The notes below the pieces were generated by a model. The model had not been told where the DNA came from. It saw nothing but the letters and a program-made list of their open reading frames with translations, and did not search any database. Source: Gnetum montanum (lineage: Eukaryota; Plantae; Gnetophyta). Taken from it: a stretch of 64,000 nucleotides of DNA. Both the position numbers and the translations under genes were made by a program. Within the stretch, counting starts at the first letter, position 1. Each line of letters opens with the position of its first letter. The stretch covers positions 737,318 through 801,317 of the forward strand of contig MNCI01001941.1 of the NCBI GenBank assembly GCA_015680685.1. The letters are read 5' to 3'. This document shows, piece by piece, positions 1 to 64,000 of this stretch.

Positions 1-239
1 AACTCACAGTACTTGGCAAAGTTGGCTGAATCTCTTTAAAGTAAGTCACTTGTAGTTTACACAAAACGCAATCGTTACATTTCTCACAACCGCACGCCGC
101 AACAGCACACACACATACTCACATTAACTATTGAGTTTATTTAAAGGTATCTAGGCCTTGGTGTTGCCAGAGACTAGCAGGCACCTAAATCCTGTTCGAG
201 GACACTCGTTGGCGGTCGCGTCCCAAACAGTCGCCAACA
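1..239. mobile_element. End of an LTR (element K) inserted into the integrase of element A; runs off the window start
   Basis: Ends ...cagtcgccaaCA at 239. Integrase codons of A (minus strand WPFQ*WGLDIIGPI) stop abruptly at 240. The segment is visibly richer in CpG than its neighbours. The other end is outside the window. Confidence 0.6.
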
Positions 240-2969
240 GATGGGTCCTATGATATCTAGCCCCCATCATTGGAATGGCCATGTAATTTTTGTAGGATGC
301 AACTCAGTAGGTGAAACATGTATAATATTTTCATGACATTGGAATTTATCACACATCTTATCTTTGGCAAGGCAATCTCGTTCCATGCAAGGCCAGTANA
401 ACATTGGAATTTATCAGACATCTTATCTTTGGCAAGGCAATCTCGTTCCATGCAAGGCCAGTAATATCCTAGGCATATGATTTTTGCTGCCATAGACCTG
501 GGAGCTATGTGTCCTCCACATAGTCCTTCATGGACTTCATTAACGATTTTTTATGCTTCTTCCCCACTAATATAAATTAGCAATATCCCATCAAAGGAGC
601 ATTTGTATAAGGTATTATCTCCTATAAGGACATACTGTCAGGCTCGCTTTTAGATCACATCCTTTTGAGTGAATGTCAAGCCCTGTGGGGGTTCACCATG
701 TTGAAGGTAGGCTTTAACATTAGCATACCACTCTTGGGAATTAGTAGCACTTACGGAGGTGACATGTACCGCTTGAGTGATATGGTTTGTGCACTTCGTT
801 ATCGAAGCAGGTAAATTTGTGAATAGGCATGGCAACATGTTAAATGCTAGCATGGCTAAGGCATCCACTATAGTGTTCTTGTTGCATGGCACATGTTGGA
901 TGTCTACCATTGTAAACTATTTCAGTAGACTCTTGGCCAAGTCACAATAAGGCTATAAATGTGAAGCTTTACAGGCATAGATTTCAGTAATCTAGTTGAC
1001 GATGAGCTGGGAATTGCCTCGGACTGCCAAATGTTGGATCTTTAATTCCTAGGCTGCTAAAAGGCCCCTAAGGATTCCTTCGTACTCAACTATGTTGTTT
1101 GTACAAAGGAACATAAAACAGTAAGTGAAAGGTTGAATGTCCCCTGAGGGGAATGTAATGATAGCAGCAACACTACCACCTTGTGTGGTTGAGGTGCCAT
1201 TGAAATGCAAAGTATCTTTGAAGTGTAATGGTATAGGGTTGATGCTATTAACATGTTCGATGGGGAATTCTAGCTCTATGGTTACTTGATCATCGATGGG
1301 TGAGGTTGTGAGCTATGTAGCCATCGCTTGTCCTTTTGTTGATGATTGGGCTACATAGTGTAAATTGAATTATGCCATTATAGCTTTCCATCGAGCTATC
1401 TTTCTGCTTTTGTATAAATTGTTCATGATAGCCCAAAGTACATTGCTCTTGCATATAATGTTAACCTTACTACGGAATAGGTAATGTATCCACTTTTTTA
1501 GCATAAATACTAGGGCAACACAATTTCTTTCTACTTCATTGTACTCCACCTCATAATCTATCAGTGTATGGCTCAAGTAATAAACTGGGATTTCAAAGCC
1601 ATCATCTCTCTTCTGACACAACAATGCTTCGATAGATGTGTCCCAAGTGGCAAGGTAGATTTAGAAAGGCTTATCCCTCTGTGGTGGGTAAAAAATTGGG
1701 AGGTGAAAAAGCTCTATCTTTAAGTCATTGAAGGCTTGTTGACACTGTGCCATCCACTTGAAGTTAATCCCCTTCTTTAGCAAGTGTTGCATGGGGTGTA
1801 ACTTGTTAGTCAACTTTGTTACAAAGCTTATGATAAACTGTATTCTACCTTGCAATCTGCATAATTCTTTAACGTTGGTAAGGGATGCTAGGTTAACGAT
1901 GGCCTTAACTTTGTCAGGGTCCACTCATATTCCAGCTTTCGATACTACAAACCCTAGCATGCATTTGGTTTTAGCTCTGAAAACACATTTATTTGGATTG
2001 AGATGCAAGTCATGCCTGTGACAACGCTTGAGGACTACATCTAGATCAGTGGGATGATCAATAGCTCTCTTAGACTTGAATGCTATATCATCCACGTAAT
2101 CGTTTAGTCTCTCTAAGAGGTAGTCACTGAATATGGACATCATGGCTCATTGATAGGTTATTTCAACATTTTTGAGACCAAAGGACATCATAGTATAATA
2201 AAAGGTTTCCCAAGGGGTCATGAAAGTAGTTTTTAACTAATGCTCTAAATTGATGTGGATTTGATTGTAACCTGAGAACCCATCCATAAAGGACAATAAA
2301 GCATGACCAGCTGTAGTGTCAATAAGTTGCTGAATACTTGGTAATGGGAAGTCATCTTTAATCGTTGCTTTGTTTAAATCTTGAAAGTCTATAAAAATTC
2401 GTATACCTTCCATTTTCTTGGAGACTACAATGTTGTTCGATACCCACTTTGAGTAATTGACCATGTGGATGAAACCTGCTTGATATAGCTTGGTAATTTC
2501 ATTATGTACAGCTAGTGTAATTTTTGGTTTAATTTTTCAAGCCTTTTGATTAACTGCTTTGATACGTGGGTCTAAGACAATGTTATGTTGTATGAGCTGT
2601 AGGTCTAAGCCCAGCAGGTCATTATAGGACCACATGAACACTTTAATGTTGTTTTGGAGAACCTTAGATACGTCCTTTTGTATTTGTGAATCTAGGAGGG
2701 AGCCAAGTTTTAATGTCTTTATTTCCCTCTAGATGTAGTTACAGGTGCTTCGATGAGAGGGTCCTCGATCACATCCCTGGCCTCTAAGTCTAAGGCTTGG
2801 ACCAAATGTTTGGGCCAATCTAGGGATGTTTCCAGGGATACTACAGTGTTGTCAATAGATGATTTCCAGTCTATTGATTCTAAGTTTAGGTGTCTTGTAA
2901 GCTTGCCATGAGGACCCGTCAAGGTTAAAAGTGAATGCAGATCATCTTGCATAGCCATTTTTATCAAAC
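240..2969 (-). pseudogene. Degenerate pol of element A: RT (~1660-2700), RNase H (~1320-1660), additional archaeal-type RNase H (~850-1220), integrase N-terminus (240-~750)
   Basis: RT: IDFQDLNKATIKDDFPLP, SFMDGFSGYNQI, YVDDI. RH: PVYYLSHTL..YNEVERNCVAL. aRH: TNNIVEYEG..GNSQLIVN..NTIVDALA. INT: HEGLCGGH, GYYWPCMERDC, WGLDIIGP. Many stops and frameshifts. Confidence 0.95.
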
Positions 2970-3100
2970 CTATCATAATAAGAAAAAGCCAGGTCAAGTG
3001 ATACTTGTTTGTAGCAACAACATGTAATGAATTTTTGTAAAGTAACAATACAACATAAAATAATCATCAATCGCTGTGTAAAATTTGCAACTCAAAGCTA

Positions 3101-3524
3101 CTAGTTTAAGGTCTTAGTGGACTGTATTGAGACTTGAAATGAATGCTAACATTGCCAGTTTAAGGTTGTAGCAAATCATAACATATTATATAATTTGGTT
3201 TATGATATGGAATGAGTGGTGAGATGCCATATAGGACATGGCAGATTGTTGATATAGTTAAAGCATATGCTAGAATTGCTAATTTAAGGTCTTTGCAGAC
3301 TGCTACTAGGTAGAGTTGAAAGTTAAAACTGCTAGTTTAAGGTCTTTTATGAACCATTAACAACTAGATTTTAAAAGCTAAGATTTGCTAGTTTAAGGTC
3401 TTTGCAAACCATCATGAGGCTACATTGTAGGTTAACGTCCTATGTAAACCAAGATTTCCAGTTTAAGGTCTTAGCAAATCATTAATAGGTAGACTTTGTA
3501 AAGATAGATGGCTAATTTAAGATG
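3101..3524. repeat. Array of 7 copies of motif CTAGTTTAAGGTC
   Basis: Copies start at ~3101, 3155, 3279, 3332, 3388, 3458 and 3512. Confidence 0.85.
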
Positions 3525-3667
3525 GAACAAAATTTTTGGTGGGCCCACTTGTTATTCTGTAGACAATCGCTACGCTAAGGTGTTACTATGACAAAATAGT
3601 GCTACGCTACAAGGGGTATCCCACATTAATTAGGTCATGAAAATGGCAAGTATTTTATTGTTTTGGC

Positions 3668-3675
3668 TATAAATA
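3668..3675 (+). promoter_or_regulatory. Putative TATA box of the antisense gene of element A
   Basis: ggcTATAAATAggg, 143 nt upstream of the inferred ATG at 3811. Confidence 0.6.
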
Positions 3676-3810
3676 GGGGTTTATCCCTAGGTAAACTTGT
3701 CATTTTCATTGTCAAAGCCCAACACCCATACTCAGGGCGTAGCATGATTGCACAGAGAGAGAGCGAACTGGTGTAGCATAGCAATTGACAGGGAATTAGC
3801 AAGCGAGATA

Positions 3811-6800
3811 ATGGCATCCAAAGGTGAACACTAGCACTGAGGACTTGCTAAAGTAGATAAGGTGAAGGACACTCTGGGGCGCTTATCCAAGGCATGCGTT
3901 GAAGTGTAGGAGGAGGCTCTGTCTACTCGGTAAGTTGCTACGTTGCCCTTGTTTTCCAGATGGTGTTATCGTTATTGTGGTAAAATTTGTGTCCACTACC
4001 ACTATTTTGGTTACTGTATTGGCCGCCATGCTGTTATTGTCACTGGTTGATGTATGGATGCTATGCTATGGTTGCATGCAACATCGCCTTAACCACCATT
4101 GTTGAGAATGGTGACTACCTTGTAGTAAGATTTTGGGCAATTCTGAGTGGCATAGTGCATGCTTGACGCAACGTACCATCTTTATGAAGGGTTTAGTTAT
4201 TCGTAAAATTTTTTAGGGTGATATGTGCTTAATCGTAGCATAGCGTGAGCTATTTCGTACAGTAAGATAGGGTTGAGATGATAGGGACATTGAATTTTCT
4301 CTCATCTGTGCTACTTCAAGGCTATAATTTTTTTTTCTTTTTACTGTTACACTTGCTACGTTGCTATGCCTGTTATAGGGGTATGTTTGTCATATTGTCA
4401 TACATCTGCCTATGCTTGTTCATTCACTATCTTGCTACGTTGTGCGTATCATAGTCATCACCCTTAAGCATACATGTAATCGTTATATTGCACACCTGTT
4501 ATGTTGTGGTGTGTGTCATGTAACAATTACTGTAAGGCAAAAACAGTGTTGTTATGCAGTACTGTGCTTAATGGCTATGCTATGCTGTAAGTGCCACTTT
4601 ATAATATCACCTATAATTCTCGACTCTATTTTCTATTAAAGAAAAATTTGCGATCGAGAGAACATGCTACACTACATGCAAAGAAAGGTTATGCTATGCT
4701 ATATGTGAACAGATGATTACACTGTGCTATGTGTAAACTTCACTTGAACATAGTTTCAATGTTTGATGCTTTATTGTGTAGGGTCATGTTGAAGCTCATC
4801 TTGATTGTCCTTGAGATTGTAGGGGTCTTGTGCTTCCTTAGTGAATCGATGGCCAATGTTCCTCCTCCCCATGCATGTGTGGGGTGGCAAGCAGTCTTGT
4901 TCTAGGAGGGTGCACGAGACTTCTTACAATTCCTCCTCTACTATTTTAGTGTGATTGTTTAGTCACACTTATCAGTAGAGATAGTGGTTGCAATTACAAA
5001 AATACTATTTCCCGGGGCAAATTGGGGCATTCTGAAATTTTTGACTAATGGGTCAATTAGGGGTGAGTGAGAAGAAGGCTTCAACTAGTGCCCAAAAGGC
5101 TTGAGGTGCTTAAGTTGGATCTAGGACATGCCTAAGTATAAATGCTATAATTTATACAACACGTTATTCGTTGCCCATTACATGGGCACCTATTTTCAAA
5201 ACCCACCTAGGACCATTTATTATGCCAGTAGGTGAGTTCTATGAGTGTATCTCATCGTGTTGTGTAATCCATGTTACACTAGATAAGGGTGTTAATAGTA
5301 TATATATTTTTTGTATTACCAAGTTTTATGTTGACAGGAATGGTCTTCATGGTGATATAGATGCCTTGGCATTGGCATAGATGGCCTTGCAAGAGTTTTC
5401 CTCAACTGGGAATGTGTGCACCAACATAATAGGCCAATTTGGGGGTGAGTTTAAAACCTACCCAACCTGATATTTCCAATTTTATGAAAAGTGTAAAGAA
5501 GTTGGTTGGTTGGATAGGGAGTGGACATCCCTTAGGCCACTCATCGTTGAAGATGTGCTAGTGGATCTCCCACCATTTCCCATGCCATTTAAACCTAGTA
5601 CGCTAAACTATGAATTTTCTATTATATGTTCAAGAGATGATCAGCTTTTGCTAACTTTTTATTTTTTATTTCTTGAAAACTATTATAGTGGCTAGGAAAT
5701 CCCAAGAGGTCACTATGATCACCTCCATATGTAACAAAACTAACTTTTTTCTCAAGTACGAGGAGGTGGAGGAGACCCAGTGTTGGCTCTGCAATGGGGC
5801 CCCAACCATGCTTGTCCATAAACTTCAAGAGGCTAGACTCATGGACTTATTTTTGGCCATCAACCAAAGTATCCTACCTGTTGAAATACTTTCCCTAGCC
5901 AACTCCTTCTTCAAGAAGGTTGACCGCTTGTGTACATGCATTCACGGTGTACAGGTGGTGTTTGAAATCAACAACCAACTATTCACAAATCTTTTTAGTG
6001 TCCCTTCTAATGGTCTCCCTATAGGAGAATAATCTAAGAAAGATGCAAGCCATCAGGGTAACATTGAGGAGTGGCTAAGGGCGGTAAAGGATCAAAAGGG
6101 GATCTACATCAAGAAGGTCAGGCTAGGGGTGGCCAAAATGATTTACCCTATCTTCCATACCCATGCCTTCCCCAAGCTACTCTCTCAAGGAAAAGTCCTT
6201 GGAGTTGAATAGGCTTGGATAATGAGAGATTTCATGGAAGAGAGAGATCACTACAATTGGGCCAAATACCTTTGCAAAGGCTTGCAAGCTAAAATGGTCA
6301 AACTCCAGAGAAACTTGAGTCCCATTTCAACGTGCACCATGCCTTCTTTATAGCCTACCTGCGGTGTTTTGCAGAATGCTTGTTAGTCTATGAGAATGAT
6401 GTCTAGGTGCTACAGGACTATAGTTAGATTTCCAAACTATGGATTTGCCAAGTCTTTTCTACCACACGATCCCAAGATCTCCTTGAAGATATTAGGGAAT
6501 TATTTTTGATGATGACCAGGGATCGGGTGGCACATGCCTTTTGTGCCTAGGACAGCATGGGAGAGGCACCTCCCATTAACATAGGTAGTGTGATAAGGGG
6601 CGAATGCCTCATTGTAGAAAAAGTGGTGACTAGCTTGCAACATAAGAGGTCCCACCCTACCAAAGAGACTCCCCGTACAAATGAAGAGAGGGGGAAGAAG
6701 CTACAACTCAAACTTCGTAGAGTGCAACCTCTAATTGGTAAGTGTATTTTATTATTTGGCTAATGCTCATTACACTATGCTACGCTAGGTAGCATTGCAC

Positions 6801-7298
6801 AGCGTAGCATCTGTTTCAAGTTGGTATATCTTGCCTACTATAATTATGCTTTATTAGCAGAAGAAGAAGAAGAAGAAGGGGGGGAAGAGGTGATGGCCCC
6901 TAGAACAAGCACAATTGGTGAAGATGAAGAGGTTCTAGCCACAGAGGAAAGGGCCTTGACCAATGAAGAAGGGGCTCAAACCATAGAAGATAGGACCTCA
7001 GCTAGTGAGGAAGAGGCCCTTGTTGATGAAGAGGAAGCCTCAATTGACAAAGAAAGGGTCCCAGCCACTTAGGAAGATGTCCCTATCAATGAAGAAAGGG
7101 CCCTAGCCAATGAGGAAGAGGCCCCCACCAATCAAGAAGAGGCCCCTGCTGATGACCCTTTCGTCGAGTGTAGTTCAATACTGGAGGGGCATATGAATAT
7201 TGAGGATCCTACTATGTTATTAGATCAACTAGAAGGAGAGGGGCTCCATTTTGATGTTGGTGAGTTTGATCACTTGTTTGAAAGTGTATCGATGGGAG

Positions 7299-7358
<60 letters not shown>

Positions 7359-8651
7359 NAGGAGCTTTACACTATCATTTATGTTGTTCATTAGCTTTAT
7401 CATGGTTCTCTTTGCCATGGCTAACATGTTTTACCATGTAGCAGACACCACTGTTGATACATCTGACCCTTCTTTGATCCGCCTATGATCGTGGACCGAG
7501 ACCCCTGACAAATTCACTTTTATGGAGGGGGTGGTTGACGACATGATCGACTTTCTAAAGTAGATTGACCTGGAAGTGGATAAGTTAAAGTTTCTACACT
7601 AGGATTCCTATATTGTTACAATTTCTCTATGTCACTATGATTAATGCTCTTCTATGTGTGGTTGGCAACCTCTCACCTTAAGTGGGACCCCAAGCAAGTA
7701 ATTGAGGTCAACGCTATGCCCGAATTCCCATAGGAGGTAACTGAAGTACCTCGTAACATATATGATGAAGTAAGCAAATGTGCATTATACTCGGCATGCT
7801 CCCTGTGGGAATGCAGGCTTGTAAACGAAGACCTCTAGAAACGGGTGCAAAGGCTCGAGAAGGAGAAGGCTAATCTAACTACTAAGGTGGGGGATCTCTG
7901 ATCCAGGAACAAATTCCTGTTGGCTTGGGATACTAATGATGGTAGTTAGCACACGACCTTCATCAACTATGCAAGATATTGGATGGCCATACGATGCAAC
8001 AATGAATCCACACACGAAATAATCGAATATTACATGCAAATGGACCTTCTAGCTCAAAAGAACCAAGATTGGAAGGATTACAACGCGAAGGTTTATGAGT
8101 GGCGGTAGGCATAGTAGAATCACAAACACATGTATAAAATGGAACATGCCATCTACTATAAATAGTATCATGATGCTTCCATCAAGTTGCATACCTATGA
8201 GGTATTCCTTGATATTCTTGATGCTTCTAGGGCTTATGATAGGTTCATGCAATAGGTGATAGTTAGTGAATCTCCTGAAAGGGAGATGAGTTTTCCTATC
8301 GGTGAGACCACCATTGCCACCTTTTCTCCAGGACCATTAAGATGGACAGCCGTAGAAAAGGAGAAAGTTGCAGCAAACACTGATCTGGGAGATAGGAATT
8401 GGGTTGACATTAACGAGGAGGAGATCTTGCAATGCCTCGTGGCTAGTATGGATTGTATACCTCCCAAAGTGGACGCGGGGCCATCTTAGGTTAGTTACTT
8501 CTTTTTTCTTATTTATGGTGTGATAATTTATTTTATAAAAATATTTTTCGTAGCTCTAACTGATTGTTTTATTTTCTTTGTTATGTAGGATCCAAATGCA
8601 AATGTAGGACCCAATGAGGTAGGGGATGGTGGTGTAGGTGAATACTCATAG
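3811..8651 (+). pseudogene. Antisense 8-exon accessory gene of Tat element A (unknown protein; exon 4 resembles plant-mobile-domain / 'putative plant transposon protein' folds; acidic repeat exon; C-terminal coiled coil)
   Basis: Exons 3811-3929, 4782-5231, 5338-5597, 5689-6737, ~6858-~7300 (end lost at poly-C/N), ~7442-7579, 7669-8489, 8589-8651. GT-AG boundaries (two mutated) give in-frame joins, and the peptides align with the copy in element B. Confidence 0.85.
6925..7155 (+). repeat. 21-bp (7-aa) degenerate coding tandem repeat, acidic (EERALTN/EEEALVD/EEEAPTN...)
   Basis: About 10 heptads visible in ORF 6821-7072 and its continuation past a CAG>TAG stop. Confidence 0.8.
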
Positions 8652-8846
8652 CGTAGTGGTAGAGAGTTTTATTCTTGTCTTTGGATTCTCAAAAAAAATA
8701 AATTTGTAAACCTTATTGATTGATATTTTGAATGAAGGATGGAATATAAAAGGATTTATTTCATTTTGGTTAGTGTTTTGTATTTGTTTTTAGTCTATTC
8801 TTTGTCTTTTTTATTAATTAATTAAGCTCATTGAGAGCATCTCATT

Positions 8847-8966
8847 CTAGTTTTAGGCCATTTCGGGCTATCACTAGTTTTAGGCCATTTCGACCTGTTG
8901 GTAGTTTTAGGCCATTTTGGGTCGTCAAATGATGGTAAAGAAAAATTTTACTAGTTTTAGGCCTTA
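8847..8966. repeat. 27-bp-period array of motif CTAGTTTTAGGCC
   Basis: Copies at 8847, 8874, 8901 and 8951. Confidence 0.85.
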
Positions 8967-9149
8967 GCGGGTCTTTTTGTGATGTAAACAGTGGGTGTAA
9001 TGTGAACAATTTAAAAAATAAGGCAAATGTTAGCGTAAACAAAAAAATATGAAGCAAATAGTGTGAAGGATGAATGTATGGTTGATGTAAGTGGTGATCA
9101 TGTTGGAAGTAGTGTAGTAGTTATGCTAACGTAAGTAACAATCATTCTC

Positions 9150-12100
9150 GTAGCTGCTTCATAACCCATCATGGGCTCGATGATGCATAAGGCTGAGGGG
9201 CTTTGTTGCGATATTCTTCTATATCGCTATCTACCACTTGAAAAGGCAACTCGGTCCACATAGTTTGATTTTCTGAGTCGACATTTTGGGCTAGCACATT
9301 AGCCAAATAAGTAGCCTCAGTGGGGATAGGTGCTTCATTTTCAGAAGGTTATTACTTCTAAACCATGCTCCATCTCAACATTGTTTATTGCTTGGGTGGC
9401 CACTTTGTCACCATAGGTTACCACCTCCCTGCCCACGTAAGGTAGGTGGATCTCTTGATGTATGGATGAAGAGACAGCTTTGAGTTGGGCTAACCATGAC
9501 CTCCCTAAGATCAGGTTAAACCCAGGCATCTCTTCAACCATGATGAATGTCGTGCTTGTGGGGAACTGGTCCCCTGACACAGTTGTTGTGGACAACCCCC
9601 TTTACCACTACCTATGACATGAGGTTGTTGTGGGTTTGATTTAATCAACCAAGCCTATTTTTTCCACTATGGGGAATGAGATGACATTTTTAGTAGCCCC
9701 TTCATCAACGTGTACTCTTTGGATCTTGTGCTCATCAACCCAAATTGTGATGAACAGGGGTACTATTGTCACCCGACCCTTTTCAGGGTCATCCTTGATG
9801 GACTCATCATGGAATGTCAACTAAGTTAGCCATGGTTCTTCAAGCATAGAAGGAAGCATAACCGCATGGATTGCTTTCTTCTCCACCTACATGTTTTCAT
9901 CAATCGGTATCAACATTAACATGTGAACCAAGGCCTCGCATTGTGCAATGGAGGTCATTACCAAGTCATACAAGCTTAAGGTTGTATTCTTTTATTTTAG
10001 AGCCTGTTTGACTTGAGTAAGGGAATTTAGAAGGTCTTGTCCATTTTCTTGTTGTTTGCTACCCTTCTCTTCCTCTATTTATCCTAGGAGATGAATCTCT
10101 CATGGAGGAGAAGTTTCAAGTTTGGGGCTAGACCTTCTTGGGTTGGATGGTGATGATTGTGTGTGCATAGTGCTGTCAATTGTTGATGATGAAGGGGACA
10201 TAGGCATGGAGGAAAAGGGGCTAGGATTGGAGGGACCTAATGCTATACGTTCCTTGGCCATCTTGTCCATTATACACTCTTCCCCTTTTTTTGAACAAGG
10301 AGGCTATGGGGGTGTTTTAGATTTGCTCTGTGTGGCGAGGATAGTTGATGGTTTCGGCCCCCTAATGACAAATGGTGTTTGTGGTGTTACCATGGGTGAC
10401 GACGTAGTTTTAAACATGAAGGGTGAAAGGGCAAATGTTTGAGGGGGAACCTTGAGGATGAAGGGTTGTTGTGGCATCCTTTTTGCTATTGTTGATGCCT
10501 CTATGCTACATTGAGACACATGAATCACAAATGACTACTGTGGTGGTTTTGGATTACTGTCGATGTCAATTGTGTTGATAACATACCTTGCATTGTTGGT
10601 GTTCAGGGGGTCCTTGTAGACATGCATGGATTGATTTTCAGGGCATACAGGGTTACTTTCATCTAGAACCAACTTCCCCTGATCAATCATCCATTGGATG
10701 TCATCTTTTAATGCTAGACAGTAATCTATGTCGTGACCACAAAGTTGATGGTAGTCACAGAACCGTTCCAGCCGAAAGTTCTTAGGAACTGGCGGCTCAT
10801 TGGGCATAGCCAAGGAGGGGTTTCTAAGAAGTTTGCAATACCATTGATGCCATTTGATCACCTCCTCCAACATCTTCTTATGTTGAATATACCCAGCCCC
10901 CAAAAATTACTTCAAAATTTCTGAAGGCTTGACACATAGAGGGGTGTATTTGGAGAGGTCTTTATACTCAAAGTTGGGCTTAGGTTGGGTTGATGCCTCT
11001 GGTGCTAACGTTGAGGGTTGAGCAGCATTATTTAAGCTAGGCATGGGGTTAGTTGATGTTGTGGCTTCTTTTTTGTTGTTGTTGTTGTCGGGTTTGGCCT
11101 TGTTTGCCACGACGACCACCTTGGCTATCGTAGCCTTGCCCTTCTCTTTGTCCTTTTTGACATATGCATTTTTGTACGCAACATAGGTCGAGTCTTTACT
11201 AGCTTCGGCTATGTCTTGGATGATCTTCATTTGGGTGAAAGCTGAGAGAGCATGGGGCTAGGTAGTATAGTTTTAACTTAATAAAGTCATTTACTACCCC
11301 CTTGAAGATAGCCAACAGATGGGCCTCCACGATAGGCTCACCGATCTCATTCAGGGTAGCGCTCCACTGTTGTATAAAATTTTGCACTAACTCCAATGGG
11401 TCTTTCTTGACACTTATCAACTAATCTAGTGTGACCTTTGGCTTTAAATTATACTTGAAGTGGGTCACAAACTAAGTCAGTAGCTCCTCTAGAGTTGAGA
11501 TGAAGATGCATGGGAGTGCACGGTACCAATCTAAAGCTTTGCCTATTAGAGACATAGCAAAGACATGAATAATAGTTTGTAGCCACTACTGCAACAACAA
11601 AGATTCGGATCTAAACATGACTAGATGTGCATTGGGATCACTCTCCCTATTGTATTTTGTGAGTTGGGGGAGTGGCATCCCAGGGGGTAACATGAGCATG
11701 GGAACAAATGGGCTGATGGAGTCGTCATGGTAGAAATCCATGACCTGCACTGTGTTGGATCCAATAAATTTGAGATGTTTAATCTCTTCAGTGAGGGTCT
11801 AGATAAGTTGGAATGCTTGGTCCAAACCTGGGGATGATGTAGATGGTTGTGGGGTTGTAGGGGCAACCATTGTTGATGACATTGTAAGGGTAGTAGCCTG
11901 GCTCATAGGGGGTACCGTTGGGGCTGCTCCTACGAAGGGTGTTGCCTATGCAGTCCACCACCCAGTGGGTGGTGCTATTGAAGCGGTGGCGTCTAGGGGT
12001 GTTGTAGGGTTAGTCACTTGCGTGACTGATGGGGTGGACCACAGTCACATGCTTGGTTGTACCGTTTGTGAGACATGGTATGCTTGGTGGTAAACATAGT

Positions 12101-12930
12101 GTGACATTTGGGAGGATTGTGAAACAAGAAGAGAAGTGGTCGAGGCACACCATGCAGTTGGGGGCAGGGCTGCCATAATGGTAGGGTAGGCATGAACAAT
12201 GGAATGGGAGTAGGAACTCCTTGTAGCTGTGAGGTAGGCACAATGTGCACATACGGCAATGTAGCTGTGACCAGCATTTGGTACGATGACAAGATAGAGT
12301 GAGGAGGGAGAGTGCCTGGGAATGAAACTAAAGGGATAGTATGTTGGTACGCTAAGGGTACAGGATGGCTACCGATGGCTAATGAAAGTGTAGAGTTGCA
12401 GCAGAGTCATGGTAATCATAAAAGAGGTAGATGTAAAACGAGGGTTTGACTGGAAGACCACAGTGGGAGGGATAGTCGTAGGGTAAGTCTAGCCACCATC
12501 CTTGGATTGGGAGTCCAGGTCTTCTTGTCCATCCTAGAATACTTCATCATAATGGGATGCCATGTCCTGCTATTCCCTAGACCTAATCATTTGTATGAGT
12601 TGGTTCAGGACCCATTGATATGATTCGGTTAATGAGATAATGATATCAAGGGTGGGGATAAATTTCCTCTTGTTCCAATGAAGGAACTTGAAGTTATGTT
12701 TGTCTTTGAGTTCTTAGTGATCTAAGGGTAGATTTTCCTAGATCTTTACACAAAGGAAGTCATAATGCTCTGTGTCTTGCACTAATAATTTAGGTAATAG
12801 ATGTCAGATCCTAAGAGACTGGCATGGTGCCAGCACTGGGCTTGGTGGTCACTCGATACCTATGATGCTTTGAGTCAAGAAAGGAACCTCAAGGTTGGAT
12901 GTGGGAACTACGGTTGTTGGCGGAATCATT
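9150..12930 (-). pseudogene. Degenerate gag-protease of element A
   Basis: Gag core (AMSLIGKALDWYRAL, ESVQNFIQ-like ELVQNFIQQW), Tat-type knuckle FCDYHQLCGHDIDYCLALK, protease VHVDEGATKNVI...FNLILGRSWL..VSSSIHQ. Start position uncertain. Confidence 0.88.
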
Positions 12931-12996
12931 TTGCATGATTAAAGGGAAGTTGCAAATGAGAAAAATAGAAATCAATAGATGATTGGAGGCTTTTCA

Positions 12997-13012
12997 TCCT
13001 GCCGGGTTCCAA
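12997..13012 (-). promoter_or_regulatory. Putative degenerate primer-binding site of element A (tRNA-Trp-like)
   Basis: Minus strand TGGAACCCGGCAGGA ~10 nt inside the LTR end. Resembles the complement of the plant tRNA-Trp 3' end with a 2-nt deletion; tRNA assignment from memory and tentative. Confidence 0.4.
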
Positions 13013-13021
13013 AGGAATGGT

Positions 13022-14996
13022 TGTCGTGACCAGTCTACACCACACGATGCGTAAACAACTACGAGGGTATCATGTTTACGCTAGTGGGTGACAGGGTACA
13101 GAAAGCATGTAGGACTACCCAAAGGACATAGAAAGGGCACCGAAAAGGCCCTCCTTCTAGAGCCAAAAACTATTATGACTGAAAATGTTAGTGGCTGGAA
13201 CACCAAGAGGTTTTTGGGTGAACAGTTTAACCCTGGATTTGTGTGAGGACCATGTTAGAGAGAAACGGAAGTGGGGTGCCCTAAACGGTCTGGTTGATTA
13301 GATAGGGACTTAATCATTGTGTCTTAACCTTTCGTAAATGCTTGTTTCATAAGTGAGGCACGTGAAGTAAATTGATAATCAATAAGTGTAAAGTGGTAAA
13401 AATAGTGTGAAACAACGTTGATAGTAAGCAAATAGAAAAACAGACTTGGGTGAGAAAGTGCACCATCCCAAGGTCGTGGGTCTAATCCTTTGCTTTGTTG
13501 AAAGGTGTACAATAGAACACGCAACATGGAAGAGGCACAACTTACACAAAGTAGCATGGTCATAAATCTCTAAATTGTAGAGCCAACCAGCAAACTCAAA
13601 GCCAACTAGAGTGCTAAAAATTGTAGACTATGCTCTCCGAAAGCCAACTTAAAAGCCAATCACCACCCTAGGCTGACCCTTCAAGCATTGTTTGCTGGGG
13701 GTATTTATAGGCCTAGGAGTAGGAGAAAAATGTGTTCTGGATGCCATGTGTCTTGGGCCCCACAAGGTGCAAACATGGCTATACTATGTAGGTGTGTGAT
13801 GCTAGAGGTGAGCTTTGTTATGCTATGACCATACTACTAAAACTTCATGTGCCAAAATCTAGTGTGCTAACAATGCAAGAAAAATGGAGCCTATGCTCCA
13901 AGACTACGTCTTCCTTAATCTTGCAAGTAGGGTCAAGCGTAGGAACAATTTTTGGGGATTGACCAAGGGTATGCAAAATGAAGAAAACTTGCTGATTTTG
14001 TCTGGCAAAGAGATATCAGGATGAGAATAATCATTGCCAAAAAGTTATAGAGCTAACCGAAGACGTCTTGATGCCTCCATGCTAGTGTTGCACTACCCAT
14101 GTTGTTCAGCACATTGGCGTAGCATAAGTAACTGCTCGCTATGCTGTGCTATGGTACGTAGCATAGCATAGTGTAGCCACCGGTCTTGACAAAAACCTTA
14201 CGTAGGAGCTGAGAGCATTTGTGTGAGGATTGGTCAGGCAAAAAACTGAAACTTTTGTCCTCCATGCCAAAAAGCCTTCAAACTTACTAAATTCATCTTT
14301 GAAACATTTCTACCATTTTTGCATCATTGCTACGTTGTGCTACACTATGTAGCATAGCACAACGTAGTAGCCAATGTATCATGCTTCCTTATTCAATCTG
14401 CCATTTTCTACCAAGAAACCTTGCTTGAGGCCTGAGGACTAAGTGGGATAATCAGTTTTGGAGGCTAAAGCATTGCCAAATGCAATCTTCTTGTTGGAGT
14501 CACTTGGCAAAGGGGGGCCTTTTTGTGCTTTGTCCCTATTACACTTTACTACGCTACATAGTGCAACATAGCATAACACCTTGTGTTGGTGGAGCAAGTT
14601 TGCTTGACGGTTGCAACATGGGCAAATGCTTTGGAAGACCAACTTGTCATCAACTTACATCTTGGATGCTTGATTGATCTCTTCAAGGCTTGCTATGTAG
14701 CGCAGCGTAGTATATTTCTATGCTAGAAAACTTGCTGAACTATTTTTCTCATCCCGAACACTTTCAAAAAGTCCTAGCATGGTCCATGGGTAGACTGCCA
14801 GCTAGGTCAATTGTCTGGTTGGGTAGGCTGGAGAGTCTAGCAGACCTGTCAACCTTGGAGATAGAAAACTTGCTAGACTATATAGTCTATCCTTGGTGCC
14901 TACACCATTCTGTTGGCCCATCAACTTGTAGAAATCCTTGCCAAAATTCCAAGACTCTATTGAAGCATGAGGGTCCTAAAATTTTATGGTGTTTCA
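13022..14996 (-). repeat. 5' LTR of element A (~1.97 kb)
   Basis: Plus-strand termini TGTCGTGACC...aaaattttatggtgtttCA match element B termini TGTTGTGACC...aaaattttgttgtgtttCA. Minus-strand TATA (tatttatag at ~13702). Confidence 0.8.
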
Positions 14997-15045
14997 ACTA
15001 TCTATCATCCCATTCACTAGATATCTCTTATAAGACTTAGAATGG
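14997..15045 (-). pseudogene. Fragment of a third copy (G) of the Tat accessory gene, exon 3 continuation
   Basis: Translates SKSYKRYLVNGMIDS; compare B NLIYKRCKDDGTMHS. Joins in frame to 25524 after removing element C plus a 5-nt overlap. Confidence 0.7.
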
Positions 15046-15958
15046 TGATAAGCAATGGAGTAGTCCAACACTCAACCATGCAAGATATGAGTGTTCAAAT
15101 TCAACTAGGTTGAATTCTATGGATAAGGCAATGTAATTATGCTAGTAATTTGTTTGAGTTCATGATCATTGTCTTCCCATGTGAGTTAGTAAAATCAATG
15201 CATGTGGCTTAACTCACTGTGGGGTGTATGATAACTGATGTTACTTTGGCCATTTTACTTATAGTAAACATAAGGTAGATGAAAGTGATTTCTAAATCTA
15301 AGTAAACAACAAATGAATCTAGTCTAGCCTAGGTTATGGACATCTATTCCTAACTCTCTGCACATGTCTTGAACTTATGTAATCACTAGTAGGATTACCA
15401 AGTATCTTGTTACTGGGCAAACCAAGCAATAATATTACTGGGTTATCAAATAATCACACTTTATGCTTGGAATCAGTTGTATCCATTTTACTTAATAATA
15501 GTAGAAATAAATTGCATGGAAAAGTAAATAGTAACTAAGAAAATAGTAATCAGTAGATTAAGTAAAAACATTAAACATTATTCTAGGTAAATAGTAAAGA
15601 AACCAAGTGGATGCTACAATGGTGAAAAGTAATCTCAATATTTATTGCCATTCACACTTATGTCCATGTATAATATGCTCACATAAAGACTTTATACAAT
15701 CACTTCACACCACACTATGGACATACATAGCTAAGTGATAAGTACTAAAATCAAGAAAATAAACTGACAGAGTTTTGCTAAGGTGAAATGAAAATTGTTG
15801 TTTGGACTATGCATCTAAGTGTCATATTTATAGGCTTGCACATGTTTGCAATATTGAATATCCTACATTGTAGCTTATGCCTCAATATCAAGGATCTAAT
15901 ATTGTGGCTTTGGTATTAGATGTATGATATCATAGCCATGTAAAAACTTGACTTATCA
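15046..15958 (-). repeat. 3' LTR of element C
   Basis: Aligns along its length with 24609-25523; 7-bp terminal inverted repeat TGATAAG/CTTATCA. Confidence 0.93.
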
Positions 15959-16229
15959 TATGCCCATGACTGATTAAAAACTTGTCCTTGATTTGAATCA
16001 AAATGTAGATAGAGTTCCTTAAAAAATTAGGAGGTAGATATAGATGACACTAACTACTATGTACATGACTCTTAGTTGCCATAGTGGTGTTTATAAAATA
16101 ACACAAGATATGACATGACACTTTAACAAAAACCAAAAACTTGGTGAAGCTTCATGTAGCCTTATGTAGTTCCAGGTGAAATTGGCTCCTCCATTGATTA
16201 CTTTCCCTTTTTGTGAGGCTTTTGAAATT

Positions 16230-19200
16230 TTTACTAGTTTAAGAGCACCTGAAGTTTCTCCTCTTCTATTCTTGGGTCATGTACTATCCATGCTTGTTGT
16301 CCATTATGCAATGGAGTAGGTACATCCCATGGGCATGGTAGCTGTAGAAACATTTGATTTGACTTAATGTACCAGGTTGTGAACTACCTTCTTTCTTCTT
16401 TAAATGCTCTATCCTTTTTACATAGTTCATGATAATCTACTAATCATATGGCCAAGTTTGCTGCTCCATCCTTTTTTCCTTGGTAGCTAGCCTTCATTGC
16501 TTCCAGTTCAAAGTTTGCTACTTGGAGCTTTTGCAAAGCATCTTTATGATCCACAAACTATTTTTCATACAAATAATATGTGGCTACTACTTGCTATTCT
16601 AATTCATTCCTAGGCCTACTTGCTATCAATATGGTCAAGTTGGCATAATGGAGGCTAGTTAACCCTATATATTCTTTTAGGTCTTTAATCTATAGGCCTT
16701 TAGTTTTCACTTCCTCTTGATGTACAAGGGCATACCTATCCAAAATGGGTTTTTAATGAAAATTCTATGTTGACATGGTGCTAATTTTGGCTTTGGTTAT
16801 TTAGATCTCTTTCTTGTTAATTTTCTTGTACATGCCCACATGATCTCGGAAGTGTTATTTGAGCCTCTCATGTTTCTTTTCCTTATTTTTCCATGTGCTT
16901 ATCTCAATGGCTAACTTTCTATGGATGACTTGTACCTCCTTCATTGAGAGGATTGAATTTTTTCTTACATGGTGGCTCATGTCTTAGTTGATCCTTACCC
17001 GTTGTTCCCTTAACTGGTGGATGCTCTCTTTTAAAATGTTTTTCTACTTTTTGATAGTAATCAACCTCATGTTATCAACAACAATTTGTTTATTTTCCTC
17101 TTATACTATGGAAGTGCCTTGACATGTGCATATGTTTGTGCTTCAACTATGGAGGCATTCCATACCACTTTATCCTCCTCTGTCGCCATTCATTTATTTT
17201 GTTCAATCAAATGGTTCATCTACTCTATCCTAAACTATTCTATTTGATCAAGCACAATAAATTTTGTAGGATCTCTTTGTTCAACTCTTAGGGTTGCAGG
17301 CTCTTCTTGTAATTTTAGAATTTCATTTTCTACATGCTTTACCCTTTTCACTACCATAACTAGTTTTCCCTTAGTAGTAATGAGCCCAAACTATATTGTA
17401 GTGACATCACTAGGGATGTTGAAGAGTGTTTTCATGAATTTCCTAGTCTACAGTAGTCTATTAAGCACATCCCTACGGTTAGTAAGAGTCATCGAGGTTT
17501 TGGCTAACATTTGAACATCTCTAGCTCTAGTTAAATTAGCTGATTGCATAACTAATACATTACAAAATTTTTTAATGTGATTGGTGGTCACCTCTACTAC
17601 TCCTACACATCCTAGTGTTACATTACCACTAATGTGGCTCATTCTCTAGTCTTAAGCACCACTTAGAATAATGCAATGTTTTCTAGAGATCTGTTGTGAT
17701 CATTGATCCCTTTCTCATGACCGTAGTAAAATATATCCAGTTGCTAGATCTACTAAAATTTTCAGTTGGATGGCATTATCAATAACTCTATAAAGGATGG
17801 CCTCCTCCCTTATTCCCTAGCTAATGGTTTTTATAATTTGTTGTAGATGACTTATTGATGATCTCGTGGTGATGGTGGTGAAACTTGCTATTATTGTTGT
17901 TCTTGTTGCTCCTAATGTTGCTACTAATTTTTCTCTTGTTATTATTCTTGTTCTTCAGCCTAATCTTTTTTAGGTGGTGTTGGTTTGAGAAATTTAGCAT
18001 ATGAAGCATTTTGGGCTTTCCTGGGAATGTCATTAGTGTATCCTAGGATTCCAAATTGCCTATACAACTTTTTGATAAGGTAGGAAAATGGAACTATTGG
18101 CTTTCATACCTTCATTTCTTAAAACCGCCTCTAAATTTCCATAAAATAGAGTTGTGCAAGGTTAGAATTGTATTTTTCCATTAGGATCACACTTTCTATA
18201 GCCACATAAGTGGATAGTTAGTTAATTCCTTTTGTTAGAAATAGGTGATAAGTGCCAATATTGAATTAGATTCTTTCTTCTAGGGTTAGCTCGTTGTAGC
18301 CCTTATCTTCTTTTCCATAAGTCCATTTTGGACATCATTTTTTGATTTCAAGATCTAATTAGGTGGATAGATGTGCTAACCTTGCCCCTTCATTGGGTAT
18401 ATTTAGAGCTTCTACAATTTCCTTGATCAAGAATGAAACTAAGATTCCTCAAATGTTAACTGTGGTACCCTCTTCCTTGTTGTGCTAGAACTAGTAGGTT
18501 TTCCCAAGGTATCATTCAACACTATTAAATAGGATAGGCCATAGTGGTGATGCCTTAAGTTATTTCTTTACTACTTCTAGCATAAATTCCATGAATGGGC
18601 CAAAGTCCATCTCCATAATGACATGTGGTTAAGATGGATCTTTCTTGAATAGCTTGGAGGCAATCATGTGACAATGTGACATGTTTTCCTTGCACTAGTA
18701 GTTCTTCTGTCTCTCCTTGGACTGATTGTCCCATAGTAGGAGTCTCTTGATGAATGCTAAATGATTGAGCTTTCTACACCTTTTTTCCTAGTTCTTATCC
18801 TTCTATTCGGCCTCTGGCTTGGCCTCTTAGTCTCTTATTTACAGCTTCTAAGAGTCCTGCTTGTGATCCTCTCTTTGGGATCACCTATAATCATTAAGGA
18901 ATTGGAAATCATTATAAGGTGTTTTCTAATTTTTATAACTCCCTTCCTTTCTCATAATTTTAGTGGGATCAAGTTCTTAGTTGTTAGGGTTGCAGAGTTA
19001 GAAACGTTTTCCAAAAAGTTATCCAATAGGTATTATTTTCTTTGTGACTTCTCATAGTTATCTATTTGGTTCTTATTTATGGATCATTATGATTGGTTAT
19101 GGTTCTTTAAGAGTATTATTTGAGTGTTATAGCTTCCTCATGATTACTTCTTATTAACAATTTTCAAATTTTACCTCATACTTACCCTTAAAGTACCTTT

Positions 19201-19257
19201 CGAGTGTTAGAATTTTGTTGAAATGTTAGCTAAGACTTTCTCACTAGGACCTCCCAT
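16230..19257 (-). pseudogene. Degenerate Athila env-like / accessory ORF of element C
   Basis: LWPILFNSVE(R)YLGKTY(Q)F(Q)HN..VNI(R)GILVSFLIKEIVEALNIPNEG, homologous to the D ORF, followed by Q/E-rich and coiled-coil-like segments. Ends approximate. Confidence 0.7.
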
Positions 19258-21129
19258 GAATAATATGAGCACTTCATGATTAAATAGGTTAAGAAAGCAT
19301 GAAAATCAAAGCAATAATTGTCAAGTTATGACATAGTAAAGCTAGGAGGTTAGAGCTCAAATTAGAGAAGAAAATTCAAAAAATCTCCCTTGTGTTCAAA
19401 TGAAAATGATGGAAAATTTAGCTAAGTCACCATGTATATATAGGTTTTATATGACCTGATATCATGAATTTGATATCAAAGCCAAAATGTTTTCACTTTT
19501 CATAAGTGTGATGGGAAAAATTGATTGTTTTGGATTTCTAAAAGGTTAAAAGTTGCTTAGAGGGTTTGGATGACAAAGATATGCATATTTTTATCAAAAT
19601 TTTATCATTGAAAGTTTATAAAGAAGGAATCTCAGGGTACGGAATTTCATAAGATGGATTAAGAAGGGTAATGAATTCATGTAGTGACAATGGATAGTTT
19701 AAATGATGTGGAAAGTATTTATTCACATATTTTGATGCTCAAAGGTTCAAGATGATGTGGAATCGCTTGGTAGGTATGAGATACAATAGTTATAGAAGTG
19801 AATCCTCCCCAAAGTAGGCTCTAGCCTATAATGCCCTTGTATAACCATGCCTAAAATGTCCTTAGGCATTGAAATAATTTAATGTAACACATACCTATTT
19901 AGCAAAACACACATGTTAGTACCACCAAATTAAGAAAATAACTCTATGTTACATAAAACCACAAGTTATAACTATTCAAATAGTAAGATGAAATGGAATT
20001 AAAAGGGATTGCAAAAATCGAGATGTGAGGTATCTTATCATAGGAATAATGAATTTGTATATTTTATTAGTGGTTATAGTAATCACTAGCCTTTCTATCC
20101 AGGATTCAAACCAAGTCCAAACCACATTCTAGTGACATTGCATCATTTCATCTCTTGGAAGTACAATCGTAAGACTATCAATGTTGAAAGAAGTATTGTC
20201 ACTTGGTGTATTGTCCAAGGAAGGAGTTTATTTATGGAACTATGTTTATTTTTAAAATTTTTGAAAAGCCACCTACGTTTAGGCATGGTTAACATGTCTT
20301 TCCAGCGGGATCCCTACAAATTTATTTTGTGCTCTTTTATTTTTTATTTTTGTCAACCTTTCAAGGAAGTAGTTATTTTACTCTTACTCCCATTTTTCAT
20401 TAGATCTACAAAGATATAAGAAAATCTTAGCAAGATGATAGAACTCACAATAGTAATCCAAAAGAATCCATAAATCCCCTTGATGTTTGATCCTTTACAT
20501 TCCCACTTGGTTCTTCACTTCTCTATCTAGGCATAATGATCACAAGTTTGTTGTTAGTTGTATGATGGAAAAAAGTATCATTATGGTCATGGTAAGAACC
20601 TTTTATTAATGGAATAGATGAATGGATGATGTGTGATTATTGTTCATATAATTAGTCCCTTATGACTTGATAACATAGAGAAATCTTCACCTTGGACTAC
20701 ATCTTACCTTTATTTGTAATGTGTCTTATTAGTAATCAAAATTATTTACAAAGGGCTTGAAAAAAAAGTATGAAAGAAATAAAAAAGATAGTAAGAATTG
20801 TGAAAAAGGTGTAAAGAATGAAAAATGTTAAAAAATGAAAAATGCTAAAGCTGCAACAGATATCAAAGAATGTCAAAAATTTAAGAAATGAAAAGTATCA
20901 AAGAATAAGAAAACATTAAAGAATGTAAAAAAGTAAAGAAATTATAAATTGGAAAGAATTGTAAAACAAAAAATAGAAAAGAACTTATTAATTTTGAACT
21001 TAAGATAGGACATCTCCCCCATGACTGAACTCATGGGTGAGTGTTTGGAAAATGCTCCCTATATCTCTTGTATCATACACTCTAAGTGGTTTACTTACCA
21101 TCTTTATTGATTTAACTTTTCCATTATTA

Positions 21130-24120
21130 TCCTAGGTCATTCTAAGGATAATGGAATCTTGATTGTTTAAGTTCTTATTTTCTTTTTCTATTGATGTATG
21201 ATTATGGTTTAATAGTTTCATTTTTGGGTCCTTAGTTGGAGTCATCTTCTTAAAATGGGAGTTAATAAGTGGATTAGATTGTTCCATGCATTTTCCAAAT
21301 AATTTTTGGTTCTTAGTTAGTGACCATGAGATGTTTTTTGATTTTTGGCTCTTGGTCTTGCTTGTGCACACACTTTTTTTTCATTATTATTGTGGATGGG
21401 TATGGTAATTGTGTTGGCATTCTGAATGATCAGTTCACAACTACATCCTTTTCTATTAGTAGTAATGTATGGGATTCATTGTGTGTGCATGGCTCCATGC
21501 TTATCCTCCTTAGAGATCTTAATAGATAGATCCCTCATACTTAGCTTAGCATCAATTATGTTAATCCATGCTCTCCCTATGATAATTGAAAATTCTTTGT
21601 TAGCATCTTTCACATAGATTATCAAAAATTTTGCTAGATAAGACCACCCATTGATAGTGCTCACTATCTCATCTATCTATCCCAAAGGAATGGCAACAGA
21701 TTGATCTACAAGCTCCAACCTGATGTGGCACTCTTTCAATGGTGGGTAGCTTCCATGGTTGATATGTTTTATAAGAGATCAAATTTATCCCAGAATCTGA
21801 GTCTAACACAGCATTGCATAGTAGATTTCCAATTACTTGTAGATAAATCAAAAGAACTCCTACATCAATTCTCTTCTTAGGGAGTGGTCCTACCTTTATC
21901 TAGTATGTAATGATTTCAATGAGCATGATAGTTTTCTTATTTGGATTGAATGATTAAAGAAGATTTTTGGTAGTAAGAGAATTTATGGTAGGGGAATTTG
22001 GTCTTGATGAAGCTCTAATTCTACTAACCTTTTCAAGTCTTGTCCTAAGGAAAGGATGTTTCTTTATTTGGCCATTAGTGTTGATCATAGGATACTCTAT
22101 TTTAATGTTCACTACCCTTGTAGCTTTTCTCTGCTATGGTTGTGATGGAAATTCACCATGCATAGTAGGTGGTGGCACTAGTGGTAAAGGATTGAAAGGG
22201 AAATTTGATGGGCTAGCTACTAGCAAATGTCTGTGAGGACTTTGATACATCCTTAAAGTAGTAGGTCAATAACATTCTACTATATAGTAAGGAGAATAAG
22301 TTTGAATTGATGTGTTTCCTATAGATATTAGATGCTAAACATAATATTCATAAGCATCTTCTTGAATATATGAATATTGTGGCCTTGGCGGTGGTATTGC
22401 CCATGTCTATGATTGTTGCCACTACTACTAATATTAATCTTGTGGTTGGGGGTAGACTCTGCTTGGGTAGTATGCTGGCTAGTAGGGTTGCTTGATATTA
22501 CCTTGAGGATAAGGTAGTCTTTTGGGCATATGCTTCTTGACAAAGCTCCAATTGAGTGCATATACCCCAGATTCTTTCAAGTGGACCATAACATGACAAC
22601 ATCCCTTAGGATGTTCATACTAGCACACATTGTATCCTTCCTTTTCCTCTAAACTAGAGTTAGTGGTATCCTTCAATGCTTATAACTTTTGAGTTCATAA
22701 TCCCTTTTCTTCTTTCTTTCCTTACCCCTATTAAGTGCTTGTTTAGTCATTTCTTCCATAATATTTAGGGCTACAACAAATGTTTCATCCATTGAATCCT
22801 ATACATTCTCTACCTTAGTTGCTATATCATTGATTTATTTTTGAATGTGTAGAGTCATTTTCTAGATAACATCTTTCATGGTTTCATCCTCTTTCTTGTC
22901 ACATATTCACACATCTCTCTTTCAAATTGATGGATCTTTATTATACTCCTCACCTGATTCCATCTTTCTTAGCTCATCTTCCTCTTTTTCCACTTGGTTA
23001 ATTGGCTTTTGAATGTAATGAGTGATCAATTTTGATAGCCTACCTTAGGCGTAAACACCAAGAGTATTTCTAGTTTTTCTTCATAGCCCATCTATAATGT
23101 GCCTAAGCTATTCCCTTGGTGAAAATCCATGGCCTGGGCATCTATACAATAGTGAATAGTATTTTTCCATTACTACATCAAGGGTCTCATGAGTCCCTTG
23201 CTTCAATCCATGCATTTATTTTCTTAAATTAGATACTTGTGAATAATTTTGATATTTATCATTGAAGAGTACAAACATGGTACTCTAGAATCTGATTGAT
23301 TTAGGTTCTAATGACTTATACCAGCTCTTTGCCTCTTTCACAAGTGTTCTAGGAAATAGCTTCAATTTTTTCCAATCACTTTTGATATTTTGAAGGATGT
23401 AGAAATTGTGGAAATCTTGAAAGTGATGTTGTGAATCAACATTATAGCCACCTTCAAATCTCAACATGTTCATGTCTAGTCATTTGATTCAGCTATCTCT
23501 CACATGCTTGGTTGGTATATGGATAGCTTTGTGAATGTTTATCATGCTTTAGGTTTCCATGAAGGGTTCATCATCATGGTTAGATTCATATGATCTGTTG
23601 TAGCAGTGACCCCTTTTGTGCTCATACCTTTCTTGATCATCTCTTCAATCCCTTCATCTTCTATGTTCATATTCATTATCTTCTATTTGAAAGTATCTTG
23701 AATATTGGTCATAATGGTCATGTTTCCTCCTTTCTTCCCTACCATAGTCCTAGTACTTGTGATATGTTTTGTCAAAGTTCATTGATGATCATGATGAGGT
23801 ATATGAGGTAGTAGAAGAATGATGCTATCTTATTCTCCTTTCATGACTCTTATATGCTTCTTTGTAGGATTTGATAGCAATCCTTAGCCTTGAGTCCCAC
23901 TTATACCTTGAGTCAATGGCCTCCCCCTTAGGTGTCTCTGCTAGAGTGGAATTAAGCTAGGCTTTGATAGGTTCCTCACATATGATGATAGGTATTTTTG
24001 AAGGCTCCTCATGGCTTTGGTGAGGTTTCTCTAAAATAAATCCATCAACATCAATTTCTTCTAAGATAACAAGAGTGTTTAATTGCTTCCCTTTTCTGTG
24101 TACATGTCCATTGCATCATC
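21130..24120 (-). pseudogene. Degenerate gag-protease of element C
   Basis: KLKLFPRTLVKEAKSWYKSLEPKSI (retrotransposon gag), NAVLDSDSGINLIS and FSIIIGRAWI (aspartic protease). Confidence 0.85.
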
Positions 24121-24587
24121 TCTCCTTATCTGCTTCTTTGTGGATTCATAGGGTCTTGTCATGTGCTATGTCACATGATATCCTTCCTAGATTTGGTTCA
24201 AATGCAATCCCCATAAGGTAATTTAAATCATGTTAACTACTGCATGTTTTGGAGCTAGGACTATGTTACCTTGCATGTTCCTCCATCTCATTTAATTTTC
24301 TTAATGAAAGATGAAAGTGAAGTCTATATGATAAGAATCAGTGTGATCATAAGTGATTCTTATTTGCATTGGCATCCCCCATTCTTCTTCATTAATGATT
24401 CTATCATTACTTCTTCTTATCTCCTTAGAAGGTGGTGATGTATCTTTGTTTAAGGTCATGTTTGTGAATTAAGATGTTGATTAAGAGAATGTAACTTATT
24501 TGGGTTTATTTAAAAACATTAAGATTTTGACTTTGGGTTTCTAATACAACAAACTTTGGAAAATCAAATATTAAGCATACATTGACT

Positions 24588-24607
24588 TGTCCCCAGCAAC
24601 AACACCA
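24588..24607 (-). promoter_or_regulatory. PBS of element C (tRNA-Asp type, Athila-like)
   Basis: Minus strand TGGTGTTGTTGCTGGGGAC is the C>T-decayed form of TGGCGCCGTTGCCGGGGA, immediately inside the 5' LTR. Confidence 0.85.
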
Positions 24608-24608
24608 A

Positions 24609-25523
24609 TGATAAGTGGTGAAGTAGTCCAACGTCTAACCATATGAGATACAAGTGTTCACATGTAGCTTGATCGAATTCTATGGATAACATAGTGTAAT
24701 TATGCTAGTAATTGATTTGAGTTCATGATCACTATCTTTCCACATGATCTAGTAAAATCAATGTGTATGGTTTAACTCATAGTTAGGTGTATGAAAACTA
24801 ATGTTTCTTTAGCCATTTTACTCATGGTAAACATAAGGTAAATGAAAGTGATTTCTAAATCTAAGTAAACAACAAATGAATCTAGTCTAGCCTAGGTGAT
24901 GGACATCCATTCCTAACTCTCTAGACATGTCTTGGACTTATGTAACCATTACTAGGATTACCAAGTATCTCACTACTGGGTGAACCAAGAAATTATACTA
25001 CTAGGTTATCAAATAATCACACTTTACACTCGGAATCAGTCATATCCATTCTACTTAATAATAGTAAAAGTAACGTTCATGGAAAAGTAAATAGTAACTA
25101 AGAAAAAATAGTAATCAATAGAATAAGTAAAAATAGTAAACATTATTCTAGGGACATAGTAAAGAAACTAATTAAATGTTTCAATGGTGAAAAGTAATCT
25201 CGATATTTATTGTCATTCACACTTGTGTCCAAGTATAAGATGCTCAAATAAAGACTTTGTACAATTACTTCACATCACACTATGGGCATACACTGCTAAG
25301 TGATAAGTGATAAAATTAAGAAAATAAACTAATAGAGTTTTGCTAAGATGGAATGAAAATTGTTATTTGGACTATGTGCCTAAGTGTCATATTTATAGGC
25401 CAGTATGTATCTACAATATCAGATATTTTACATCATAGCTTGTGTCCCGATATTGAGGATCCAATATTGTGGGTCTAATATCAAATGTTCGATATCATAG
25501 TTGTGTAAAAAATGGACTTATCA
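24609..25523 (-). repeat. 5' LTR of element C
   Basis: Pairs with 15046-15958 and is adjacent to the PBS. Confidence 0.93.
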
Positions 25524-26008
25524 AGTCATGTCTAATGCTTTCCTCAAATACATCCACCAATTGCTCCTGTACTGCAAGCCTCACACTTGGACTTTTAGTA
25601 AACACATCTAAAGCTATGTGGGCTAGGAGTAGGAGGTTATCACATTTGATTAAGCTTCACTCATCCATCCTAAACTTATAGATAACTAAAACAAGAATAA
25701 AAAATTATAACCTAAGCAGTTAATGAAAGAAAAAAAATCATGAACCAAAGATAACAATCTTACTTACCATGTATGTGGTAGATGATGCCTAGAGGGGTTT
25801 GGAACCATGTATGGACATAGTGGCTAATAATCAAAGTGTTGTTCATGTTATATTGGTTGAACTTAGGCATCTTCCAAAATTTAAATAATTTATGAGTGTT
25901 CACAGTAGTCATGTCATCATGCCTCTCTCCCTCTGTGTGAACATTAGGTTCATTAATCAAGAACTTGACTATCAAGCTAGAGGAACTAGTTAGAAGGGTT
26001 TCCACTAT
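25524..26008 (-). pseudogene. Third copy (G) of the Tat accessory gene: end of exon 2, intron 2, start of exon 3
   Basis: IVETLLTSSSSLIVKF...FWKMPKFNQYNMNNTLIISHYVHTWFQTPLGIIYHIHG, then GT donor(s) at ~25762-25767, an ~85-nt intron, then FRMDE(R)SLIKCDNLLLLAHIALDVFTKSPSVR. Both peptides align to A and B. Confidence 0.85.
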
Positions 26009-28947
26009 TGTTGATGCCATCTTTAAGGTCAAGTTTTTCATCTTTTGGTATCTTAAAACATTAAGAAAAATGGAGAACAAGGTTGTTGTGTGGTGGTATG
26101 ATTATTGTGATTGTAGGACAAGAAATTGGATTGAAACAAGAAGGTTTGAGAAAGATTAAGAACATGGATAGAAAATGAAGAATTCAAAGTGTAAAGGAAA
26201 GTTAAAGAAATATGTCTCTAAGAAATAGTAGATGTCTTCATAGAATTGAGGGTTACATAGGTAAAGGCATCTTCAAGAACTAGTAGATGTCTTTCATCAG
26301 ACATAGATGTCTTCATAGAATGCAAGCTAGTTTCAAAAAGATGGCTTTCACTAGACAAAGACATCTTCCTAGAATAAAGACTAGTTTAAGAAGGATGTCA
26401 TTTCCTAGGCAAAGATATCTTTCCAGAATGAAGGAAAATATAGAAAGATGTCTTAGACATGAAAAAGATGTCTTCCATGACCATTAGCTAGTTAGTGCAG
26501 GAGTTCAAAGATGAATTTGGAAACATGGTAACTATAAGAAGACATCATACTCATTGGAAAATGTGCAAGCTTTAGTATTATCATTGTGTAATCATTTAAC
26601 AATTATTGTAATCATTATTGCTACTCATTGTTTTATCTTTTGTCTATTGTAAAGTATATTGTATCTTAAGTACAAGGACTAGCAAACCAATTTGCATTCA
26701 TCCCTTGTAGTTATTATTCTCTCTTGTTGCCCTTCAGGGTTGATGTGCTTCTTGTAGGAAGGCATCTTGATTGAGCTTGTTAGGATCTTGCTAAATTGAG
26801 TGGTTGTGTAGCACCACAACACTCTCGAGCATAGCTCAAGATTGTAAAGGTTGTGGAAGCTTAGAAAACACATTCTAATCTTATTAAAACCTTACAGGAT
26901 TGAGTGGTTGGTGTAGTGTCACAACACTCTGAAGTGGAGCTTAGATCTTATACAAGGTATGGTACCCTTCAAACCATATTTAAGAGAAAAAAAGTTTAGA
27001 GTTGTTCTTGTGATCTACCTTCCAAGTGTGGACTACCCAAGTTGGGGAACCATGTTCAATTTGGTGTGTATGCTTCATTCAAAGAATTTAAATTAGGAAA
27101 ACTTATTTATCCCTCCTCCTTCTAAGTTTAATGATCCACAAGTGGTATTGAATCCTGGTACTCTTGTGCTCTACATCCATTTGCAAGAGTGAACATGGAA
27201 GGGGTAATCAACATCAAAAACATCTAGATAAAGAGCCTAATGTACATCATCAATTGGTGTGTTCAATTCATTTATCACATCTGTTATAAAGGTAAGGATC
27301 TCATTTCCTTCCTTACATTCAAAAATATAGAAGACTATGTTTGTGAAGTTGACAATTCTTGTGATTATCAAAATGACATTTCCTTTGAAGAAGGGTATGA
27401 GATATTTTGCCATAAAATTCTCTCTTTTTGAAATTTTTGCATTGAGATAAAATATTTTTTACATGTCAAGGAAGTAAAAATTAAAGTTCTTAATGATGAA
27501 TGCTCGTATCTCAAAAACAAAAAAAATAAACTTAGACCTTCAAGTTGAGATTCAAGCACTACCAAATATGATTGAGCAAATGAACAAGAGTTCTATGAAG
27601 AAGTTCAAAGATCAAAAATAGTGTTTATCAAGGTTTGGAAAATCTTCTAAACCTAAAAATTGAAATGCTTCTTTTGTAGTAAGTATGATCATATTCAAGC
27701 TTTTTGATATCTTAGAATGCATCACTACTCTTGGTCTTTGCAAGACTAGCCTAGAAAGAAAACCATGTAGGTTTGGGAAGGAAAAGAAAGAAAGATTGAA
27801 AAGAATTTGATGGCTCAAATTACTTTCTCTAAGGACAATACTAGCACATGGTATATTGATAGTGGGTGTTCGAGGCACATGATAGGTGACAAATCCTACT
27901 TCAACCACTTCATAGAACAAAATTGTGACACATTCACATTTGGAGTTGACATGGAAGCACCTATAATAGTTATTGGTATCATAGGAGGTAAAGGTAAGAG
28001 ATTACCAACTATGAACAAAGTGTTTTTCCTTGATGGATTAAAACATAGTCTTCTTAGTGTAATTTAGATATATGATTCAAATTTTAATGTTAGGTTTTCA
28101 AAAGAAAGTTGTAGAATAAAAGATTTATCTATAGGGAATATTATGATTGAAGGATCTAGAAAACGAAATGTGTATAAGACTATTTTTTGAAATTCTTCTA
28201 ACCTTGAATCCAAGTGTTTAGTAAGTTGTGTAGATGGTACATGTTTTTGGCATAGGAATCTAGGCCACATAAATAAGAAAGTTCTTTAGACCTTGGTATC
28301 TAAGGAAATGGTCAGTGGTCTCCCTAAGCTCAAAGACTTCAACCTAAATACATGTGAGGCCTATCAGAAAGGAAAATAAATGAGGGTGAGAGTTGGTAAG
28401 AAAATTTGTATTTCTACTACTCTTCCTTTAAATATACTTCATATGGATGTGGTTGGTCCAATTAAAACTCTTAGCTTTGGAAACAAAAGATACTTTTTAA
28501 CCATTATTGATGATTATTATTACTTTACTTGGGTTTCCTTTTTATATCACAAAGATGAGGTGTCTGATCATTTTTTGAGAATTAGTAATCAGATCCAAAA
28601 ATAAAAATGATATGTTATTAAAGTCATTAGAAGAAATAATGGAGGTGAGTTCAAAAATGAAAATTTTAAAAACTTTTGTCAAATGAATGGTATTCTACAT
28701 CAATTCTCTACTGCATGAACTCAACAAAATGGGGTAGTTGACCAAAAAATAGAATCTTGAATGAGATGGGAAGAATCATATTAAATGATCAAATTCTTCC
28801 TCATACTTTTAAGCTGAAGCCATCAACACTACTTGTTACAAGTCCAATAGAGTTATGGTAAGAAGATTCACTTCTAAAATTCCTTATGAAATACAAACTC
28901 ATAGGAAACCTTTGGTAGCTTATTTTCATGTTTTTTGTTCAAAATGT
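26009..28947 (+). mobile_element. SIRE-like Ty1/copia element F (5' LTR 26009-27140, PBS ~27143-27155, gag-PR-INT), cut by element B
   Basis: LTR begins TGTTGATG exactly where G homology stops and ends ttatttatccctcctccttctaag...ccaCA, followed by TGGTATT. Copia domain order follows. Confidence 0.85.
27195..28947 (+). pseudogene. Degenerate copia gag remnant, protease and integrase of element F
   Basis: CFFCSKYDHIQAF knuckle, WYIDSGCSRHMIG, WHRNLGHIN, LHMDVVGPIK..YFLTIIDDYYYFTWV, YFHVFCSKC. Confidence 0.93.
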
Positions 28948-30415
28948 TGTTGTGACCAAAAATCTCATTTGTTGGAAGAAAACCAAGGATCCTTGGTGTA
29001 AGGAATTCTTCAAATCAAAATCCCTAGGACCTCCATGAGAGAAATGGGATTCAAGGCACCCTGTCTAGTCTGGTAGATCAACCAAGGACTTATGAGATGC
29101 AAAATGTAGGAGTATAAATAGATCCAAAAAGTGCATAGAAAAAAATTTAATTTTAACACAAACCTCAAAACTTAAAAATTTATTGAGAAAGAATAAAGAA
29201 TAAGTTAGAGAAATGTGTACAAATGGTGCTTGGATGACCAGATAGGGGGTTCACTTATGCAAGAGTTCAAATCCCATTGAAGTTGATGTGATTTTCTCCA
29301 TGATCTAGGTGTTAAGCCACTCTTGATGCTATCGAACCTTTCTTCACTAATACAACCTTAGATCTATAAGTTGGGTCACTTCTAGGACATGAGAAAGGTG
29401 GAAAATTTGGATGCCAAATTGCTCCATGCTAGGGTTTGAAAATCCCATAGGTGTGACATTGACATAAAAAATACACAAATCTCAAGGCCATAATGCTTCC
29501 ATGTTAAGGTTCAAGAGAATGCATGTATGGGAACTTTCAAGAGCTCTTGAGTGCTTGAAAATGCCCTAAGTGTAGAATTGTAAAATTAGCTAAACTTTTT
29601 TGAAAAATTATTGGAACCAAATTTTCTTTTATGCCCAAAAGTTGTTGAACCTTGTCAAAAATTTCTAAACAAATTCTAAAACCTCTAAATGATGTTTGAG
29701 GTTATCTTTTATAGGATGTTTGGGCCATGAATGGGGCTGTAAATTGGTTGTGAAATGGCTACAAATTTACTGTAATTTTAGGTGAGATGGATATCCAAAT
29801 TTAGGGGTTACCATACATAGTAAGTTCTTTTCCCCATGGTCATTCCATTTACTATAAATATTAACTAGGGCACACCTATCACACTAGAGATGAATCTTCC
29901 ATGCTATGTTCTTCACCATGCTTATTGAAGTGGTTGGTCAATGCTGAAGTGCATCAAGTGATGAATTTTTGCTTTTGTGGCTTCCATACTAGGGGGATTG
30001 AGTTTTCCATATTGGGAATGAAGACTCCACAGAGGGGGGAAACTTTCACATTTAGGGGGGAAACTTTCTAGGATAAGGAAAAAATTCCATGCTGGGTAAA
30101 AAACTTCTAGGCTAGGGAAAAAGTTTCTAGGCTATGCATGTGGTCTCCATGGTGAAGGGGAAAAGTTTCCAAAACCCCCACCCTTCCATGCTATGGGTAG
30201 TTGAGATCTAGCCCCCTACATGTGTTTCTAGCATAGAAAAATGTATACCCCCCATATAACCCATCAAATTATTCTTTTTCTCATTTNAAAGTATGTGAAA
30301 TTTCCCTTTATGGGTTACAATTTTCACATTTATATGAAGTTTTGCTTTGGGTTTCATGGGGTGAAAGTTACATGATGAAGATTGGTTATAACATGAAAAA
30401 TTTTGTTGTGTTTCA
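28948..30415 (-). repeat. 3' LTR of element B (~1.47 kb; N at 30287), PPT at ~30418-30429
   Basis: TGTTGTGACC...gtgtttCA followed by atggtccctctttg (minus strand CAAAGAGGGACC). Confidence 0.8.
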
Positions 30416-30651
30416 ATGGTCCCTCTTTGTTGATGCCAAGAGGCACTAATAAAGAATAGAAAACACTATAGCATATTATACTAGTAAAATGCATATAGGC
30501 CACATGAAAATTAGGCTCTCCAAGTTACCAAGGTTGGTTTTTTAAGGCCATGGTGGACCATGGTCTTAGTTTAAGGCCCTGTCAAGTCATGTTGCTAGTT
30601 TAAGGTCGTAGCAAACTATTGAAAGTAGGATTTCTTGATGATGATTATTGG

Positions 30652-33600
30652 CTACATGTAGTATGGCTTTAGATAGGAATGATTGACCAGATTGGCCAAC
30701 CAATTTCCATCCATGTTAACTATTTTGAATGCTCTATTCCCATAGGCTCTAGTGATAAGGAAGGGCCCTTCCTAGTTTGCTAAGAATTTTTTGGCATGCT
30801 AACAGATGACCTTCAGGAGTAGGTCCCCCTCCTTGATCTTGTGCATGGTCAAGTCAGGTTGATGTTGTCACTTCTATCTCTCTTGATAATGCTTGATGTG
30901 ATCAAGCACTTGCATACACCACTCCTCCACTGAATCTAGGGCTATTGTCTTCAACTCCTTGTTCTACTCATTGTTGATGAAGTTGATCAAGGCTACTCGA
31001 AGCAATGGCACCTACAATTTAAGAGGTAAAATAACTTCAAAACCATAAACAAGGCTATAAGTGGTCATGCTAGTTGTCATGTGATAAGTTATTCTATATG
31101 CCCATAGTGCATGGACAAGCCACTCATGCCACTTCTATTTGCTATTGTTGAGCATCTTCTTGAACAAGTTGATGGTGGCATTGTTGTTTACTTTTGCTTG
31201 CCCATTAGCTTAAGGGTAGTAAGGTGACAAGAAAGAATGCTTAATGTCTAGGTTGTGACAAAAATACTTGGTTTCTTGGCTACTAAATTGAGGTCCATTA
31301 TCCATAACTATGGTCATGGGTATGCTAAAATGGGAACAATGTCATCTAGGATAAATTTGCAAACTTTTTCAGATGTGGTCTTCCTTAGGGGAATAGCCTC
31401 AATCCACTTGGTAAAGTATTAAGTTGTGGTGATGATGAAGCTATGTCCTATGGAAGACTTATGCATTATGGGTCCAATGATATCAAACCCTCATTGTTGA
31501 AATGGCCATATTATCTAGGTCTTATGTAACTCAGTTGGTGATACATGTATTATATTTCTATATCATTGGCATGTGTCACATTGCTTAATATTTTGCAGGT
31601 AGTCATGCTCCATATGGGGCCAATAGTAGCCTAACTATCTAATCTTATTAGCCATGGCTCTAGGTCCTATATGTCTTCCACAAAAACCCTCATGAACCTC
31701 CTCTAGGACTATTCTAGATTCAATTTTACCTAAGTACTTTTGGAGCATTCCATCATAGGAGCATTAACATAATGTGTTATCACCTACAATGACATATTGC
31801 TTTGATTGCTTATGTATGGCATCCTTTTGAGTAGTAGTCATGCCATGTGAGGATTCACCATGTGTAAGGTAAAATTTGATATCATCATACCACTCCTTGA
31901 TAGGAGTAGTATGAATGATGGCCACAAAGGTATCCTCAATGTCCTATGTGATAGCAATAGCATAGTCCATAGTTAAGATGGGCAACTTGCTAAACACATT
32001 TGGCATCACACTAAGGGCTAGTATTGTAATTTCATTAGCTATGGAATTTTCATTTCTACGTATGTATTGGACATCAACATCTATGAATTGTTGTAATAAC
32101 TACTTCCATAGGTCATAGTAAGCTTGTAAGTGCGTAGCTTTGAATGCATATACTTCAATTACTTGGTTAATCATGAGTTGTGAATTGCCTTTGATGACTG
32201 GGCATCTAATTCCTATGTCATGAGCTACCATGTTCCTCTAATCAAACCCTCATGTTTTGCTATGTTGTTCATACATGGGAACTCAAAAAATAGGCAAAGG
32301 GTTGGATCTCACTAGATGGGAATGTCATAATGGCAGCAACATTAGCCTCATGGGTAGTTGAAGCTCCATCAAAGTTCATGACTGCCTCATAACCCTTGAG
32401 CACTTGGCTAACTGAGTTAATGTATTCATTAAGAAACTTAGGATCTATGATTTCTTGGTCATCAACAGGTGAAACTATTGGGATATACAACTACTTTCGT
32501 AGATGTTGGTCATTATGGCTCTGAGTATGTTGTCCTTGTAAATTACGTTGACTTGGCTTCTAAAGAGGTAGTGTCTCCATTTCTTCAAAGAGAATACTAG
32601 TGCTAAACAATGCTTCTCTGCTTCATTGTATTGAGTCTCGTGGGCAACTAATGCATGGCTAAGGTAGTATACAAGCATTTTTGCATCATCATCACATTTT
32701 TGATAGACTAGAGTGGCAATGGATGTATCACAGATGATGAGATAAACATAAAATGGTTTACCCTCTTGTGGAGAATAGACTATCAGTAGTTGTGTGAACT
32801 CTTGCTTAAGGTTTTCAAAGGCCTCTTGGCATTGAGCTGTTCACTCATAGTGAATTCCATTCTTAAGCAAGTGTTGCATGGACTATAAATTATCCATAAA
32901 CCTAAAAATAAACTATAACCTACCTTGTAATCCCCAAAGCTCTTTATGGTTGGTACGTACTGCCAATTTAGATATGGCCTTAACCTAACCAGGATGTATG
33001 TGTATTCCTACTTCAAAGACTACAAAGCTAAGCATATTACTGGTCTTGACTCTAAAGACATACTTCTTAGGATTAAGCCTAAGATCATATTTGAGACATC
33101 ATTTAAGCACAAGATCTAGGTCATTAGCATGCTCATTGGCTATTTGAAACTTCATGGCTATGTTATCTACGTAATCATTAAGAAAACCTAACATGTAATC
33201 ACTGAAGATATAGGTCATGGCTCTTTGGAATGTTTCTCTAGCATTTTAAAGGTTAAAGGGCATTATAGTATAATAAAAAGAACCCCATGGGATCATAAAG
33301 GTCATGCTAAGTTGGTGCTTTGGGTTTATCCTAATTTGATTATATCCTAAGAATCCATCCATAAAGGACAGTAAGACATGTCCAACTATAATATCAATGA
33401 GTTGATCAATACTAGATAAAGGGAAGTCATCCTTGATAGTTTCTTTATTTAGGTCTCAAAAATTAATTCAAATATAGATACTCCTATTTTTCTTAGGGAC
33501 TACCACTATGTTGGCTACCCATCCTGCATAATCGATAACATTAATGAAACTTGCTTGGTAAAGATTTGAGATTTCATTGCAAACTACCAAGGCCAAATCA

Positions 33601-34080
33601 AGTCTAATCTTGTGAAATTTTTGCTTAACTAGTTTAATGGTACGGTCTAGTATGATGTTTTGTTGGACTCGATGTGGATTTAGGCCTAGCATATCTTCAT
33701 ATGACTAGGAAAATGCCTTAATGTTTTTTTTGTAAGATCTTGATGATATCTTGGGTACATTGAGGCTCTAGTGAGGAACTTAGTTTAAGGGTTTTCTCCT
33801 CACCACTATGTGTTGTGATAGGAATCTAAACTAGAGGGTCTTCACTTATGTCTCCCATTTCTAAGTTAAGAGTTTTGACTAGGTTTTCAGGCCATTCTAG
33901 AGGTTTCTCTATTAAGGCTATGTGGTCTACAAGAATCTAAGGCTTAAGATCTAGGCAATCAAGGTAGATACACCATTTAACAAAAATGTGAGATCCATGT
34001 AGACACAAAGGCAAATTAATTTACTGCTAGGTACTCATACTTTGATCTTGCATGTTAACCAAGGGCATATTAAGTGGCAC
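30652..34080 (-). pseudogene. Degenerate pol of element B (RT-RH-aRH-INT)
   Basis: WVANIVVVPKKN, SFMDGFLGYNQI, VYYLSHALVAHETQYNEAEKHCLAL, aRH MNFDGAST, integrase core, and C-terminal LKPYYM*. Confidence 0.95.
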
Positions 34081-34399
34081 CTAGGTAAACTGAATAAATA
34101 ATATTAAAATTCCATAAAACATATGCAACTCTAATGCAATCAAAACCATCCAAAGTCATCAGGGAGATAACGTTAATTTGGAAAAGTGTAATAGAGGTGA
34201 ATAATAGATCACATAAAGGTGAAAAAAGGGAAATTATAAAGCTAAAAATGGTCAATAAGGCCATAATTTTGCCAATTTTAGACCTTCATGGGCCATGATG
34301 CTAGTTTATAGTCTTCATGGACTATGATTGTAGTTTAAGGCCTTAATAGCCCATGGTCATATGGTGTCAAATGGTGGTTAGAGAAGGTAAAACCCCACT

Positions 34400-36480
34400 A
34401 TTCAATACCATTTAAAGGTCAAAGGCAAGCAAATAGAGTTTTAATGACTACTACTAGGGTTCTAGAGTGCATGAAAGGTCACTTAATGTCATTCTAAAGT
34501 GTTTAGGAGCCCCAAACAAGTCTTCCCTTGAGTTTCCACACTAGGGATACCACCCTCAATGTGGAAAAAGTGATCCCTAGCATGAAAAAACCCTGCAACT
34601 CAAATCTAGGCTAATTTTAACCTTAATCAACTATGCATGTTAGCCTCTAGGGTTATTGAGCTCGAGCACTAGGGTTTGGTGTTAAATTTTGGTAATTTTA
34701 AGTATTTCTAAGTGTTTTTTAGGCTTTCCCCCTTTTTTCCAAGCTTAGGATGGAGTAATTAGCATGAAAAATTAGGTGGAATTAATTTTTGGCATTCTAA
34801 CATTAGTTTCTTGATGTTTGAAGGCTCCAAATGATGTTAGCAAGGTCCTAGAGTGCATGCAAGTTTAGTTAATGTTTTTCTAAGGTAATTATGGACTCCA
34901 AATGGGTTGTACCATTAGTGTCCACGTTGAGCACCATGAAGGGGGAAATTCCTAGCATGGAGACACCATAAAACTCATATATAGCTCAATTTTAACTTCC
35001 GTTGACCATGCATGTTAGCCTTTTGGACTACTGGGGTTGAAGACTAGTGTTTGGAGTCAAAACTAACCATTTTATAGGTTTTCCAAGTGATTTTTAAGCT
35101 TACTCCTCTTTTTCCATGTTGGGGATAGTGTGCCTAGCATGGAAAATTATGGGGAAATAGATTTCCATACTTTTGCATCATTTTTTATCATGCATGTAGG
35201 TCCCTGAGGTTACTAGTGACAATGGTCAATGTTTGGTGTTAAAAGTTTTCTATTTTGAAGGTTGATGAGTGGTTTTTGGGCTTTCCACCTTTTTCCACAC
35301 TAGGGATTCCATGCTCAATGTTAAAAATTTGGGAGAAAGCTTTTTGATAATTTTTTATTACTTTTAGTCATGCATGCAAGCTTCCAATGTTGCCGGTGTT
35401 AACTACTGCCATATGATGTCAAAATTTTGTTGTTTCAAGGGTCACCACCTAATTTTTAGGCTTTCCCCATTTTTTCAACATTGGGGCTTTCATTCACAGT
35501 GTGGAAAATTATGGAGAAATATTTTTAATCATTTTTTATGGCTTTCAAGCATGCATGTAGGCTTCTACGGTTGCTAGCATCAACTAGTAACATTCGATGT
35601 CAAACTTTGGTTATTTCAACGGTCACTAGGTAATTTTTGAGCTTCCAACCATTTTTTTCATGTTAGGGAATCCATGTTTAGCATGGAAAACTAGGGGAAA
35701 AGCTTTCTAAACCTTTTATGACCAATTTGACTATGCATGAGTGTCCACAGGGTTGCCGATGTTGGCCATCAATGCCTAAGGTCAAGATCTGATCATTTTG
35801 AAGGCTATGAGGCAATTTTTAGGATTCCCCCCCTTTTTCACACTAATTATGGAAAGCTTAGTGTGGAATAGGTCCCCCTAAATGAAGAAAGTTAGATATA
35901 GGTAAAAAAGATAGCTGATCCACCATGCATGTTAACCTCTAGGTTTTTCGGTGTCAATGATCAATGTTGGCTATTAAGATTTGATAGTTTGAAGGCTTCG
36001 AAGTACCTGATACAATCTCTCTCCCCCCCCCCTATCTACCACATTTGGCATGGTGGCCCCAACATGGATGAGATGAGGATGGTAGTTTTGTATCATATTT
36101 AACACATTTGGAGCTTCTAGAATCTCCAAAGGGTTATTGGAGGGTCTAGGGGTCACTAGGCATCAAGAAATGATCATTAGGTCATCAATTCAGCTTATTT
36201 TTTCTTCCCCATTTATCCACATTTATGTTGATATGATCAACATGGAATAAGCTTCCCTAACCATGGAAAACACCAAATCCTATATTTCAACCAATTTTGA
36301 CAAGATTTGGTGGGATTTTGAGGTTGTTGGAGATGCTTGGAGGGCTTGTAGATCATGTGGGGCTTACTCTAGCATCAAACATATGCTAGATGAGTGTTGG
36401 GAGATAATAATGAGTGTTATCCCTCTTCTTCCATGCTAGGAACTATTACCATAGCATGGAAATCCATGCTGTTTAGCCTT
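34400..36480. repeat. Degenerate tandem array with ~180-190-bp monomers between RT and the antisense gene of B
   Basis: The anchor CTTTCCCC-TTTTTCCA(C/T)(A/G)CTAGGG recurs at ~34725, 35100, 35281, 35461, 35642, 35824, 36020 and 36200. Confidence 0.8.
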
Positions 36481-37076
36481 GCTCATGTTTTACCCACTTT
36501 TGAAAACTTGATGTTGAAAAAGATAGGTTTGCGTTAAAAAAGAGAAAAACATTTGTAATTCTAATGAATTTATAAAATAATAAGCATGTTTCCATGCTAA
36601 GCATGATATTCCCAATGGGGATGCATGTGGTTAAGGTTTTCATGATCTTTTAAGTGTTAAAATTGGTAAAAATCTCAGTGTTGTTGCAAGTTTTGGTTAA
36701 GAATGAAGGTGCAGGGTGGGGGCCACAATCCAAAATTTTAAAATTTTGAAAAGTGAAGTTGTTTACCACCAAAAACCAATGTGAACTAGACTTTCCCTTC
36801 TTGCACTTTAGTGCACTTGTTGTTATGCTACACTGAATTGGAAATTGGGGTTTCAAGGTGTGCATTTAGGTTTTATATGACTTTTATATGTCAAATTTTG
36901 CAAATTTTGATCACAACTATCATTCTACAACAACAATGCATTGGAGGAGAGATTTGGTAGAGGTTCTTGTGATAGCCAAAACCATTTCCTAGTGTGAAAT
37001 CCTCCCATCTACCCTACAACCAACATAGAACTCCTATATTCTCATAATCTTCATCATCCTTAGCATTGACCCTGCC

Positions 37077-40000
37077 ATGGAATCCAAGAAACAAGGGGAA
37101 AAGAGAAAAATTCCTATAATATAGAGGATGGATGAACATTCTTGGAAGTTAGAAGAAGTTCCCAAGTCCATCTGCATTCAAGCTTCTTCTATTACTGCTC
37201 CAAGGTAGGTATTTCTACCTATTTTTTCCTTTCTTCTAAGGATTTTAAAGTTTTATTTTTCATGTGTTAGGGTTGTTTTGTCCAAATCTTCTCTAGTGGA
37301 GGGATTAAAATGAAATTTTAATGAAATCCCACCTTCTATTTTGGCCATTTCCACATGGATCCATAGTCTTTTTTTTGTTTTAACTTTTATAGATTTGGTT
37401 TTAAAAATATGACTTTCTATTTCATGCCTCTTTCCCAAAATTCTAGGGTATGGCTATTTTTTCAGATCTAGCCCTAAGGATTTGTTAAAATTAAATTTTA
37501 ACAAAATCCTACCCCATTATTTTGGTGTGAATTTTAATGGGTTTCAATGGTCTTGGTTATTTTGACTATTTTAATGATGATATGAAATTAAGGCTTTGAG
37601 GTTTTTTGAGGTTTTAGCATGAAAAGATAAGAAATGTTTTGTATTTATTTTCTTGGTAAAATAACTAAAAATCTACAATATTGAAGGTTAAAAATTTGTA
37701 ACCCTTCATTAAAGCTTTCTAATGGCTATTGTCTTGTTTAATTTGACCTTGAAACAAAGAAGATATGGCTATTTTCCTAACATTACACAGTTAGGTTGTT
37801 TGTGCCACCTTTGTAATTTTATGTAGCTTTGCAAATTTGTTTTGAAATAAATGACAAAGGTTTTGGGTATTTTCTAAACATTACTACATAGGTGTTACCT
37901 TTAGCTTTCCACTGGAGGTCGAATCACTTCAATTTGATTTAAAATGGATTTTTATAAATATTTTACTAATAATGTGTAATAAGGATGTTTATGCCATTTG
38001 CAAATTATTGTCCAAATTGACAACTTTTTCTTGCATAAATGGAAAAGGTTTTAAATTGTTTCTAACCATGGATATGTAGGACTTGACTTAAGCTTTCAAA
38101 AGGTGGTGGAATCACTCCATTTGGAGCTCAAACAAATTTTTTTTATGAATTTTTTGCTATGGTTGTGTGAATTAAGGCAAAACTCATTATTGTAGTACAT
38201 TATCCATTTGAAAATAAAAGTGGTTGATATGTATCACTTATGTTTTTCTTTTGTGAACATGTAAATCTTAATTTTACTTTTAAAAGATATTTTCTATTTT
38301 AAATAAGCTTTTTCTATGGCTACATGGCCTTTTCTAAGTTTATTGTGCTTTTTCTAAATTTGTGCATAATTTAAGATGATTTTTCCAAATTTATGCATGT
38401 TTTGCATAATTTAGATGCTTTTCAAAATTTATGCATGCTTTCCATAATTTAGATTTCTTTTCTAAACTTATTCTTTCTTTTCTAAATTTATGCATAATTT
38501 AGATTCTATTTTCTAAATTTATGCATAATTTAGGCTAAGACTTAGTTTTAGCTCTAATGTTTTGGCTATAAAAGCTATAGAATATGGTAACAATGCTTTT
38601 ATGGAATTTCTTAACCTAATTTAGATAAAAATCTAAGAGCTTTTTATTTAGGCTAATTTCATCTCTGACTTAGGAAGTTTTTGCTAAATTTGTTAAGAAA
38701 TTCCAATTGGTTATGATGTAAGGTAATGCAAGTTTGTAATAATGTTTTCTTATGAAATTACTTAGATTAATTTAGAACAACACATTAAATCATTTTATAG
38801 AGGCTAATTTCACCTTTGACTAGATGTTTTATCTAAATTTTCCAAGTAACTCAAATAGGTCATAATGTTTTTTGTGCTTTATTTTATGTAGGGTCTTCTT
38901 GAGGCCTATCCTAATCATAGTGGAGCTAGTTGGTATTTTGTGCTATATTGATCATCCTAAGATGAACACACTACCACATGACATGCCTTTCAAGAAGCTC
39001 TCATTGTGGTTTTGGCCTAGGCAAGGAACTTCCTTACCTACCTCCTTGGGAACTTCAATGTGATGCCATAGTCACACTTATTCATGGATGCAGCTAGAGT
39101 TTTTGTGGAGACCTTGTTGCCTTGGGCATCTAGCCTAATTACTAGACATATTACTAAAAAACCACTTTCTAAGACTGCAGGGGGACCAACATATGTCATA
39201 AGTCCACATTACCTTTCAAAGATCTAGATAATGCTAGATTATAGTCAATATAATACTAACAATACTCTGATTGTGGTGCATATAGCCCACACATTATTCT
39301 AGAACCCTCCAAGCACCATATACCATCTATAGGGGTAAACATGGTTATTGTAATGCTTTTATGCTTTTGGCTCAATTACCTAACCTAACTTCATTAATTT
39401 AACTTGCAAGTACAAGACCAATGATTAGGGCTTAATCATAAATGATCAAATCCTGACAATGGCTCAAACTACTTTGGATGAATTCACTAAGAGTTCCCAA
39501 ATCAGAGCTACTATGTATCAATAGTTAAAAGGAAACCTTGATGAATATGCCACTAGGTTTAACCTCATATACAAAAGGTGCAAGGATGATGGGACAATGC
39601 ACAGCTAGTGGGTAGATGTCAATAGTATAGATCGGACCCTTGCTAAAACCTCCATAATATAGAAGAAGAGTAAAGGTAAACATATAGCTTCTAGTATTTT
39701 ATGGCTCTAAGTGCTTCATTGATTTTCTTGGTTGTCGAAATTGCTCATATTGATGCTAACCTTTGGTTAGTGCTTCGTAGGACCTTCCACCTCAGCTGAT
39801 GTTACTATACCACTTTCATGTTCATTTCATGAGGATACCCTCATCTTGAAGTTTGGTGATGTGATATTAACATAGGAGTGCTAAAGGGGTAGTCACTTGG
39901 ATATGTTCAAGTGAGCATCCAACATGAAGGTTTACTCAGTGTATTCATGCAACATATTCTTTCCATTCCTACTATAGAGATGTTACATGTCGTCGACTCC

Positions 40001-42110
40001 TTTGATGAGAACGTTGGTTGTTTTAGTACCATCATCTGAGCTATTAAGGTAAACATGGACATAGGTGCTGGCATCTTTTGTGACTTGTTTGGTATCCCTA
40101 CTTATGGGGCAAAGGTTCCCACTAGGATGGTATGAGAATTAGGCCATCATGAAGAAGTGCTAGAGTAGCTTGGTGCTAGCATGGGCTACTCTGGAATTTT
40201 GATGGATAGCTTCATGAATCATGATGTAAAGGAATCATATCCTTTGTTTAGATCTCATGCATTCCCCAAACTACTATCATAAAAGAAGGTAATATGCCTA
40301 GAACAGGGATGAACCTTTAAGAAGATCTTGATGGAGGACATTAAATTTGAATGGGTTATTACTTTGGCTATTGGGCTTCGAGAGGAGATCCTTAGATTCC
40401 ATGTTTAATACTATATGATAATCCATATACACTTTGCATTTTTTTCAAGTTATCTAAAGAAGTTTTGAAAGTTTCTAGTTGTGTATAGGAATGGACAATG
40501 GATTTTCTAAGACCCAAGCCAACATTCTAGGTTTTGGATAAAGCACATCTATCCAACAATGTATGCCTACACTAGAGGGGATGGATGATACATTATCCAT
40601 CACCACTAAGAATCTTGATGTTAGGTAGTACGAGTCCCTTGATAGTACTAATGATGATGAGCCCCTCTCATTTCTCATTAGTGTCTAGGATGCTAGATGA
40701 TAGTGCATCGAGGCCAATAAGTATCTAGAAAGAAACTCAATAGGCTTATGGAGGAGGCACCCCTAGCATCAGATCAGCCTACCTTGAAGAAGCTTAAGTT
40801 TAAGCTTAATCCCTCATAGCAGGAAGTTGCAGGTATGCTTTGTTTAAATTTGGGGATTTCATATTTTAAAATCTTATGGCTACTTTATGGTTTTAGGTGT
40901 TAATTGGTATTCTATGTGCTATGGTTATAGATAAGCATCAGGTTATAGTAGCCCAAGCTACTGCAAAGGTAGAACAAAGATGTCTAGAAGTGACACTCCT
41001 AAAGCAACCTATGGTTGAAGGACTTGCCGGTATAGGTATAGATGATCTAGATTTCTTGTTTGGTGGGGTAGCACCAAGTACCTCTCCCATCATCATCCTA
41101 GAGGGGGGAGAGGAGGAGGAGCTAGGTTTGCATATGCCTTAATAATTTTGTTATATCTCATTGGTTATCTTCGGTTGTCATCCTAACCTCTCAATGATTA
41201 TTATACTTACAGTAGTTCCTAAACCACTAGTTCTAGCTTCCATCCCTATGTTTTGTGTGAAACCATGGGTAGAGACTCTAGAAAAAGAGTTCTTGCATGG
41301 GATGGCTAAGGACATCATCAATCGATTACATTAGGTTGCACCTGAGATAGGTAAGGGTTTTATTTTATGTGCTTTAGTCATGGGCTTTGCTTAGATTATT
41401 GCTATCTTAGGTTTTGTTTTATTATTTTATTTTGTGCTTGTGTAGTACCTTTCATGGAGTGGAACCCCAGCAAAGACATGTAGATAGACTCATTGCCTAA
41501 GTGTTCCTCTAATGTGTCTAGTGTACCTATGAAGTTGTATGAGACTACTATTGATTTACCAATGTCATGTGCAAAAACTTCATGGGAGCTAGAGAGGTTC
41601 AACGAATTCCTATGGAAGGAAGTTGTAGCCTTAAGGTAAAAGACTCAAAGGCAGGAGGACACAATTAGACATCTTTGAGACCATAAAGCCTTTGTGAAAG
41701 TCCAAGTGGCTAACTTAAGGAAGTTATAGAGTAAAGAGATCACAAGGGCCAACTACTAGCATGTTGTTCAAGACAAAGTAGCAATCCTATGGGAGATGGA
41801 AAAACAATGTATGCATATGGAACTAATCTTCCAAAAGGTTTAGGATTAGAAGGATCACTGAGCTTGGGTCTTGTAGTGGGGCAAGACATAAAAGGCCCAC
41901 AAGCATCAGTATAAACCTAATTATGGGGCCTACCTAAAGGGACTTAAGAAGGAGTTGGTTGAATAGCATAAGAGAGAGCTATTCATTGAAGGGATGTAGG
42001 TGGAGAGTTCTTATCAACTTTTTGAAAGTACTCTCAAGGTGGAGTAATTCCCTACTCTTCAGATCATCATGACTATAGGTGAGACCTCTACTAGTAGTTG
42101 TGCCTATCTA
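37077..42110 (+). pseudogene. Antisense multi-exon accessory gene of Tat element B (homologue of 3811-8651), truncated in exon 7
   Basis: Exons 37077-37204, 38892-39334, 39410-39693, 39781-40832, 40931-41125, 41213-41350, 41446-~42110. Intron phases and flanking peptides match A. Confidence 0.85.
38330..38535. repeat. Short tandem repeats (TTTTCTAAATTTATGCATAATTTAG-like) in intron 1 of the B gene
   Basis: Several degenerate copies visible. Confidence 0.7.
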
Positions 42111-42369
42111 ATTAGCATATATCTACTAGTAGTTGTATCCTATCTAACTTTTCTAACTTAATGTCTCAATTTCATAAGTATTCTTGATAATTTTTCATAT
42201 ATCTTCTAATTCAACATGTTCATGCATTATGATGTGGATTGGGTTTTGTTGATTTTACCATTAATTTGAATTAAATTCTAAGGGTTTGATCTTTCTTTAT
42301 ATGTATAAAATCACTTAATCTCTATAATTAATTTTCTTAGCTCTTTATACTATAATTTTAATGTTTTAT

Positions 42370-45300
42370 CAGTTTCAATATAAGAGGGTTTTATATGAAT
42401 CCATCATATCAACTATTTGGGGCTTGGGTATTACACATTAAATTTTATTTATTATATCATTATGTTCATATTAATCTAGATCTATTTTAGTTTTAATCAT
42501 TTTCTTTGGATTCTGAGTGATTATCATTTCATGTGCTTTTAACAATTTTTACAAGGGTTTGGACCATTTGTCATACCATCATCTTGTTGGTCACCCTGCT
42601 ATTAGTTTAAAATTGATTTATGGGATCTAATTCATGGCTTGGATTATTTAAACATTACTTGTTGATTTTAATTTATCTTTAACTTATTTTGAGCTATTTT
42701 CTTACTATTTTAAGATCTTTCACTATAACCACAAGTTAACCACATATAATGGTGAGGCTATGGCCACTAACCACAAGTTCTAGTCAAGACATGGTCTCTA
42801 GCCATGGGTCATTAGGGAGTCATAACTAACCCCCTTTTCTCTTTCCTTGCATTTTTATCCTCTATTTTTGGAAAACATGTTATACCATGAGTTGTGTTTA
42901 CGTGACTTAATATCATAAGTCATCAAGAAGTTATGATTTAGTCCCTTATTGTTATCATCATATCAAGTCATCTTAAGAGGTTTTTGTATAACCATGGGTC
43001 ATGGTGAAGTCATGGTTTAGTTATGATCTTCCATTACAAGTCATGATGAAGTTGTGATCAAATTGTGCTTTCCCATCATAAGTTGTGGTAAAGTTGTAGT
43101 CAAGATTCTAAATCATTCTTATCATTCTGAACCATTCAAGTCATTTCTTATTGACAATGGTTCATGGTCAAGTTATGGTCTATCCACTATGGATTATGGT
43201 CCAATCATAATAATTATCATTAAGCATTTTTATCATAAGTTTTCATTGGTGATTTTCTAAGTAAACCACTAGCTATCATTAGAACGTAATCTAGTTGTTG
43301 TAAGTAATCATGTATCAAGGTAAGTTTATGATTTCAACAAATTTTTTCTTTCTTGAAATTGGAGCTTAATTCAACATGTTTTGATATCTTGGAATAGCAT
43401 TGCATACTTTTTATTTTGTATGAAACATGTTAGAATGTTGGGATTAACCTTGGATTTGAATGATTAGTTTCATATCAAATTTCTAGTTGTTTGATCTTGT
43501 TAATTCATTTGTACATCCCTCCACCATCAATTTTTGATTTATAGATACTTGGATTATTTTATGTTTAATATTTCATGGGAGCTAGCACTTAGTGATGTGA
43601 TATGTTAAAGATGAGCTCCCTAAAGATGTTTGATATTTGACCCTCACTAGGATGCATCAATGTCGCTCTTGCTACAAGCTCTATCCTATAGAAGAGGATG
43701 ATCCTAGACTCATTGGTTCTTGTTTGATGTCTCCATAATATTAGAGATGGGTCCTAGATGACACATCTAGCATTTGTATTTTGAAACATTAGAGGTGAGT
43801 TCTAGTTGGCAACACTTATTCTATTTGAGATGAAAATTGAATCCATGCACATGGTAGTTTGAAATTTGATCTAGCATTTGGTTTCACATTTTGGTTTGAA
43901 AATTACTAATAATAATGATTCACATCCATGATATTGAGTGTGATGTATGATAGTCTCTTTTATTTGCAAGTTGATGAAAAGAAGAGAGAGGACTATGTTT
44001 TATCAAATAGTAATGAATTTTTTTCTATAAAATAGTTTAATGAGAATTTATTATATCAACCATTTGAGGCTTAACTATTATACATTAAATTCATATCATT
44101 ATATTTTTCTTAATCTAGATATATTTGGATTTTCATCATTGTGTTGGATTTCAAGTCATTATCATTTCATAAGCTTTTGATGAATTTTACCTAGGGTTTA
44201 GATCCTTTGTTCAACCATCATCTTATTGGTCACCTTTCCCTCAATTTCAACGTCAAGTTATCATCTCTAAGTCATGTCTATATTGTGGCCAACATTAGTT
44301 ATTAATAGTCAATTATCTTGAAGTCACTTTAAGTTATTTTCCTATCATTTTATGTTTTTCATCATAGCCATAAGTCTACTATGGATTGTGGTAAGATTGA
44401 AGATATTGACCATAAGTCAAATTTAGGTCATGATCTCCCACCATTCATGGTGGGATTATGGAAAATATTTTCTTATTTTCTTACCATTTCTATCTCTTTT
44501 CCTTTTTAGAAAACCTATTATTTCATAAGTTATGATCAGGTCATGGCCTTATACCATAAATAATAGAGAAATCATGATCTTCCATGATGAGTCATGGTGA
44601 AGTCTTACTTTATTTCCTTTGTTGATGTTATCATATCAAGTCATCTTAAGAAATTCTTTGTTACCCATTGGTCTAATGAAGTCATGGTCTTCCATCACTA
44701 GTCATGATAAAATTGCAATCCAAATTTGGTCTTCCATCATCATTCATGATGAAGTCATGATCAAGGTTCTAAACCATTCTTGTCATTTTGATCTATTCGA
44801 GCTATTTCATATCAACCACAAGTTGCAATCAAGTAATGGTCTACCCATTGTAGATCATGGTCTAATCATGGTGAAGTTGTGATTAACTATTTTTATAATA
44901 AGTTTCTATTGCTAGTTTTTTGAGTAAACCATGAGCCATGGTTAGGTTATGGTTTGGTCATGGTGAGATTTTAATTTTATAATTTTGCAAGTTCTACATT
45001 AATCTTACTATTGAAGCTTAATTTGGTACATTTTGACATCTTTGAATATTATAGGATACTATTTAGTTTCTTTGGAAGATGTTGGAATGTTGAATTTGAC
45101 CTTGGACATGATTGCTTGATTTTAGATGGAACTTCTAGCCTTGTAATCTTGTTGGTCCATTTGTATAACCCTTCACCATTAATGGCTAGTTTGTAGATGG
45201 TTGGAAGATTTTTTGCTTACTATTGGGTAGGAGCCTATACCAAGTTATGTGGTTAATTGAAGATCAGTTTCCTAGATATTTTTGGTATTTAATCACAACT

Positions 45301-45630
45301 ATTATGCATTATTATGACTCTTTCTATAGACCCCATCCTATAGGAGAAGATGATCCAAATCATATTGATCCTTATTTGATATTTCTATCACATTATAGAG
45401 GAGTCTTGGATGGTACCTCTAGCATCGATACTTTGAAACATTAGAGGTGAATCCTAGGTTATGTCTTCATTTAGATTGAAACTAATAATAAATCCTTGTG
45501 TATGGTAGTTTGGAATTTGATTTGGAAACTACTCATGACAGCAATGTACATATATGACAACAATTTATTTATAGGTTGATGGATGGAAGGGAGAGCGTTA
45601 TGTCTTATGAGACGATGATGAATGACCTAG
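42370..45630 (+). repeat. Diverged tandem duplication, ~1.65-kb unit (about 42370-44020 and 44020-45630), each with exon-like segments
   Basis: Colinear blocks, e.g. ccatcatcttgttggtcacc (42577) vs ccatcatcttattggtcacc (44215), and tttgaaacattagaggtga (43780 vs 45432). Confidence 0.85.
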
Positions 45631-46479
45631 TACTTATTGGACGTTTGTTTGATCATTATGTCAGTTTATTAATAATGTTATTTTTGGTTATGAAATTTTA
45701 CTTGCCTCTTTATTCTTTCTAGAAATGTCTATAGTTTGGGTAGATGTGTATGCATGTGATTTTTTGTCTTATAGGTCATCATGCTCCTTGCTCTTACTTT
45801 CATCCATGATCATTTTCCTTAGTTGACTAGGAAATATGTCAAGTGTTTTTGCTTCATTTATACTAATTCTCTCTTTTATTTATTGATCAATTTCTTTCAT
45901 TTACTTTCTTTTTCTACCATCAGGTTCTCGATAGATAATCTTATTTGATCATTATTCATGATTTTGCATCCTCACTATACATTAATATTTCATAGCTTTT
46001 AATATCATTTCATTATTATCTTTTTCTTATGTCATGTTAATTTTTCATTGTAATCAAATTTTATCTTCAAGATCTAATACACCCTAATGCTTGACCATAT
46101 GTAATTCCTTCTCTCCTAAGGCTAGGTGGAAAGGTGTTATACCTAAGTCTTATATGTTATTACTAATGAATGGTTCACCTACCTACAAAACAATGTTTAT
46201 AAAAAATAATCGACCTACTTGATCACATTATATACCAATAATATTCTACCTACCAAAGTAGTATTCCAAAATAACTAATGATGATGGTCAATTCCTCGAA
46301 CGATAATATTGATACTAATGGATTTCAATAGTGATTTTTCCTTATTTATTATCCAAACTAATAAAACAAAACTATATTTCTGGCATCAAAAATCCACACT
46401 TAAAATCCTAATGATCAAAATGATACTTTTCTTCATAATTCTCCATGCCAAAATTTTCATAAAATGCATACAAAATGTT

Positions 46480-46551
46480 GCAAAAACGTTGTGATGATCA
46501 TATGACTATCAAAAAGTGTCATATGTTAGAGAAATGTCATGTAAAAGTCCC
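46480..46551 (-). mobile_element. Possible Mutator-like terminal inverted repeat end
   Basis: Minus strand begins GGGACTTTTACATGACATTTC, with an internal hairpin (catatgac...gtcatatg). No partner TIR, TSD or transposase seen. Confidence 0.3.
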
Positions 46552-47153
46552 TCAACAAGAAATAAAGTGATAAAAAGCAAAATATTACATATAATCATCA
46601 CTTCAAACAAGAAATATAAACTTTATATCATTGAAATGAACTAATGGATGAATGTACTTTTTTTACATTAATTCATCTCTTTTTTGCATTATTTTTTACT
46701 TTTTTTAATTGCAAAATGCATGCTCATTAATCCCAGATATGGACCCTATATTCACCTATAAATTTCATTATTATACATTGATCTAAGTGACTATTTTTTA
46801 TGAAAGAAAATATTGATACAAAATTTCCCTTTTAATTTATCTCTTCAAATTTCTAATCTCTAATTTTTCTTTTCACATTATCTACTATCCAATCCAATTC
46901 CATTCTTAATAAGTTTCATAAGTTTTTTATCTAGATCTACTTCATAATAGGTTAAGTATTTTTTTTTATTTTCTTTATGCTTATTCAAGCCTAGAACAAA
47001 AGGTAAATAGATTCTTTTTAATTTTCTCAAATCTATTACCATTTGAAGCTATCAATTACAAGTATCAAGATTTCAAACTAAAATAACTTCTCAAGGAAAA
47101 TACAATATATCAATTTTAAAAAATCAAGATATATCATAAAAATAATTTGATAA

Positions 47154-47572
47154 TGGAATGAAGAAGATGACAATGAAGAGGAATAGGCTACAATTAAGGG
47201 AGTATTCTGTAATAGGTTAAGCTATAGATCTTTGAGAAGCCCAAGAATGTTCAACCCATGTAGGACTAACCAACTAGTAAAATTCTCATAAGACCTAGCA
47301 TGACTAATAGAAAAAGGTAGGTATTGTAAGGATGTATCCAAAGAAATAAATAATAATAATAATAATAAGTCATTACAAAGAAAAAATTCATAACAAGATT
47401 AAAATACACCAAGAATGACTACAGAATGTAGACAATGCAATTATGAAAGATGTATAATAATGAGTTATTTACCCAATAAGTTATGTATTAAGATTTCCTA
47501 TAACATAAATGTTCCTTAGATAATTAGAATTATCCAAGAGACATAGAACTAAACTCTAACATGGTATTAGAG
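47154..47572 (+). mobile_element. 5'-truncated LTR plus tRNA-Met PBS of copia-type element H (copy 1)
   Basis: ...ctctaaCA TGGTATTAGAGC; homologous to 52456-52884. Confidence 0.8.
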
Positions 47573-47630
47573 CAAACCAACAATTAGTTCTAATACTATA
47601 TTTTGCAACATGAGTGGAGAAGGTTCACTC

Positions 47631-48514
47631 TGTTTGCTTTAAACCTTCAAACACATACAATCCAAAATATATGAAGATAATTCAATATCCTAGAGAAAAA
47701 GAAACTAGCTATCTTTAATCAACATAAAAAATATTTAAAATCATTGTTTTGACAACCACAACATCACAAATCACTCACATATACTTAACAATATTGCATA
47801 ACATGAGGCTTTACAATCACACAATGATTTTTTTCAATACAAGGCATATCTTAAAGAGATATCTTCCACTAACACATGAATGAAATTCAAACACCACAAA
47901 TAGAGAGAAAAAATGGTCAAAATATAGATTTGAACATAGAAATGCACACACACCTATACAATCTCTTTCAACAAAATCTCATGTGCTTAGCTCTTGATCT
48001 CATGATCAAAACATAAAACACATAATAATATTTATTAAATTCAAGATTAAAACCCTAAAAAAATTTCTCCACTATTAACTTGGATATTTCTAACTACTGT
48101 TATCTTATTCCCATATTTTCTAGCTATTTCAAAATTTGTAGCTACTAACTTGAAATTTTTCCTAATCATATAGGACATCTATATGCTCAACAAGATGTCT
48201 TTGGCCCATGGAAGATGACTCTTATTAGAATGAGAGATCTCCTCCTATGATGAGAAATCTACCCAAAGATGTCTCTTATATAACAAAGACATTCCTTGAT
48301 AGGATGAAATGTCTTCTCATCTGACAAGACATCTCCTCCTCTTGATAAGATTTCTCTTATCAATTCCTAGCTCTTAACAAAGATGTCTTTCTGATCTCTA
48401 AGATGCCTCTTTATCTTCATAAAACTTTGAATTAATCACCTACATAAATGAAAATGGGACTTAAAAGAGATATCCCTACATTAGTTCTCCCACCCTTTCA
48501 AAAGTAAACATACA
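47631..48514 (-). mobile_element. 3' LTR and PPT of an unrelated gypsy-type element J (second copy ~52940-53816)
   Basis: Minus strand TTTTGAAAGGGTGGGAGAACTAA followed by TGTAGGGATATC at 48480; AGATGTCT/AGACATCT motif cluster. Left boundary uncertain. Confidence 0.55.
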
Positions 48515-51500
48515 TGTGAGGACCAAGAAATTAGGAGGGTTCAATAAGTTTTCCAAAGCAAACAACCAAGATAATCAAAATGACAAATAAATTTATGTGG
48601 TTCCAAAACTTGGATATGTCCACACTTGGAGGGTAGAATTCTTGTGCACCTCTAAACTTTGTTCCTTAAAAAATTACTTTAAAGGACACCACAACCTTTA
48701 TAATATTTGGGCTTCAGTTAGAGTGTTTTTTCATTGCAAACACACTCAACCCCACAAGGTCCAACTAAGATCAAAATTTGATTTCAAGGATTCCACAACC
48801 TTTACAAAGATGTAAGCTCCACTCATAGTGTTTTCATGATAGAGACATACTCAACCTCATAAGGTCCCAACAAGATTACAAGATGCCATCTTACAAGAAG
48901 CCCATCAGCCCTGTAGGGTTACAAAGAAAGAAAAAAAGTCAAGTAGAGAATGTAACTCACTTTACAAATTCCTTACACTTAGGAACATATACAATAATTC
49001 AAAAATGATGGAAAAATAAGGAACAAAGATAATTCATTGGATAAACAAGAATGATATTGATCAATCAATAGTACTTGTACATTTTCCAAGAATTCCACTT
49101 TATTTTATAGCCTTTTACTTTCCAAATCCTCCTTAGAATTCATGCACTAGCTAGGAAATGGCTGGTTGGGATGTCCCATTTATGCTAGGGAATCTATCTA
49201 CAAATATTATTCATTTAGGTGGAACATCCCATAGAAAATTGGAATATCTCACTTGGGAGGTCCTAGCTATGATGTCCCAGCTGCAATTGGGACACTTGTT
49301 ATTTATTTGGGACATCTGATTTGCAATTGCACTTTGAACTCTAGGACATTCTTCTAACATTTGGGCAAGCTAAGTAGATCTTGAAAAAAATTATTTTGGC
49401 TTGTATACTTCATTTATTAAGACTTTCTATCATTTCATATCAGCATCCTAGCTCTTGTTTTATCATCCTAGCTCTCATTTTTCATCCTAACTCTCATTTT
49501 TCATCCTAGCCCTTGTTTTGTCATCCCAACTCTTGTCTTGACAAATCAGCTCTCATTTTGATACCAAGAAGTTCTTGTTTCAATCATCATGAAGTTCTTG
49601 TATTTACACCAATAAGTTCCTATCACTTTAAAGCTCATGATTGTGATCTTGTCATGTTCTTCCTTAGCCTTGCAAGACCACAAGCACATTTTCCACATGC
49701 AACATTTTCTAAGATTTTGATGTACTAAAAAGTTAACAATATCCCCTTTTCTAGTGATGTCCAAAACTTAAGAAAATAGATTATCACATTCTTAATATCA
49801 TATGATTGAACAATTTAAAACACAATTGTACACACACACACACACACAAATATTCATTAATAATCCTATTATAGAAGGAAAAGCAAAGAAAAAGAGATGA
49901 AGTATTAAATGGTGCATATCCATTAGCTAAAATCACAAGAAGCCAACACAATAAAATGGTAACATAAAAAACTATCCAATGTCTATCCATCTATGCATGA
50001 TGCAAGCATAAACTATATATATATAGTTGATATATATATATATATATATCACAACCTATTCCCAATTAAAAAAGTGCACAAATCATGACAACATGTGTCC
50101 ATATAACTATCCACAATAATATCTCCTCCACAAGTATACAACAATAGCCACAAAAGCTCTCCTCTTTTTCCAAACATCACTCAAAAGGAGGGGATTATGC
50201 AACTCCTCTAACCACTAACCTCTATATTATTATCATCCTCATCATAGCTAGAATCTACATGAGTGGGCTGATAAGTCTCCTCATCATCATCACTGCTAGT
50301 ACTAATGATAATGACCTTCTACTTATCATCATTAGAAGAAGATACTATGATAGGAGCTTCTCAAGGATGAAGCTTTTCCCAAAATCCTAATGAAGAAGGG
50401 AAATAAGATGAAGCCTGCTAGTAAGAAGAAGAAGTATCCTTCTATTGATAAGGTTTCAGAGTGACTTCCTCCTAATGAGCTATGACAACAAAATTCTCTT
50501 CATCACTTGTTGTTCAAAATATTGAGGAAAATCCTCCTATACATATGAACTCAGTTCAAGCTAATCGGGATCAAGAATAGACTCTCCCTAAATACATGCA
50601 GGTGGTGCAACAAGATCCTTAAAATTAGATGAATTTAACAAATCATACCCTTTGGATGGTGGAGCTATTGTAGAATAACTAGCTGGAGCTAGAATATCCT
50701 CATCATCAAAGCAGTAATATCCTTAAACTACTACTGATATGAAGGAGGTGATAGGCCTAGTACATCTAGTCTCTTATGCAAGTAAGAGAGATTTTGTCCA
50801 ACCATACCTAAGACTTTACCAAAGGGTTTTAACACCTTCTTTAACACTAACTTCACCTGTACACTTATAGATTTTGATCTTTTAAGCAATGAAAATTTTG
50901 CTTCTTTCCTTCTTATCTTTGGAGGTGGAGAAGTTGGGGCTTCAAAATCTACAATTGTGATGCTCCTCTTCTCTAAAACTCTACAAGACTCATCTTCCCC
51001 TTGAGAAGAGGCATATCAGGGATAGGAACACTTGCTTTTCAAATTAATAAACTAATAAGAAGATGCTTTCCTGAAAACCTCTCTTTAGTAAATAAATCCA
51101 CCATGTCCCTCAAAAGAATGTGTCCTAAGTTTAATGGCTATCCAATTAGAAGACAATAGAGCACAAAATCTTGTGTGGCCAAAAAATAGTTACAACTTCC
51201 TCCTTTTATAATAATGTTATATAAGATAATAAGTGAGAGTTTGGAAGCATCTTTCAATATTTGATAGCTATAAACTTTTCCACTTCTAAGAGACAATGAA
51301 TTACCAAAAATGACATTACAAAATTCATCTTGAGAAAATATAAGTACACCTTTGGTGAATATATGACTCATGGAATGTATATTAACCCTATGTATCTTAG
51401 AGATGGAAATCCCAAGAATAGCATTCACTACTTGGGGTGAAGCCCCAATCACAATTTTCCCAACAATAAAAGTAAAAGCCCCAATAGCAACATTAGTAAT

Positions 51501-52200
51501 AGCAATATTACAATAGAGTTATATGTTTAATATCTCAAGCATACAATAAGTCATAGAGATATTTGAAGCCCAACCAATAGCTTAGAAGAATTCCATTAAT
51601 TCCTTTTGACAACACTGCTAAAAACTAAGATTCCTTTTAGAGATAATGGAGATAGAACAAGTTATCTCAAATTGATGCAAAGCATATATAGAATGAAATT
51701 GAAGCTAATATATGATTTTCTTGATAGTTGAAGCTTTATTTATGCTTTTTCACTTGTAAATAGGCACCCTTAACATACCAATCTTCTTGTGTATCATAAA
51801 TTTAAGTAAGGATCATAAGAAACGAACTAGAAATGTAGCTAGGAGGAAGCTCTTGTTAACTACACTAGGATGTCCAAGGTATGTAAGACATGAAATGTGA
51901 AGAAAAAACTTATATGATTTATATTATTGATTTCATAGTGAGGGTTTTCTTACAACTTAAGAGATCCCACCTACAAGTGGGAAATCTCACTAGTGATGGA
52001 CCTATTATCAATGGGACATCCAAGAATTGAATAAGATGTCCTAGGTGGGACATCTCACAAAAAGGTGGGACATCCAAACATAAATTTAGATCTTCAAGAA
52101 AGAATTATTTGACAAGAATGAGGATTCTAGGGAATACTACCAAGGATAATGGTATTAGAAAACTACACTAAAAATGCAAGTAAAGAAAAATTCTTACAAT
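48515..52200 (-). mobile_element. 3' part of SIRE-like copia element E (3' LTR 48515-49738, PPT, env-like ORF), copy 1
   Basis: PPT AAAAGGGGATAT then TGTTAAC; LTR end cttattgaaccctcc...cctcaCA like F; second AAAAAGAGGAG PPT-like tract at ~50160. Confidence 0.85.
50200..51790 (-). pseudogene. SIRE env-like ORF ('putative plant transposon protein' type) of element E
   Basis: VGKIVIGASPQVVNAILGI...LSLIILYNIIIKGGSCNYFLATQDFVLYCLLIG*PLNLGHIL, with an acidic low-complexity C-terminus. Confidence 0.75.
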
Positions 52201-52235
52201 TACTTACCTATACCTACCTTACTCTTGTGAGGGCG

Positions 52236-52872
52236 TGATGCTCATGTAGATTTAAAGTGAGGTTCTCCCTTAAGATTCCCTCCTCTATGATCAATACAAA
52301 TCTCTTGTATCCAATATGTTTTGTCTCCATTTATAAAATTCTTTGTTGTTTGATTTATAGTATAAGTATATGTTCTTTATTCTTCCTTAGTGAGAAATTC
52401 ATAATTTGGTCCAGTTTCCTATAGAGGAATAAAAGACCACATAGAAGATTACCAGGGAATGAAGAAGATGACTATGAAGAGGAATAGGCTATTATTAAGG
52501 TAGTAGTTTGTAATAGGTTGAGCTATGGATCTCTTAGAAGGCCAAGAAGGTTTAGAACATGTAAGTCTGATCAACTAGTAAAATTCTCATAAGACCTAGC
52601 ATGAATAATAGAAAAAGGTAGGTATTGCAAGGATGTAGCCAAAGAAATAAAATAATAATAATAAACATAATAATAATGATTCATTATGATGAAAAAATTC
52701 ATAACAAGATTAAAAGACACCAAGAATGATTACAGAATGTAGACAATGCAATTATGAAAGATGTATAATGATGAGTTATTTATCCAATAAGTTATGTATT
52801 AAGATTTCATATAACATAAATGATTCTTAGATAATTAGAATTATCCAAAAGACATAAAACTAAACTCTAACA
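52236..52872 (+). mobile_element. Complete LTR of element H flanked by a PPT (52224-52235) and a PBS (52873-52884)
   Basis: cttgtgagggcg-TGATGCTC...ctctaaCA-TGGGATCAGAGC. Confidence 0.75.
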
Positions 52873-53816
52873 TGGGATCAGAGCAAACCAATAGTTAGTT
52901 CTAATACTATATTTTGCAACATGAGTGGAATAGGGTCACTCCATATGCTTTAACCCATCAAACACACATAAAATTCAAAATATATGAAGATAATTAAATT
53001 TTCTATAAAACAAAAATAACTAGATATCTTTAATCAACATAAAAAATATTTAAAATAATTGGTTTAACAACCCACAACATCACAAATCACTTGCATATAC
53101 TTAATAATATTGCAAAGCATGAGGCTTTACAATCACATAATAATTGTTCTCAATACAAGACATAGCTTAAAGAAATATCTTCCACTAACATAGGAATGAA
53201 ATCCAAATGCCACACATAGGGAGAAAAAGTGATCAAGATATACATTTGACCATAGAATTGTAGACACACCTATACAATCTCTTTCAACAAACTCTCACAT
53301 GCTCAACTCTTGATCTCATGGTCAAACCATGAAACACATTATAATATTTATTAAATTCAAGATTAAAACCCTCTCCATTCTCAACTTGGATATTGCCAAA
53401 TATTTTTATCTTATACCCATATTTTCTAGACATTTCAAATTTGGAGCTACTAACTTGAAATTTTTCCTAGTCATATAGGGCATCTATATGCTTGCCAAGA
53501 TGTCTTTGATCCATGGAAGATGCCCCTTATTAGAAAGAGAGACCCCCTCCTAGGATGAGACTTCTACACAAAGATGTATCCTATATAATAAAGACATCCC
53601 TTTATAGCATGAAATTTCTTATTTAACAAGACATCTCTTCCTCTTGATATGATTTCTCTTATCAATTCCTAGATCTAAACAAAGATAACTTTTTGACTTC
53701 TAAGATGTCTCTTTAACTTCACAAAAATTTCAATTAATCATATATATAGATGAAAATGGAACTCATAAGAGATATCCATACACTAGTTCTCCGACCCTTT
53801 AAAAGGTAAACTTATG

Positions 53817-56420
53817 TGTGAGGACCAAGAACTTAGAAGGAGGGTTGAATAAGTTTCCCAAATCAAACAACCAAGATAATTAAAACTACAAATAAATTTA
53901 CATGGTTCCCCAACTTGGATATGTTCATACTTAGAGGGCAAAATTCTTGCATACCTCTAGACTTTTTCCCTTCAAAACATATTTTAAAGGACACCACAAC
54001 CTTTATAATGTTTGAACTCTACTGACAGTGTTTTGTCATTGCAAACACACTCAACCCTACAAGGTCCCAACAAGCTTAAAATGTGATTTCAATGATTTCA
54101 AAACCTTTATAAAGATGTAAGCTCACTTAGAGTGTTTTCATTCTAGAGACATAATCAACCCCACAAGGTCCCAATAAGCTTACAAGATGCCTTCTTGTAA
54201 GAATCCCATCAACCCTGTAGGGATATAAAGACAGAACAAGAATTAAGTAGAGAATGTAACTTACTTTACAAATTCCTTACACTTAGGCACACATACAAAA
54301 ATTCAAAAATGATGAAAAAATATAATTCACTTGATAAACAACAATAAGATTAATCAATCAATAATACTTTTACATTTTCCAAGAATTCCACTTTGTTTTA
54401 TAGCCTTTTACTTTCCAAATCCTCCTCGAAATTCATCCAATAGCTAGGAAATGGCTTATTGGGATGTCCCATTCATGATTGGGACATCTATCTACAAATA
54501 TCCTTCATTCAAGTGGAATGTCCATATAAAATTGGAATATCTCACTTACTATGTCCCAACTATGATGTCCTAGTTGCAATTGGGACATTTGTTGTTTATT
54601 TGGAACATCTAGTTTGCAACTGCACTTTGAACTCTGGAACATTCTTTTGACATTTGGACCATCTCAGTAAATCTTCAAAAACCTTCTTTTATATTGCATA
54701 CATCATTTATTAAGACTTTTTTTTATCTCATATTGGAATACTATCTCTTTTTTTATCATCCCAGCTCTTGTTTGTCATCCTAGCTCTTGTTTTTTCATCC
54801 ATGCTCTTGTCTTAACAACTCAACTCTCATTCTGGTACCATGAAGTTCTTGTTTCAATCATCATGAAGTTCTTGTCTTTACACCAATAAGTTCTTGTCTT
54901 GATATTGTTACTTTAAAGCTCATGATTGTGCTCTTGTCATGTTCTTCCTTAGCCTTGTAAGACCACAAGCACATTTTCCACATTCTACATTTTCTAGGAT
55001 TTTGACATACCAAAACTTTAACAATATCCCCTTTTTTAGTAATTCAAAAACTTAAGAAAATGCACTATTGCATTCCATAATATCATATGATTGAGAAATT
55101 TAGAGCACAATTATATATATATATATATTCATTAATCATCCTATGATAGAAGGAAAAGCAAAGGAAAAGAGATGAAACATTAAATGGTGTACATCCATTA
55201 GCTAAAATCAAAAGGCAACACAAGAAAATGGTAACATCAAAAACTATCTAATGGCAATCCATCTATGCATGATGCAAGAATAAACTATATATATATAGTC
55301 AATATATATATCACAACCTATTCCCAATTAAAAAAAGTGCACAAATCATTACAACATGTGTTCATATAACTGTCCACAACAGTATCTCCTCCACAAGTAT
55401 ACAACAATAGCCACAAAGGCTCTTCCCTTTTTCTAGACATCATCCAAAAGGAGGGGATTATGAAAATCCTCTAATCACTAACCTCTATATTATTATCATC
55501 TTCATCATAGCTAGAATCTGCATGAGTGGGCTGATAAGTCTCATCGTCATCATCATCACTACTAGTACTAAAGATAAAGACCTTCTACTTATTATCATTA
55601 AACGAAGATACTATGATAGGAGCTCCTCAAGGATGAAGCTTTATCCAAAATCCTAATGATGAAGGAAAATAAGATGAAGCCTACTAGTAAGAAGAAGAAG
55701 TATCCTTCTATTGATAAGTTTTGAAAATGACTTACTCCTAATGAGCTATGACACAAAAATGCTCTTCATCAATTGTTGCTCAAAATATTAAGGAAAATCC
55801 TCCTATACATATGAACTTGATTCAAGCTAATTAGGATCAAGAACAAACTCTCCCTGGATACATGTAGGTGGTGCAACAAGATCCTTAAAATTAGATGAAT
55901 TTCACAAACCACACCCTTGGGATGGTGCAACTATTGTAGAATAACTAGCTGGAGTTGGAATATCCTCATCATTAGAGAAGTAATATCCTTAAACTACTAT
56001 CGATATGAAGGAGGTGATAGGTCTACTACATTCATTTTCTTATGCGAGTAAGAGAGATTTTGTCCAATCATCCCTAAGATTTTACCAAAGGATTTTAACA
56101 TCTTCTTTAACACTAAATTCACCTATACACTTATAGTTTTTGATATTTTAAGCTATGAAGAGATCCTAGATGGAGATTTTACTTACTTCTTATCTTTAGA
56201 GGTGGAGAAGATGGGGATATAAAGTTTGAAAGTGTGATGCTCCTCTTCTTTGAAAACTCTACAAGACTCCTCTTCCCCTTAACAAGAGGCATATTAGGGG
56301 TAGGGACACCTACTTATTAAATCAAGAAACTAATAAGAAAATGCTTTCCATAAACCATTTCTCTAGTAAATAAACCTAGCATGTCCCTAAAAAGAATGTG
56401 TCCCAAGTTTAATGGCTATC
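53817..56420 (-). mobile_element. SIRE-like element E, copy 2 (LTR 53817-55023, PPT, partial env-like ORF)
   Basis: Duplicate of 48515-51141. Confidence 0.85.
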
Positions 56421-57519
56421 TGATGAGCGGCTAGGTATCCCTGCGTCCAACCATACGAATCACGAGTGTTCACGCATGACTCGGTCGAAATCTGCAAACT
56501 GTAAGCACTTAACATACACCAGACTTCTAACCAATGAAACCTTGGGTTTAAACGGTTGTTGTCATCCTAATCTCACTTGTGAAGTTCTATTTATGTTGGT
56601 TAAGTGAGATTAAGGCTAATGATTTTTATACCTTTTTAATTATCTTTTTGGCAACTAATCATTTTGGAAAATAAGGATAGAATATTAATTAATCTAAAAA
56701 TTATCTTAATCTAAATCTTAACTATTCCTAACATAAGTATCTGGTCCCATCTTCCAAACATGTTCTAAGCATCTCCTAACACTTTTGCGTTACTAGACGT
56801 TAAGCATCAGTAGGCTTACCAAGTGTTTGGGTTACATTCGAGATGGTTATACTTATGTCTTTAACGAACTACGAATGAATAATAACAATTGAAATTATAA
56901 TAATGAAAACATAAGTAATTAACAAGTAACTAATAAAGCATAAACATATTAAACTATTAAATGCATGAAATAACTAAGTCCAAATGAAATAACTATTAAA
57001 CAATTCATCTTTATTGTCGTCACGCCAATGGGCTCAGATACATCAATGCTCGAATAAAGATCCGATCACTTTTCTTACACCTGTTGGAGGCACTTGGAAA
57101 ATATTCTATCTCTTGTGGGAACAAACTTCAAGATCTTTGCTACAACTACTCAAAAATATGCCTAAATGAGGCAAAAGGCCCTCATATTTATAGGCTAGGA
57201 AGGGTGGCTGCATAAACGAGGCCACGTCGACGTAGGGAGGCTACGTCGATGGGCCCGCATCGACATAGCTGCATATATGCAACCCCGTATACGCGGCCCA
57301 ATTGATGCATTGACTAAATGACACTTCATCATACCCCCACAACTGAGGAAAAACTCGTCCTCAAGTTACTTTACAATTTGGAAGGTATGGATCCTTATTT
57401 ACAACACACATAACTTAAACACATACATGGAACACACATGACACAACATAAATTTAACCAAGTGCTTGAGTTACAGAGGGGGATAAATTACAAAAATGGT
57501 GGTGTTCAAAGAAAAAATT

Positions 57520-60496
57520 GAACACCTTTCCAGTCCTGGAGCCTCTGCTATGTAGGATGATGCATAAAATTTCTGGAGAAGATCACACCGTCCTTGGGGG
57601 CAGTGGTTCTAATGGACCCTCTCTAGCCTCTGGCCACTGCATAGGTGGCAGCATGGATGTTGGAAGTCCTATGGCAGCTGCAACTTCTGGAGGCAACCGG
57701 AAAGCCTCCAAGAGAGCCCTCATTTTATCTTCTTTTCTTATGGGGTCATTCATGGTCTAGGTGGCTTCTCCAATATGTGCTGGAACTAGAACTTTCCAAG
57801 GGTAAGGTAGCACTGGGATGAGTTCTTTTAAATTGACAAACCAGGCTACAAACTGCTTGCATTCGATATTGAATGCTTGAATTGATGACTGTAGCTGTTG
57901 GTAGTCATTCATTCTTCAAGCTAGGTCCTCCGTGATGGTATGTTGGCCTTAAAAGCTTGTGCGAAGGACCTCGAGTTCCATGTTTGCTATTGCCAACTTC
58001 TATTTTGTGGCCTTGTGCACCTAGAACTCACCCTCGTATAAGGAATACGATGTGGCCACTTGTTTTTCTAACTCTAACTACGGTCTCCCAAATGTGCGCA
58101 TAGCCAGTTTTGCATATCGAAGGTTGGCCAATTCCATGTATTCTGTCATTTCTTCGATCTACAGCTCCTTTAGGCAGATTTCTACTTTTTTGTAGGCATT
58201 CAACCCATCAAAGATGGATAGCCATATATCGCCTCCCTCTCGGAGCTGCTGGAGTGCTTGGTTCATCTTGTCTTTAGCGACTTGAATGTGCTTATCCTTC
58301 ACCTCCTTCTACAATCCCACTTGGTCCCTGTACTGATTTTTGACTTTATCAAACTTCAGGACCTCTTTTCTCCAAGTGGAAATTTCGATTGCAGACTTTT
58401 GTCACAATGCTCAAAACTCCTCCATTGACAGATTTCTATTTTCAGTTGCTAACCTTCTTATGTCTGCGTTCACCCTAGCTAGCTCCTCCTATTGTTGGTG
58501 GATGAAATCCTTCATGTGTTTGTTGTTTGCACCAACATTGCATAGGCAATGAACTTCTACGATTAGCTACACGTGCTCCTGGCGAACCTCCGCCAAGTCC
58601 TTCTCTAAATAATACACTTGGGCATTTACTATGGACTTTTCTAGGATTTCTGTCTCTTGCACATCCTCAACAACCTAAAGTTTAAGCTAAAGTTGTTGAA
58701 AAGCTTCATCTCTGGTGATTTCATTGTTCAGGATGGCGGGATCGACAAGCTGGTCTCTTAATTGGGCTACCTCCATTGCCAAGCCCTAACAAGCGACTTG
58801 AGCAGCTTCTTGTTTCCCTTCCAAGATGATGCTCTTACCCCTTGCCAATAGTAGCTCTAACTAGGTTGTAGTGATGTTATCCAAAAGGTCAGAGACATCC
58901 AGAAGCAGTTGCCTGGTTCCTACTAGTTGGTCCAAAAATTCTTCATGTTGAGCTACATCAATCTTGCTACGCAAAGTTCCAGTAGACACTTGTATATCTT
59001 GTAGTCCATGAATGTTTGGTACAAGTGCTACCGGTGCATTGAGGACCATAGAAATTGTATCAGCAACCACTTCAACCGTAACTTCCTGTCCCTGGTGTTG
59101 CATTACCAGGACTGTCACCTCTTCACCATCTTCCAAGTGTACCGAGAAAGTAGCAGCATTCCTTGAGATTTCAGGGAATAACTGTTGTGTTGCGGTTGAT
59201 ACATCTTAGATGCTTGGATCTGTTCTGGGTGGAACTCATGCTTGGGCAGTAGAAAATAACGACCCTGCCCTTTCAAGCAAGCTAACTGATTGAGCCACTT
59301 TCTCTAGGTGGCTCATGGTAGGGTGATAGATCGAAGTATCTTCTCCTCCACCAGTCCTGCCAGATTGCTTTTGTTGGCTCAAGAGCGTTTCTTGGAGCTC
59401 ACGAATGTATATCCTATGGTATTTTGTGAGCCTAACTGCATTCTTTGCATAGGTGGTGGAGGTGGTTGTTGTTCTTCCTCTGTCTATGTGATGGCAGGCA
59501 TTTTATCTTTCATCATTTCTCACCACGAGAAAATTGGGGTGCTCCGGATGATATCATTAGAGTATCGTGCTATCCCTGCACATTTGCACAACTTTTGGAT
59601 TAGGCAAGGAGGGGAGAGCTCATCTTCCACGTTCATTCTCAGTGAACCTTTTTTTAATTTCTAGAAATAACAGTTGTGGAAGACTCATGGGAAATATCCC
59701 ACTCAAGGCGACACACACATGAGCGGAGAAGGCTATGATTTTACTGGGTCTTACCATTGGATTCGAATGGTAAGATGCTATCTTGGAGTATACTCTCTCT
59801 GCCATGGTTAAGGATCCAAATTCCTTGCACTCTACCCCGTAGCACCATTGGATCCATTACACCTTCACCTTTGGATCAGCCTGCTTTGGAATTTCTGCCA
59901 CATCTGCCCCAATTTCAGGCAACCCCAGAGCTTGCGCTATTGCTTCTGAAGAGTAAGAGACATAAATGTCTTTGATTCTTACTCTTGACCCTAGTTGCCA
60001 ATTCATCTAGAAGAGATAGGTTTCTCCTAAGTACCACTCACCAGTGGTTGTGATGATTGGCCACATCGGAGAAGTCTACAATTGAAGCCTCACGTCTTCT
60101 GAAGCGTTCTGGAGGAATGGTCCAAAATTTAACTCTTGGAGGACCATCCATTGTACCTCGCGTGGCGTGATAGCATTAGGGCAGGCTTGGGTCAAGGTGA
60201 CCTCAAGCTATGGTGCTATCCCAGGAGTCTCATCTCCTAGTGATTGCACACCAGGAATCTCCTCTTCAGGAATCTAGTGAACAGATTCCATGTCAGGTTG
60301 TTCACGGAAGGGCCTAGTTGCATGAGAGCCCTCCGCATACTCTGGTGGTTGCACTCCTCATCCCCTTCCCGTGCAGGGGTGCTTGTCCCTTTCTTATGAT
60401 GGTTCTTCATCCCTTGTATGCCTTGGTNGTACAGGGGTTCTTGTCCCTTTCTTATGATGGTTCTTCATCCCTTGTATGCCTTGGTTTGGGTGCCAT
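57520..60496 (-). pseudogene. Athila env-like / accessory ORF of element D
   Basis: Starts ttattgcAG-ATG GCA CCC AAA CCA AGG; contains WPIITTTGEWYLGETYLF(Q)MNWQLGSRVRIKDIYVSYSSEAIAQALGLPEIG; long coiled-coil-like C-terminal half. Confidence 0.75.
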
Positions 60497-62549
60497 CTGC
60501 AATAAAACATAATCGTCCATTAGACTGTTCATAAGTAGTTTAAGATGGTCCGTATATACTTTCTCAGTTTGACCAAGTTATGTTAATGGCATAGGCACAC
60601 CGTTAAGTTTCCCAGAGTGTTAAGTTAGGGGCTAGGGCCAAAGTTTTTTTAATTAACAAGCTAATTAATTAATTAATTAATTACAAAAAGGCACCACCCC
60701 CCCATGACTGAGAGCATACCTTCGGGTGTGTAAAAAGAGCAAGGACAGGTTGATGTGGATACGTGATGGAATGTAGGTGCATTGGGAAGGGTTAGGAAAA
60801 AAAAACAACAAAAACTCCCTTCAATTTAGACTCCAAATGATGAAAAATGAAGAAGTGCAGCGGGGTATATATAGGGGTTGGGCGCTGCATTGATGGGGCC
60901 GCGTATACGCAGCACTGTTTACCCATAGATCAACATTGACCGATCCATAAAACACTTGAAATGATGAATTTGAAAATCCAAATTGAGGCAGTTGAAGTGC
61001 AGAAAAGGCCTGATCATGGTTGAGGACAGGAGGAAGGAAATTAAGTGCAAAAAATAGACAGAATTGGAGAATGGGATTGAAAAATAACTCTGCAAGGACA
61101 GAATCAAACAATGGGACACTGAAACTAGTCAACCAAGAAATCCAAAGGATGGAAGGCTTAATAGGCAGAACTAGAAATATGCAGGTGGGTCCTCCCCATA
61201 GTAGGCAACAGCCTTTGTAGACCTTGCATACCCCCAACACCAAGGTCCATGGGCCCGGGTGCCAAGAATTGGTGCTGGCCAGTTAAGACTCCAAAGCAAG
61301 AGAACCTGCCAAGGCATGAGAGACCTACAGAAAACACGACAAACATAGAAAACATAAAAAGGATAGTGAGGTGAGTACGGAGAGGAGTGGGAATAGAGGG
61401 AGAGGAGAGAATGGAAAGTCCAAATGTTGGCCACATGAAATCCCGTGTGCGATCGTGGTTAAGTGACCCAGTAGAACCTTCCTAAGGTCATACCCAAAAC
61501 CATCCATAGTCAGTGACATCACAGCAATAAACAAAGTCACGACCATCCCCCAAGGAAACAAGAATGACCCCATAGAGAACCACCACTCCAGAAAATGGGA
61601 GAAGAAGGAAGTGAAACAAGACAAAGTTAGAGGGGACCAAGGAAGTCCCATAACTAAAGCATATGGCCTGTGAGAGGCGGTCTAAGGGGTGTTCTTTGAA
61701 TCCCCTCGTGATTTGTTTTTCTTTTCTTTAGTACAAGGGAACCACACCATCCAAAGACCCATGCATGTTTGCATGTATTCAACCAAGGGGTGTGCTTTGA
61801 ATCCTCATTTTATTTGTTTATTTTTTTTTGCTTTTTTTTGCTTTTTTCTCTTGTTTTTTTTTTTTGAATTTTTGAATTTTTTAGTGAGGACAACACCAGG
61901 CAAGGTTGAAATGCCCAGAAGCTTCCATGGAGAGACACTTGGAATGGGAGGAAATTAGTGAGGACACACTGGCAACCCCAGGAATAGAACAGAATGACGA
62001 ATAAAGCATTCCCCTTGAAGTCACACTCGATTCAAACCATTGGATCATTCCTCAGTCTAAGAACTACACAAGTCACACATTAATTAAAATATTTTTAAGT
62101 GAAGGGGTTACATGTTCGCAACAAAAGGAAAACCATGGAATGGTGAATGGGCGAATGACGTGGACTCACTGCCAAGTTTATGAAGTGAAAACAATGTAAA
62201 ATCCAAGGACAACCATGTAATGGCAGGAGCCATATAATGAGGAAGACTATTACAGTACCCATTGTAACAAAAACTGACCATGCTGAACATCTAAAGATAA
62301 TACATCGACGTCTACCATTATGCAAAAAAAAAATAGATAGTTACAAAAAAAAACAAAAATAATGTGCAAATGTATGAATGATGGTGAAAAAAAAGTGTAA
62401 AATAATAAGGGTAAAACAAAAATTGTAAAACAAAAATGATAAAACAAGGAAGTGTAAAAGAAAAAATGATAAAATGGTGAGGGAAGTAGGGAATGGATCA
62501 GTAGGGATGATGGTCTTCCCCACAACTGGGTGGAAAGGAGGATACATGA

Positions 62550-64000
62550 AAGATGGAGCGTGGATGATCGACCGATGACAAGGTGGTGACACTGGTTGTG
62601 TGGAGCTCACGAAAAGGTTTGACTTGTTGGCAGTTTACTAAGTGTGTTCTAGTGGGATCCCCAGGTTTGTGGATGAGCAAGGCCGTGGATGGAAAGGTTT
62701 CAGAGACAATATAAGGTCCCTCCCATAGTGTCTGAAACTTTGTCGGTTGGGATACATGTGAGGGGTTCCAATACAATACCTTGTCTCCACATCTAAATGT
62801 GAGCTTCTGAATCCTAAGATCATGTTGTTTCTTGTTATAGGCCTTGTGGGTTTCATTTGAAAATAGGGCCACTAATCGGTTCTCATATAGCACACTTAAA
62901 TTGATTAATCGTTCTCGTTGTGCTAGTGGTAGGTCAAGGCTGAGGTCACTGGTTGTGGATAGTGTCTAGAGTTCTACTTGGATTAGAAGTGTTGGCAACT
63001 TTCCGTACACTAACTCATAGGGAGAGTACCCTACAGGAAGTTTCCAAGTGGAGCAATAGGCCCATAGGGCATCGTTAAACTTGGTGCTCCAATCCCTCCT
63101 GTAATTGCTACTAGTGTAGGTAAGGATCTTGGTGATCTCCCTATTTATGACTTTGGCATGTCTGTTGGCTTGGGGGTGATAGGGTTTTGTAAGTTTCTAT
63201 GTTACCCCTAAGCGTTGCATGAGTTTCCAAAAAGTGACACCCGTGAAGTGAGTTCCATTGTCAGAAATAAGTGCATGTGGCACTCCAAAACTGGTAACGA
63301 TTTGTTGCTGGAAAAATTGTGTGATGGTGTTTGAAGAACAGTTGATGATGGTTGCTACTTCTGCCCACTTTGTACAATAGTCCACCGCCATGATAATGTA
63401 TGCCTTTTCGTTTGACAAAGGGATGATGGATCCCATGAAGCTGATACCCCAGATGTCGAAGGGCTCCAGTGGTTGGATCCACTGTTGAGGTCCCTCCAAT
63501 CGTGTTGACATCCCACCATATCTTTGGCATTGTTCGCAGGAGCGGACGAACCATTGTGCATCCTTGAAAAGTGTAAGCCAGTAATACCCTGCAAGTAGGA
63601 TTTTAATGGTCATTCGGCATCTAGCATAGTGGCCCCCACAAGCGCCCTCATGAGCATCTTGGAGGACGTGTAATGTATCATCATTAGGGCCAAACCATCA
63701 AACCAAGCCATCTACACACACCTTGTAGAGGTGGCCATTGAGTTCCATGAAACGCTTGGCCTTATGGAGAAACTGTTGTTTCTACCGATGGTTCCATTCC
63801 TTTGGCAACTCCTGGGTTGTAAGGTAGGTAAGGATGCGATTGAACCAAGGGGATTCCTTAGGTACTTGAGGATCAACAGTGCCTGTGAAGAGGAGTTCAT
63901 CTGGAAACTGATCAGATAAGGGCTCCTCCTCTTCTGTGTTATCCCATCGTAACCGAGACAAGTGGTCAGCAACCACATTCTCGGTCCCCTTTCCATCTAC
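62550..64000 (-). pseudogene. RNase H C-terminus and integrase of element D
   Basis: GTENVVADHLSRL, HEGACGGH..GYYWLTLFKDAQWFVRSCEQCQ, YIIMAVDYCTKWAE, LISDNGTHF, KFQTLWEGPY. Confidence 0.95.

Follow-up and report, generated by a model that had tools for sequence, protein, structure and literature searches.

A short tandem repeat unit shared by two decayed Tat-lineage retrotransposons at the ends of their gag-pol reading frames

Antisense extra genes and tandem arrays are already common in Tat, Ogre and Retand elements, and a 2025 survey gives the function and origin of these arrays as unknown (PMC11963269). Ogre, an angiosperm Tat element, has a published intron between protease and reverse transcriptase (RT) (PMC6317226, PMC4408406); as far as the consulted parts of these accounts go, its spacer averages 274 bp, an extra ORF lies 5' of gag in sense orientation, a non-coding region parts gag-protease from RT, the domains follow the order RT, RNase H (RH), archaeal-type RNase H (aRH), then integrase (INT), and the 3' UTR carries internal tandem arrays (PMC6317226, PMC7004042). 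The two elements analysed here resemble Ogre in domain order, spacer and arrays, but one has a spacer of more than 6 kb, within which lies a multi-exon antisense gene, and a single unit recurs at either end of the spacer as well as in the 3' UTR. Retand and Tat III-V elements likewise combine an antisense accessory gene with arrays of tandem repeats inside a long internal region, but there the cassette follows pol and precedes the 3' LTR, its product is TRP28 or a plant mobile domain (PMD), and in Retand each family has arrays of its own (PMC11963269, PMC4408406). Outside retrotransposons, the Mutator-like VANDAL DNA transposons pair a multi-exon accessory gene, VANC, with short tandem non-coding motifs. 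In the available part of PMC5735166 each family has its own motifs, found in introns as well as in intergenic and terminal regions; the unit described here is common to both families and occurs at gag-pol joints only. Arrays that are family-specific, as is usual, offer nothing testable; conservation between divergent families, at three defined joints, makes this unit a concrete target of 25 nt.

Two decayed elements and their antisense gene

The 64-kb window, by which we mean the whole stretch of DNA analysed, contains two dead, decayed and only distantly related Tat-lineage Ty3/gypsy elements, A and B, which probably belong to a gymnosperm Tat lineage (Table 1). The pol region of A, broken near 240 by another insertion and interrupted by numerous stops, encodes RT, RH, aRH and the start of integrase. 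The aRH, a Tat clade trait, is detected (RVT_3, E=7.6e-14) between RT_RNaseH and Integrase_H2C2, the order of the Ogre subclade and not that of TatII (aRH before RT) or TatIII (aRH after INT). Best matches to the RT have the same RT-RH-aRH domains, with E down to 1e-141, and the nearest RT proteins found are those of Cryptomeria, at 53% identity, and of Ginkgo, at 49%. A quick midpoint-rooted RT tree, built from sequences without labelled Ogre, Retand or TatII/III references, placed A and B in a clade of their own (support 100) outside the angiosperm clades and grouped it with Cryptomeria and Ginkgo sequences at weak support (88, 67). The primer-binding site of A is one that we take to be of the tRNA-Arg type of Tat elements. 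Gymnosperm Tat groups J, of cupressophytes and Ginkgo, and K, with 'retroviral' domain order, also carry aRH between RH and INT, although the available text of PMC13468544 classifies them by aRH position only; its main text contains none of the words 'antisense', 'eORF' and 'spacer'.

Table 1. Coordinates of features in the window. Copies of the repeat are spelled CTAGTTT... on the + strand; genomic RNA corresponds to the - strand.
Feature	Position	Strand	Basis or remark
Element A pol	240..2968	-	Pfam RVT_1, RT_RNaseH, RVT_3, Integrase_H2C2 in that order
A protease-RT spacer, 6.2 kb	2969..9130	-	candidate Ogre-type intron, putatively spliced
Array A1, 7 units	3101..3536	-	starts 3101, 3155, 3279, 3332, 3388, 3458, 3512
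A antisense multi-exon accessory gene, broken	3668..8650	+	same-strand tblastx matches to B 38881-42098
Array A2, 4 units	8847..8975	-	starts 8847, 8874, 8901, 8951
A gag-protease region, broken	9121..12900	-	start approximate; gag read from translation only
A primer-binding site	13149..13165	-	sequence
A 5' LTR	13171..14996	-	terminus common to B LTR; without the unit, with GTAGYRTAG motif
B 3' LTR	28948..30415	-	without the unit, with TAGYRTGGR motif
Array B3, 3 units	30537..30619	-	starts 30537, 30566, 30595
B pol, RT to integrase stop, broken	30652..34080	-	tblastx to A; rve match
Array B1, 3 units	34272..34354	-	starts 34272, 34301, 34330
B antisense multi-exon accessory gene, broken	37077..42150	+	homologous to A accessory gene

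Gag-protease and RT of A occupy separate frames, and the protease gives a weak Asp_protease match in Pfam (E=0.085). Candidate splice sites of the spacer are a GT at 9130, in a weak donor context (AC/GTTAGC), and an AG at 2969. Two raw RNA runs placed 376 and 147 reads, 331 and 130 of them below 90% identity; over 90% ran on into unlike sequence, and no joint across the spacer was among those listed, the reads being too few to show one. The leader of A measures ~250 nt and the 3' UTR of B ~235 nt, so short that the long pol-3' LTR region with an antisense TRP28 ORF typical of Retand is absent from B, and Transposase_28 had no match on the pieces scanned.

The extra gene is antisense and lies upstream of RT in both elements, in A between protease and RT, rather than in sense orientation 5' of gag as in the Ogre subclade, where it often encodes PMD. 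In A it shows a TATA box at 3668, an ATG at 3811 and donor-like sites near 3930, 5232, 6738 and 8490. The A and B proteins are 28% identical over 160 aa. Searches with the accessory protein returned 0 Pfam matches, 0 matches among 1.84 billion representatives, and nothing in two word-index searches, in PDB sequences or, as a profile, against two other extra ORFs in the window; an AlphaFold model of the decayed query from two rows reached a pLDDT of 41, and Foldseek gave no fold match. With this decayed query, neither Pfam nor homologue nor fold search linked the protein to PMD or DUF1985.

A repeat unit at gag-pol frame ends

The window holds 17 copies of the repeat in four clusters, every copy on the + strand, in agreement with the numbers (7, 4, 3 and 3), places and single orientation reported in the initial annotation. 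The arrays are real and non-random: exact matches to CTAGTTTWAGGYC number 7 against 0.02 expected (largest shuffle 1), and all 12 matches with 0-1 mismatch fall inside arrays. At up to two mismatches there are 24 matches (5.75 +/- 2.26 expected), 14 within arrays and 10 scattered over both strands (6 on +, 4 on -). Three of the 17 copies (3512, 30537, 34272) carry three mismatches and were accepted by spacing and second half-site.

The 13-nt motif of the initial annotation is a genuine core, but the unit is longer, ~25-27 nt, in which the core YAGTTTWAGGYC and a second half-site form the dyad GGYC-N6-GRCC. The second half-site begins 17 nt past the core start in 11 of the 17 copies, against a background frequency of 0.0027 in the window. 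A1 is of the GGTC...GACC type and spaced by 53-124 nt (multiples of ~55), A2 is of the GGCC...GGCC type with a period of 27 nt, and both B arrays have a period of 29 nt; short head-to-tail units in variable number, as seen here, are a trait of the arrays in internal non-coding regions of Tat elements. Unlike the family-specific units reported for Retand, this one is common to A and B, and it is so, as had been claimed, despite differing non-coding DNA, the LTRs and spacers of the two sharing only 10-38-nt patches by blastn. CTAG was also considered as a decayed CCGG and rejected as the main form, position 3 being A in 16/17 copies; no variant at >=6% is listed at 8874-8877 in four runs, where seeding may bias the result. 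Decay does occur at the CG of the second half (C>T 15%, G>A 21% in contig set X1).

The arrays keep to where gag-pol reading frames end rather than to the limits of the antisense gene. From the candidate 3' splice site the array before RT is 132 nt away in A and 192 nt in B; measured to the antisense ATG, the distance is 287 nt in A and ~2,735 nt in B. A2 lies 167 nt from the candidate 5' splice site; described earlier as just after protease, it is ~150 nt beyond the gag-protease frame end and ~650 nt beyond the weak Pfam protease match. B3 starts ~35 nt past the B integrase stop, inside the short 3' UTR. The proposal that arrays mark both cassette borders thus holds for A but not for B, where the array is 2.7 kb off and no core was found in the 3,851 nt following the cassette. 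Both LTRs, the A leader, A antisense intron 1 and both pol regions contain 0 cores. This full-length reading comes from two elements, with the 3' UTR of A and the protease side of B outside the window. Other copies, ~85% identical, agree in position, with contigs bridging array to TATA region (3383-3714) and array to protease end (8941-9224).

Matches to the dimer pattern elsewhere comprise 3 metagenome loci, rejected as relatives since they had no blastn or tblastx match to the window, and 12 viral loci, treated as look-alikes because the unit context, judged as printed, differs. Among the literature matches listed for the 13-mer, only two unrelated rat papers appeared.

Readings of the unit

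We favour, tentatively and at somewhat less than even confidence, the reading that the unit is an RNA signal, a weak hairpin and a tail, handling the long intron-containing genomic RNA. The initial annotation had proposed such a cis-signal; an RNA-level role is favoured by the anchoring at gag-pol frame ends, the single orientation, the absence from LTRs and the dyad, while no specific RNA step is singled out. All four arrays share one orientation, whereas a second motif (below) occurs in both, though tandem arrays also retain orientation by descent. In the RNA, GGYC-N6-GRCC of each unit would make a weak hairpin of 4 bp, with UWAAACUAG after it as a single-stranded tail.

Evidence for pairing is mixed. 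Of the dyad cells, 79% (- strand) and 84% (+ strand) pair; since pairing occurs on both strands, a DNA palindrome would account for the dyad just as well. Looking for covariation, as had been suggested, we found the dyad score reached by 1/500 and 0/500 shuffles; the third pair is T-A in 9/9 T copies and C-G in 5/8 C copies, but 7 of the 9 T-A copies come from one array, so that the signal rests on few events. Within-array permutation gave p=0.22, Fisher's test p=0.067 with A1 removed, and two other column pairs exceed the dyad pair in mutual information. RNAalifold predicted no pair, and whole-array folding z-scores were weak (0.13 to -2.5). As a sign of constraint, A and B have an identity of 0.42-0.49 over positions 14-25, the tail that took no part in selecting copies, compared with 0.22-0.30 further out; in the core it is 0.73-0.79 against 0.66 for RT DNA, although the core served to select copies and, having no CG or CHG sites, would decay slowly anyway.

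Under the RNA-signal reading the protease-RT spacer would be an Ogre-type intron enlarged to >6 kb by the antisense gene, and because it would be a swollen intron, unspliced RNA would meet an early stop and the 12 AATAAA sites that the spacer contains. Units may serve as loading sites on genomic RNA for a host hnRNP-like protein, Gag or the accessory protein; bound there, it would adjust splicing at the two ends of the intron and protect the RNA downstream of the two stop codons. The cassette may have inserted into a short intron and split one array, a history suggested by the non-array intron ends of A, whose total of 299 nt is not far from the mean Ogre spacer of 274 nt. Rous sarcoma virus has direct repeats around src and an RNA stability element after a stop codon that serves unspliced RNA. 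Its same-orientation repeats flanking a captured gene and its element past the stop codon are alike by analogy only, with no sequence relation.

An unlikely alternative is that the arrays are functionless, hypervariable internal tandem repeats of the Tat/Ogre kind: template switching would have carried one ancestral unit to several non-coding joints, conversion would have kept its copies alike, and the spacer-flanking arrays would be scars of cassette insertion. Short internal non-coding arrays are common in Tat and are thought, in the consulted parts of PMC7004042 and PMC11963269, to arise by abnormal strand transfer. Unit number differs among copies, contig joints skipping 147-262 nt within A1, and contig depth at the two-unit junction in X1 is ~40-fold over the flanks (130,154 vs 3,124 and 2,770), as for a spreading minisatellite; the lack of CG and CHG in the core fits as well. 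Against neutrality, Retand arrays are family-specific in the available text of PMC11963269, whereas this unit is common to families with unalignable LTRs and spacers, and of the 55-nt period of A1 only the first 25 nt are kept. Even if neutral, the unit would trace the cassette's move into the protease-RT spacer. One contig of X1 and four of X5 join 3412 to 8847, with a short side of only 22 nt, and may represent a cassette-less copy or a mixed array.

Slightly less likely still is a double-stranded DNA site, the dyad with its flank, for the element's own antisense protein, in effect a VANC-like anti-silencing module in a retrotransposon. VANC targets are short tandem-repeated motifs in non-coding parts (consulted portion of PMC5735166) and VANC genes are multi-exon, as here; the unit offers two GGCC-type cores 10 bp apart; gymnosperm Tat III eORFs encode the plant mobile domain (in the part available of PMC4408406), which structurally resembles the DUF1985 of VANC (bioRxiv 2024.09.27.615353; PMC13547354). 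This accessory protein, however, shows no detected PMD/DUF1985 link, VANC motifs differ by family whereas the unit is shared at 28% protein identity, and the unit is missing from the LTRs and the first antisense intron of A. The earlier suggestion of DNA sites for the accessory protein is thereby weakened, the second motif fitting better, and kept as a rival. Very improbable is the reading as clustered sites for host transcription factors, with GGCC-type cores, that drive the antisense promoter or insulate it from the methylated pol region. In its favour, A1 ends 144 nt upstream of the A TATA box, and a host factor would account for conservation across families. Against it, 2.7 kb separate the B array from the antisense start, 2/4 arrays lie downstream of the cassette or after integrase, and the Arabidopsis MAIL1/MAIN 'DOWN' motif has only GTTT in common (ungapped, by eye; PMC7156037 table S7). 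Taken together, the two DNA-site readings are somewhat unlikely.

A second motif and the abundance of the unit

The second motif, with a TAGCRT core, occurs in LTRs and other non-coding parts in both orientations. The patterns, chosen after the sequence had been seen, are family-specific: 11/11 window matches to GTAGYRTAG lie in A and 14/16 to TAGYRTGGR in B. A family-specific motif across non-coding regions is the VANC-type trait, which this motif shows and the unit does not; the TAGCRT motif is thus the closer likeness to VANDAL-VANC and fits better as a VANC-like DNA target. Its presence in the same elements also offers a comparison by which to ask which sequence the accessory protein recognises. 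A two-tier cis-code around the intron-borne antisense gene of a gymnosperm Tat lineage is conceivable, though quite improbable as a whole: a lineage-wide RNA hairpin-and-tail signal at three gag-pol joints would route long unspliced RNA (Rev/RRE-like), and the accessory protein would read, in LTRs and introns, the TAGCRT-type DNA motif particular to each family, for VANC-like anti-silencing. If true, it would place such a system in a retrotransposon.

The unit seems to be very abundant in contigs under four organism labels, and through this abundance it may matter for how the elements filled a large genome.

Elements A and B in a nest of decayed retrotransposons

The window consists of decayed plant LTR retrotransposons nested in one another, and most of its length is strongly depleted in CG and CHG. 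By the sequence of their reverse transcriptase (RT), we assign elements A and B to the Tat clade. A quick tree was built from 107 rows, namely A, B and 105 of the 120 matches, 15 being omitted for short cover. There A and B form a clade of their own outside the angiosperm groups, placed at weak support beside proteins of Cryptomeria and Ginkgo. This placement suggests a gymnosperm host. Sections of PMC13468544 give the RH-aRH order as known for Tat clusters of cupressophytes, Ginkgo and gnetophytes. The pol of B is the same as that of A and is followed by a 235-nt 3' UTR; its gag-protease lies outside the window. An antisense accessory gene (the cassette) stands upstream of RT in both elements, in A between protease and RT. 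The two products share 28% identity over their best 160 aa, and no library searched gave a homologue or a family assignment.

Features of elements A and B and positions of the four repeat arrays
Feature	Position	Strand	Remarks
A 5' LTR	13171-14996	-	Element A
A primer-binding site	13149-13165	-	Element A
A gag-protease	ends ~9120	-	Followed by a 6.2-kb spacer
Array A2	8847-8975		Protease side of A
A antisense accessory gene	3811-8650 (3668-8650 counted from TATA)	+	Multi-exon; homologous to that of B
Array A1	3101-3536		RT side of A
A pol after spacer		-	Order RT, RNase H, archaeal-type RNase H, integrase start
B antisense accessory gene	37077-42150	+	Multi-exon; homologous to that of A
Array B1	34272-34354		RT side of B
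Array B3	30537-30619		After the integrase stop of B
B 3' LTR	28948-30415		Element B

Around and within these elements, the CG-rich end of a younger-looking insertion (1-240) breaks A's integrase, and a 65-bp near-exact duplication with an N (336-464) and a 58-nt C run beside an N (7300-7357) are possibly assembly artefacts. Degenerate 181-bp tandem repeats in B (34570-35830) lie between the array and the antisense gene and have no counterpart in A; past B's cassette lies a 1.65-kb tandem duplication (42379-45521, 67% identity) with degenerate 42-nt repeats. Another LTR element (15046-25523, 915-nt LTR matches at 84% identity) adjoins A's 5' LTR. A 5.3-kb tandem duplication (47155-56420, 85%) holds an element piece with a minus-strand extra ORF matching Transposase_32 weakly (E=0.035). 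The less decayed minus-strand element at 56421-64000 (CG observed/expected 0.3-0.5) has an apparent long 3' extra ORF in sense, a tested piece of which had no Pfam match.

The arrays and their anchoring

The arrays are real, and the unit is probably constrained. All 17 copies of the CTAGTTT(A/T)AGG(T/C)C core reported in the initial annotation were recovered at their positions, and the window holds 7 exact matches against 0.02 expected. Every match with at most one mismatch (12 of 12) falls inside the four arrays; with two mismatches allowed, 14 of 24 do. Trained on A's 11 copies, a matrix recovered 5 of the 6 B copies at an 11-bit threshold, along with 11 scattered matches (~7 in shuffles), and a 27-column matrix recovered all 6 with one stray match. 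Many arrays of a 14-nt unit resembling the core (TAAAGTTTTAGGYC type) occur in two large viral contigs (loci L004-L006, L010 and L013-L015), which we took as a chance look-alike.

Both arrays of A lie near a cassette end and a gag-pol end alike, so that A is uninformative on what anchors them and only B can separate the two. The candidate acceptor, a putative 3' splice site before RT, is 192 nt away from B's RT-side array (132 nt in A), but the antisense ATG is ~2.7 kb away (287 nt in A), with the 181-bp repeats intervening in B. The core is absent from the 3,851 nt past B's cassette, part of which may not be B's. Arrays at both cassette borders, as first proposed, are thus found in A but not in B, whereas the array placed after integrase in B was upheld, ~35 nt past the stop. 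Given these distances and the absence of the unit from both LTRs, A's leader, A's first antisense intron and pol, the unit marks the non-coding joints of gag-pol.

Length, symmetry and spread of the unit

Conservation continues past the 13-nt core through columns 14-25. In 11 of the 17 copies, a second half-site follows the start of the core by 17 nt, against a background frequency of 0.0027, and A-B identity in this tail, outside the copy selection, is 0.42-0.49 against 0.22-0.30 further out. Arrays repeat every 27 nt in A2, 29 nt in both B arrays and ~55 nt in A1, whose period is kept only in its first 25 nt. The GGYC at core positions 10-13 and the GRCC at positions 20-23 make up a dyad, separated by 6 nt and the same on either strand. 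Its third pair is T-A in 9/9 T copies and C-G in 5/8 C copies. The RNA covariation suggested earlier as a check gave a divided answer, exceeding column shuffles (reached by 1/500 and 0/500) but not within-array permutation (p=0.22), and RNAalifold predicted no pair. We treat the dyad as a lead for pairing, short of proof.

Contigs of two public DNA runs cover every bin of 2400-9600. In the public contigs of run X1, majority letters at 8893, 8894 and 8896 (58%, 70% and 53%) restore the second GGCC, and the CG next to it decays (15% and 21%). Other copies, ~85% identical, connect A1 with the TATA region and A2 with the end of protease, bearing out positional conservation. Unit number is variable, as contig joints inside A1 show. 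In all four runs, which carry four organism labels, depth at the two-unit junction far exceeds that on either side of it (X1: 130,154 versus ~3,000, summed contig depth not being copy number); evidently, the unit is present in many more places than family A's spacer.

Candidate roles of the unit and of a second motif

The unit is quite possibly an RNA signal, the reading that we favour. With arrays at both ends of the putative intron and past both stop codons, a single bound protein might tune splicing and shield the RNA; retroviral direct repeats and stability elements would be a parallel to this proposed role. On its genomic strand, A's spacer has the word AATAAA 12 times. Ogre elements, in the portions of PMC6317226 and PMC4408406 concerned, have an intron of ~274 nt between gag-protease and RT, spliced in a subset of transcripts, whereas A's protease-RT spacer exceeds 6 kb. 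That spacer measures 167 + 132 nt outside its arrays, which suggests a short intron whose single array was split by the cassette. Internal arrays of Tat elements, extra genes in antisense and the intron of Ogre are already known; a literature search, with several key papers outside its coverage, found no description of the unit or of a gene lying antisense between protease and RT.

Neutral hypervariable arrays, known from Tat 3' UTRs (parts of PMC7004042 and PMC11963269), are a less likely alternative. Somewhat less likely still is binding of the accessory protein to the unit as DNA. VANC, an anti-silencing protein of VANDAL transposons, has targets that, as far as the consulted text of PMC5735166 goes, are family-specific, free in orientation and spread through non-coding parts, terminal regions included; in contrast, the unit is common to A and B, has one orientation and is confined. 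Sites for a host factor are improbable.

An unbiased 7-mer count showed that the non-coding DNA of each element is enriched in further words. With patterns chosen after viewing the sequence, all 11 window matches of GTAGYRTAG fall in A (3610-14557; 6 on the + and 5 on the - strand), 9 of them non-coding, LTR, promoter and introns included, and 14 of 16 matches of TAGYRTGGR fall in B (29431-40177), 13 in LTR and spacer and on both strands. The two patterns have a TAGCRT core in common. Like VANC targets, this second motif is family-specific, occurs in both orientations and includes the LTRs, and by that analogy it would be a better candidate DNA target of the accessory protein than the unit. 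A 38-nt inverted match (87%) between an intron of A's antisense gene (6771-6808) and A's LTR (14138-14175) consists of the second motif.

Follow-up and report, generated by a model that had tools for sequence, protein, structure and literature searches.

Segment A (5689–6737, plus strand) is exon 4 of a decayed multi-exon gene that runs antisense in a Tat-type Ty3/gypsy retrotransposon, between the protease and RT of that element. The 64-kb window, that is, the whole stretch of DNA analyzed, is a nest of decayed LTR retrotransposons, and the one that carries the gene is referred to here as element A. The novelty that stands is one of layout within a known kind, with a spliced gene running antisense between protease and RT, together with a candidate target motif. 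Should only the position and the splicing hold, the finding amounts to a known kind with an unusual layout. The function of the extra ORFs of plant retrotransposons, long labelled "env-like," is described as an open question (PMC7264820, PMC6317226). The first-pass annotation had taken 5689–6737 to be exon 4 of an antisense gene, and this was borne out: the segment is bounded by AG and GT and is the fourth of five phase-compatible exons.

The minus-strand domain order of element A, as judged by Pfam, is gag-PR, a spacer, and RT-RH-aRH-INT. Gag (10535–11759; Retrotrans_gag, E 0.049, with a zinc-knuckle-like motif) and protease (9200–10000; Asp_protease, E 0.085) are separated by ~6 kb from RT and RNase H (1400–2970; RVT_1, 1e-18; RT_RNaseH_2, 1e-20). 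An additional RNase H (aRH; 830–1201; RVT_3, 2.9e-15) lies between RH and the start of the integrase (220–700; Integrase_H2C2, 1.1e-4), which is truncated by other sequence. The protease matched two Tat-type pol loci, L026 and L030, by tblastn (E 9e-9 and 1e-7), and the best of the pol loci retrieved for comparison were 38–53% identical to the element. By the aRH in its pol and its RT-RH-aRH-INT order, element A is a Tat-type Ty3/gypsy element. The domain order of element A is that described as Tat "structure #1," reported in hornworts, clubmosses, ferns, some gymnosperms, and angiosperms (PMC10508981). The gene, in plus orientation and antisense to pol, fills the PR-RT spacer and is therefore not at the env position; the env-like ORF that had been proposed for A is instead this gene between protease and RT. 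A 65-base duplication around an N at 399, with a similar one at 60428, is likely an assembly-gap artefact.

Tat elements are known to carry extra ORFs, with PMD in gymnosperm lineage III and Ogre and Transposase_28 in Retand (PMC4408406, PMC6317226, PMC11963269). In other Tat elements, PMD is found in eORFs that are often antisense and have a coiled coil behind the domain (PMC4408406), and those with PMD or Transposase_28, sense or antisense, are placed before gag or after pol (PMC4408406, PMC6317226, PMC5418596, PMC7264820, PMC11728184). A resembles them in belonging to the aRH clade and in having an antisense accessory gene, adjoining tandem arrays, and a coiled-coil-like stretch (by eye in A); with Ogre it also shares a gag-PR set apart from RT. 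Whereas the extra ORFs in the accessible portions of these reports lie ahead of gag or in the interval that separates pol from the 3′ LTR, the A gene is located between PR and RT with five exons or more, and unlike them it matches neither PMD nor Transposase_28. A literature search, with most subscription papers and supplements outside its coverage, found neither a spliced antisense gene between PR and RT nor a structural union of env-like ORFs with PMD. None of six eORF terms occurs in PMC13468544, and 10.64898/2026.08.24.746577 does not mention retrotransposons.

The exons of the gene all lie on the plus strand. A TATA-like box (3668–3674), a putative promoter element, is located ~140 bases upstream of the first ATG. 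Exon 1 (3811–3929) runs from this ATG to a GT donor; it is the least certain exon, and its counterpart in the second copy of the gene (element B, below) was not identified. Exon 2 (4782–5231) opens with a hydrophobic 19-mer (4783–4839) that is conserved in B, and exon 3 (5338–5597) is supported by its match to B and by junction phases. Exon 4, for which splice ends, phases, and homology to B agree, contains motif 1 (5937–6014; strand, helix, L-x-x-P-x-x-G) and motif 2 (6249–6284; a helix starting H-Y-N-W-A). It closes with a basic patch (6644–6721) that is basic in B too and that, by eye, may be a nuclear localization signal. Exon 5 (6861–7259), acidic and of low complexity, contains a 21-base tandem repeat. 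Beyond it, additional coding sequence falls within 7444–8489 as a short and a long stretch; their boundaries are not fixed, they match B at 41266–42098 in protein, and the long one includes a part that looks like a coiled coil by eye. All four junctions of the five-exon model are AG/GT and phase-compatible, with boundaries that were picked from splice-like sites and with exon 3 shifted by one base for AG/GT before the phase check. Five stops and a single change of frame, near 6323–6344, interrupt exon 4; the first frame, with two stops, runs to about 6340 and is followed by a second frame with three. Broken segments were translated with X at stops. A run of 58 C adjoining an N (7300–7357) is likely an assembly-gap artefact.

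Element B provides a distant copy of the gene. Its RT-RH-aRH-INT (30661–33758, minus strand) has an RT ~60% identical in protein to that of A, and the matching plus-strand gene is located upstream of this RT, at 38892–42100 as delimited by protein matches to A (exon 4 at about 39771–40832). The protein matches between A and B are collinear and on the plus strand, in exon 2 (E 1e-8), exon 3 (E 0.28), exon 4 (6e-15 and 5e-5), and the long 3′ exon (3e-16). No match between the two antisense genes was found by blastn. Over five stretches, third-position identity was 0.25–0.37 and second-position identity 0.57–0.66, values that the protein-guided alignment pushes somewhat in that direction. When five junction ends were examined in B, a candidate with the phase seen in A turned up at four, the exception being the exon 3 acceptor. 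The gag and protease of B were not found within the 64-kb window, and the position between PR and RT is demonstrated for element A only. A gene kept in related elements under protein-level selection is what an accessory ORF should look like, and the A/B comparison supports the view that segment A belongs to a once-selected accessory ORF of a retrotransposon.

The same comparison bears on the idea that the gene is a nested DNA transposon or host-gene insertion in the PR-RT spacer, carried as passive cargo. The multi-exon structure does resemble MULE accessory genes such as VANC, and 1, 4, and 2 contigs of three DNA runs join 3412 to 8847, leaving out the gene altogether, though with support from only 22 letters of repeated motif. 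Yet A and B keep the place and orientation of the gene at an RT identity of ~60%, with near-random third positions and retained protein similarity, and neither a transposase match (Pfam) nor a long inverted repeat was found around the gene of A. We consider passive cargo very unlikely.

The stretch from 2600 to 9900 is high-copy. It was matched by 44,084, 48,818, and 46,827 contigs in the three DNA runs, with all 30 bins covered. Depth was 3,544–16,320 in the exon-4 bins against 614–1,373 in two intron-1 bins; by the tool's own warning, contig depth over this stretch is not a copy number. At the first stop of exon 4, >99% of the matching depth differs from the window, and this stop is therefore private to the copy analyzed. 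RNA yielded 83 reads in four runs at 90% identity, 75 of them only 90–95% alike, and 86 reads in one run at 80%. No spliced joints were seen in either set, at a depth too low to say much.

Introns on the antisense strand escape splicing of the genomic RNA and can thus be carried through reverse transcription. Those of this gene would survive retrotransposition by their location on the strand opposite the genomic RNA, and the gene itself would be made from its own TATA promoter. RT (minus) and the antisense gene (plus) begin head to head, ~840 bases apart (2970–3811), with one motif array and the TATA-like box between them; a divergent promoter in this interval, serving both, is possible. Expression of RT-integrase past the 6-kb insert might then depend either on that shared promoter or on splicing from the sense RNA in the manner of Ogre, in which a spliceable intron is reported to separate gag-PR from pol (PMC4408406). 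Both A and B have an acceptor-like site (near 2970 in A) and in-frame methionines just before RT. Past the protease, the sense strand yielded no strong donor, which makes the divergent promoter equally possible.

Arrays of an 11-base motif, AGTTTWAGGBC, flank the gene. The first (3103–3470, plus strand; four exact copies and six with one mismatch) lies between the RT start and the promoter of the gene, and the second (8849–8963, plus strand; four exact copies) between the 3′ end of the gene and the protease. The window contains 11 matches where 0.26 are expected, all on the plus strand, eight in A and three in B, and none in the other four regions. The pattern was derived from A, and B is the independent part: its three matches (30568–30607 and 34332) compare with 0.08 expected, and none of 100 shuffles reached three. 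The two spacers share the motif although they have no blastn similarity, and looser copies occur nearby in B. For another candidate DNA motif no enrichment was seen (6 occurrences where 2.75 were expected, with 8/100 shuffles). More tandem arrays lie in or beside the spacer of B, at 34458–35706, 38329–38526, and 42379–45521 (units of ~181 bases, 38 bases, and 1.65 kb). Arrays are reported to be common in Retand elements, with a function that is not known (PMC11963269). That Tat internal regions often contain tandem arrays for which no binder is known speaks against reading those of A as protein targets.

This arrangement recalls VANC, the DUF1985 protein of VANDAL MULEs. VANC21 is reported to bind a short motif whose arrayed copies share one orientation and lie in the non-coding DNA of the transposon that encodes it, and the VANC signature is described as same-orientation motif arrays, diverse exon structures, and repeat-rich variable regions (PMC5735166). 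A shares with VANC a multi-exon accessory gene, a one-orientation motif array in its own non-coding DNA, and a repeat-rich variable region, and within the window the short-motif arrays are confined, as with VANC, to the family that encodes the gene. VANC differs in residing in DNA transposons, in being reported as dicot-specific, and in its motif; A has no Pfam match to DUF1985, the VANC domain, and binding of the motif by A is a candidate activity.

Our preferred reading, offered tentatively and quite possibly wrong, is that the gene of A is a broken, intron-containing Tat accessory gene whose product was likely a nuclear protein that would bind the flanking arrays and help keep the element's own copies active. 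The exon-4 domain would then be a very remote member of a PMD / DUF1985 (VANC) / Transposase_32 group, acting on DNA or chromatin; this kinship, suggested by a resemblance seen by eye, is the weakest inferred step. Binding, if true, would mean that sequence-specific anti-silencing reaches beyond DNA transposons to include LTR retrotransposons, and the conserved accessory protein with its candidate 11-base target beside it, in a very high-copy element, makes a testable pair. A broader version, in which a VANC-like self-protection module inside pol encodes a predicted sequence-specific DNA-binder for its own arrays and the same PMD/DUF1985/Transposase_32 superfamily supplies the "env-like" ORFs of Athila- and SIRE-type elements, seems to us unlikely; if true, those ORFs would be chromatin regulators, not envelopes. 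A predicted fold common to VANC and the PMD of MAIN/MAIL1 has been reported (bioRxiv 10.1101/2024.09.27.615353; PMC13547354), and section 10 of PMC13547354 does not link the Athila domain to them.

The first-pass annotation had joined segment A to four others by a common hydrophobic pattern. All 12 of the peptide motifs searched are present. Those of A span 5937–6284 and those of B 40043–40360 (both plus strand, by motif search). On the minus strand, C is a sense ORF remnant (17999–18697, motif at 18448), D is a sense ORF past the integrase, at the env position (59500–60330, motif at 59976), and E has a weak Transposase_32 match (50949–51608, motif at 51464). Smith-Waterman scores of 189 for A against B (z 34, 0/500 shuffles) and 274 for C against D (z 62) identify two clearly homologous pairs at the sequence level, and the remaining pairs among A–E reached z 1.6 at most. 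The best stretch in hhalign of A/B against C/D was motif 1, at a probability of 0.65% and E 0.088. Local hhalign of the same groups without context pseudocounts chose another stretch, which 32 of 100 shuffles matched; overall, column shuffles reached the observed cross-group scores in 32, 36, and 90 of 100. Anchored global tests of eight cross-group pairs gave z −0.5 to 2.0, against a maximum of 2.95 in 60 controls. Profile-profile z was 2.0 for A/B against C/D (37/1000), −1.7 for A/B against E, and 0.3 for C/D against E, against a maximum of 3.35 in 27 controls. These cross-group tests are low-powered, with two decayed rows per group. Thus the motifs exist and two pairs are homologous, and the likeness across groups that completed the proposed five-way pattern is within the control range. 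Among the lineage labels, Tat is firm for A and B only, while Athila for D and SIRE for E are not firm, the former depending on an integrase motif that we take to be of Athila type and the latter being only indirect.

These results also suit a different account, in which a genuine Tat accessory gene of an unrelated orphan family was acquired separately from those of C/D and E, three acquisitions in all, and the five-way pattern is a common strand-helix-Pro-Gly motif noticed by eye; the product of such a gene would most likely still be regulatory. Every cross-group test inside the control range and the lack of any database relative favor it, as does the diversity of plant Ty3/gypsy eORFs, reported as 314 sequence groups with 21.4% of proteins matching a known domain (PMC6317226). 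Against it, the two motifs occur in the same order throughout, with a spacing of 85 residues in A/B, 79 in C/D, and 93 in E (hand-chosen anchors). Motif 1 of A–D was co-aligned in three MAFFT runs, as was motif 2, and motif 1 also in one hhalign alignment; in a four-way alignment, A–D line up collinearly through motif 1 and motif 2. The P-x-x-G of the pattern is absent from E, whose motif 1 was in register in one of two MAFFT runs. Given also the low power of the tests noted above, we regard the orphan family as a live possibility that we lean away from.

Profile searches gave A and B no relatives. The two-motif layout of A–E resembles what we take to be the PMD and Transposase_32 consensus patterns. 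No piece of A, B, C, or D matched PMD, DUF1985, Transposase_28, Transposase_32, or ATHILA in Pfam, and the check proposed at first pass, PMD and ATHILA profiles against A–D, returned nothing at the cut-off, in what is a low-power test. Pfam sees little in these copies, as element A's own gag and protease score weakly, reaching just E 0.049 and 0.085. E matched Transposase_32 (PF20167) at E 0.02 and 15 bits, under the cut-off of 45. The suggested likeness of exon 4 to PMD (PF10536) therefore did not materialize as a profile match at cut-off for A or B. What survives of the wider PMD/Athila likeness is the sub-threshold Transposase_32 match of E; in these low-power tests, no profile or structural similarity of A or B to PMD, Transposase_32, ATHILA, or C–E was found. 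Transposase_32 has been linked to Athila ORF1 (PMC11728184). With Transposase_32 and ATHILA ORF-1 (PF03078) proteins, which are sense ORFs lying next to gag or else past pol and short of the 3′ LTR, D shares the env position and E a weak PF20167 match; A and B, by contrast, have no match and are antisense, spliced, and inside pol. The host PMD-C proteins MAIN, MAIL1, and MAIL2 are products of host genes reported to be associated with promoter DNA motifs (PMC5418596; bioRxiv 10.1101/2024.09.27.615353); their kinship with A is a proposal only, with no similarity detected.

Structure-based and larger sequence searches were similar in outcome. The predicted folds are too low in confidence to bear on kinship (pLDDT 31 for A and 40 for D), and fold searches with these models gave no match at E 0.001 or better in the viral library and a best Z of 3.8 for VIA. 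A sequence search of the PDB returned chance matches only; the VANC21 structure is reported to have been solved (PMC13547354). No A/B relative was found by HMM among 1.84 billion protein representatives, where the single match, a bacterial repeat protein, was rejected as a relative. Word-based protein searches with A, the A/B alignment, and the ORF of E produced nothing usable (with A, longer proteins), the Atlas had no usable match for the ORF of E or a stop-free piece of D, and NCBIfam matched 0/6. A metagenome scan with A/B produced 262 pattern matches, of which none was confirmed. Scans for related elements with intact extra ORFs gave 18 metagenome loci at 27–40% identity and 14 short loci in genome contigs, and none in viral contigs; within the metagenome and genome loci, matches to A–E fell only in the RT antisense frame and were rejected as chance. 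An intron-containing PR-RT gene escapes ORF-length and domain screens, which may explain the absence of relatives from protein collections. As a separate observation, 14 contigs filed as bacterial genomes (L019–L032) contain plant-type retrotransposon RT fragments, apparently through contamination; the pol frame of L030 is open for 1553 codons, and a gag-pol frame in L025 spans 1346.

The opening of exon 2 raises the question of a membrane protein. Its hydrophobic 19-mer has a hydropathy of 2.76 in A (4783–4839) and 2.33 in B (38893–38949), and its frame is backed by codon-position identities of 0.63, 0.84, and 0.42. It contains lysine or arginine, plus glutamate, and could be a membrane anchor or else a buried helix or hairpin. 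If an anchor, it would suit an accessory product held at a membrane, whether an analogue of env or a factor that tethers particles to membranes or plasmodesmata, with exon 2 as the anchor and exon 4 soluble; the conservation of the stretch near the N terminus in A and B speaks for this, and some extra ORFs of Athila elements are reported to contain a single transmembrane helix (PMC11728184, PMC7264820). However, exon 4 lacks any stretch of transmembrane type (its highest 19-residue hydropathy is 1.37 in A and 1.44 in B), nothing in exons 3–5 or the long 3′ exon exceeds 1.44, the basic patch and the long acidic exon suit a nuclear protein, and the gene is antisense and away from the env position. 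We judge a membrane-anchored product distinctly unlikely. Retroviral env, too, is the third gene of an LTR element, and A has its one hydrophobic stretch; env is nevertheless read in the sense direction, follows pol, and has its membrane anchor at the C terminus, whereas A is antisense and inside pol, has acidic and basic patches, and carries its hydrophobic stretch near the N terminus, with no C-terminal transmembrane stretch found. The earlier proposal of a nuclear or chromatin protein in place of an envelope is thus favored by exon 4 and its basic patch and disfavored by the hydrophobic start of exon 2. D and E have hydrophobic stretches at 1.84 and 1.92.

The remaining segments belong to other elements of the nest. 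Segment C lies in an LTR-bounded element (15046–25523) with LTRs ~84% identical and, by eye, gag- and protease-like remnants. No RT or integrase match was found in it, and it is probably non-autonomous yet retains an ORF at the env position. The ORF of D runs on for several hundred codons (57600–60330, minus strand), with a long C-terminal part that is coiled-coil-like by eye and no Pfam match. The 3′ part of segment E is included in a direct duplication (47155–56420) of a 5.3-kb unit, 85% identical, whose second copy stops where the D element starts. Part of this duplication matches, inverted, 26708–27128, beside a copia-type remnant.

Follow-up and report, generated by a model that had tools for sequence, protein, structure and literature searches.

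Two related LTR retrotransposon families in the window, the 64,000 nucleotides of Gnetum montanum DNA analysed here, carry short, family-specific, CpG-centred motifs with a common core, and these motifs are concentrated in non-coding DNA well above chance. Both elements also have a predicted, spliced-looking antisense gene just upstream of RT, homologous between the two. As far as the DNA allows it to be described, the feature appears as motif boxes like those of Sireviruses, set in a Tat element whose antisense gene has an unusual position.

Layout of elements A and B and their neighbours

The window consists of nested, strongly CpG-depleted DNA (CpG observed/expected 0.0–0.5 per 2 kb), and its retrotransposon proteins found their matches among land-plant records. 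On the minus strand, element A runs from a putative LTR (14714–13171) and a PBS-like stretch to gag-protease and, after a 6.2-kb gap, to RT-RH-aRH-integrase (Table 1). The segment 13780–14712, to which a first-pass annotation had drawn attention, is the U3 part of this putative LTR, with a TATA-like box downstream at 13702–13711. The LTRs of A and B were assigned on the basis of PBS-, PPT- and TATA-like signals; within the 64-kb window no second LTR was found for either element, and no gag or protease for element B.

In element A, aRH lies between RH and integrase (Pfam order RT_RNaseH, RVT_3, Integrase_H2C2), the position described as defining Ogre/Retand-type Tat elements (PMC6317226), and the same domain order is also known from non-angiosperm Tat clusters (PMC13468544). 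By domain order element A is classed as a Ty3 element of Tat/Ogre type, its subclade only tentatively, since the nearest database RTs are just 43–47% identical to its own. An RT-based scan of viral contigs gave no match, and an RT-based metagenome scan gave 18 loci with identities of only 28–40%. Just 5′ of the RT frame both elements show a pyrimidine/AG stretch resembling an acceptor, together with an MQD start that aligns between them (A 2929–3010, B 34020–34110, minus strand); the entire antisense gene may lie inside an intron of the Ogre kind, or translation of pol may begin separately. Single Ns are present at 399, 7359, 30287 and 60428, two of them between near-identical duplicates of 58–65 bp and one after a 58-base C run, which suggests that these positions are assembly joins.

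Table 1. Positions of the main features of elements A and B in the window.
Feature	Positions	Strand	Basis or remarks
Element A putative 5′ LTR	13171–14714	−	PBS-like TGG stretch ending ~13165; start resembles B's post-PPT start; TATA-like box
Element A gag-protease, decayed	9151–12570	−	tblastn vs Tat/Ogre polyproteins E 1e-14 to 2e-6; Pfam Asp_protease E 0.085
Element A RT-RH-aRH-integrase	240–2960	−	Pfam RVT_1, RT_RNaseH, RVT_3, Integrase_H2C2; continues past window start
Element A antisense accessory gene	3790–8650	+	between PR and RT; ~8 predicted exons; translations, tblastx vs B
Intron 1 of A's accessory gene (predicted)	3930–4781	+	GT..AG ends; 5 RCTAYRCTA copies and further half-sites
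Two direct RCTAYRCTA copies	3569–3610	+	32 bp apart; 60–100 bp 5′ of accessory TATA-like box (3667–3675)
Palindromic cassette inside intron 4 of A's accessory gene	6769–6808		fold z −4.7
Palindromic cassette, 40 bp	14138–14177		4+4 pentamers, one central unit imperfect; fold z −2.3
Palindromic cassette, 40 bp	14329–14368		4+4 pentamers; fold z −5.5, 0/200 shuffles
Shorter inverted pentamer cassette	14548–14577		2+4 pentamers; fold z −1.7, 9/200 shuffles
Pentamer run near LTR start	14692–14711		
Element B putative 3′ LTR	28961–30244	−	PPT and start; inner end not fixed
Element B RT-RH-aRH-integrase	30621–34040	−	pol as in A; 56% identity with A's RT
Element B spacer with ~181-bp array	34041–37077		upstream of B's accessory gene; 13 TCCAYRCT, often inverted pairs
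Element B antisense accessory gene	37078–42100	+	homologous to A's, 25–38% by segment

Other repeats were also recorded in the window. Element C (56431–64000, minus strand) is a Ty3 element in a less decayed state; its integrase is followed by an extra ORF in sense orientation (~60500–57700), which has a coiled-coil-like tail (by eye) and is without a credible Pfam match. A CG-rich 14-mer is found in the LTR of C (57286) and just 5′ of the TATA-like box of the extra ORF (60896), a length reached by 4 of 100 shuffles. Element C2 (15046–25523) has LTRs that share 84% identity, no TSD match where its borders were read and an extra ORF 33–36% like that of C. Clusters of YRATATYR (4 and 5 copies) lie upstream of the two LTR TATA-like boxes of C2, with 2 further copies upstream of its extra-ORF TATA-like box; the word was chosen post hoc and is not significant family-wise (35/200 and 24/200 shuffles). 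The repetitive segment 14715–15045, which adjoins the start of A's LTR and holds B-like words, is possibly a fragment of another family's LTR; no alignment with B's LTR was found. A decayed Ty1/copia-like protease-integrase fragment with a weak integrase match lies beside B's putative LTR (27500–28960, plus strand). Large tandem duplications at 47155–56420 and 42379–45521 (about 4 kb at 85%; 1.5 kb at 67%) are without recognised ORFs, and in that at 47155–56420 a separate word, GATGTCCCA, is enriched.

Family-specific motifs in non-coding DNA

The motifs were counted as RCTAYRCTA for element A and TCCAYRCTA for element B, YR allowing for CpG decay. In the 5242 bp of non-coding DNA of A, RCTAYRCTA occurs 18 times against 0.63 expected, a number reached by none of 300 dinucleotide shuffles, with 6 against 0.08 expected in 13780–14712. 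The 9497 bp of A coding DNA hold a single copy (0.42 expected), and both counts were the same after refinement of the borders. Elsewhere the word was found once in B coding DNA, three times in the other 30.8 kb and not at all in the 11436 bp of B non-coding DNA. TCCAYRCTA was counted 13 times in B non-coding DNA (0.25 expected; 0/300 shuffles), once in A non-coding DNA and never in B coding DNA. The per-family enrichment proposed as a check by the first-pass annotation is seen in the non-coding A/B counts of the two words, 18/0 and 1/13. Fisher's test for family specificity gave p 4e-8 and the binomial test for avoidance of coding DNA gave p 1e-7 and 0.002, values that overstate the case, since the words were picked with the data in view and tandem copies do not count as independent events.

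A de novo search of 8-mers, collapsed for deamination, is the fairer test and was in agreement: it gave CTAYRCTA as the top class in A's LTR (7 copies) and, separately, in A's internal non-coding DNA (12 copies), in each region beating the best class of all 200 shuffles. For element B the word class topped the spacer (0/200 shuffles) and a shifted form of it topped the LTR (4/200); in 36000–37077 alone the class was not outstanding (178/200). The same test showed nothing enriched in the LTRs of C and C2. The longest word shared by LTR and accessory promoter was marginal (reached by 5/100 shuffles in A, 24/100 in B and 4/100 in C).

The two words have YAYRCTA in common, which is enriched in A's LTR (16), A's internal non-coding DNA (26), B's LTR (6) and B's spacer (16), with 0/100 shuffles in each case, and is not enriched in C or C2. 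The flanks of this core differ by family, with GCT at 14 of 40 A sites and TCC at 13 of 24 B sites. The ACGCTA-like core suggested earlier for both elements holds in this longer form; as the 6-mer AYRCTA it is uninformative, being enriched in coding DNA too. The plain GCTAC/GTAGC pentamer reaches 6.1/kb in A non-coding DNA against 1.4–2.0/kb in other elements, which is only ~3–4 times denser, and so neither pentamer nor 6-mer discriminates alone.

Other statements of the first-pass annotation on the motifs were largely borne out for element A. Pentamers were present at all the places named (~3570–3610, 4235, 4355, 4665–4730 and 6775–6810), the 18 to 1 distribution agreed with a location mostly outside exons, and the proposed hairpin arms (14330–14342 and 14355–14367, within the cassette at 14329–14368) were exact reverse complements, each unique in the window. 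For element B, TTCCA(C/T)GCTAGG had been placed in the LTR and in the 34400–36600 array; the exact 12-mer occurs only at 35133 and 36429, outside the LTR, and the five quoted LTR sites are TCCAYRCT variants (29423, 29898, 29983, 30086 and 30185), four of the five upstream of a TATA-like box near 29710. Motifs in introns, which the annotation had also named, were found in A, whereas B's introns (2117 bp) contain no TCCAYRCTA.

In both families the motifs precede the TATA-like box of the LTR as well as the accessory gene. All ten tandem pentamer runs of the 64 kb fall inside element A. Inverted motif pairs are found in A as well as in B; of the 22 close neighbour pairs of A, 15 have the same orientation. 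The intron 4 cassette, 3 kb inside the accessory gene, is 87% like the LTR cassette at 14138–14175 over 38 bp (blastn E 1e-6). Five of the seven inverted segments tested fold better than at least 99% of shuffles (z −2.3 to −5.5), the segments having been chosen for being inverted. In all four DNA runs, from four organisms, the LTR cassettes at 14138 and 14329 were in the deepest of 30 depth bins (5.9 and 7.9 times the LTR median in run X1), with that at 14329 in the highest, peaks in which conservation and several copies per element are not separable. Approximately 60–150 contigs depart at each cassette edge into unlike flanks in the four DNA runs, which indicates that the cassette is a module reused in many contexts.

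CpG observed/expected was 0.33 within 60 bp of motifs and 0.38 beyond 400 bp, showing no retention halo, and the motif centres are deaminated (TG, CA or TA) in 15 of 20 cases in A and in all 18 in B. Judging by this trace, which is indirect and need not be kept by an old dead copy, the A and B copies appear to have carried methylation at the motifs over a large part of their existence.

It should also be noted that a second motif, CTAGTTTAAGGTC-like, is common to both elements, in contrast to the family-specific words, and is always on the plus strand (3101–3470, 8847–8963, 30566–30607 and 34301–34342). Its short arrays are found on both sides of A's accessory gene and, in B, 5′ of RT and directly after integrase.

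The antisense accessory gene

A's accessory gene is predicted to begin at ATG 3790, behind the TATA-like box, and to end at ~8650, with GT..AG-type introns; numbers 1, 2, 4 and 7 are clear, the rest being in part decayed or interrupted by an N. Exon borders, drawn from frames, splice signals and homology, and the splicing itself are predictions. The A and B genes align in eight collinear tblastx segments (sum E 4e-53), and the end of intron 1 is at the identical place. Their identities by codon position (0.46/0.62/0.27, 0.52/0.58/0.37 and 0.48/0.56/0.33) show protein-level constraint on the plus strand. At 25–38% amino-acid identity between A and B, against 56% for RT, the protein has diverged faster than RT, and both gene copies are broken by stops and frameshifts. 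A's protein has an acidic middle part and, at its C-terminus, a coiled coil predicted by eye. An exon fragment at 25775–25870 (minus strand), within a stop-free 113-aa frame (25760–26101), represents a third member of the family, with 50% over 32 aa; the homologous fragment 25763–26101 had no usable match in the ESM Atlas.

The accessory protein has no Pfam match. With its core as query, a word-indexed search of longer proteins gave 0 of 378 candidates, HMMER against 1.84 billion representatives gave none at E ≤ 0.001, a metagenome scan confirmed none of its 262 pattern matches, and no PDB sequence matched. AlphaFold models reached pLDDT 43.6 and 35.1, with unusable folds, and at such confidence the lack of a Foldseek match at E ≤ 0.001 for the first model (pLDDT 43.6) and the best VIA Z of 5.5, to unrelated helical bundles, are meaningless.

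A likeness of the core to PMD/DUF7745, noticed by eye, was discarded when it proved not significant against 116 Malvaceae domains plus the seed. The tests of PMD/VANC kinship had two decayed sequences as query, and thus little power: a DUF7745/PMD HMM run over all six frames, its profile narrow (Malvaceae DUF7745), did not find the accessory protein, hhalign against DUF7745 gave a score of 19, within the shuffled range (top shuffles 20–28), and the mean Smith-Waterman excess against PMD/DUF7745 was weak for A (1/60 shuffles) and absent for B (9/60). No PMD or TRP28 match was detected for the accessory protein, and a DUF7745 protein had no match below E 0.4 among PDB sequences.

Four RNA runs of the same species, of which 2–26% each was sampled, gave 117–512 sparse reads, nearly all <95% alike, with no splice joints listed. 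In the literature covered, by titles and passages, no antisense multi-exon gene between protease and RT was found. The supplementary data of PMC6317226 may include elements with such a gene, and ORF screens restricted to at least 250 codons outside the polyprotein would miss it.

Known systems and possible roles of the motifs

The closest anatomical precedent, overlooked by the first-pass annotation, would seem to be the repeated-motif (RM) boxes of Sireviruses, which have been proposed as host-factor cis-elements, their function being left open (PMC2829016), and shown to be siRNA hotspots (PMC4728375). As in the published description of the RM boxes, the motifs of A and B are symmetric, CG-bearing, family-varying and of high copy, and cluster in the LTR's upstream half, ahead of its TATA box, as well as 5′ of an accessory gene. 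Sireviruses are described as Ty1/copia elements with a CGG-CCG core and a sense 3′ env-like ORF, whereas here the carrier is a Ty3 Tat element, the core is YAYRCTA, the multi-exon accessory gene lies in antisense 5′ of RT and, in A only, introns hold motifs too.

Much of the layout is familiar from what is described for Tat/Ogre/Retand elements (PMD-coiled-coil, TRP28, Grande gene23), namely the RT-RH-aRH-INT order, gag-PR apart from RT, an antisense accessory gene with its own promoter and family-specific internal tandem arrays. Retand elements have antisense ORFs 3′ of pol and family-specific arrays (PMC11963269, PMC7264820), while Tat lineages have PMD-coiled-coil ORFs in 5′ or 3′ position and, in Ogre, an intron is spliced out between gag-PR and pol (PMC4408406). 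The extra ORFs described for these elements lie 5′ of gag or 3′ of pol, whereas here an intron-containing antisense gene of ~5 kb fills the gag-PR/RT gap.

The motifs had originally been likened to the VANC anti-silencing system of VANDALs, Mu-like DNA transposons in which binding and demethylation were demonstrated (PMC5735166, PMC10398659). The sequence half of this analogy stands, with family motifs in non-coding DNA beside a constrained antisense gene; a tie to VANC, DUF1985 or PMD and a CpG-retention halo were not seen. Common to both, as far as the VANC papers describe it, are family-specific tandem motifs of 8–9 bp in non-coding DNA including introns, related motifs in related families, with tandem forms that differ between them (here pentamer runs only in A and the 181-bp array in B), and a fast-evolving element-encoded protein. 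The candidate system described here differs in its Ty3 LTR carrier, in having no detected DUF1985 homology and in its palindromic CpG-centred motifs. On present evidence the feature is not assigned to the VANC family. Retrotransposon-encoded PMD domains exist, PMD-A being Gypsy-encoded (PMC5418596), and PMD-C/MAIN is reported to resemble VANC DUF1985 in structure (bioRxiv 2024.09.27.615353; PMC13547354), which makes a VANC-like role plausible in principle.

The reading tentatively preferred, at a little under an even chance, is that the accessory protein encoded by the element itself would read the repeats as recognition sites and so keep both promoters active. The protein would be a multimeric DNA binder that occupies the family words ahead of the LTR promoter and ahead of the antisense gene, and its binding would either open chromatin in a VANC-like manner or simply activate transcription in a feedback loop; as the A and B copies are dead, such a system would have been at work in younger members of the families. 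This is suggested by the motifs upstream of both TATA-like boxes in A together with the full cassette deep in intron 4, which match the introns, intergenic and terminal non-coding regions bound by VANC21, and by the different flanks around a common core in A and B, as the VANC21 and VANC6 motifs differ by at least two bases (PMC5735166). The codon-position signature, kept while the accessory protein diverges faster than RT, and the inverted motif pairs of both families also point to recognition by the accessory protein. The other accessory-ORF elements, C and C2, have different CG-flanked words near both TATA-like boxes, a weak, post hoc result that was counted weakly in its favour. Against it stand the lack of a homologue, Pfam or PDB match for the protein in the searches above, the missing CpG halo, the deaminated centres and the motif-free introns of B. 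The common YAYRCTA core would fit a single host factor equally well, and with only two related families the divergence of motif and protein is indistinguishable from common descent.

That host transcription-factor sites were amplified in U3 and 5′ of the accessory gene, co-regulating the two promoters, with the flank merely copied along with the core, is somewhat unlikely. Such sites would account for the core being enriched in both A and B and not in C or C2, and for the promoter-proximal position of the motifs, whose reverse strand, TAGCGTR, resembles NAC-type CGT[GA] sites. They would not explain the full cassette in intron 4, distant from any promoter, or the family-fixed flanks. The Sirevirus RM boxes, which have the same layout, were proposed as host-factor sites, but the authors of that study found no single host factor for them (PMC2829016). 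A narrower version of recognition by the accessory protein, suggested by analogy, is also unlikely: a remote PMD/VANC-fold multimer, encoded by the intron-containing antisense gene in the protease-RT gap, would bind the family-specific CpG palindromes and remove the silencing of its own family.

It is improbable that the palindromes act as RNA hairpins in export, packaging or splicing, possibly with the accessory protein as a Rev-like binder, or mainly as small-RNA sources tuning silencing. The better-than-shuffled folding of five of seven segments, selected as inverted, would agree with this, as would the hairpins formed by Sirevirus palindromes, described as siRNA hotspots (PMC4728375), and the Rev- and Tat-like roles proposed for antisense ORFs (PMC7264820). 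However, many copies are direct or single, with most close neighbour pairs of A in the same orientation, the copies at 3569–3610 are upstream of the accessory TATA-like box, and it is the word that recurs rather than pairing alone. A neutral by-product of slippage or template switching, in which a pentamer microsatellite and the 181-bp array were tolerated only outside coding DNA, is quite improbable: A's units are tandem pentamers, part of B's copies are in a tandem array, any insertion would be purged from coding DNA and the depth peaks may stem from several cassettes per element, but the word is met again at sites not linked to one another (LTR, promoter, introns 1 and 4), in either orientation and with unrelated flanks, B has copies outside the array (five in the LTR and four at 36430–36591), and the common core was kept in two families whose LTRs no longer align.

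What accessory ORFs do in plant LTR retrotransposons is treated as an open question in PMC7264820 and PMC11963269, and so is the role of repeated LTR palindromes in PMC2829016. In the titles and abstract openings covered, no sequence-specific anti-silencing in an LTR element was found. Elements A and B, from two related families, each pair a candidate protein with a candidate site specific to the family, so that cross-binding (protein A on motif A or on motif B) is directly testable. If the narrower version with a PMD/VANC-fold multimer is true, an LTR retrotransposon would have sequence-specific anti-silencing, and a general account of Tat extra ORFs and of Sirevirus-like repeat boxes would follow; a positive cross-binding result would extend VANC-style anti-silencing to the largest component of plant genomes.

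Follow-up and report, generated by a model that had tools for sequence, protein, structure and literature searches.

The locus examined here, a window of 64,000 nucleotides from Gnetum montanum, raises the question of what an isolated gene fragment lying among several retrotransposons once belonged to, and how it came to be cut apart. We favor, at a probability of roughly 0.7, the reading that this fragment (G) is a decayed piece of an orphan gene homologous to those carried by two Ogre-like elements (A and B), that its likely source is an old Ogre-like family of retrotransposons, the third next to those of A and B, and that three later and independent insertions, namely A, an Athila-like element (C) and a copia element (F), likely cut it where it stood. 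G was found on the minus strand in two pieces. The right piece (25524..26035) comprises the end of an 'exon 2' block (26035-25768), a likely intron, and the start of an 'exon 3' block that holds an in-frame stop, and both of its ends are cut. The left piece (14997..15045, 49 bp) continues the exon 3 block beyond C, as judged from a register test, a six-frame null and in-register nucleotide identity. The peptides that the original prediction derived from G were recovered on the minus strand where it had placed them (25852-25817, 25635-25591, 25539-25525 and 15041-15009). The sole sign of the likely intron is a GT..AG interruption, with GT at 25767 and a phase-matching AG ending at 25686; the donor phase is 1 in G and 2 in A and B, so that the phases are not in exact agreement, and a search of the B gene for a clear intron acceptor found none.

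Both elements used for comparison lie on the minus strand. A (240..14996) begins with its LTR at 14996, with a tentative far end near 13022, followed by gag (~11900-10300), protease (~10000-9344) and RT-RH-aRH-INT (~3063-240), where its integrase is cut by K, an LTR end (1..239) with CA at 238-239 and then gatgg. B (28948..42100), a relative of A, has its 3' LTR from 30415 to ~28948 after a purine tract and its INT-aRH-RH-RT at ~30660-33920; the portion of B in the window is without gag and protease. In both, an aRH was detected between the RT_RNaseH and integrase matches (RVT_3, E 7e-15 in A and 2e-5 in B), and RH-aRH-INT is the Ogre/Retand order as given in PMC6317226. The RTs were 41-50% identical to plant Tat-type polyproteins, matches that carry no lineage labels. 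No second copy of A's LTR was found within A, where matches spanned only 18-45 nt.

Similar to Ogre elements as described in the relevant sections of PMC6317226 and PMC4408406, A and B possess RT-RH-aRH-INT, A has its GAG-PROT region apart from RT by a spacer, and an extra ORF is carried. However, the spacer of A measures ~6.3 kb compared to an Ogre mean of 274 bp, which in Ogre is a spliced intron, and inside it lies a gene in antisense orientation that is likely spliced. A also differs in that no clear Arg-type primer site was found behind its tentative LTR end, and neither PMD (PF10536) nor Transposase_28 (PF04195) was matched in 10 gene pieces and 3 exon-2 rows, from copies whose decay could hide a remote relation to these families. 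Among 120 RT relatives, 27 have matches to the protease of A as well as to its RT; the two matches lie 20-440 residues apart in those proteins and 6.6-6.7 kb apart in A, and none of these relatives matches inside the spacer. A pyrimidine tract with AG before the RT frame in both A and B is a putative spacer acceptor.

The orphan gene of A (4770..8490, plus strand) lies within this protease-RT spacer, antisense to gag-pol, likely with introns, and is decayed with many stops. The corresponding gene in B is located at 38881-42098 on the plus strand, with tandem repeats nearby (34458-36000). The order protease-gene-RT is complete in A alone, across a single scaffold N at 7359 inside the gene; B's gene is unbroken across that point. 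The extra ORFs catalogued for Ogre/Tat elements in the sections of PMC6317226 and PMC4408406 used here lie outside the polyprotein region, on its 5' or its 3' side, and an ORF between protease and RT is not among the classes that these sections give. The antisense extra ORFs of Retand, Grande and RIRE2 likewise show conservation across families and have tandem repeats close by, but the passages of PMC7264820 and PMC11963269 that describe them put them in the stretch from pol to the 3' LTR, where most encode TRP28, whereas the present gene lies upstream of RT and matched no Pfam family.

Searches for the identity of the orphan gene were blank throughout. Pfam gave no family for it among 252 stop-free frames of at least 55 residues, and only weak sub-threshold matches among 16 read-through pieces. 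No homologue was found among 244 candidates for the A core or among 1017 for the three-row exon-2 alignment, an A/B core profile matched 0 of 1.84 billion representatives, and there were 0 matches among PDB sequences. Because all of these queries are decayed and shallow, the blanks weigh little. The predicted fold of the A/B core had a mean pLDDT of 42. The best ESM Atlas matches (0.82) were unnamed bacterial clusters and were not taken as a lead, and a relationship between the orphan-gene core and the sense ORF of C was rejected (probability 1%).

Both tblastx and pairwise alignments match G to the gene in A and B, and the proposal that it is a third, deeply diverged homologue is thereby upheld. 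Over the exon-2 block, G and B share 34/85 residues (score 143, compared to at most 50 in 300 shuffles), G and A share 27/86 (score 110; best shuffle 40), and A and B share 37/102, with protein identity among the three copies at 31-40%. Identity at codon positions 1/2/3 was 0.56/0.64/0.38 for G-B, 0.44/0.63/0.34 for G-A and 0.46/0.61/0.27 for the A-B gene core, with 0.70/0.76/0.47 for the A-B RT. The third positions are the least conserved, and the pattern of codon change in the orphan gene is purifying. The original prediction further held that at least three diverged families share the gene; the divergence of G from A and B agrees with this, and a complete third element is absent from the window. 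Neither a pol, LTRs nor a primer site of G's own was found within the 64 kb, and G itself is a putative part of a former Ogre-like LTR element.

C, the element separating the two pieces of G, is a non-autonomous Athila-like gypsy element (15046..25523, minus strand) bounded by LTRs at 25523-24609 and 15958-15046 (TGATAAG...CTTATCA). The LTR pair is 83.8% identical, with 146 differences over 913 sites (K2P 0.185). It contains a primer site adjoining the 5' LTR, which resembles the Asp-type pattern, a gag (Retrotrans_gag, E 6e-9), a protease-like motif and a sense ORF at ~18900-16240 on the minus strand. Similar to non-autonomous Athila forms, C combines an LTR pair with TG...CA ends, a possibly Asp-like primer site, Retrotrans_gag and a sense ORF before the 3' LTR, and has no aRH. 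It is unlike Athila in that no RT, RH or integrase was seen, with no pol family or Athila ORF-1 match in the Pfam search, and since it is without RT it has no phylogenetic placement.

The junctions of G with its three neighbors were examined next to the alternatives that each permits. For each of 22 offsets across C, the left piece was scored by itself in the corresponding register, and a 5-nt overlap was the sole positive one (+28; the remaining 21 at or below -4), so that the frame is restored by removing C with that overlap, as had been predicted, and G was likely split by C. The piece is 15 residues long with few identities, and its score was reached by 27 of 127,906 six-frame windows, three of which are A, B and the piece itself. 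It is conceivable, if highly unlikely, that the 49 bp are not G at all and match in register by chance (an equal score occurs in 24/127,903 unrelated windows), C having lost or never had a matching target site duplication (TSD), for example through recombination between two C-family copies. In keeping with that alternative, the 5-mers flanking C match at only 2/5, as the original prediction had observed, a level given by unrelated 5-mers 41% of the time. Against it, the only offset that fits has the canonical length of 5 nt (p ~0.004 after 22 offsets, ~0.0006 for 4-6 nt), and 5-bp TSDs make up 93.4% of those in plant LTR elements (PMC6317226, in part). Nucleotide identity in register is 19/45 and 23/45 in the two comparisons of G, compared to 24/45 for A-B, and the similarity stops at the terminus of A's LTR. 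The register thus supports a duplication of length 5 while its letters match at two positions; a 5-bp target duplication would since have been changed by three substitutions, and the expected frequency of at least three differences ranges from 3% (binomial) to 6% (53/909 LTR-alignment windows). At that terminus A's LTR adjoins G at 14996/7, 49 bp from C as proposed. Similarity to G collapses beyond 14997 (scores -40 and -41 vs a null mean of -33), with nucleotide identity of 6-7/45 vs 19-23/45 on the G side. A's LTR terminus is the best non-self match to the start of B's 3' LTR behind the purine tract (4/22 mismatches; next best 6), whereas an overall likeness of the two LTRs was rejected (score 39, within shuffles reaching 40). 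A would then be a true insertion whose partner duplication lies beyond the window. On the right, F (26035..28947, plus strand) has a 5' LTR to ~27140, a degenerate Met-type primer site at 27143, a protease at 27771-28064 and an integrase cut by B; Pol_BBD (E 5e-12) is followed by rve (E 2e-8), and protease directly before integrase is the Ty1/copia order. RT is not visible in F. The original prediction's start for F at 26008/9 was not borne out, since similarity to G extends to ~26035 and the starts of related copia LTRs match there, and the predicted boundary, along with its TSD, probably lies ~26 bp off. Over 26009-26035 the in-frame similarity persists (score +13, with +9 for A vs B; 0.7-0.8% of null windows), and nucleotide identity is 14/27 and 10/27, falling to 8/27 and 5/27 further out. 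When the initial 24 nt of a pair of related copia LTRs are matched along the sequence, 26035 ranks third of 127,952, behind only those LTRs themselves and tied with two other places, compared to rank 7362 for 26009. That F nevertheless starts at 26009, with the further 27 bp of G-like similarity due to chance, is unlikely, though it is the strongest of the alternatives: 26009 opens with TGTTG, a perfect TG start with a 6/7 match to the reversed LTR end, while 26035 opens with TT. Against this start, the TSDs of A and F would also have to be an identical 5-mer by chance (0.0015). F would be a true insertion with its partner duplication past the window.

The cut reading frames agree with the predicted order of events, in which G precedes A, C and F, F precedes B, and A precedes K. 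LTR termini are present at two of the three cuts of G, with a probable one at the third. The three termini fall within about 529-555 bp, which at assumed rates of one insertion per 2-5 kb has a probability of 0.5-3%, and nesting has been reported as non-random, favoring inter-domain regions (PMC6911290, in part). These points would suit a real integration hotspot in G that attracted Tat, Athila and copia, which are unrelated families, through local sequence or chromatin. We consider this very doubtful, because the locus is a single one, picked as a small remnant between insertions, and such odds recur often in a genome rich in repeats. A start of F near 26035 would take the meaning from the identical 5-mer at both ends of G (chance 0.0015), and with that edge moved, insertion of G as one unit flanked by two identical 5-mers was no longer entertained. 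Three insertions in ~0.55 kb are likely the ordinary nesting of large plant genomes, in that the cluster would reflect chance nesting in a saturated region. Nested clusters described in part of PMC6911290 similarly have several lineages inserted into older elements, as deduced from interrupted frames and LTR ends; there the substrate is a 3' UTR and here an accessory gene, with no difference in kind. More improbable than the alternative start of F, yet less so than a hotspot, is an origin of G outside any LTR element, either as a copy of the gene in a DNA transposon or as a host pseudogene from which the cargo of A and B was captured. The absence of pol, LTRs and primer site around G would agree with this, as would the introns, which point to a DNA-level origin, and the relationship of PMD-type Tat extra ORFs to MULE proteins noted in PMC4408406 (in part). 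It is opposed by the distance of G to A and B, which equals that between A and B, by the lack of a cellular relative in any protein search, and by the multi-copy state of G in three contig sets, where the summed depth over G is 262-700, a sum that does not give copy number.

Returning to G as a remnant of an Ogre-like element, the orphan gene likely rides backwards in at least three old retrotransposon families, at a spot for which the papers used here catalogue no extra genes. The conservation among all three copies, weakest at third codon positions, indicates that several families kept it as a protein, and G as a third independent copy argues against a one-off capture. The gene sits antisense in the GAG-PROT/RT spacer, which in the Ogre elements of pea and Medicago is removed as an intron; if spliced here too, the gene would cost pol expression nothing, and would travel in unspliced genomic RNA. 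Its own introns would be kept since they face the other strand, and a promoter between its 5' end and RT may transcribe it. By analogy with other Tat extra ORFs, we guess that the product is most likely an accessory (regulatory or anti-silencing) protein. At about even odds, an Ogre-like lineage made its protease-RT intron a 6-kb cargo bay that carries a spliced antisense gene without known family, kept by selection on the protein in three or more families that are old enough to share only 30-40% identity, with G as the third witness. The nest itself is of minor import and dates events relative to each other at one locus.

RNA coverage came from one run with 225 reads (202 of them less than 90% alike) and no joint across G, which is no evidence on expression, and no RNA datasets were listed for the stretch searched. 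Among the contig matches listed, no loose ends were recorded at the edges of G. The LTRs of C and F reached summed contig depths of thousands to tens of thousands in the three contig sets, far above G. One contig, which may come from the source sample, covers 25736-26072 with zero differences.

The window was found to contain nested and decayed plant LTR retrotransposons, with four Ns recorded in it (399, 7359, 30287, and 60428); the stretch 14997-26035 was N-free. This stretch holds both minus-strand pieces of G (14997-15045 and 25524 to about 26035), the third homologue of an orphan gene that is also carried by A, an Ogre-like Tat element (240-14996, minus strand), and by its relative B (28948-42100, minus strand). 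All the G peptides of the original prediction were recovered from the minus-strand sequence (25852-25817, 25635-25591, 25539-25525, and 15041-15009), and the homology it had claimed with the A/B gene was borne out by tblastx, in which G matched B (39075-39335) and A (5128-5223), and by the G-B, G-A, and A-B alignment scores, all of which far exceeded the best of 300 shuffles. Identical residues in the block preceding the likely intron numbered 34/85 for G-B, 27/86 for G-A, and 37/102 for A-B. Because third codon positions were the least identical in every pair (0.27-0.39 in the gene, 0.47 in RT) and 19 of the 34 residues common to G and B used different codons, the codon comparison indicates that the gene was kept as a protein during the divergence of its lineages. 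The same motif followed by a GT donor was found in G, A, and B; since the donor phase in G is off by one base and the splice-site reading of the three copies gave no clear acceptor in B, the intron is regarded only as likely.

We then considered the carrier of the gene. On the minus strand, A is ordered as LTR, gag, protease, spacer, and RT-RH-aRH-INT, where aRH is an RVT_3-matching domain. Element A resembles Ogre/Retand in having aRH between RH and INT, and Ogre in having a spacer between gag-protease and RT, as described in PMC6317226 and its Additional file 5, which also give this Ogre spacer as a spliced intron with a mean of 274 bp. The orphan gene lies at approximately 4770-8490 on the plus strand of A and fills the protease-RT spacer (3063-9344). 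Among 120 RT relatives, most of which were 41-50% identical, 27 matched both the protease and the RT of A; these two domains are 20-440 residues apart in the proteins of the 27 relatives versus 6.6-6.7 kb in A, and no matches between protease and RT were found among them. No recurrence of the LTR of A was detected inside A. In B the gene likewise lies upstream of RT, and its orientation is unchanged; the window contains no gag or protease of B. B is colinear across the N at 7359, which falls within the gene of A. By analogy, G is inferred to have occupied the same element setting.

Several additional features were noted around these elements. A run of about 58 Cs (7299-7359) adjoins the N in the gene of A and is likely a contig end, and a 63-bp direct repeat (336-463; 98% identical) on both sides of the N at 399, inside the integrase of A, is probably an overlap remaining from a scaffold join. 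B carries tandem arrays between RT and the gene (34458-36000 and 37770-38868, with units of ~180 bp and ~130-190 bp), and a ~1.65-kb tandem duplication follows the gene (42379-45521). A further Tat-like integrase is encoded by the minus strand of the region 60824-64000 (at 63985-62612), and beyond it lie several open frames of 100-155 codons with no Pfam match.

The two pieces of G are separated by C (15046-25523, minus strand), which self-comparison of the window bounded by an LTR pair at 15046-15958 and 24609-25523 (83.8% identical; K2P 0.185; 146 differences in 913 sites). It was predicted that a 5-nt overlap across C restores the frame, and this held when the 49-bp left piece was scored alone against A and B, its register being set in turn by overlaps of -6 to +15 nt: 5 nt was the sole positive register (+28), the remaining 21 offsets scoring -4 or lower. 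The score of the 15-residue left piece was reached by 27 of 127,906 six-frame windows, with A, B, and the left piece itself among the 27 (p about 0.004 over 22 offsets, 0.0006 over 4-6 nt), and its in-register bases were identical at 19/45 with B and 23/45 with A (A-B, 24). A TSD length of 5 bp is usual (93.4%) according to PMC6317226. Counting against this 5-nt overlap, the 5-mers flanking C, described beforehand as a poor match, agree at 2/5; at the LTR divergence of C, at least three differences are expected in 3-6% of cases. Retrotrans_gag and a protease-like motif were found in C, whose 3' LTR is preceded by a sense ORF; neither RT nor integrase was found. From these features and a primer site resembling the Athila Asp type, C is classified by sequence as a non-autonomous Athila-like element. 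A second, diverged copy of its sense ORF (16240-18622) was observed at 57709-60144 near the right end of the window (22-40% identical by block), and neither copy had a Pfam family.

At the other edges of G, similarity to the A/B gene stops at 14997, and no other non-self site in the window matches the 3' LTR start of B, which lies behind a purine tract at 30415, as well as the minus-strand bases past this point do (4/22 mismatches; next best 6). Therefore, an LTR terminus adjoins G mid-frame, as expected of an insertion, its partner TSD falling beyond the window; past the terminus, the LTRs of A and B gave no alignment above shuffles. The plus-strand copia element F had been predicted to start at 26009, where the sequence begins TGTTG and 6/7 bases match the reversed LTR end, but this start would require identical 5-mer TSDs for A and F (chance 0.0015). 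The gap-free G alignment runs nine codons further to 26035: the codons of 26009-26035 score +13 for G and +9 for A-B at the same place (0.7-0.8% of null windows), with 14/27 and 10/27 identical bases, falling to 8/27 and 5/27 over the next 27 bases, where A-B has 16. Elsewhere in the window, two related copia LTRs start with TG (49738 and 55023) and are both preceded by a purine tract. As a match to their first 24 bases, 26035 ranks 3/127,952 (tied with two other places, one of which is this site read on the reverse strand), and 26009 ranks only 7362. The similarity, the LTR starts, and the TSD coincidence all favor a start of F near 26035, where its TG would have decayed to TT, over 26009 (probability roughly 0.7). 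This G/F junction is not an assembly error, since one contig, from a run that may be the source sample, covers 25736-26072 with zero differences. An identical 5-mer occurs at 14997-15001 and 26004-26008, both ends of G as first drawn, and probably loses its meaning if F starts near 26035. A ~4-kb direct repeat was also noted at 47155-56420 (period ~5.3 kb; 85% identical). Both of its copies include a minus-strand copia-type LTR related to that of F behind a purine tract, and the arrangement resembles a tandem duplication more than a single LTR pair.

Because G is cut at three LTR termini, the integrase frame of F ends at the LTR end of B near 28948, and the integrase of A ends at 239 at the LTR end of K (1-239), where that of B runs on, the cut frames have G in place before A, C, and F arrived, F before B, and A before K, upholding the predicted nesting order. 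Nothing sets a relative order among A, C, and F. Three termini within 529-555 bp have a probability of 0.5-3%, assuming one insertion per 2-5 kb, and their closeness is unremarkable given that the remnant was chosen for its small size. Nesting is common and somewhat non-random according to PMC6911290, and a single locus is insufficient to demonstrate a hotspot.

As a nest, the locus adds one more instance of a familiar phenomenon; its overall interest, which is modest, stems from the gene and its position, not the triple insertion. If the spacer is spliced, a gene lying antisense within it would be taken out of the pol messages and would travel within the unspliced genomic RNA, its own introns being kept by facing the other strand; pyrimidine tracts with AG lie ahead of RT in both A and B. 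Drawing on the extra ORFs of other Tat elements (PMC7264820, PMC11963269, and PMC4408406), we would guess that the product may have an accessory role, either regulatory or anti-silencing. Family, homologue, and structure searches with decayed, shallow queries returned no family, relative, or usable fold. Contigs were compared from three runs, each labelled as a different organism. Summed contig depth per bin, which the tool cautions is not copy number, was 262-700 for G and thousands or more for the neighboring LTRs, and about 10 contigs per run differed from the window at position 25735; from this depth and these differing contigs, G looks like a moderate-copy repeat.

Follow-up and report, generated by a model that had tools for sequence, protein, structure and literature searches.

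Three stretches of the 64,000-nt window analysed here (part of contig MNCI01001941.1 of Gnetum montanum) are probably decayed copies, A, B and C, of one multi-exon gene that lies antisense in Tat-type Ty3/gypsy elements and likely served the whole family as a spliced accessory gene. The homology of the copies, selection at the codon level, the retention of exon lengths and phases, the position of the gene and the existence of intron-bearing sister DNA copies in two organisms are established. Antisense accessory genes are already known; what is new here is that one lies between protease and RT. If the reading is true, an 1100-residue protein from an unrecognised family has been under selection for a long time in high-copy elements of a large plant genome, and expression of pol must cross a 6-kb block that holds another gene. 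Two questions would then become testable, namely the role of the accessory proteins of Tat elements and the balance between expressing pol and packaging the genome, while for annotation such copies run the risk of being called host genes or overlooked.

Homology of the copies

Copy A (3811-8651, + strand) is homologous to copy B (37077-42098, + strand), and a third fragment, copy C, lies on the opposite strand. The gene models are as follows.

3811-3929, 4782-5231, 5338-5597 and 5689-6737 (+): copy A, exons 1-4
6858-7259, 7442-7579, 7669-8489 and 8589-8651 (+): copy A, exons 5-8
37077-37204 (+): copy B exon 1, from ATG to a consensus phase-2 donor; phase as in A, length similar to A
37205-38891 (+): copy B intron 1, GT-AG, 1687 nt, 73% A+T, with internal short repeats
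38892-39334 (+): copy B exon 2, a 19-residue hydrophobic stretch followed by a domain common to A, B and C; one frameshift
39416-39675 (+): copy B exon 3, 260 nt, equal to A; in-phase acceptor non-canonical
39781-40832 (+): copy B exon 4, which carries the main conserved domain and a stretch of basic character (KKLxxKL); one frameshift
40931-41125 (+): copy B exon 5, of low complexity, not as long as in A and with an uncertain 3' end
41213-41350 (+): copy B exon 6, 138 nt, equal to A; 0/2000 shuffles
41446-42098 (+): copy B exon 7, helical with a heptad-like pattern (rough count); last part similar to A
25524-26035 (-): copy C fragment, comprising the greater part of exon 2, intron 2 (98 nt) and the start of exon 3

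The initial annotation had described B as a second, strongly diverged copy of A on the strength of matching exon peptides, all 14 of whose short motifs are found in place (13 of them distinctive), the other peptides being visible in three-frame translation. Formal alignment of ten frame-consistent segment pairs, each against 2000 shuffles, bears this out: seven collinear segments (E2a, E2b, E3, E4b, E4c, E6 and E7) have scores that no shuffle reaches. Exon 7 aligns over 215 ungapped codons at 24% identity, and exon 4 contains an ungapped block of 160 codons at 28%. Peptide conservation thus holds for exons 2, 3, most of 4, 6 and 7, and homology was rejected for exon 1 (1850/2000 shuffles), the start of exon 4 (E4a, 871/2000) and exon 5 (293/2000), all non-significant. 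Copy C had been overlooked. Its exon 2 reaches 0/2000 shuffles against both A and B, its exon 3 start 0/5000 against B and 178/5000 against A, and its intron sits where intron 2 sits in the other two copies. The fragment is truncated by an Athila-like LTR at 25523, and a candidate continuation beyond this insertion, at 15045, was rejected (best 481/2000 shuffles).

The window does contain four Ns, assembly-like duplications and a poly-C run in intron 5 of A, which could speak for chance similarity or an assembly artefact, a reading whose probability is next to nil: with seven of ten segments at 0/2000 shuffles, collinearity, three copies and independent contigs, it is refuted as far as the homology of the copies is concerned.

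Gene structure and splice signals

Exon lengths are closely kept between A and B (119/128, 450/443, 260/260 and 1049/1052 nt for exons 1-4, 138/138 nt for exon 6), the exception being exon 5 (402/195 nt). Conservation of intron positions and phases, as proposed in the initial annotation, stands in so far as the phases match and 11 of the 13 introns of A and B are GT-AG; the exceptions are intron 2 of B, in which the in-phase acceptor is non-canonical and the canonical AG, 5 nt further upstream, lies out of phase, and intron 6 of A, non-canonical at both ends. Since exon 5 cannot be aligned, the intron 5 donor in B is uncertain; the length of this intron in A, which contains a 58-nt poly-C run and an N, is unreliable. 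The number of exons and introns also differs: B lacks the seventh intron and the eighth exon of A, and its similarity to A stops at about 42098. The product of copy A would be about 1100 codons long.

Exon borders were initially picked by eye. Of the 6 consensus positions the donors match 4.33 on average, compared with 1.90 for 541 other GT sites, a strength that none of 100,000 draws reaches under a best-of-three null; under the same null the acceptors are T-rich (p 1e-4). Donor and acceptor strength together with the kept exon lengths strongly imply that the gene was spliced.

Selection and decay

Across six ungapped A-B blocks totalling 432 codons, identity at codon positions 1, 2 and 3 is 0.49, 0.64 and 0.32 (chi-square p 1e-20), against a random expectation of 0.26, 0.29 and 0.25. 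In the 160-codon block of exon 4 the identical sites number 74, 98 and 43 at the three positions. Four-fold sites are identical in 11 of 43 cases, pS is 0.82 (saturated) and dN 0.66. As had been noted from the sequence, the introns lack similarity: all six pairs fall within the shuffle range and are no better than chance (71/300 for intron 1, 395-787 of 1000 for the others). The codon-position pattern, the saturated synonymous sites and the unalignable introns uphold the earlier proposal of long purifying selection on a protein-coding gene.

This selection acted on the lineages leading to the copies, which have themselves decayed. Copy A has 28 stops in 1093 codons and one frameshift, copy B 49 stops in 948 codons and two frameshifts, and both are now pseudogenes. 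What counts against the reading is that the gene of B has more stops than the pol of the same element (20 in 731 codons), and hardly fewer than the best other frame of the gene (53).

The host elements

The gene lies on the + strand and gag and pol on the - strand. In element A it is situated between gag-protease and RT-RH-aRH-INT, in element B directly ahead of RT.

240-2969 (-): element A pol, RT-RH-aRH-INT by Pfam, with a tblastx match to B; acceptor-like site at 2969
3667-3675 (+): TATA-like box 144 nt upstream of the ATG of A, candidate promoter of the gene
9121-12600 (-): element A gag and protease, decayed; protease at about 9800-9400
13149-13165 (-): element A primer-binding-site-like motif, putatively for tRNA-Arg
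30700-34089 (-): element B pol, RT-RH-aRH-INT (Pfam RVT_1, RT_RNaseH, RVT_3, Integrase_H2C2 and rve)
34090-37076: element B, spacer that separates pol from the gene; it contains degenerate repeats of 181 nt and a single exact TAGTTTWAGGYC motif

Both elements have the Ty3/gypsy order RT-RH-INT (Pfam), and an aRH (RVT_3, PF13456) lies between RH and INT, with E 7e-14 in A and 4e-4 in B. The gag of element A was recognised from its translation, with no Pfam match; its protease matches four Pfam aspartyl-protease models weakly (E 0.017-0.17) and agrees with the protease position of 41 Ogre-type loci. The 5' LTR of this element lies above 13176, its outer end not fixed. For element B, neither gag nor protease was found within the window, and none ahead of RT, so the linkage of protease and gene rests on element A and on short overlapping contigs.

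The two RTs are 55% identical. Their top matches are 39-53% identical, the named ones coming from angiosperms and Taxus, and among the best are angiosperm proteins of Ogre type at 40-47%; no RT relative turned up in viral contigs. In a quick, midpoint-rooted tree, built from sequences other than labelled Tat or Athila references and an outgroup, A and B group together (SH-aLRT 99) outside a 90-row clade (support 100) that contains seven named angiosperm matches, and are set weakly near a Taxus protein. By domain order and the aRH the host elements are classed as Tat-lineage Ty3/gypsy LTR retrotransposons.

A count of eight exons is usual for genes of DNA transposons and of hosts, and the PMD eORFs of Tat elements are related to MULE genes (PMC4408406); the gene might thus be a passenger that stems from a host gene family or from a DNA transposon rich in introns, inserted separately and selected before its insertion, and the A-B signal cannot locate where selection happened. 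This is nevertheless very improbable. Orientation and place are the same in two elements with RTs as diverged as these, the introns of the gene carry the LTR motif of the host element, and sister contigs run from the gene into the gag-protease tail. No flanking inverted repeats of at least 30 nt are among the 17 pairs listed, and Pfam detected neither a transposase nor a host domain in the gene.

A repeat family that retains its introns

The stretch 7362-9900 is matched by 20,281 and 17,459 contigs from two organisms, with all 30 bins covered and the matches mostly 80-95% alike. The contigs listed include pieces that span introns 6 and 7 unspliced and others that join the 3' flank of the gene to the tail of the gag-protease frame. 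The gene stretch is therefore part of a large repeat family that retains its introns. Against splicing stand three RNA reads that run unspliced over the border of exon 6 and intron 6, and the count of zero spliced joints of the copy A gene in six RNA runs (30-143 reads per run, from sister copies, giving a depth of few reads).

In the reading of a spliced, family-wide accessory gene, transcription would start from the gene's own promoter, head-to-head with pol, for which the TATA-like box at 3667 is the candidate. Because the introns read GT-AG only on the strand of the gene, the spliceosome would be unable to excise them from genomic RNA, and they would survive reverse transcription. Their retention makes it likely that the gene was either taken up as DNA, with a DNA transposon or a host gene as the source, or gained through antisense read-through.

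Expression of pol

The distance from protease to RT is 6816 nt in element A, compared with 745-1636 nt (about 1.1 kb) in those 41 of 80 Ogre-type loci in which both protease and RT were found. Ogre, which is Tat lineage IV (Macas and Neumann 2007, Steinbauerova 2008, as cited in PMC4408406), has an intron between protease and RT (PMC4408406). We lean slightly towards a model in which the 6-kb block would be spliced out in its entirety, as an Ogre-type intron grown larger, so joining pol to gag-protease. A possible, if less than probable, arrangement is that the accessory gene is the same and pol is unspliced, gag-protease forming its own polyadenylated RNA and RT-RH-aRH-INT being expressed with its own ATG from an internal bidirectional promoter common with the gene. 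In its favour are the lack, downstream of the protease frame of A, of any element-strand donor that scores at least 4/6, the in-frame Met codons that in both elements come right before the RT linker, and the motif array immediately before pol in A; poly(T) before 8667 in three reads of one RNA run (agreement 0.67, weak) would likewise fit the end of a minus-strand RNA. The stretch around the Met codons is, however, not significantly conserved, a candidate conserved peptide there having been rejected at 303/2000 shuffles, and T-rich acceptor-like sites immediately precede pol in A and in B (at 34089 and 34080 in the latter). Moreover, the Ogre relatives have their intron at the same spot, and the spacer contains stops in three of the four Ogre-type loci inspected.

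Features of the protein

The predicted protein consists of conserved domains, a basic KKLxxKL patch, an acidic disordered part and a helical C-terminus, and has no detectable relative in the searches run. Pfam gave no homologue for 15 gene segments (single match, E 0.25) or for two stop-free pieces (single match, E 0.079), NCBIfam none for seven segments (single match of E 0.019, below cut-off), and PDB sequences no match to queries A1 and A2. It should be kept in mind that decay of the copies lowers the sensitivity of Pfam, which also failed to match the Athila-like and Copia extra ORFs of the window. The large protein sets were queried with exons 2 and 4. An exon 4 profile found nothing at E 0.001 among 1.84 billion representatives; word-based searches returned 369 candidates for exon 4 (longer proteins only) and 38 for exon 2 (near lengths only), none a homologue, and a metagenome scan with the exon 2 alignment gave 177 pattern matches, of which none was confirmed. 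Among 80 Ogre-type loci the best match to 17 exon peptides (E 0.016) fell on the back of RT. The exon 4 domain may resemble the ATHILA ORF1 / Transposase_32-like superfamily; it has no Pfam match. A relation to PMD/DUF7745 was rejected, as the profile of Ogre-type ORF1 found nothing in the window below E 0.38 and hhalign gave a probability of 0.1. Two AlphaFold models (pLDDT 36.0 and 36.7) are too low to use.

The likeliest role of the protein, at about even odds, would be that of an oligomer that works in the nucleus to regulate the element, comparable to the PMD-coiled-coil and TRP28 proteins found elsewhere among Tat elements. This function is proposed by analogy, since no homologue or domain was found and the PMD/DUF7745 profile had no match. 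What counts against it is the hydrophobic stretch at the start of exon 2, which fits a membrane protein equally well: its 19 residues are among the best-conserved parts (12/28 identical), with a hydropathy of 2.76 and, in copy B, 2.33. Together with the helical C-terminus it could indicate a membrane-anchored, env-like accessory protein, which we consider rather unlikely given the conserved Glu in the middle of the stretch, the lack of a second such segment in the protein, and the basic patch and acidic region that suggest a nuclear protein; furthermore, the env-like ORFs described so far are sense and lie behind pol (PMC7264820).

Relation to known elements

Like Ogre, element A has its gag-protease set apart from RT-RH-aRH-INT by a non-coding spacer, and both elements share the aRH between RH and INT. 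Unlike Ogre, the spacer of A is about 6.8 kb long and occupied by the antisense gene, and the RTs of A and B fall outside the clade of named angiosperm matches in the quick tree. The extra ORF of Ogre is sense, of PMD type and ahead of gag, and it has no match to the protein described here.

Antisense eORFs have been described in the Retand/Grande/RIRE2 elements (TRP28, PF04195) and in gymnosperm TatIII (PMD, PF10536) (PMC4408406), and the gene23 of Grande is described as having its own promoter (PMC7264820). The present gene resembles them in being an antisense accessory gene of a Tat element under selection and in its layout of domain plus coiled coil (PMC4408406). In contrast to them, it lies ahead of RT and has seven introns, while they are situated between pol and the 3' LTR and described as ORFs; and it has no TRP28 or PMD match in Pfam, over 15 segments of decayed sequence at E up to 1. 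A fungal case, the additional antisense gene brtn of Boty gypsy elements (Zhao et al. 2011; PMC8365987, PMC7264820), lies behind pol, and its likeness to the present gene is that of an antisense extra gene, with no relation in sequence implied. The domain order of A and B is that of Tat structure #1 ('retroviral' RT-RH-aRH-INT), reported from ferns, gnetophytes, Ginkgo and cupressophytes (PMC10508981, PMC13468544). The passages covered describe no extra ORF or intron for it, and the words intron, antisense and eORF do not occur in the ones from PMC13468544. In the main texts covered, no description of such a gene between protease and RT was found; the eORF tables of PMC6317226 may bear on the matter.

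Short motif arrays

The TAGTTTWAGGYC motif forms an array downstream of the gene of A.

8847-8963 (+): array of TAGTTTWAGGYC motifs

Further occurrences precede pol, at 3102-3470 in A and at 34331 in B, and others follow INT in B (30567-30607); the window has 16 matches in all against 1.5 expected, and 80 Ogre-type loci together have one. As a motif of the element's LTR it recurs in the promoter and in introns 1 and 4 of the gene, and 14 of the 16 matches are in element A. A speculative and improbable elaboration would be that a Tat lineage of non-flowering plants has its pol split in two, the gap housing an eight-exon gene of a new protein family with a divergent promoter common with RT-RH-aRH-INT, and that the product would be a sequence-specific regulator or anti-silencing factor recognising the conserved motif arrays around pol and gene, and would thus do for a retrotransposon what VANC proteins do for DNA transposons. 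CpG content does not consistently set the motif-bearing parts apart, the observed/expected ratio being 0.57 in intron 1 of A and 0.61 for the 3' flank, but as low as 0.32 for the spacer and 0.30 for the LTR.

Position of the gene in elements A and B

The window is made up of nested, decayed plant LTR retrotransposons and is strongly depleted in CpG. Two of these, the Tat-lineage Ty3/gypsy elements A and B, each contain a copy of one multi-exon gene (exons 1-8, copy B lacking exon 8), and remains of a third copy lie elsewhere.

3811-8651, + strand: copy A, located from exon peptides
37077-42098, + strand: copy B, located from exon peptides
26035-25524, - strand: copy C (exon 2, a 98-nt GT-AG intron, exon 3 similarity)
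13165, - strand: primer-binding-site-like motif of element A, from sequence
to about 9400, - strand: gag and protease of element A, from sequence, the protease position by match to 41 loci
from about 2970, - strand: RT-RH-aRH-INT of element A, from Pfam

Element A is oriented on the minus strand and runs from the LTR and primer-binding-site-like motif through gag-protease and the antisense gene to RT-RH-aRH-INT. Its protease matches Pfam weakly (E 0.017-0.17) and hits the place of the protease in 41 of the 80 Ogre-type loci retrieved; the protease-to-RT distance is 6816 nt, compared with 745-1636 nt (median 1066) in those 41. Copy B lies 3 kb ahead of RT-RH-aRH-INT in the same orientation relative to pol, and no gag or protease of element B was found within the window. 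Directly behind copy B, a tandem duplication (42379-43870 and 44026-45521; 1.5 kb, AT-rich, 67% identity) occupies the expected place of the element B gag-protease.

The RTs of the two elements share 55% identity and group as a clade (SH-aLRT 99) in a quick tree of 121 rows that has no labelled references or outgroup, one of 120 hits having been removed for short coverage. This clade falls outside the 90-row clade containing all seven named angiosperm hits and lies near a Taxus protein. The host is probably a plant outside the angiosperms. In the passages compared (PMC4408406, PMC6317226, PMC11963269, PMC8365987, PMC13547354, PMC7264820, PMC10508981, PMC13468544), Tat extra ORFs are described solely ahead of gag or behind pol, and the Ogre intron is presented as an ordinary one. 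In the literature searched, which includes few subscription papers, no description was found of a gene, antisense or with several exons, lying between protease and RT. The gene in A and B probably works as other antisense accessory genes of Tat do; it belongs neither to Ogre nor to the 3' antisense class of Tat extra ORFs, from which it differs in position, RT clade and domain.

Protein-level conservation and selection

The initial annotation regarded copy B as a diverged copy of A that had kept exon peptides and intron phases, with introns unalike. A blastn comparison of the window with itself listed no pair between the two copies, DNA-level alignment being absent, and tblastx recovered collinear protein-level blocks. 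When ten frame-consistent segment pairs were aligned against 2000 shuffles each, seven (E2a, E2b, E3, E4b, E4c, E6 and E7, named by exon) had 22-43% identity and were equalled by 0/2000 shuffles; homology thus stands for these segments and not for E1, E4a and E5, whose similarity was not significant. All six A-B intron pairs scored inside the shuffle range, as the claim of dissimilar introns had it.

Divergence is unequal over codon positions: identity is 0.49/0.64/0.32 at positions 1/2/3 (432 codons, random expectation near 0.26-0.29) in six ungapped blocks whose choice by protein similarity biases towards positions 1 and 2, and a single 160-codon block has the identical pattern (74/98/43 of 160). 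Synonymous sites in the gene blocks are saturated (pS 0.82; dN 0.66). Pol of the two elements gives 0.67/0.76/0.45, pS 0.78 and dN 0.32 over 649 codons. At the protein level the gene has thus diverged at roughly double the rate of pol, synonymous sites being saturated in the one as in the other, a result that fits co-divergence of gene and pol without proving it. The comparisons support the initial reading of long purifying selection on a spliced, translated gene.

Splicing, copy C and decay

The claim that intron sites and phases are kept holds for 11 of 13 introns across copies A and B, which are GT-AG; the exceptions are A intron 6, non-canonical at both ends, and B intron 2, whose in-phase acceptor is non-canonical. 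With exon borders initially set by eye and a textbook donor consensus, twelve donors match 4.33 of 6 consensus positions compared with 1.90 for 541 other GT sites in both spans, a score reached by 0/100,000 draws even with a null allowed to take, at each junction, whichever of three sites scored best, and eleven acceptors have a T fraction of 0.55 versus 0.30 (p 1e-4 under the best-of-three null). Exon lengths are kept (119/128, 450/443, 260/260, 1049/1052 and 138/138 nt in A/B), exon 5 is variable (402 nt in A, 195 nt in B), and lengths agree with phases apart from frameshifts (one in A, two in B). Judged from these signals, the gene was very likely spliced.

Exon 2 of copy C resembles A and B (0/2000 shuffles) and its exon 3 resembles B (0/5000) more clearly than A (178/5000); the best donor of its intron is one base out of phase. 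Copy C is cut by an Athila-like element (15046-25523).

Copies A and B are dead. In copy A, 28 of the 1093 codons are stops (22 TAG and one TAA; 40-105 stops in the other five frames), and in copy B 49 of 948 (53-96 in the others). An excess of TAG is the outcome expected when methylation drives the decay of Gln and Trp codons. A 58-nt poly-C before an N (7300-7359) resembles an assembly join, as do short duplications around single Ns at 336-464 and 60374-60485.

RNA reads and the repeat family

Six RNA runs were compared with copy A outside 7281-7361. Each gave 30-143 reads, almost all less than 95% alike and therefore attributed to sister copies; no spliced joints were seen among them. The exon 6 border is read through without splicing in three reads, which carry a canonical donor where that of copy A intron 6 has decayed. 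At the predicted acceptors 5337 and 8588, loose read ends start exactly (6 reads in run X11, 4 in run X13); these mark a similarity border, their letters mismatch the preceding exon of copy A, and they demonstrate no splice. Over exons 2-3 (4770-5660), sister-copy reads of X11 have the first mate mostly on the minus strand (depth 4-8 versus 0-2), which in most stranded libraries would denote RNA in the gene's direction; other X11 bins differ. In one run, three reads have poly(A) behind 9047 (+), adjoining a genomic A run, and three have poly(T) before 8667, possibly the 3' ends of a transcript of the gene and of a gag-protease RNA running towards each other, at n=3 each too few as evidence.

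Contigs matching the stretch 7362-9900 number 20,281 in one DNA run and 17,459 in a run from another organism; they are mostly 80-95% alike and cover 30/30 bins, which shows a large repeat family across exons, introns, 3' flank and protease alike; summed contig depth gives no copy number. Among 16 listed pieces, several pass introns 6 and 7 unspliced, two connect the motif array behind the gene with the gag-protease frame tail, and none reaches by itself from end to end; the 15 joints listed, of 75, include none that takes out an intron exactly at the borders.

The LTR of element A contains a short motif that is found again in the promoter region of the gene and in introns 1 and 4; element A holds 14 of its 16 matches (expected 1.1). 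A second motif is concentrated ahead of pol in both elements, and downstream of the gene in A and of INT in B, with 16 matches versus 1.5 expected and one match in the 80 Ogre-type loci.

Expression of gene and pol

The gene would be driven by its own promoter, pointed away from pol, with a TATA-like box at 3667. Its introns would be splice-competent solely on the gene strand and would therefore survive reverse transcription, which would account for their presence in every DNA piece seen. Pol expression would have to cross the block holding the gene. We lean towards removal of this block as an enlarged Ogre-type intron, because acceptor-like sites lie directly ahead of pol in elements A and B and Ogre splices at this place between protease and RT, according to PMC4408406. 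A search for a strong donor of the large sense-strand intron found none, which speaks against this reading. The acceptor-like sites and the Ogre intron weigh against the rival, expression of pol from a separate transcript, which is less likely. In three Ogre-type loci (L035:9460-9700, L005:6880-7050, L017:9580-9760) the gag-protease frame terminates in a stop overlapping a GT donor, and a short T-rich stretch separates it from pol; in a fourth, L044, there is no such break and the sequence runs through.

The encoded protein

The copy A protein spans about 1100 codons and comprises, in order, a hydrophobic 19-mer (hydropathy 2.76 in A, 2.33 in B), a domain present in all three copies and the exon 4 domain. 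Beyond these lie a basic patch, an acidic exon of low complexity (35% Asp+Glu) and a helical C-terminus, the last with a heptad-like pattern by rough count. Exon 4 may resemble the ATHILA ORF1/Transposase_32 pattern, judged by eye. Searches of Pfam, NCBIfam, PDB sequences and 1.84 billion representatives, and word-based searches, turned up no relatives, and the Ogre ORF1 profile did not match. By analogy and composition, a nuclear regulatory role is favoured at roughly even chances; a membrane role is less likely.

Other elements in the window

57700-64000, - strand: younger gypsy element, INT at 63999-62500 (Pfam rve and Integrase_H2C2)
15046-25523, - strand: Athila-like element, LTRs 24609-25523 and 15046-15958, gag with Pfam E 1e-7
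47155-51142 and 52456-56420: two direct 4-kb copies, 85% identity
26100-28950, + strand: decayed copia-like gag-protease-INT stretch, read by eye

Behind its INT, the younger gypsy element has a sense extra ORF (about 60500-57700) in which a domain and a part of low complexity precede a long helical tail; it gives no Pfam hit and may be Athila env-like. A similar helical extra ORF is present in the Athila-like element at 17600-16400; no RT or INT was found in that element, and the 5-mers on its two sides differ and form no target duplication. Each 4-kb copy bears extra ORF remains near 51600-50700 (-), without a Pfam hit and perhaps akin to the Transposase_32-type ORF of copia elements. The copia-like stretch has 340-430 nt in common, inverted, with 48598-48935 and 53830-54245.
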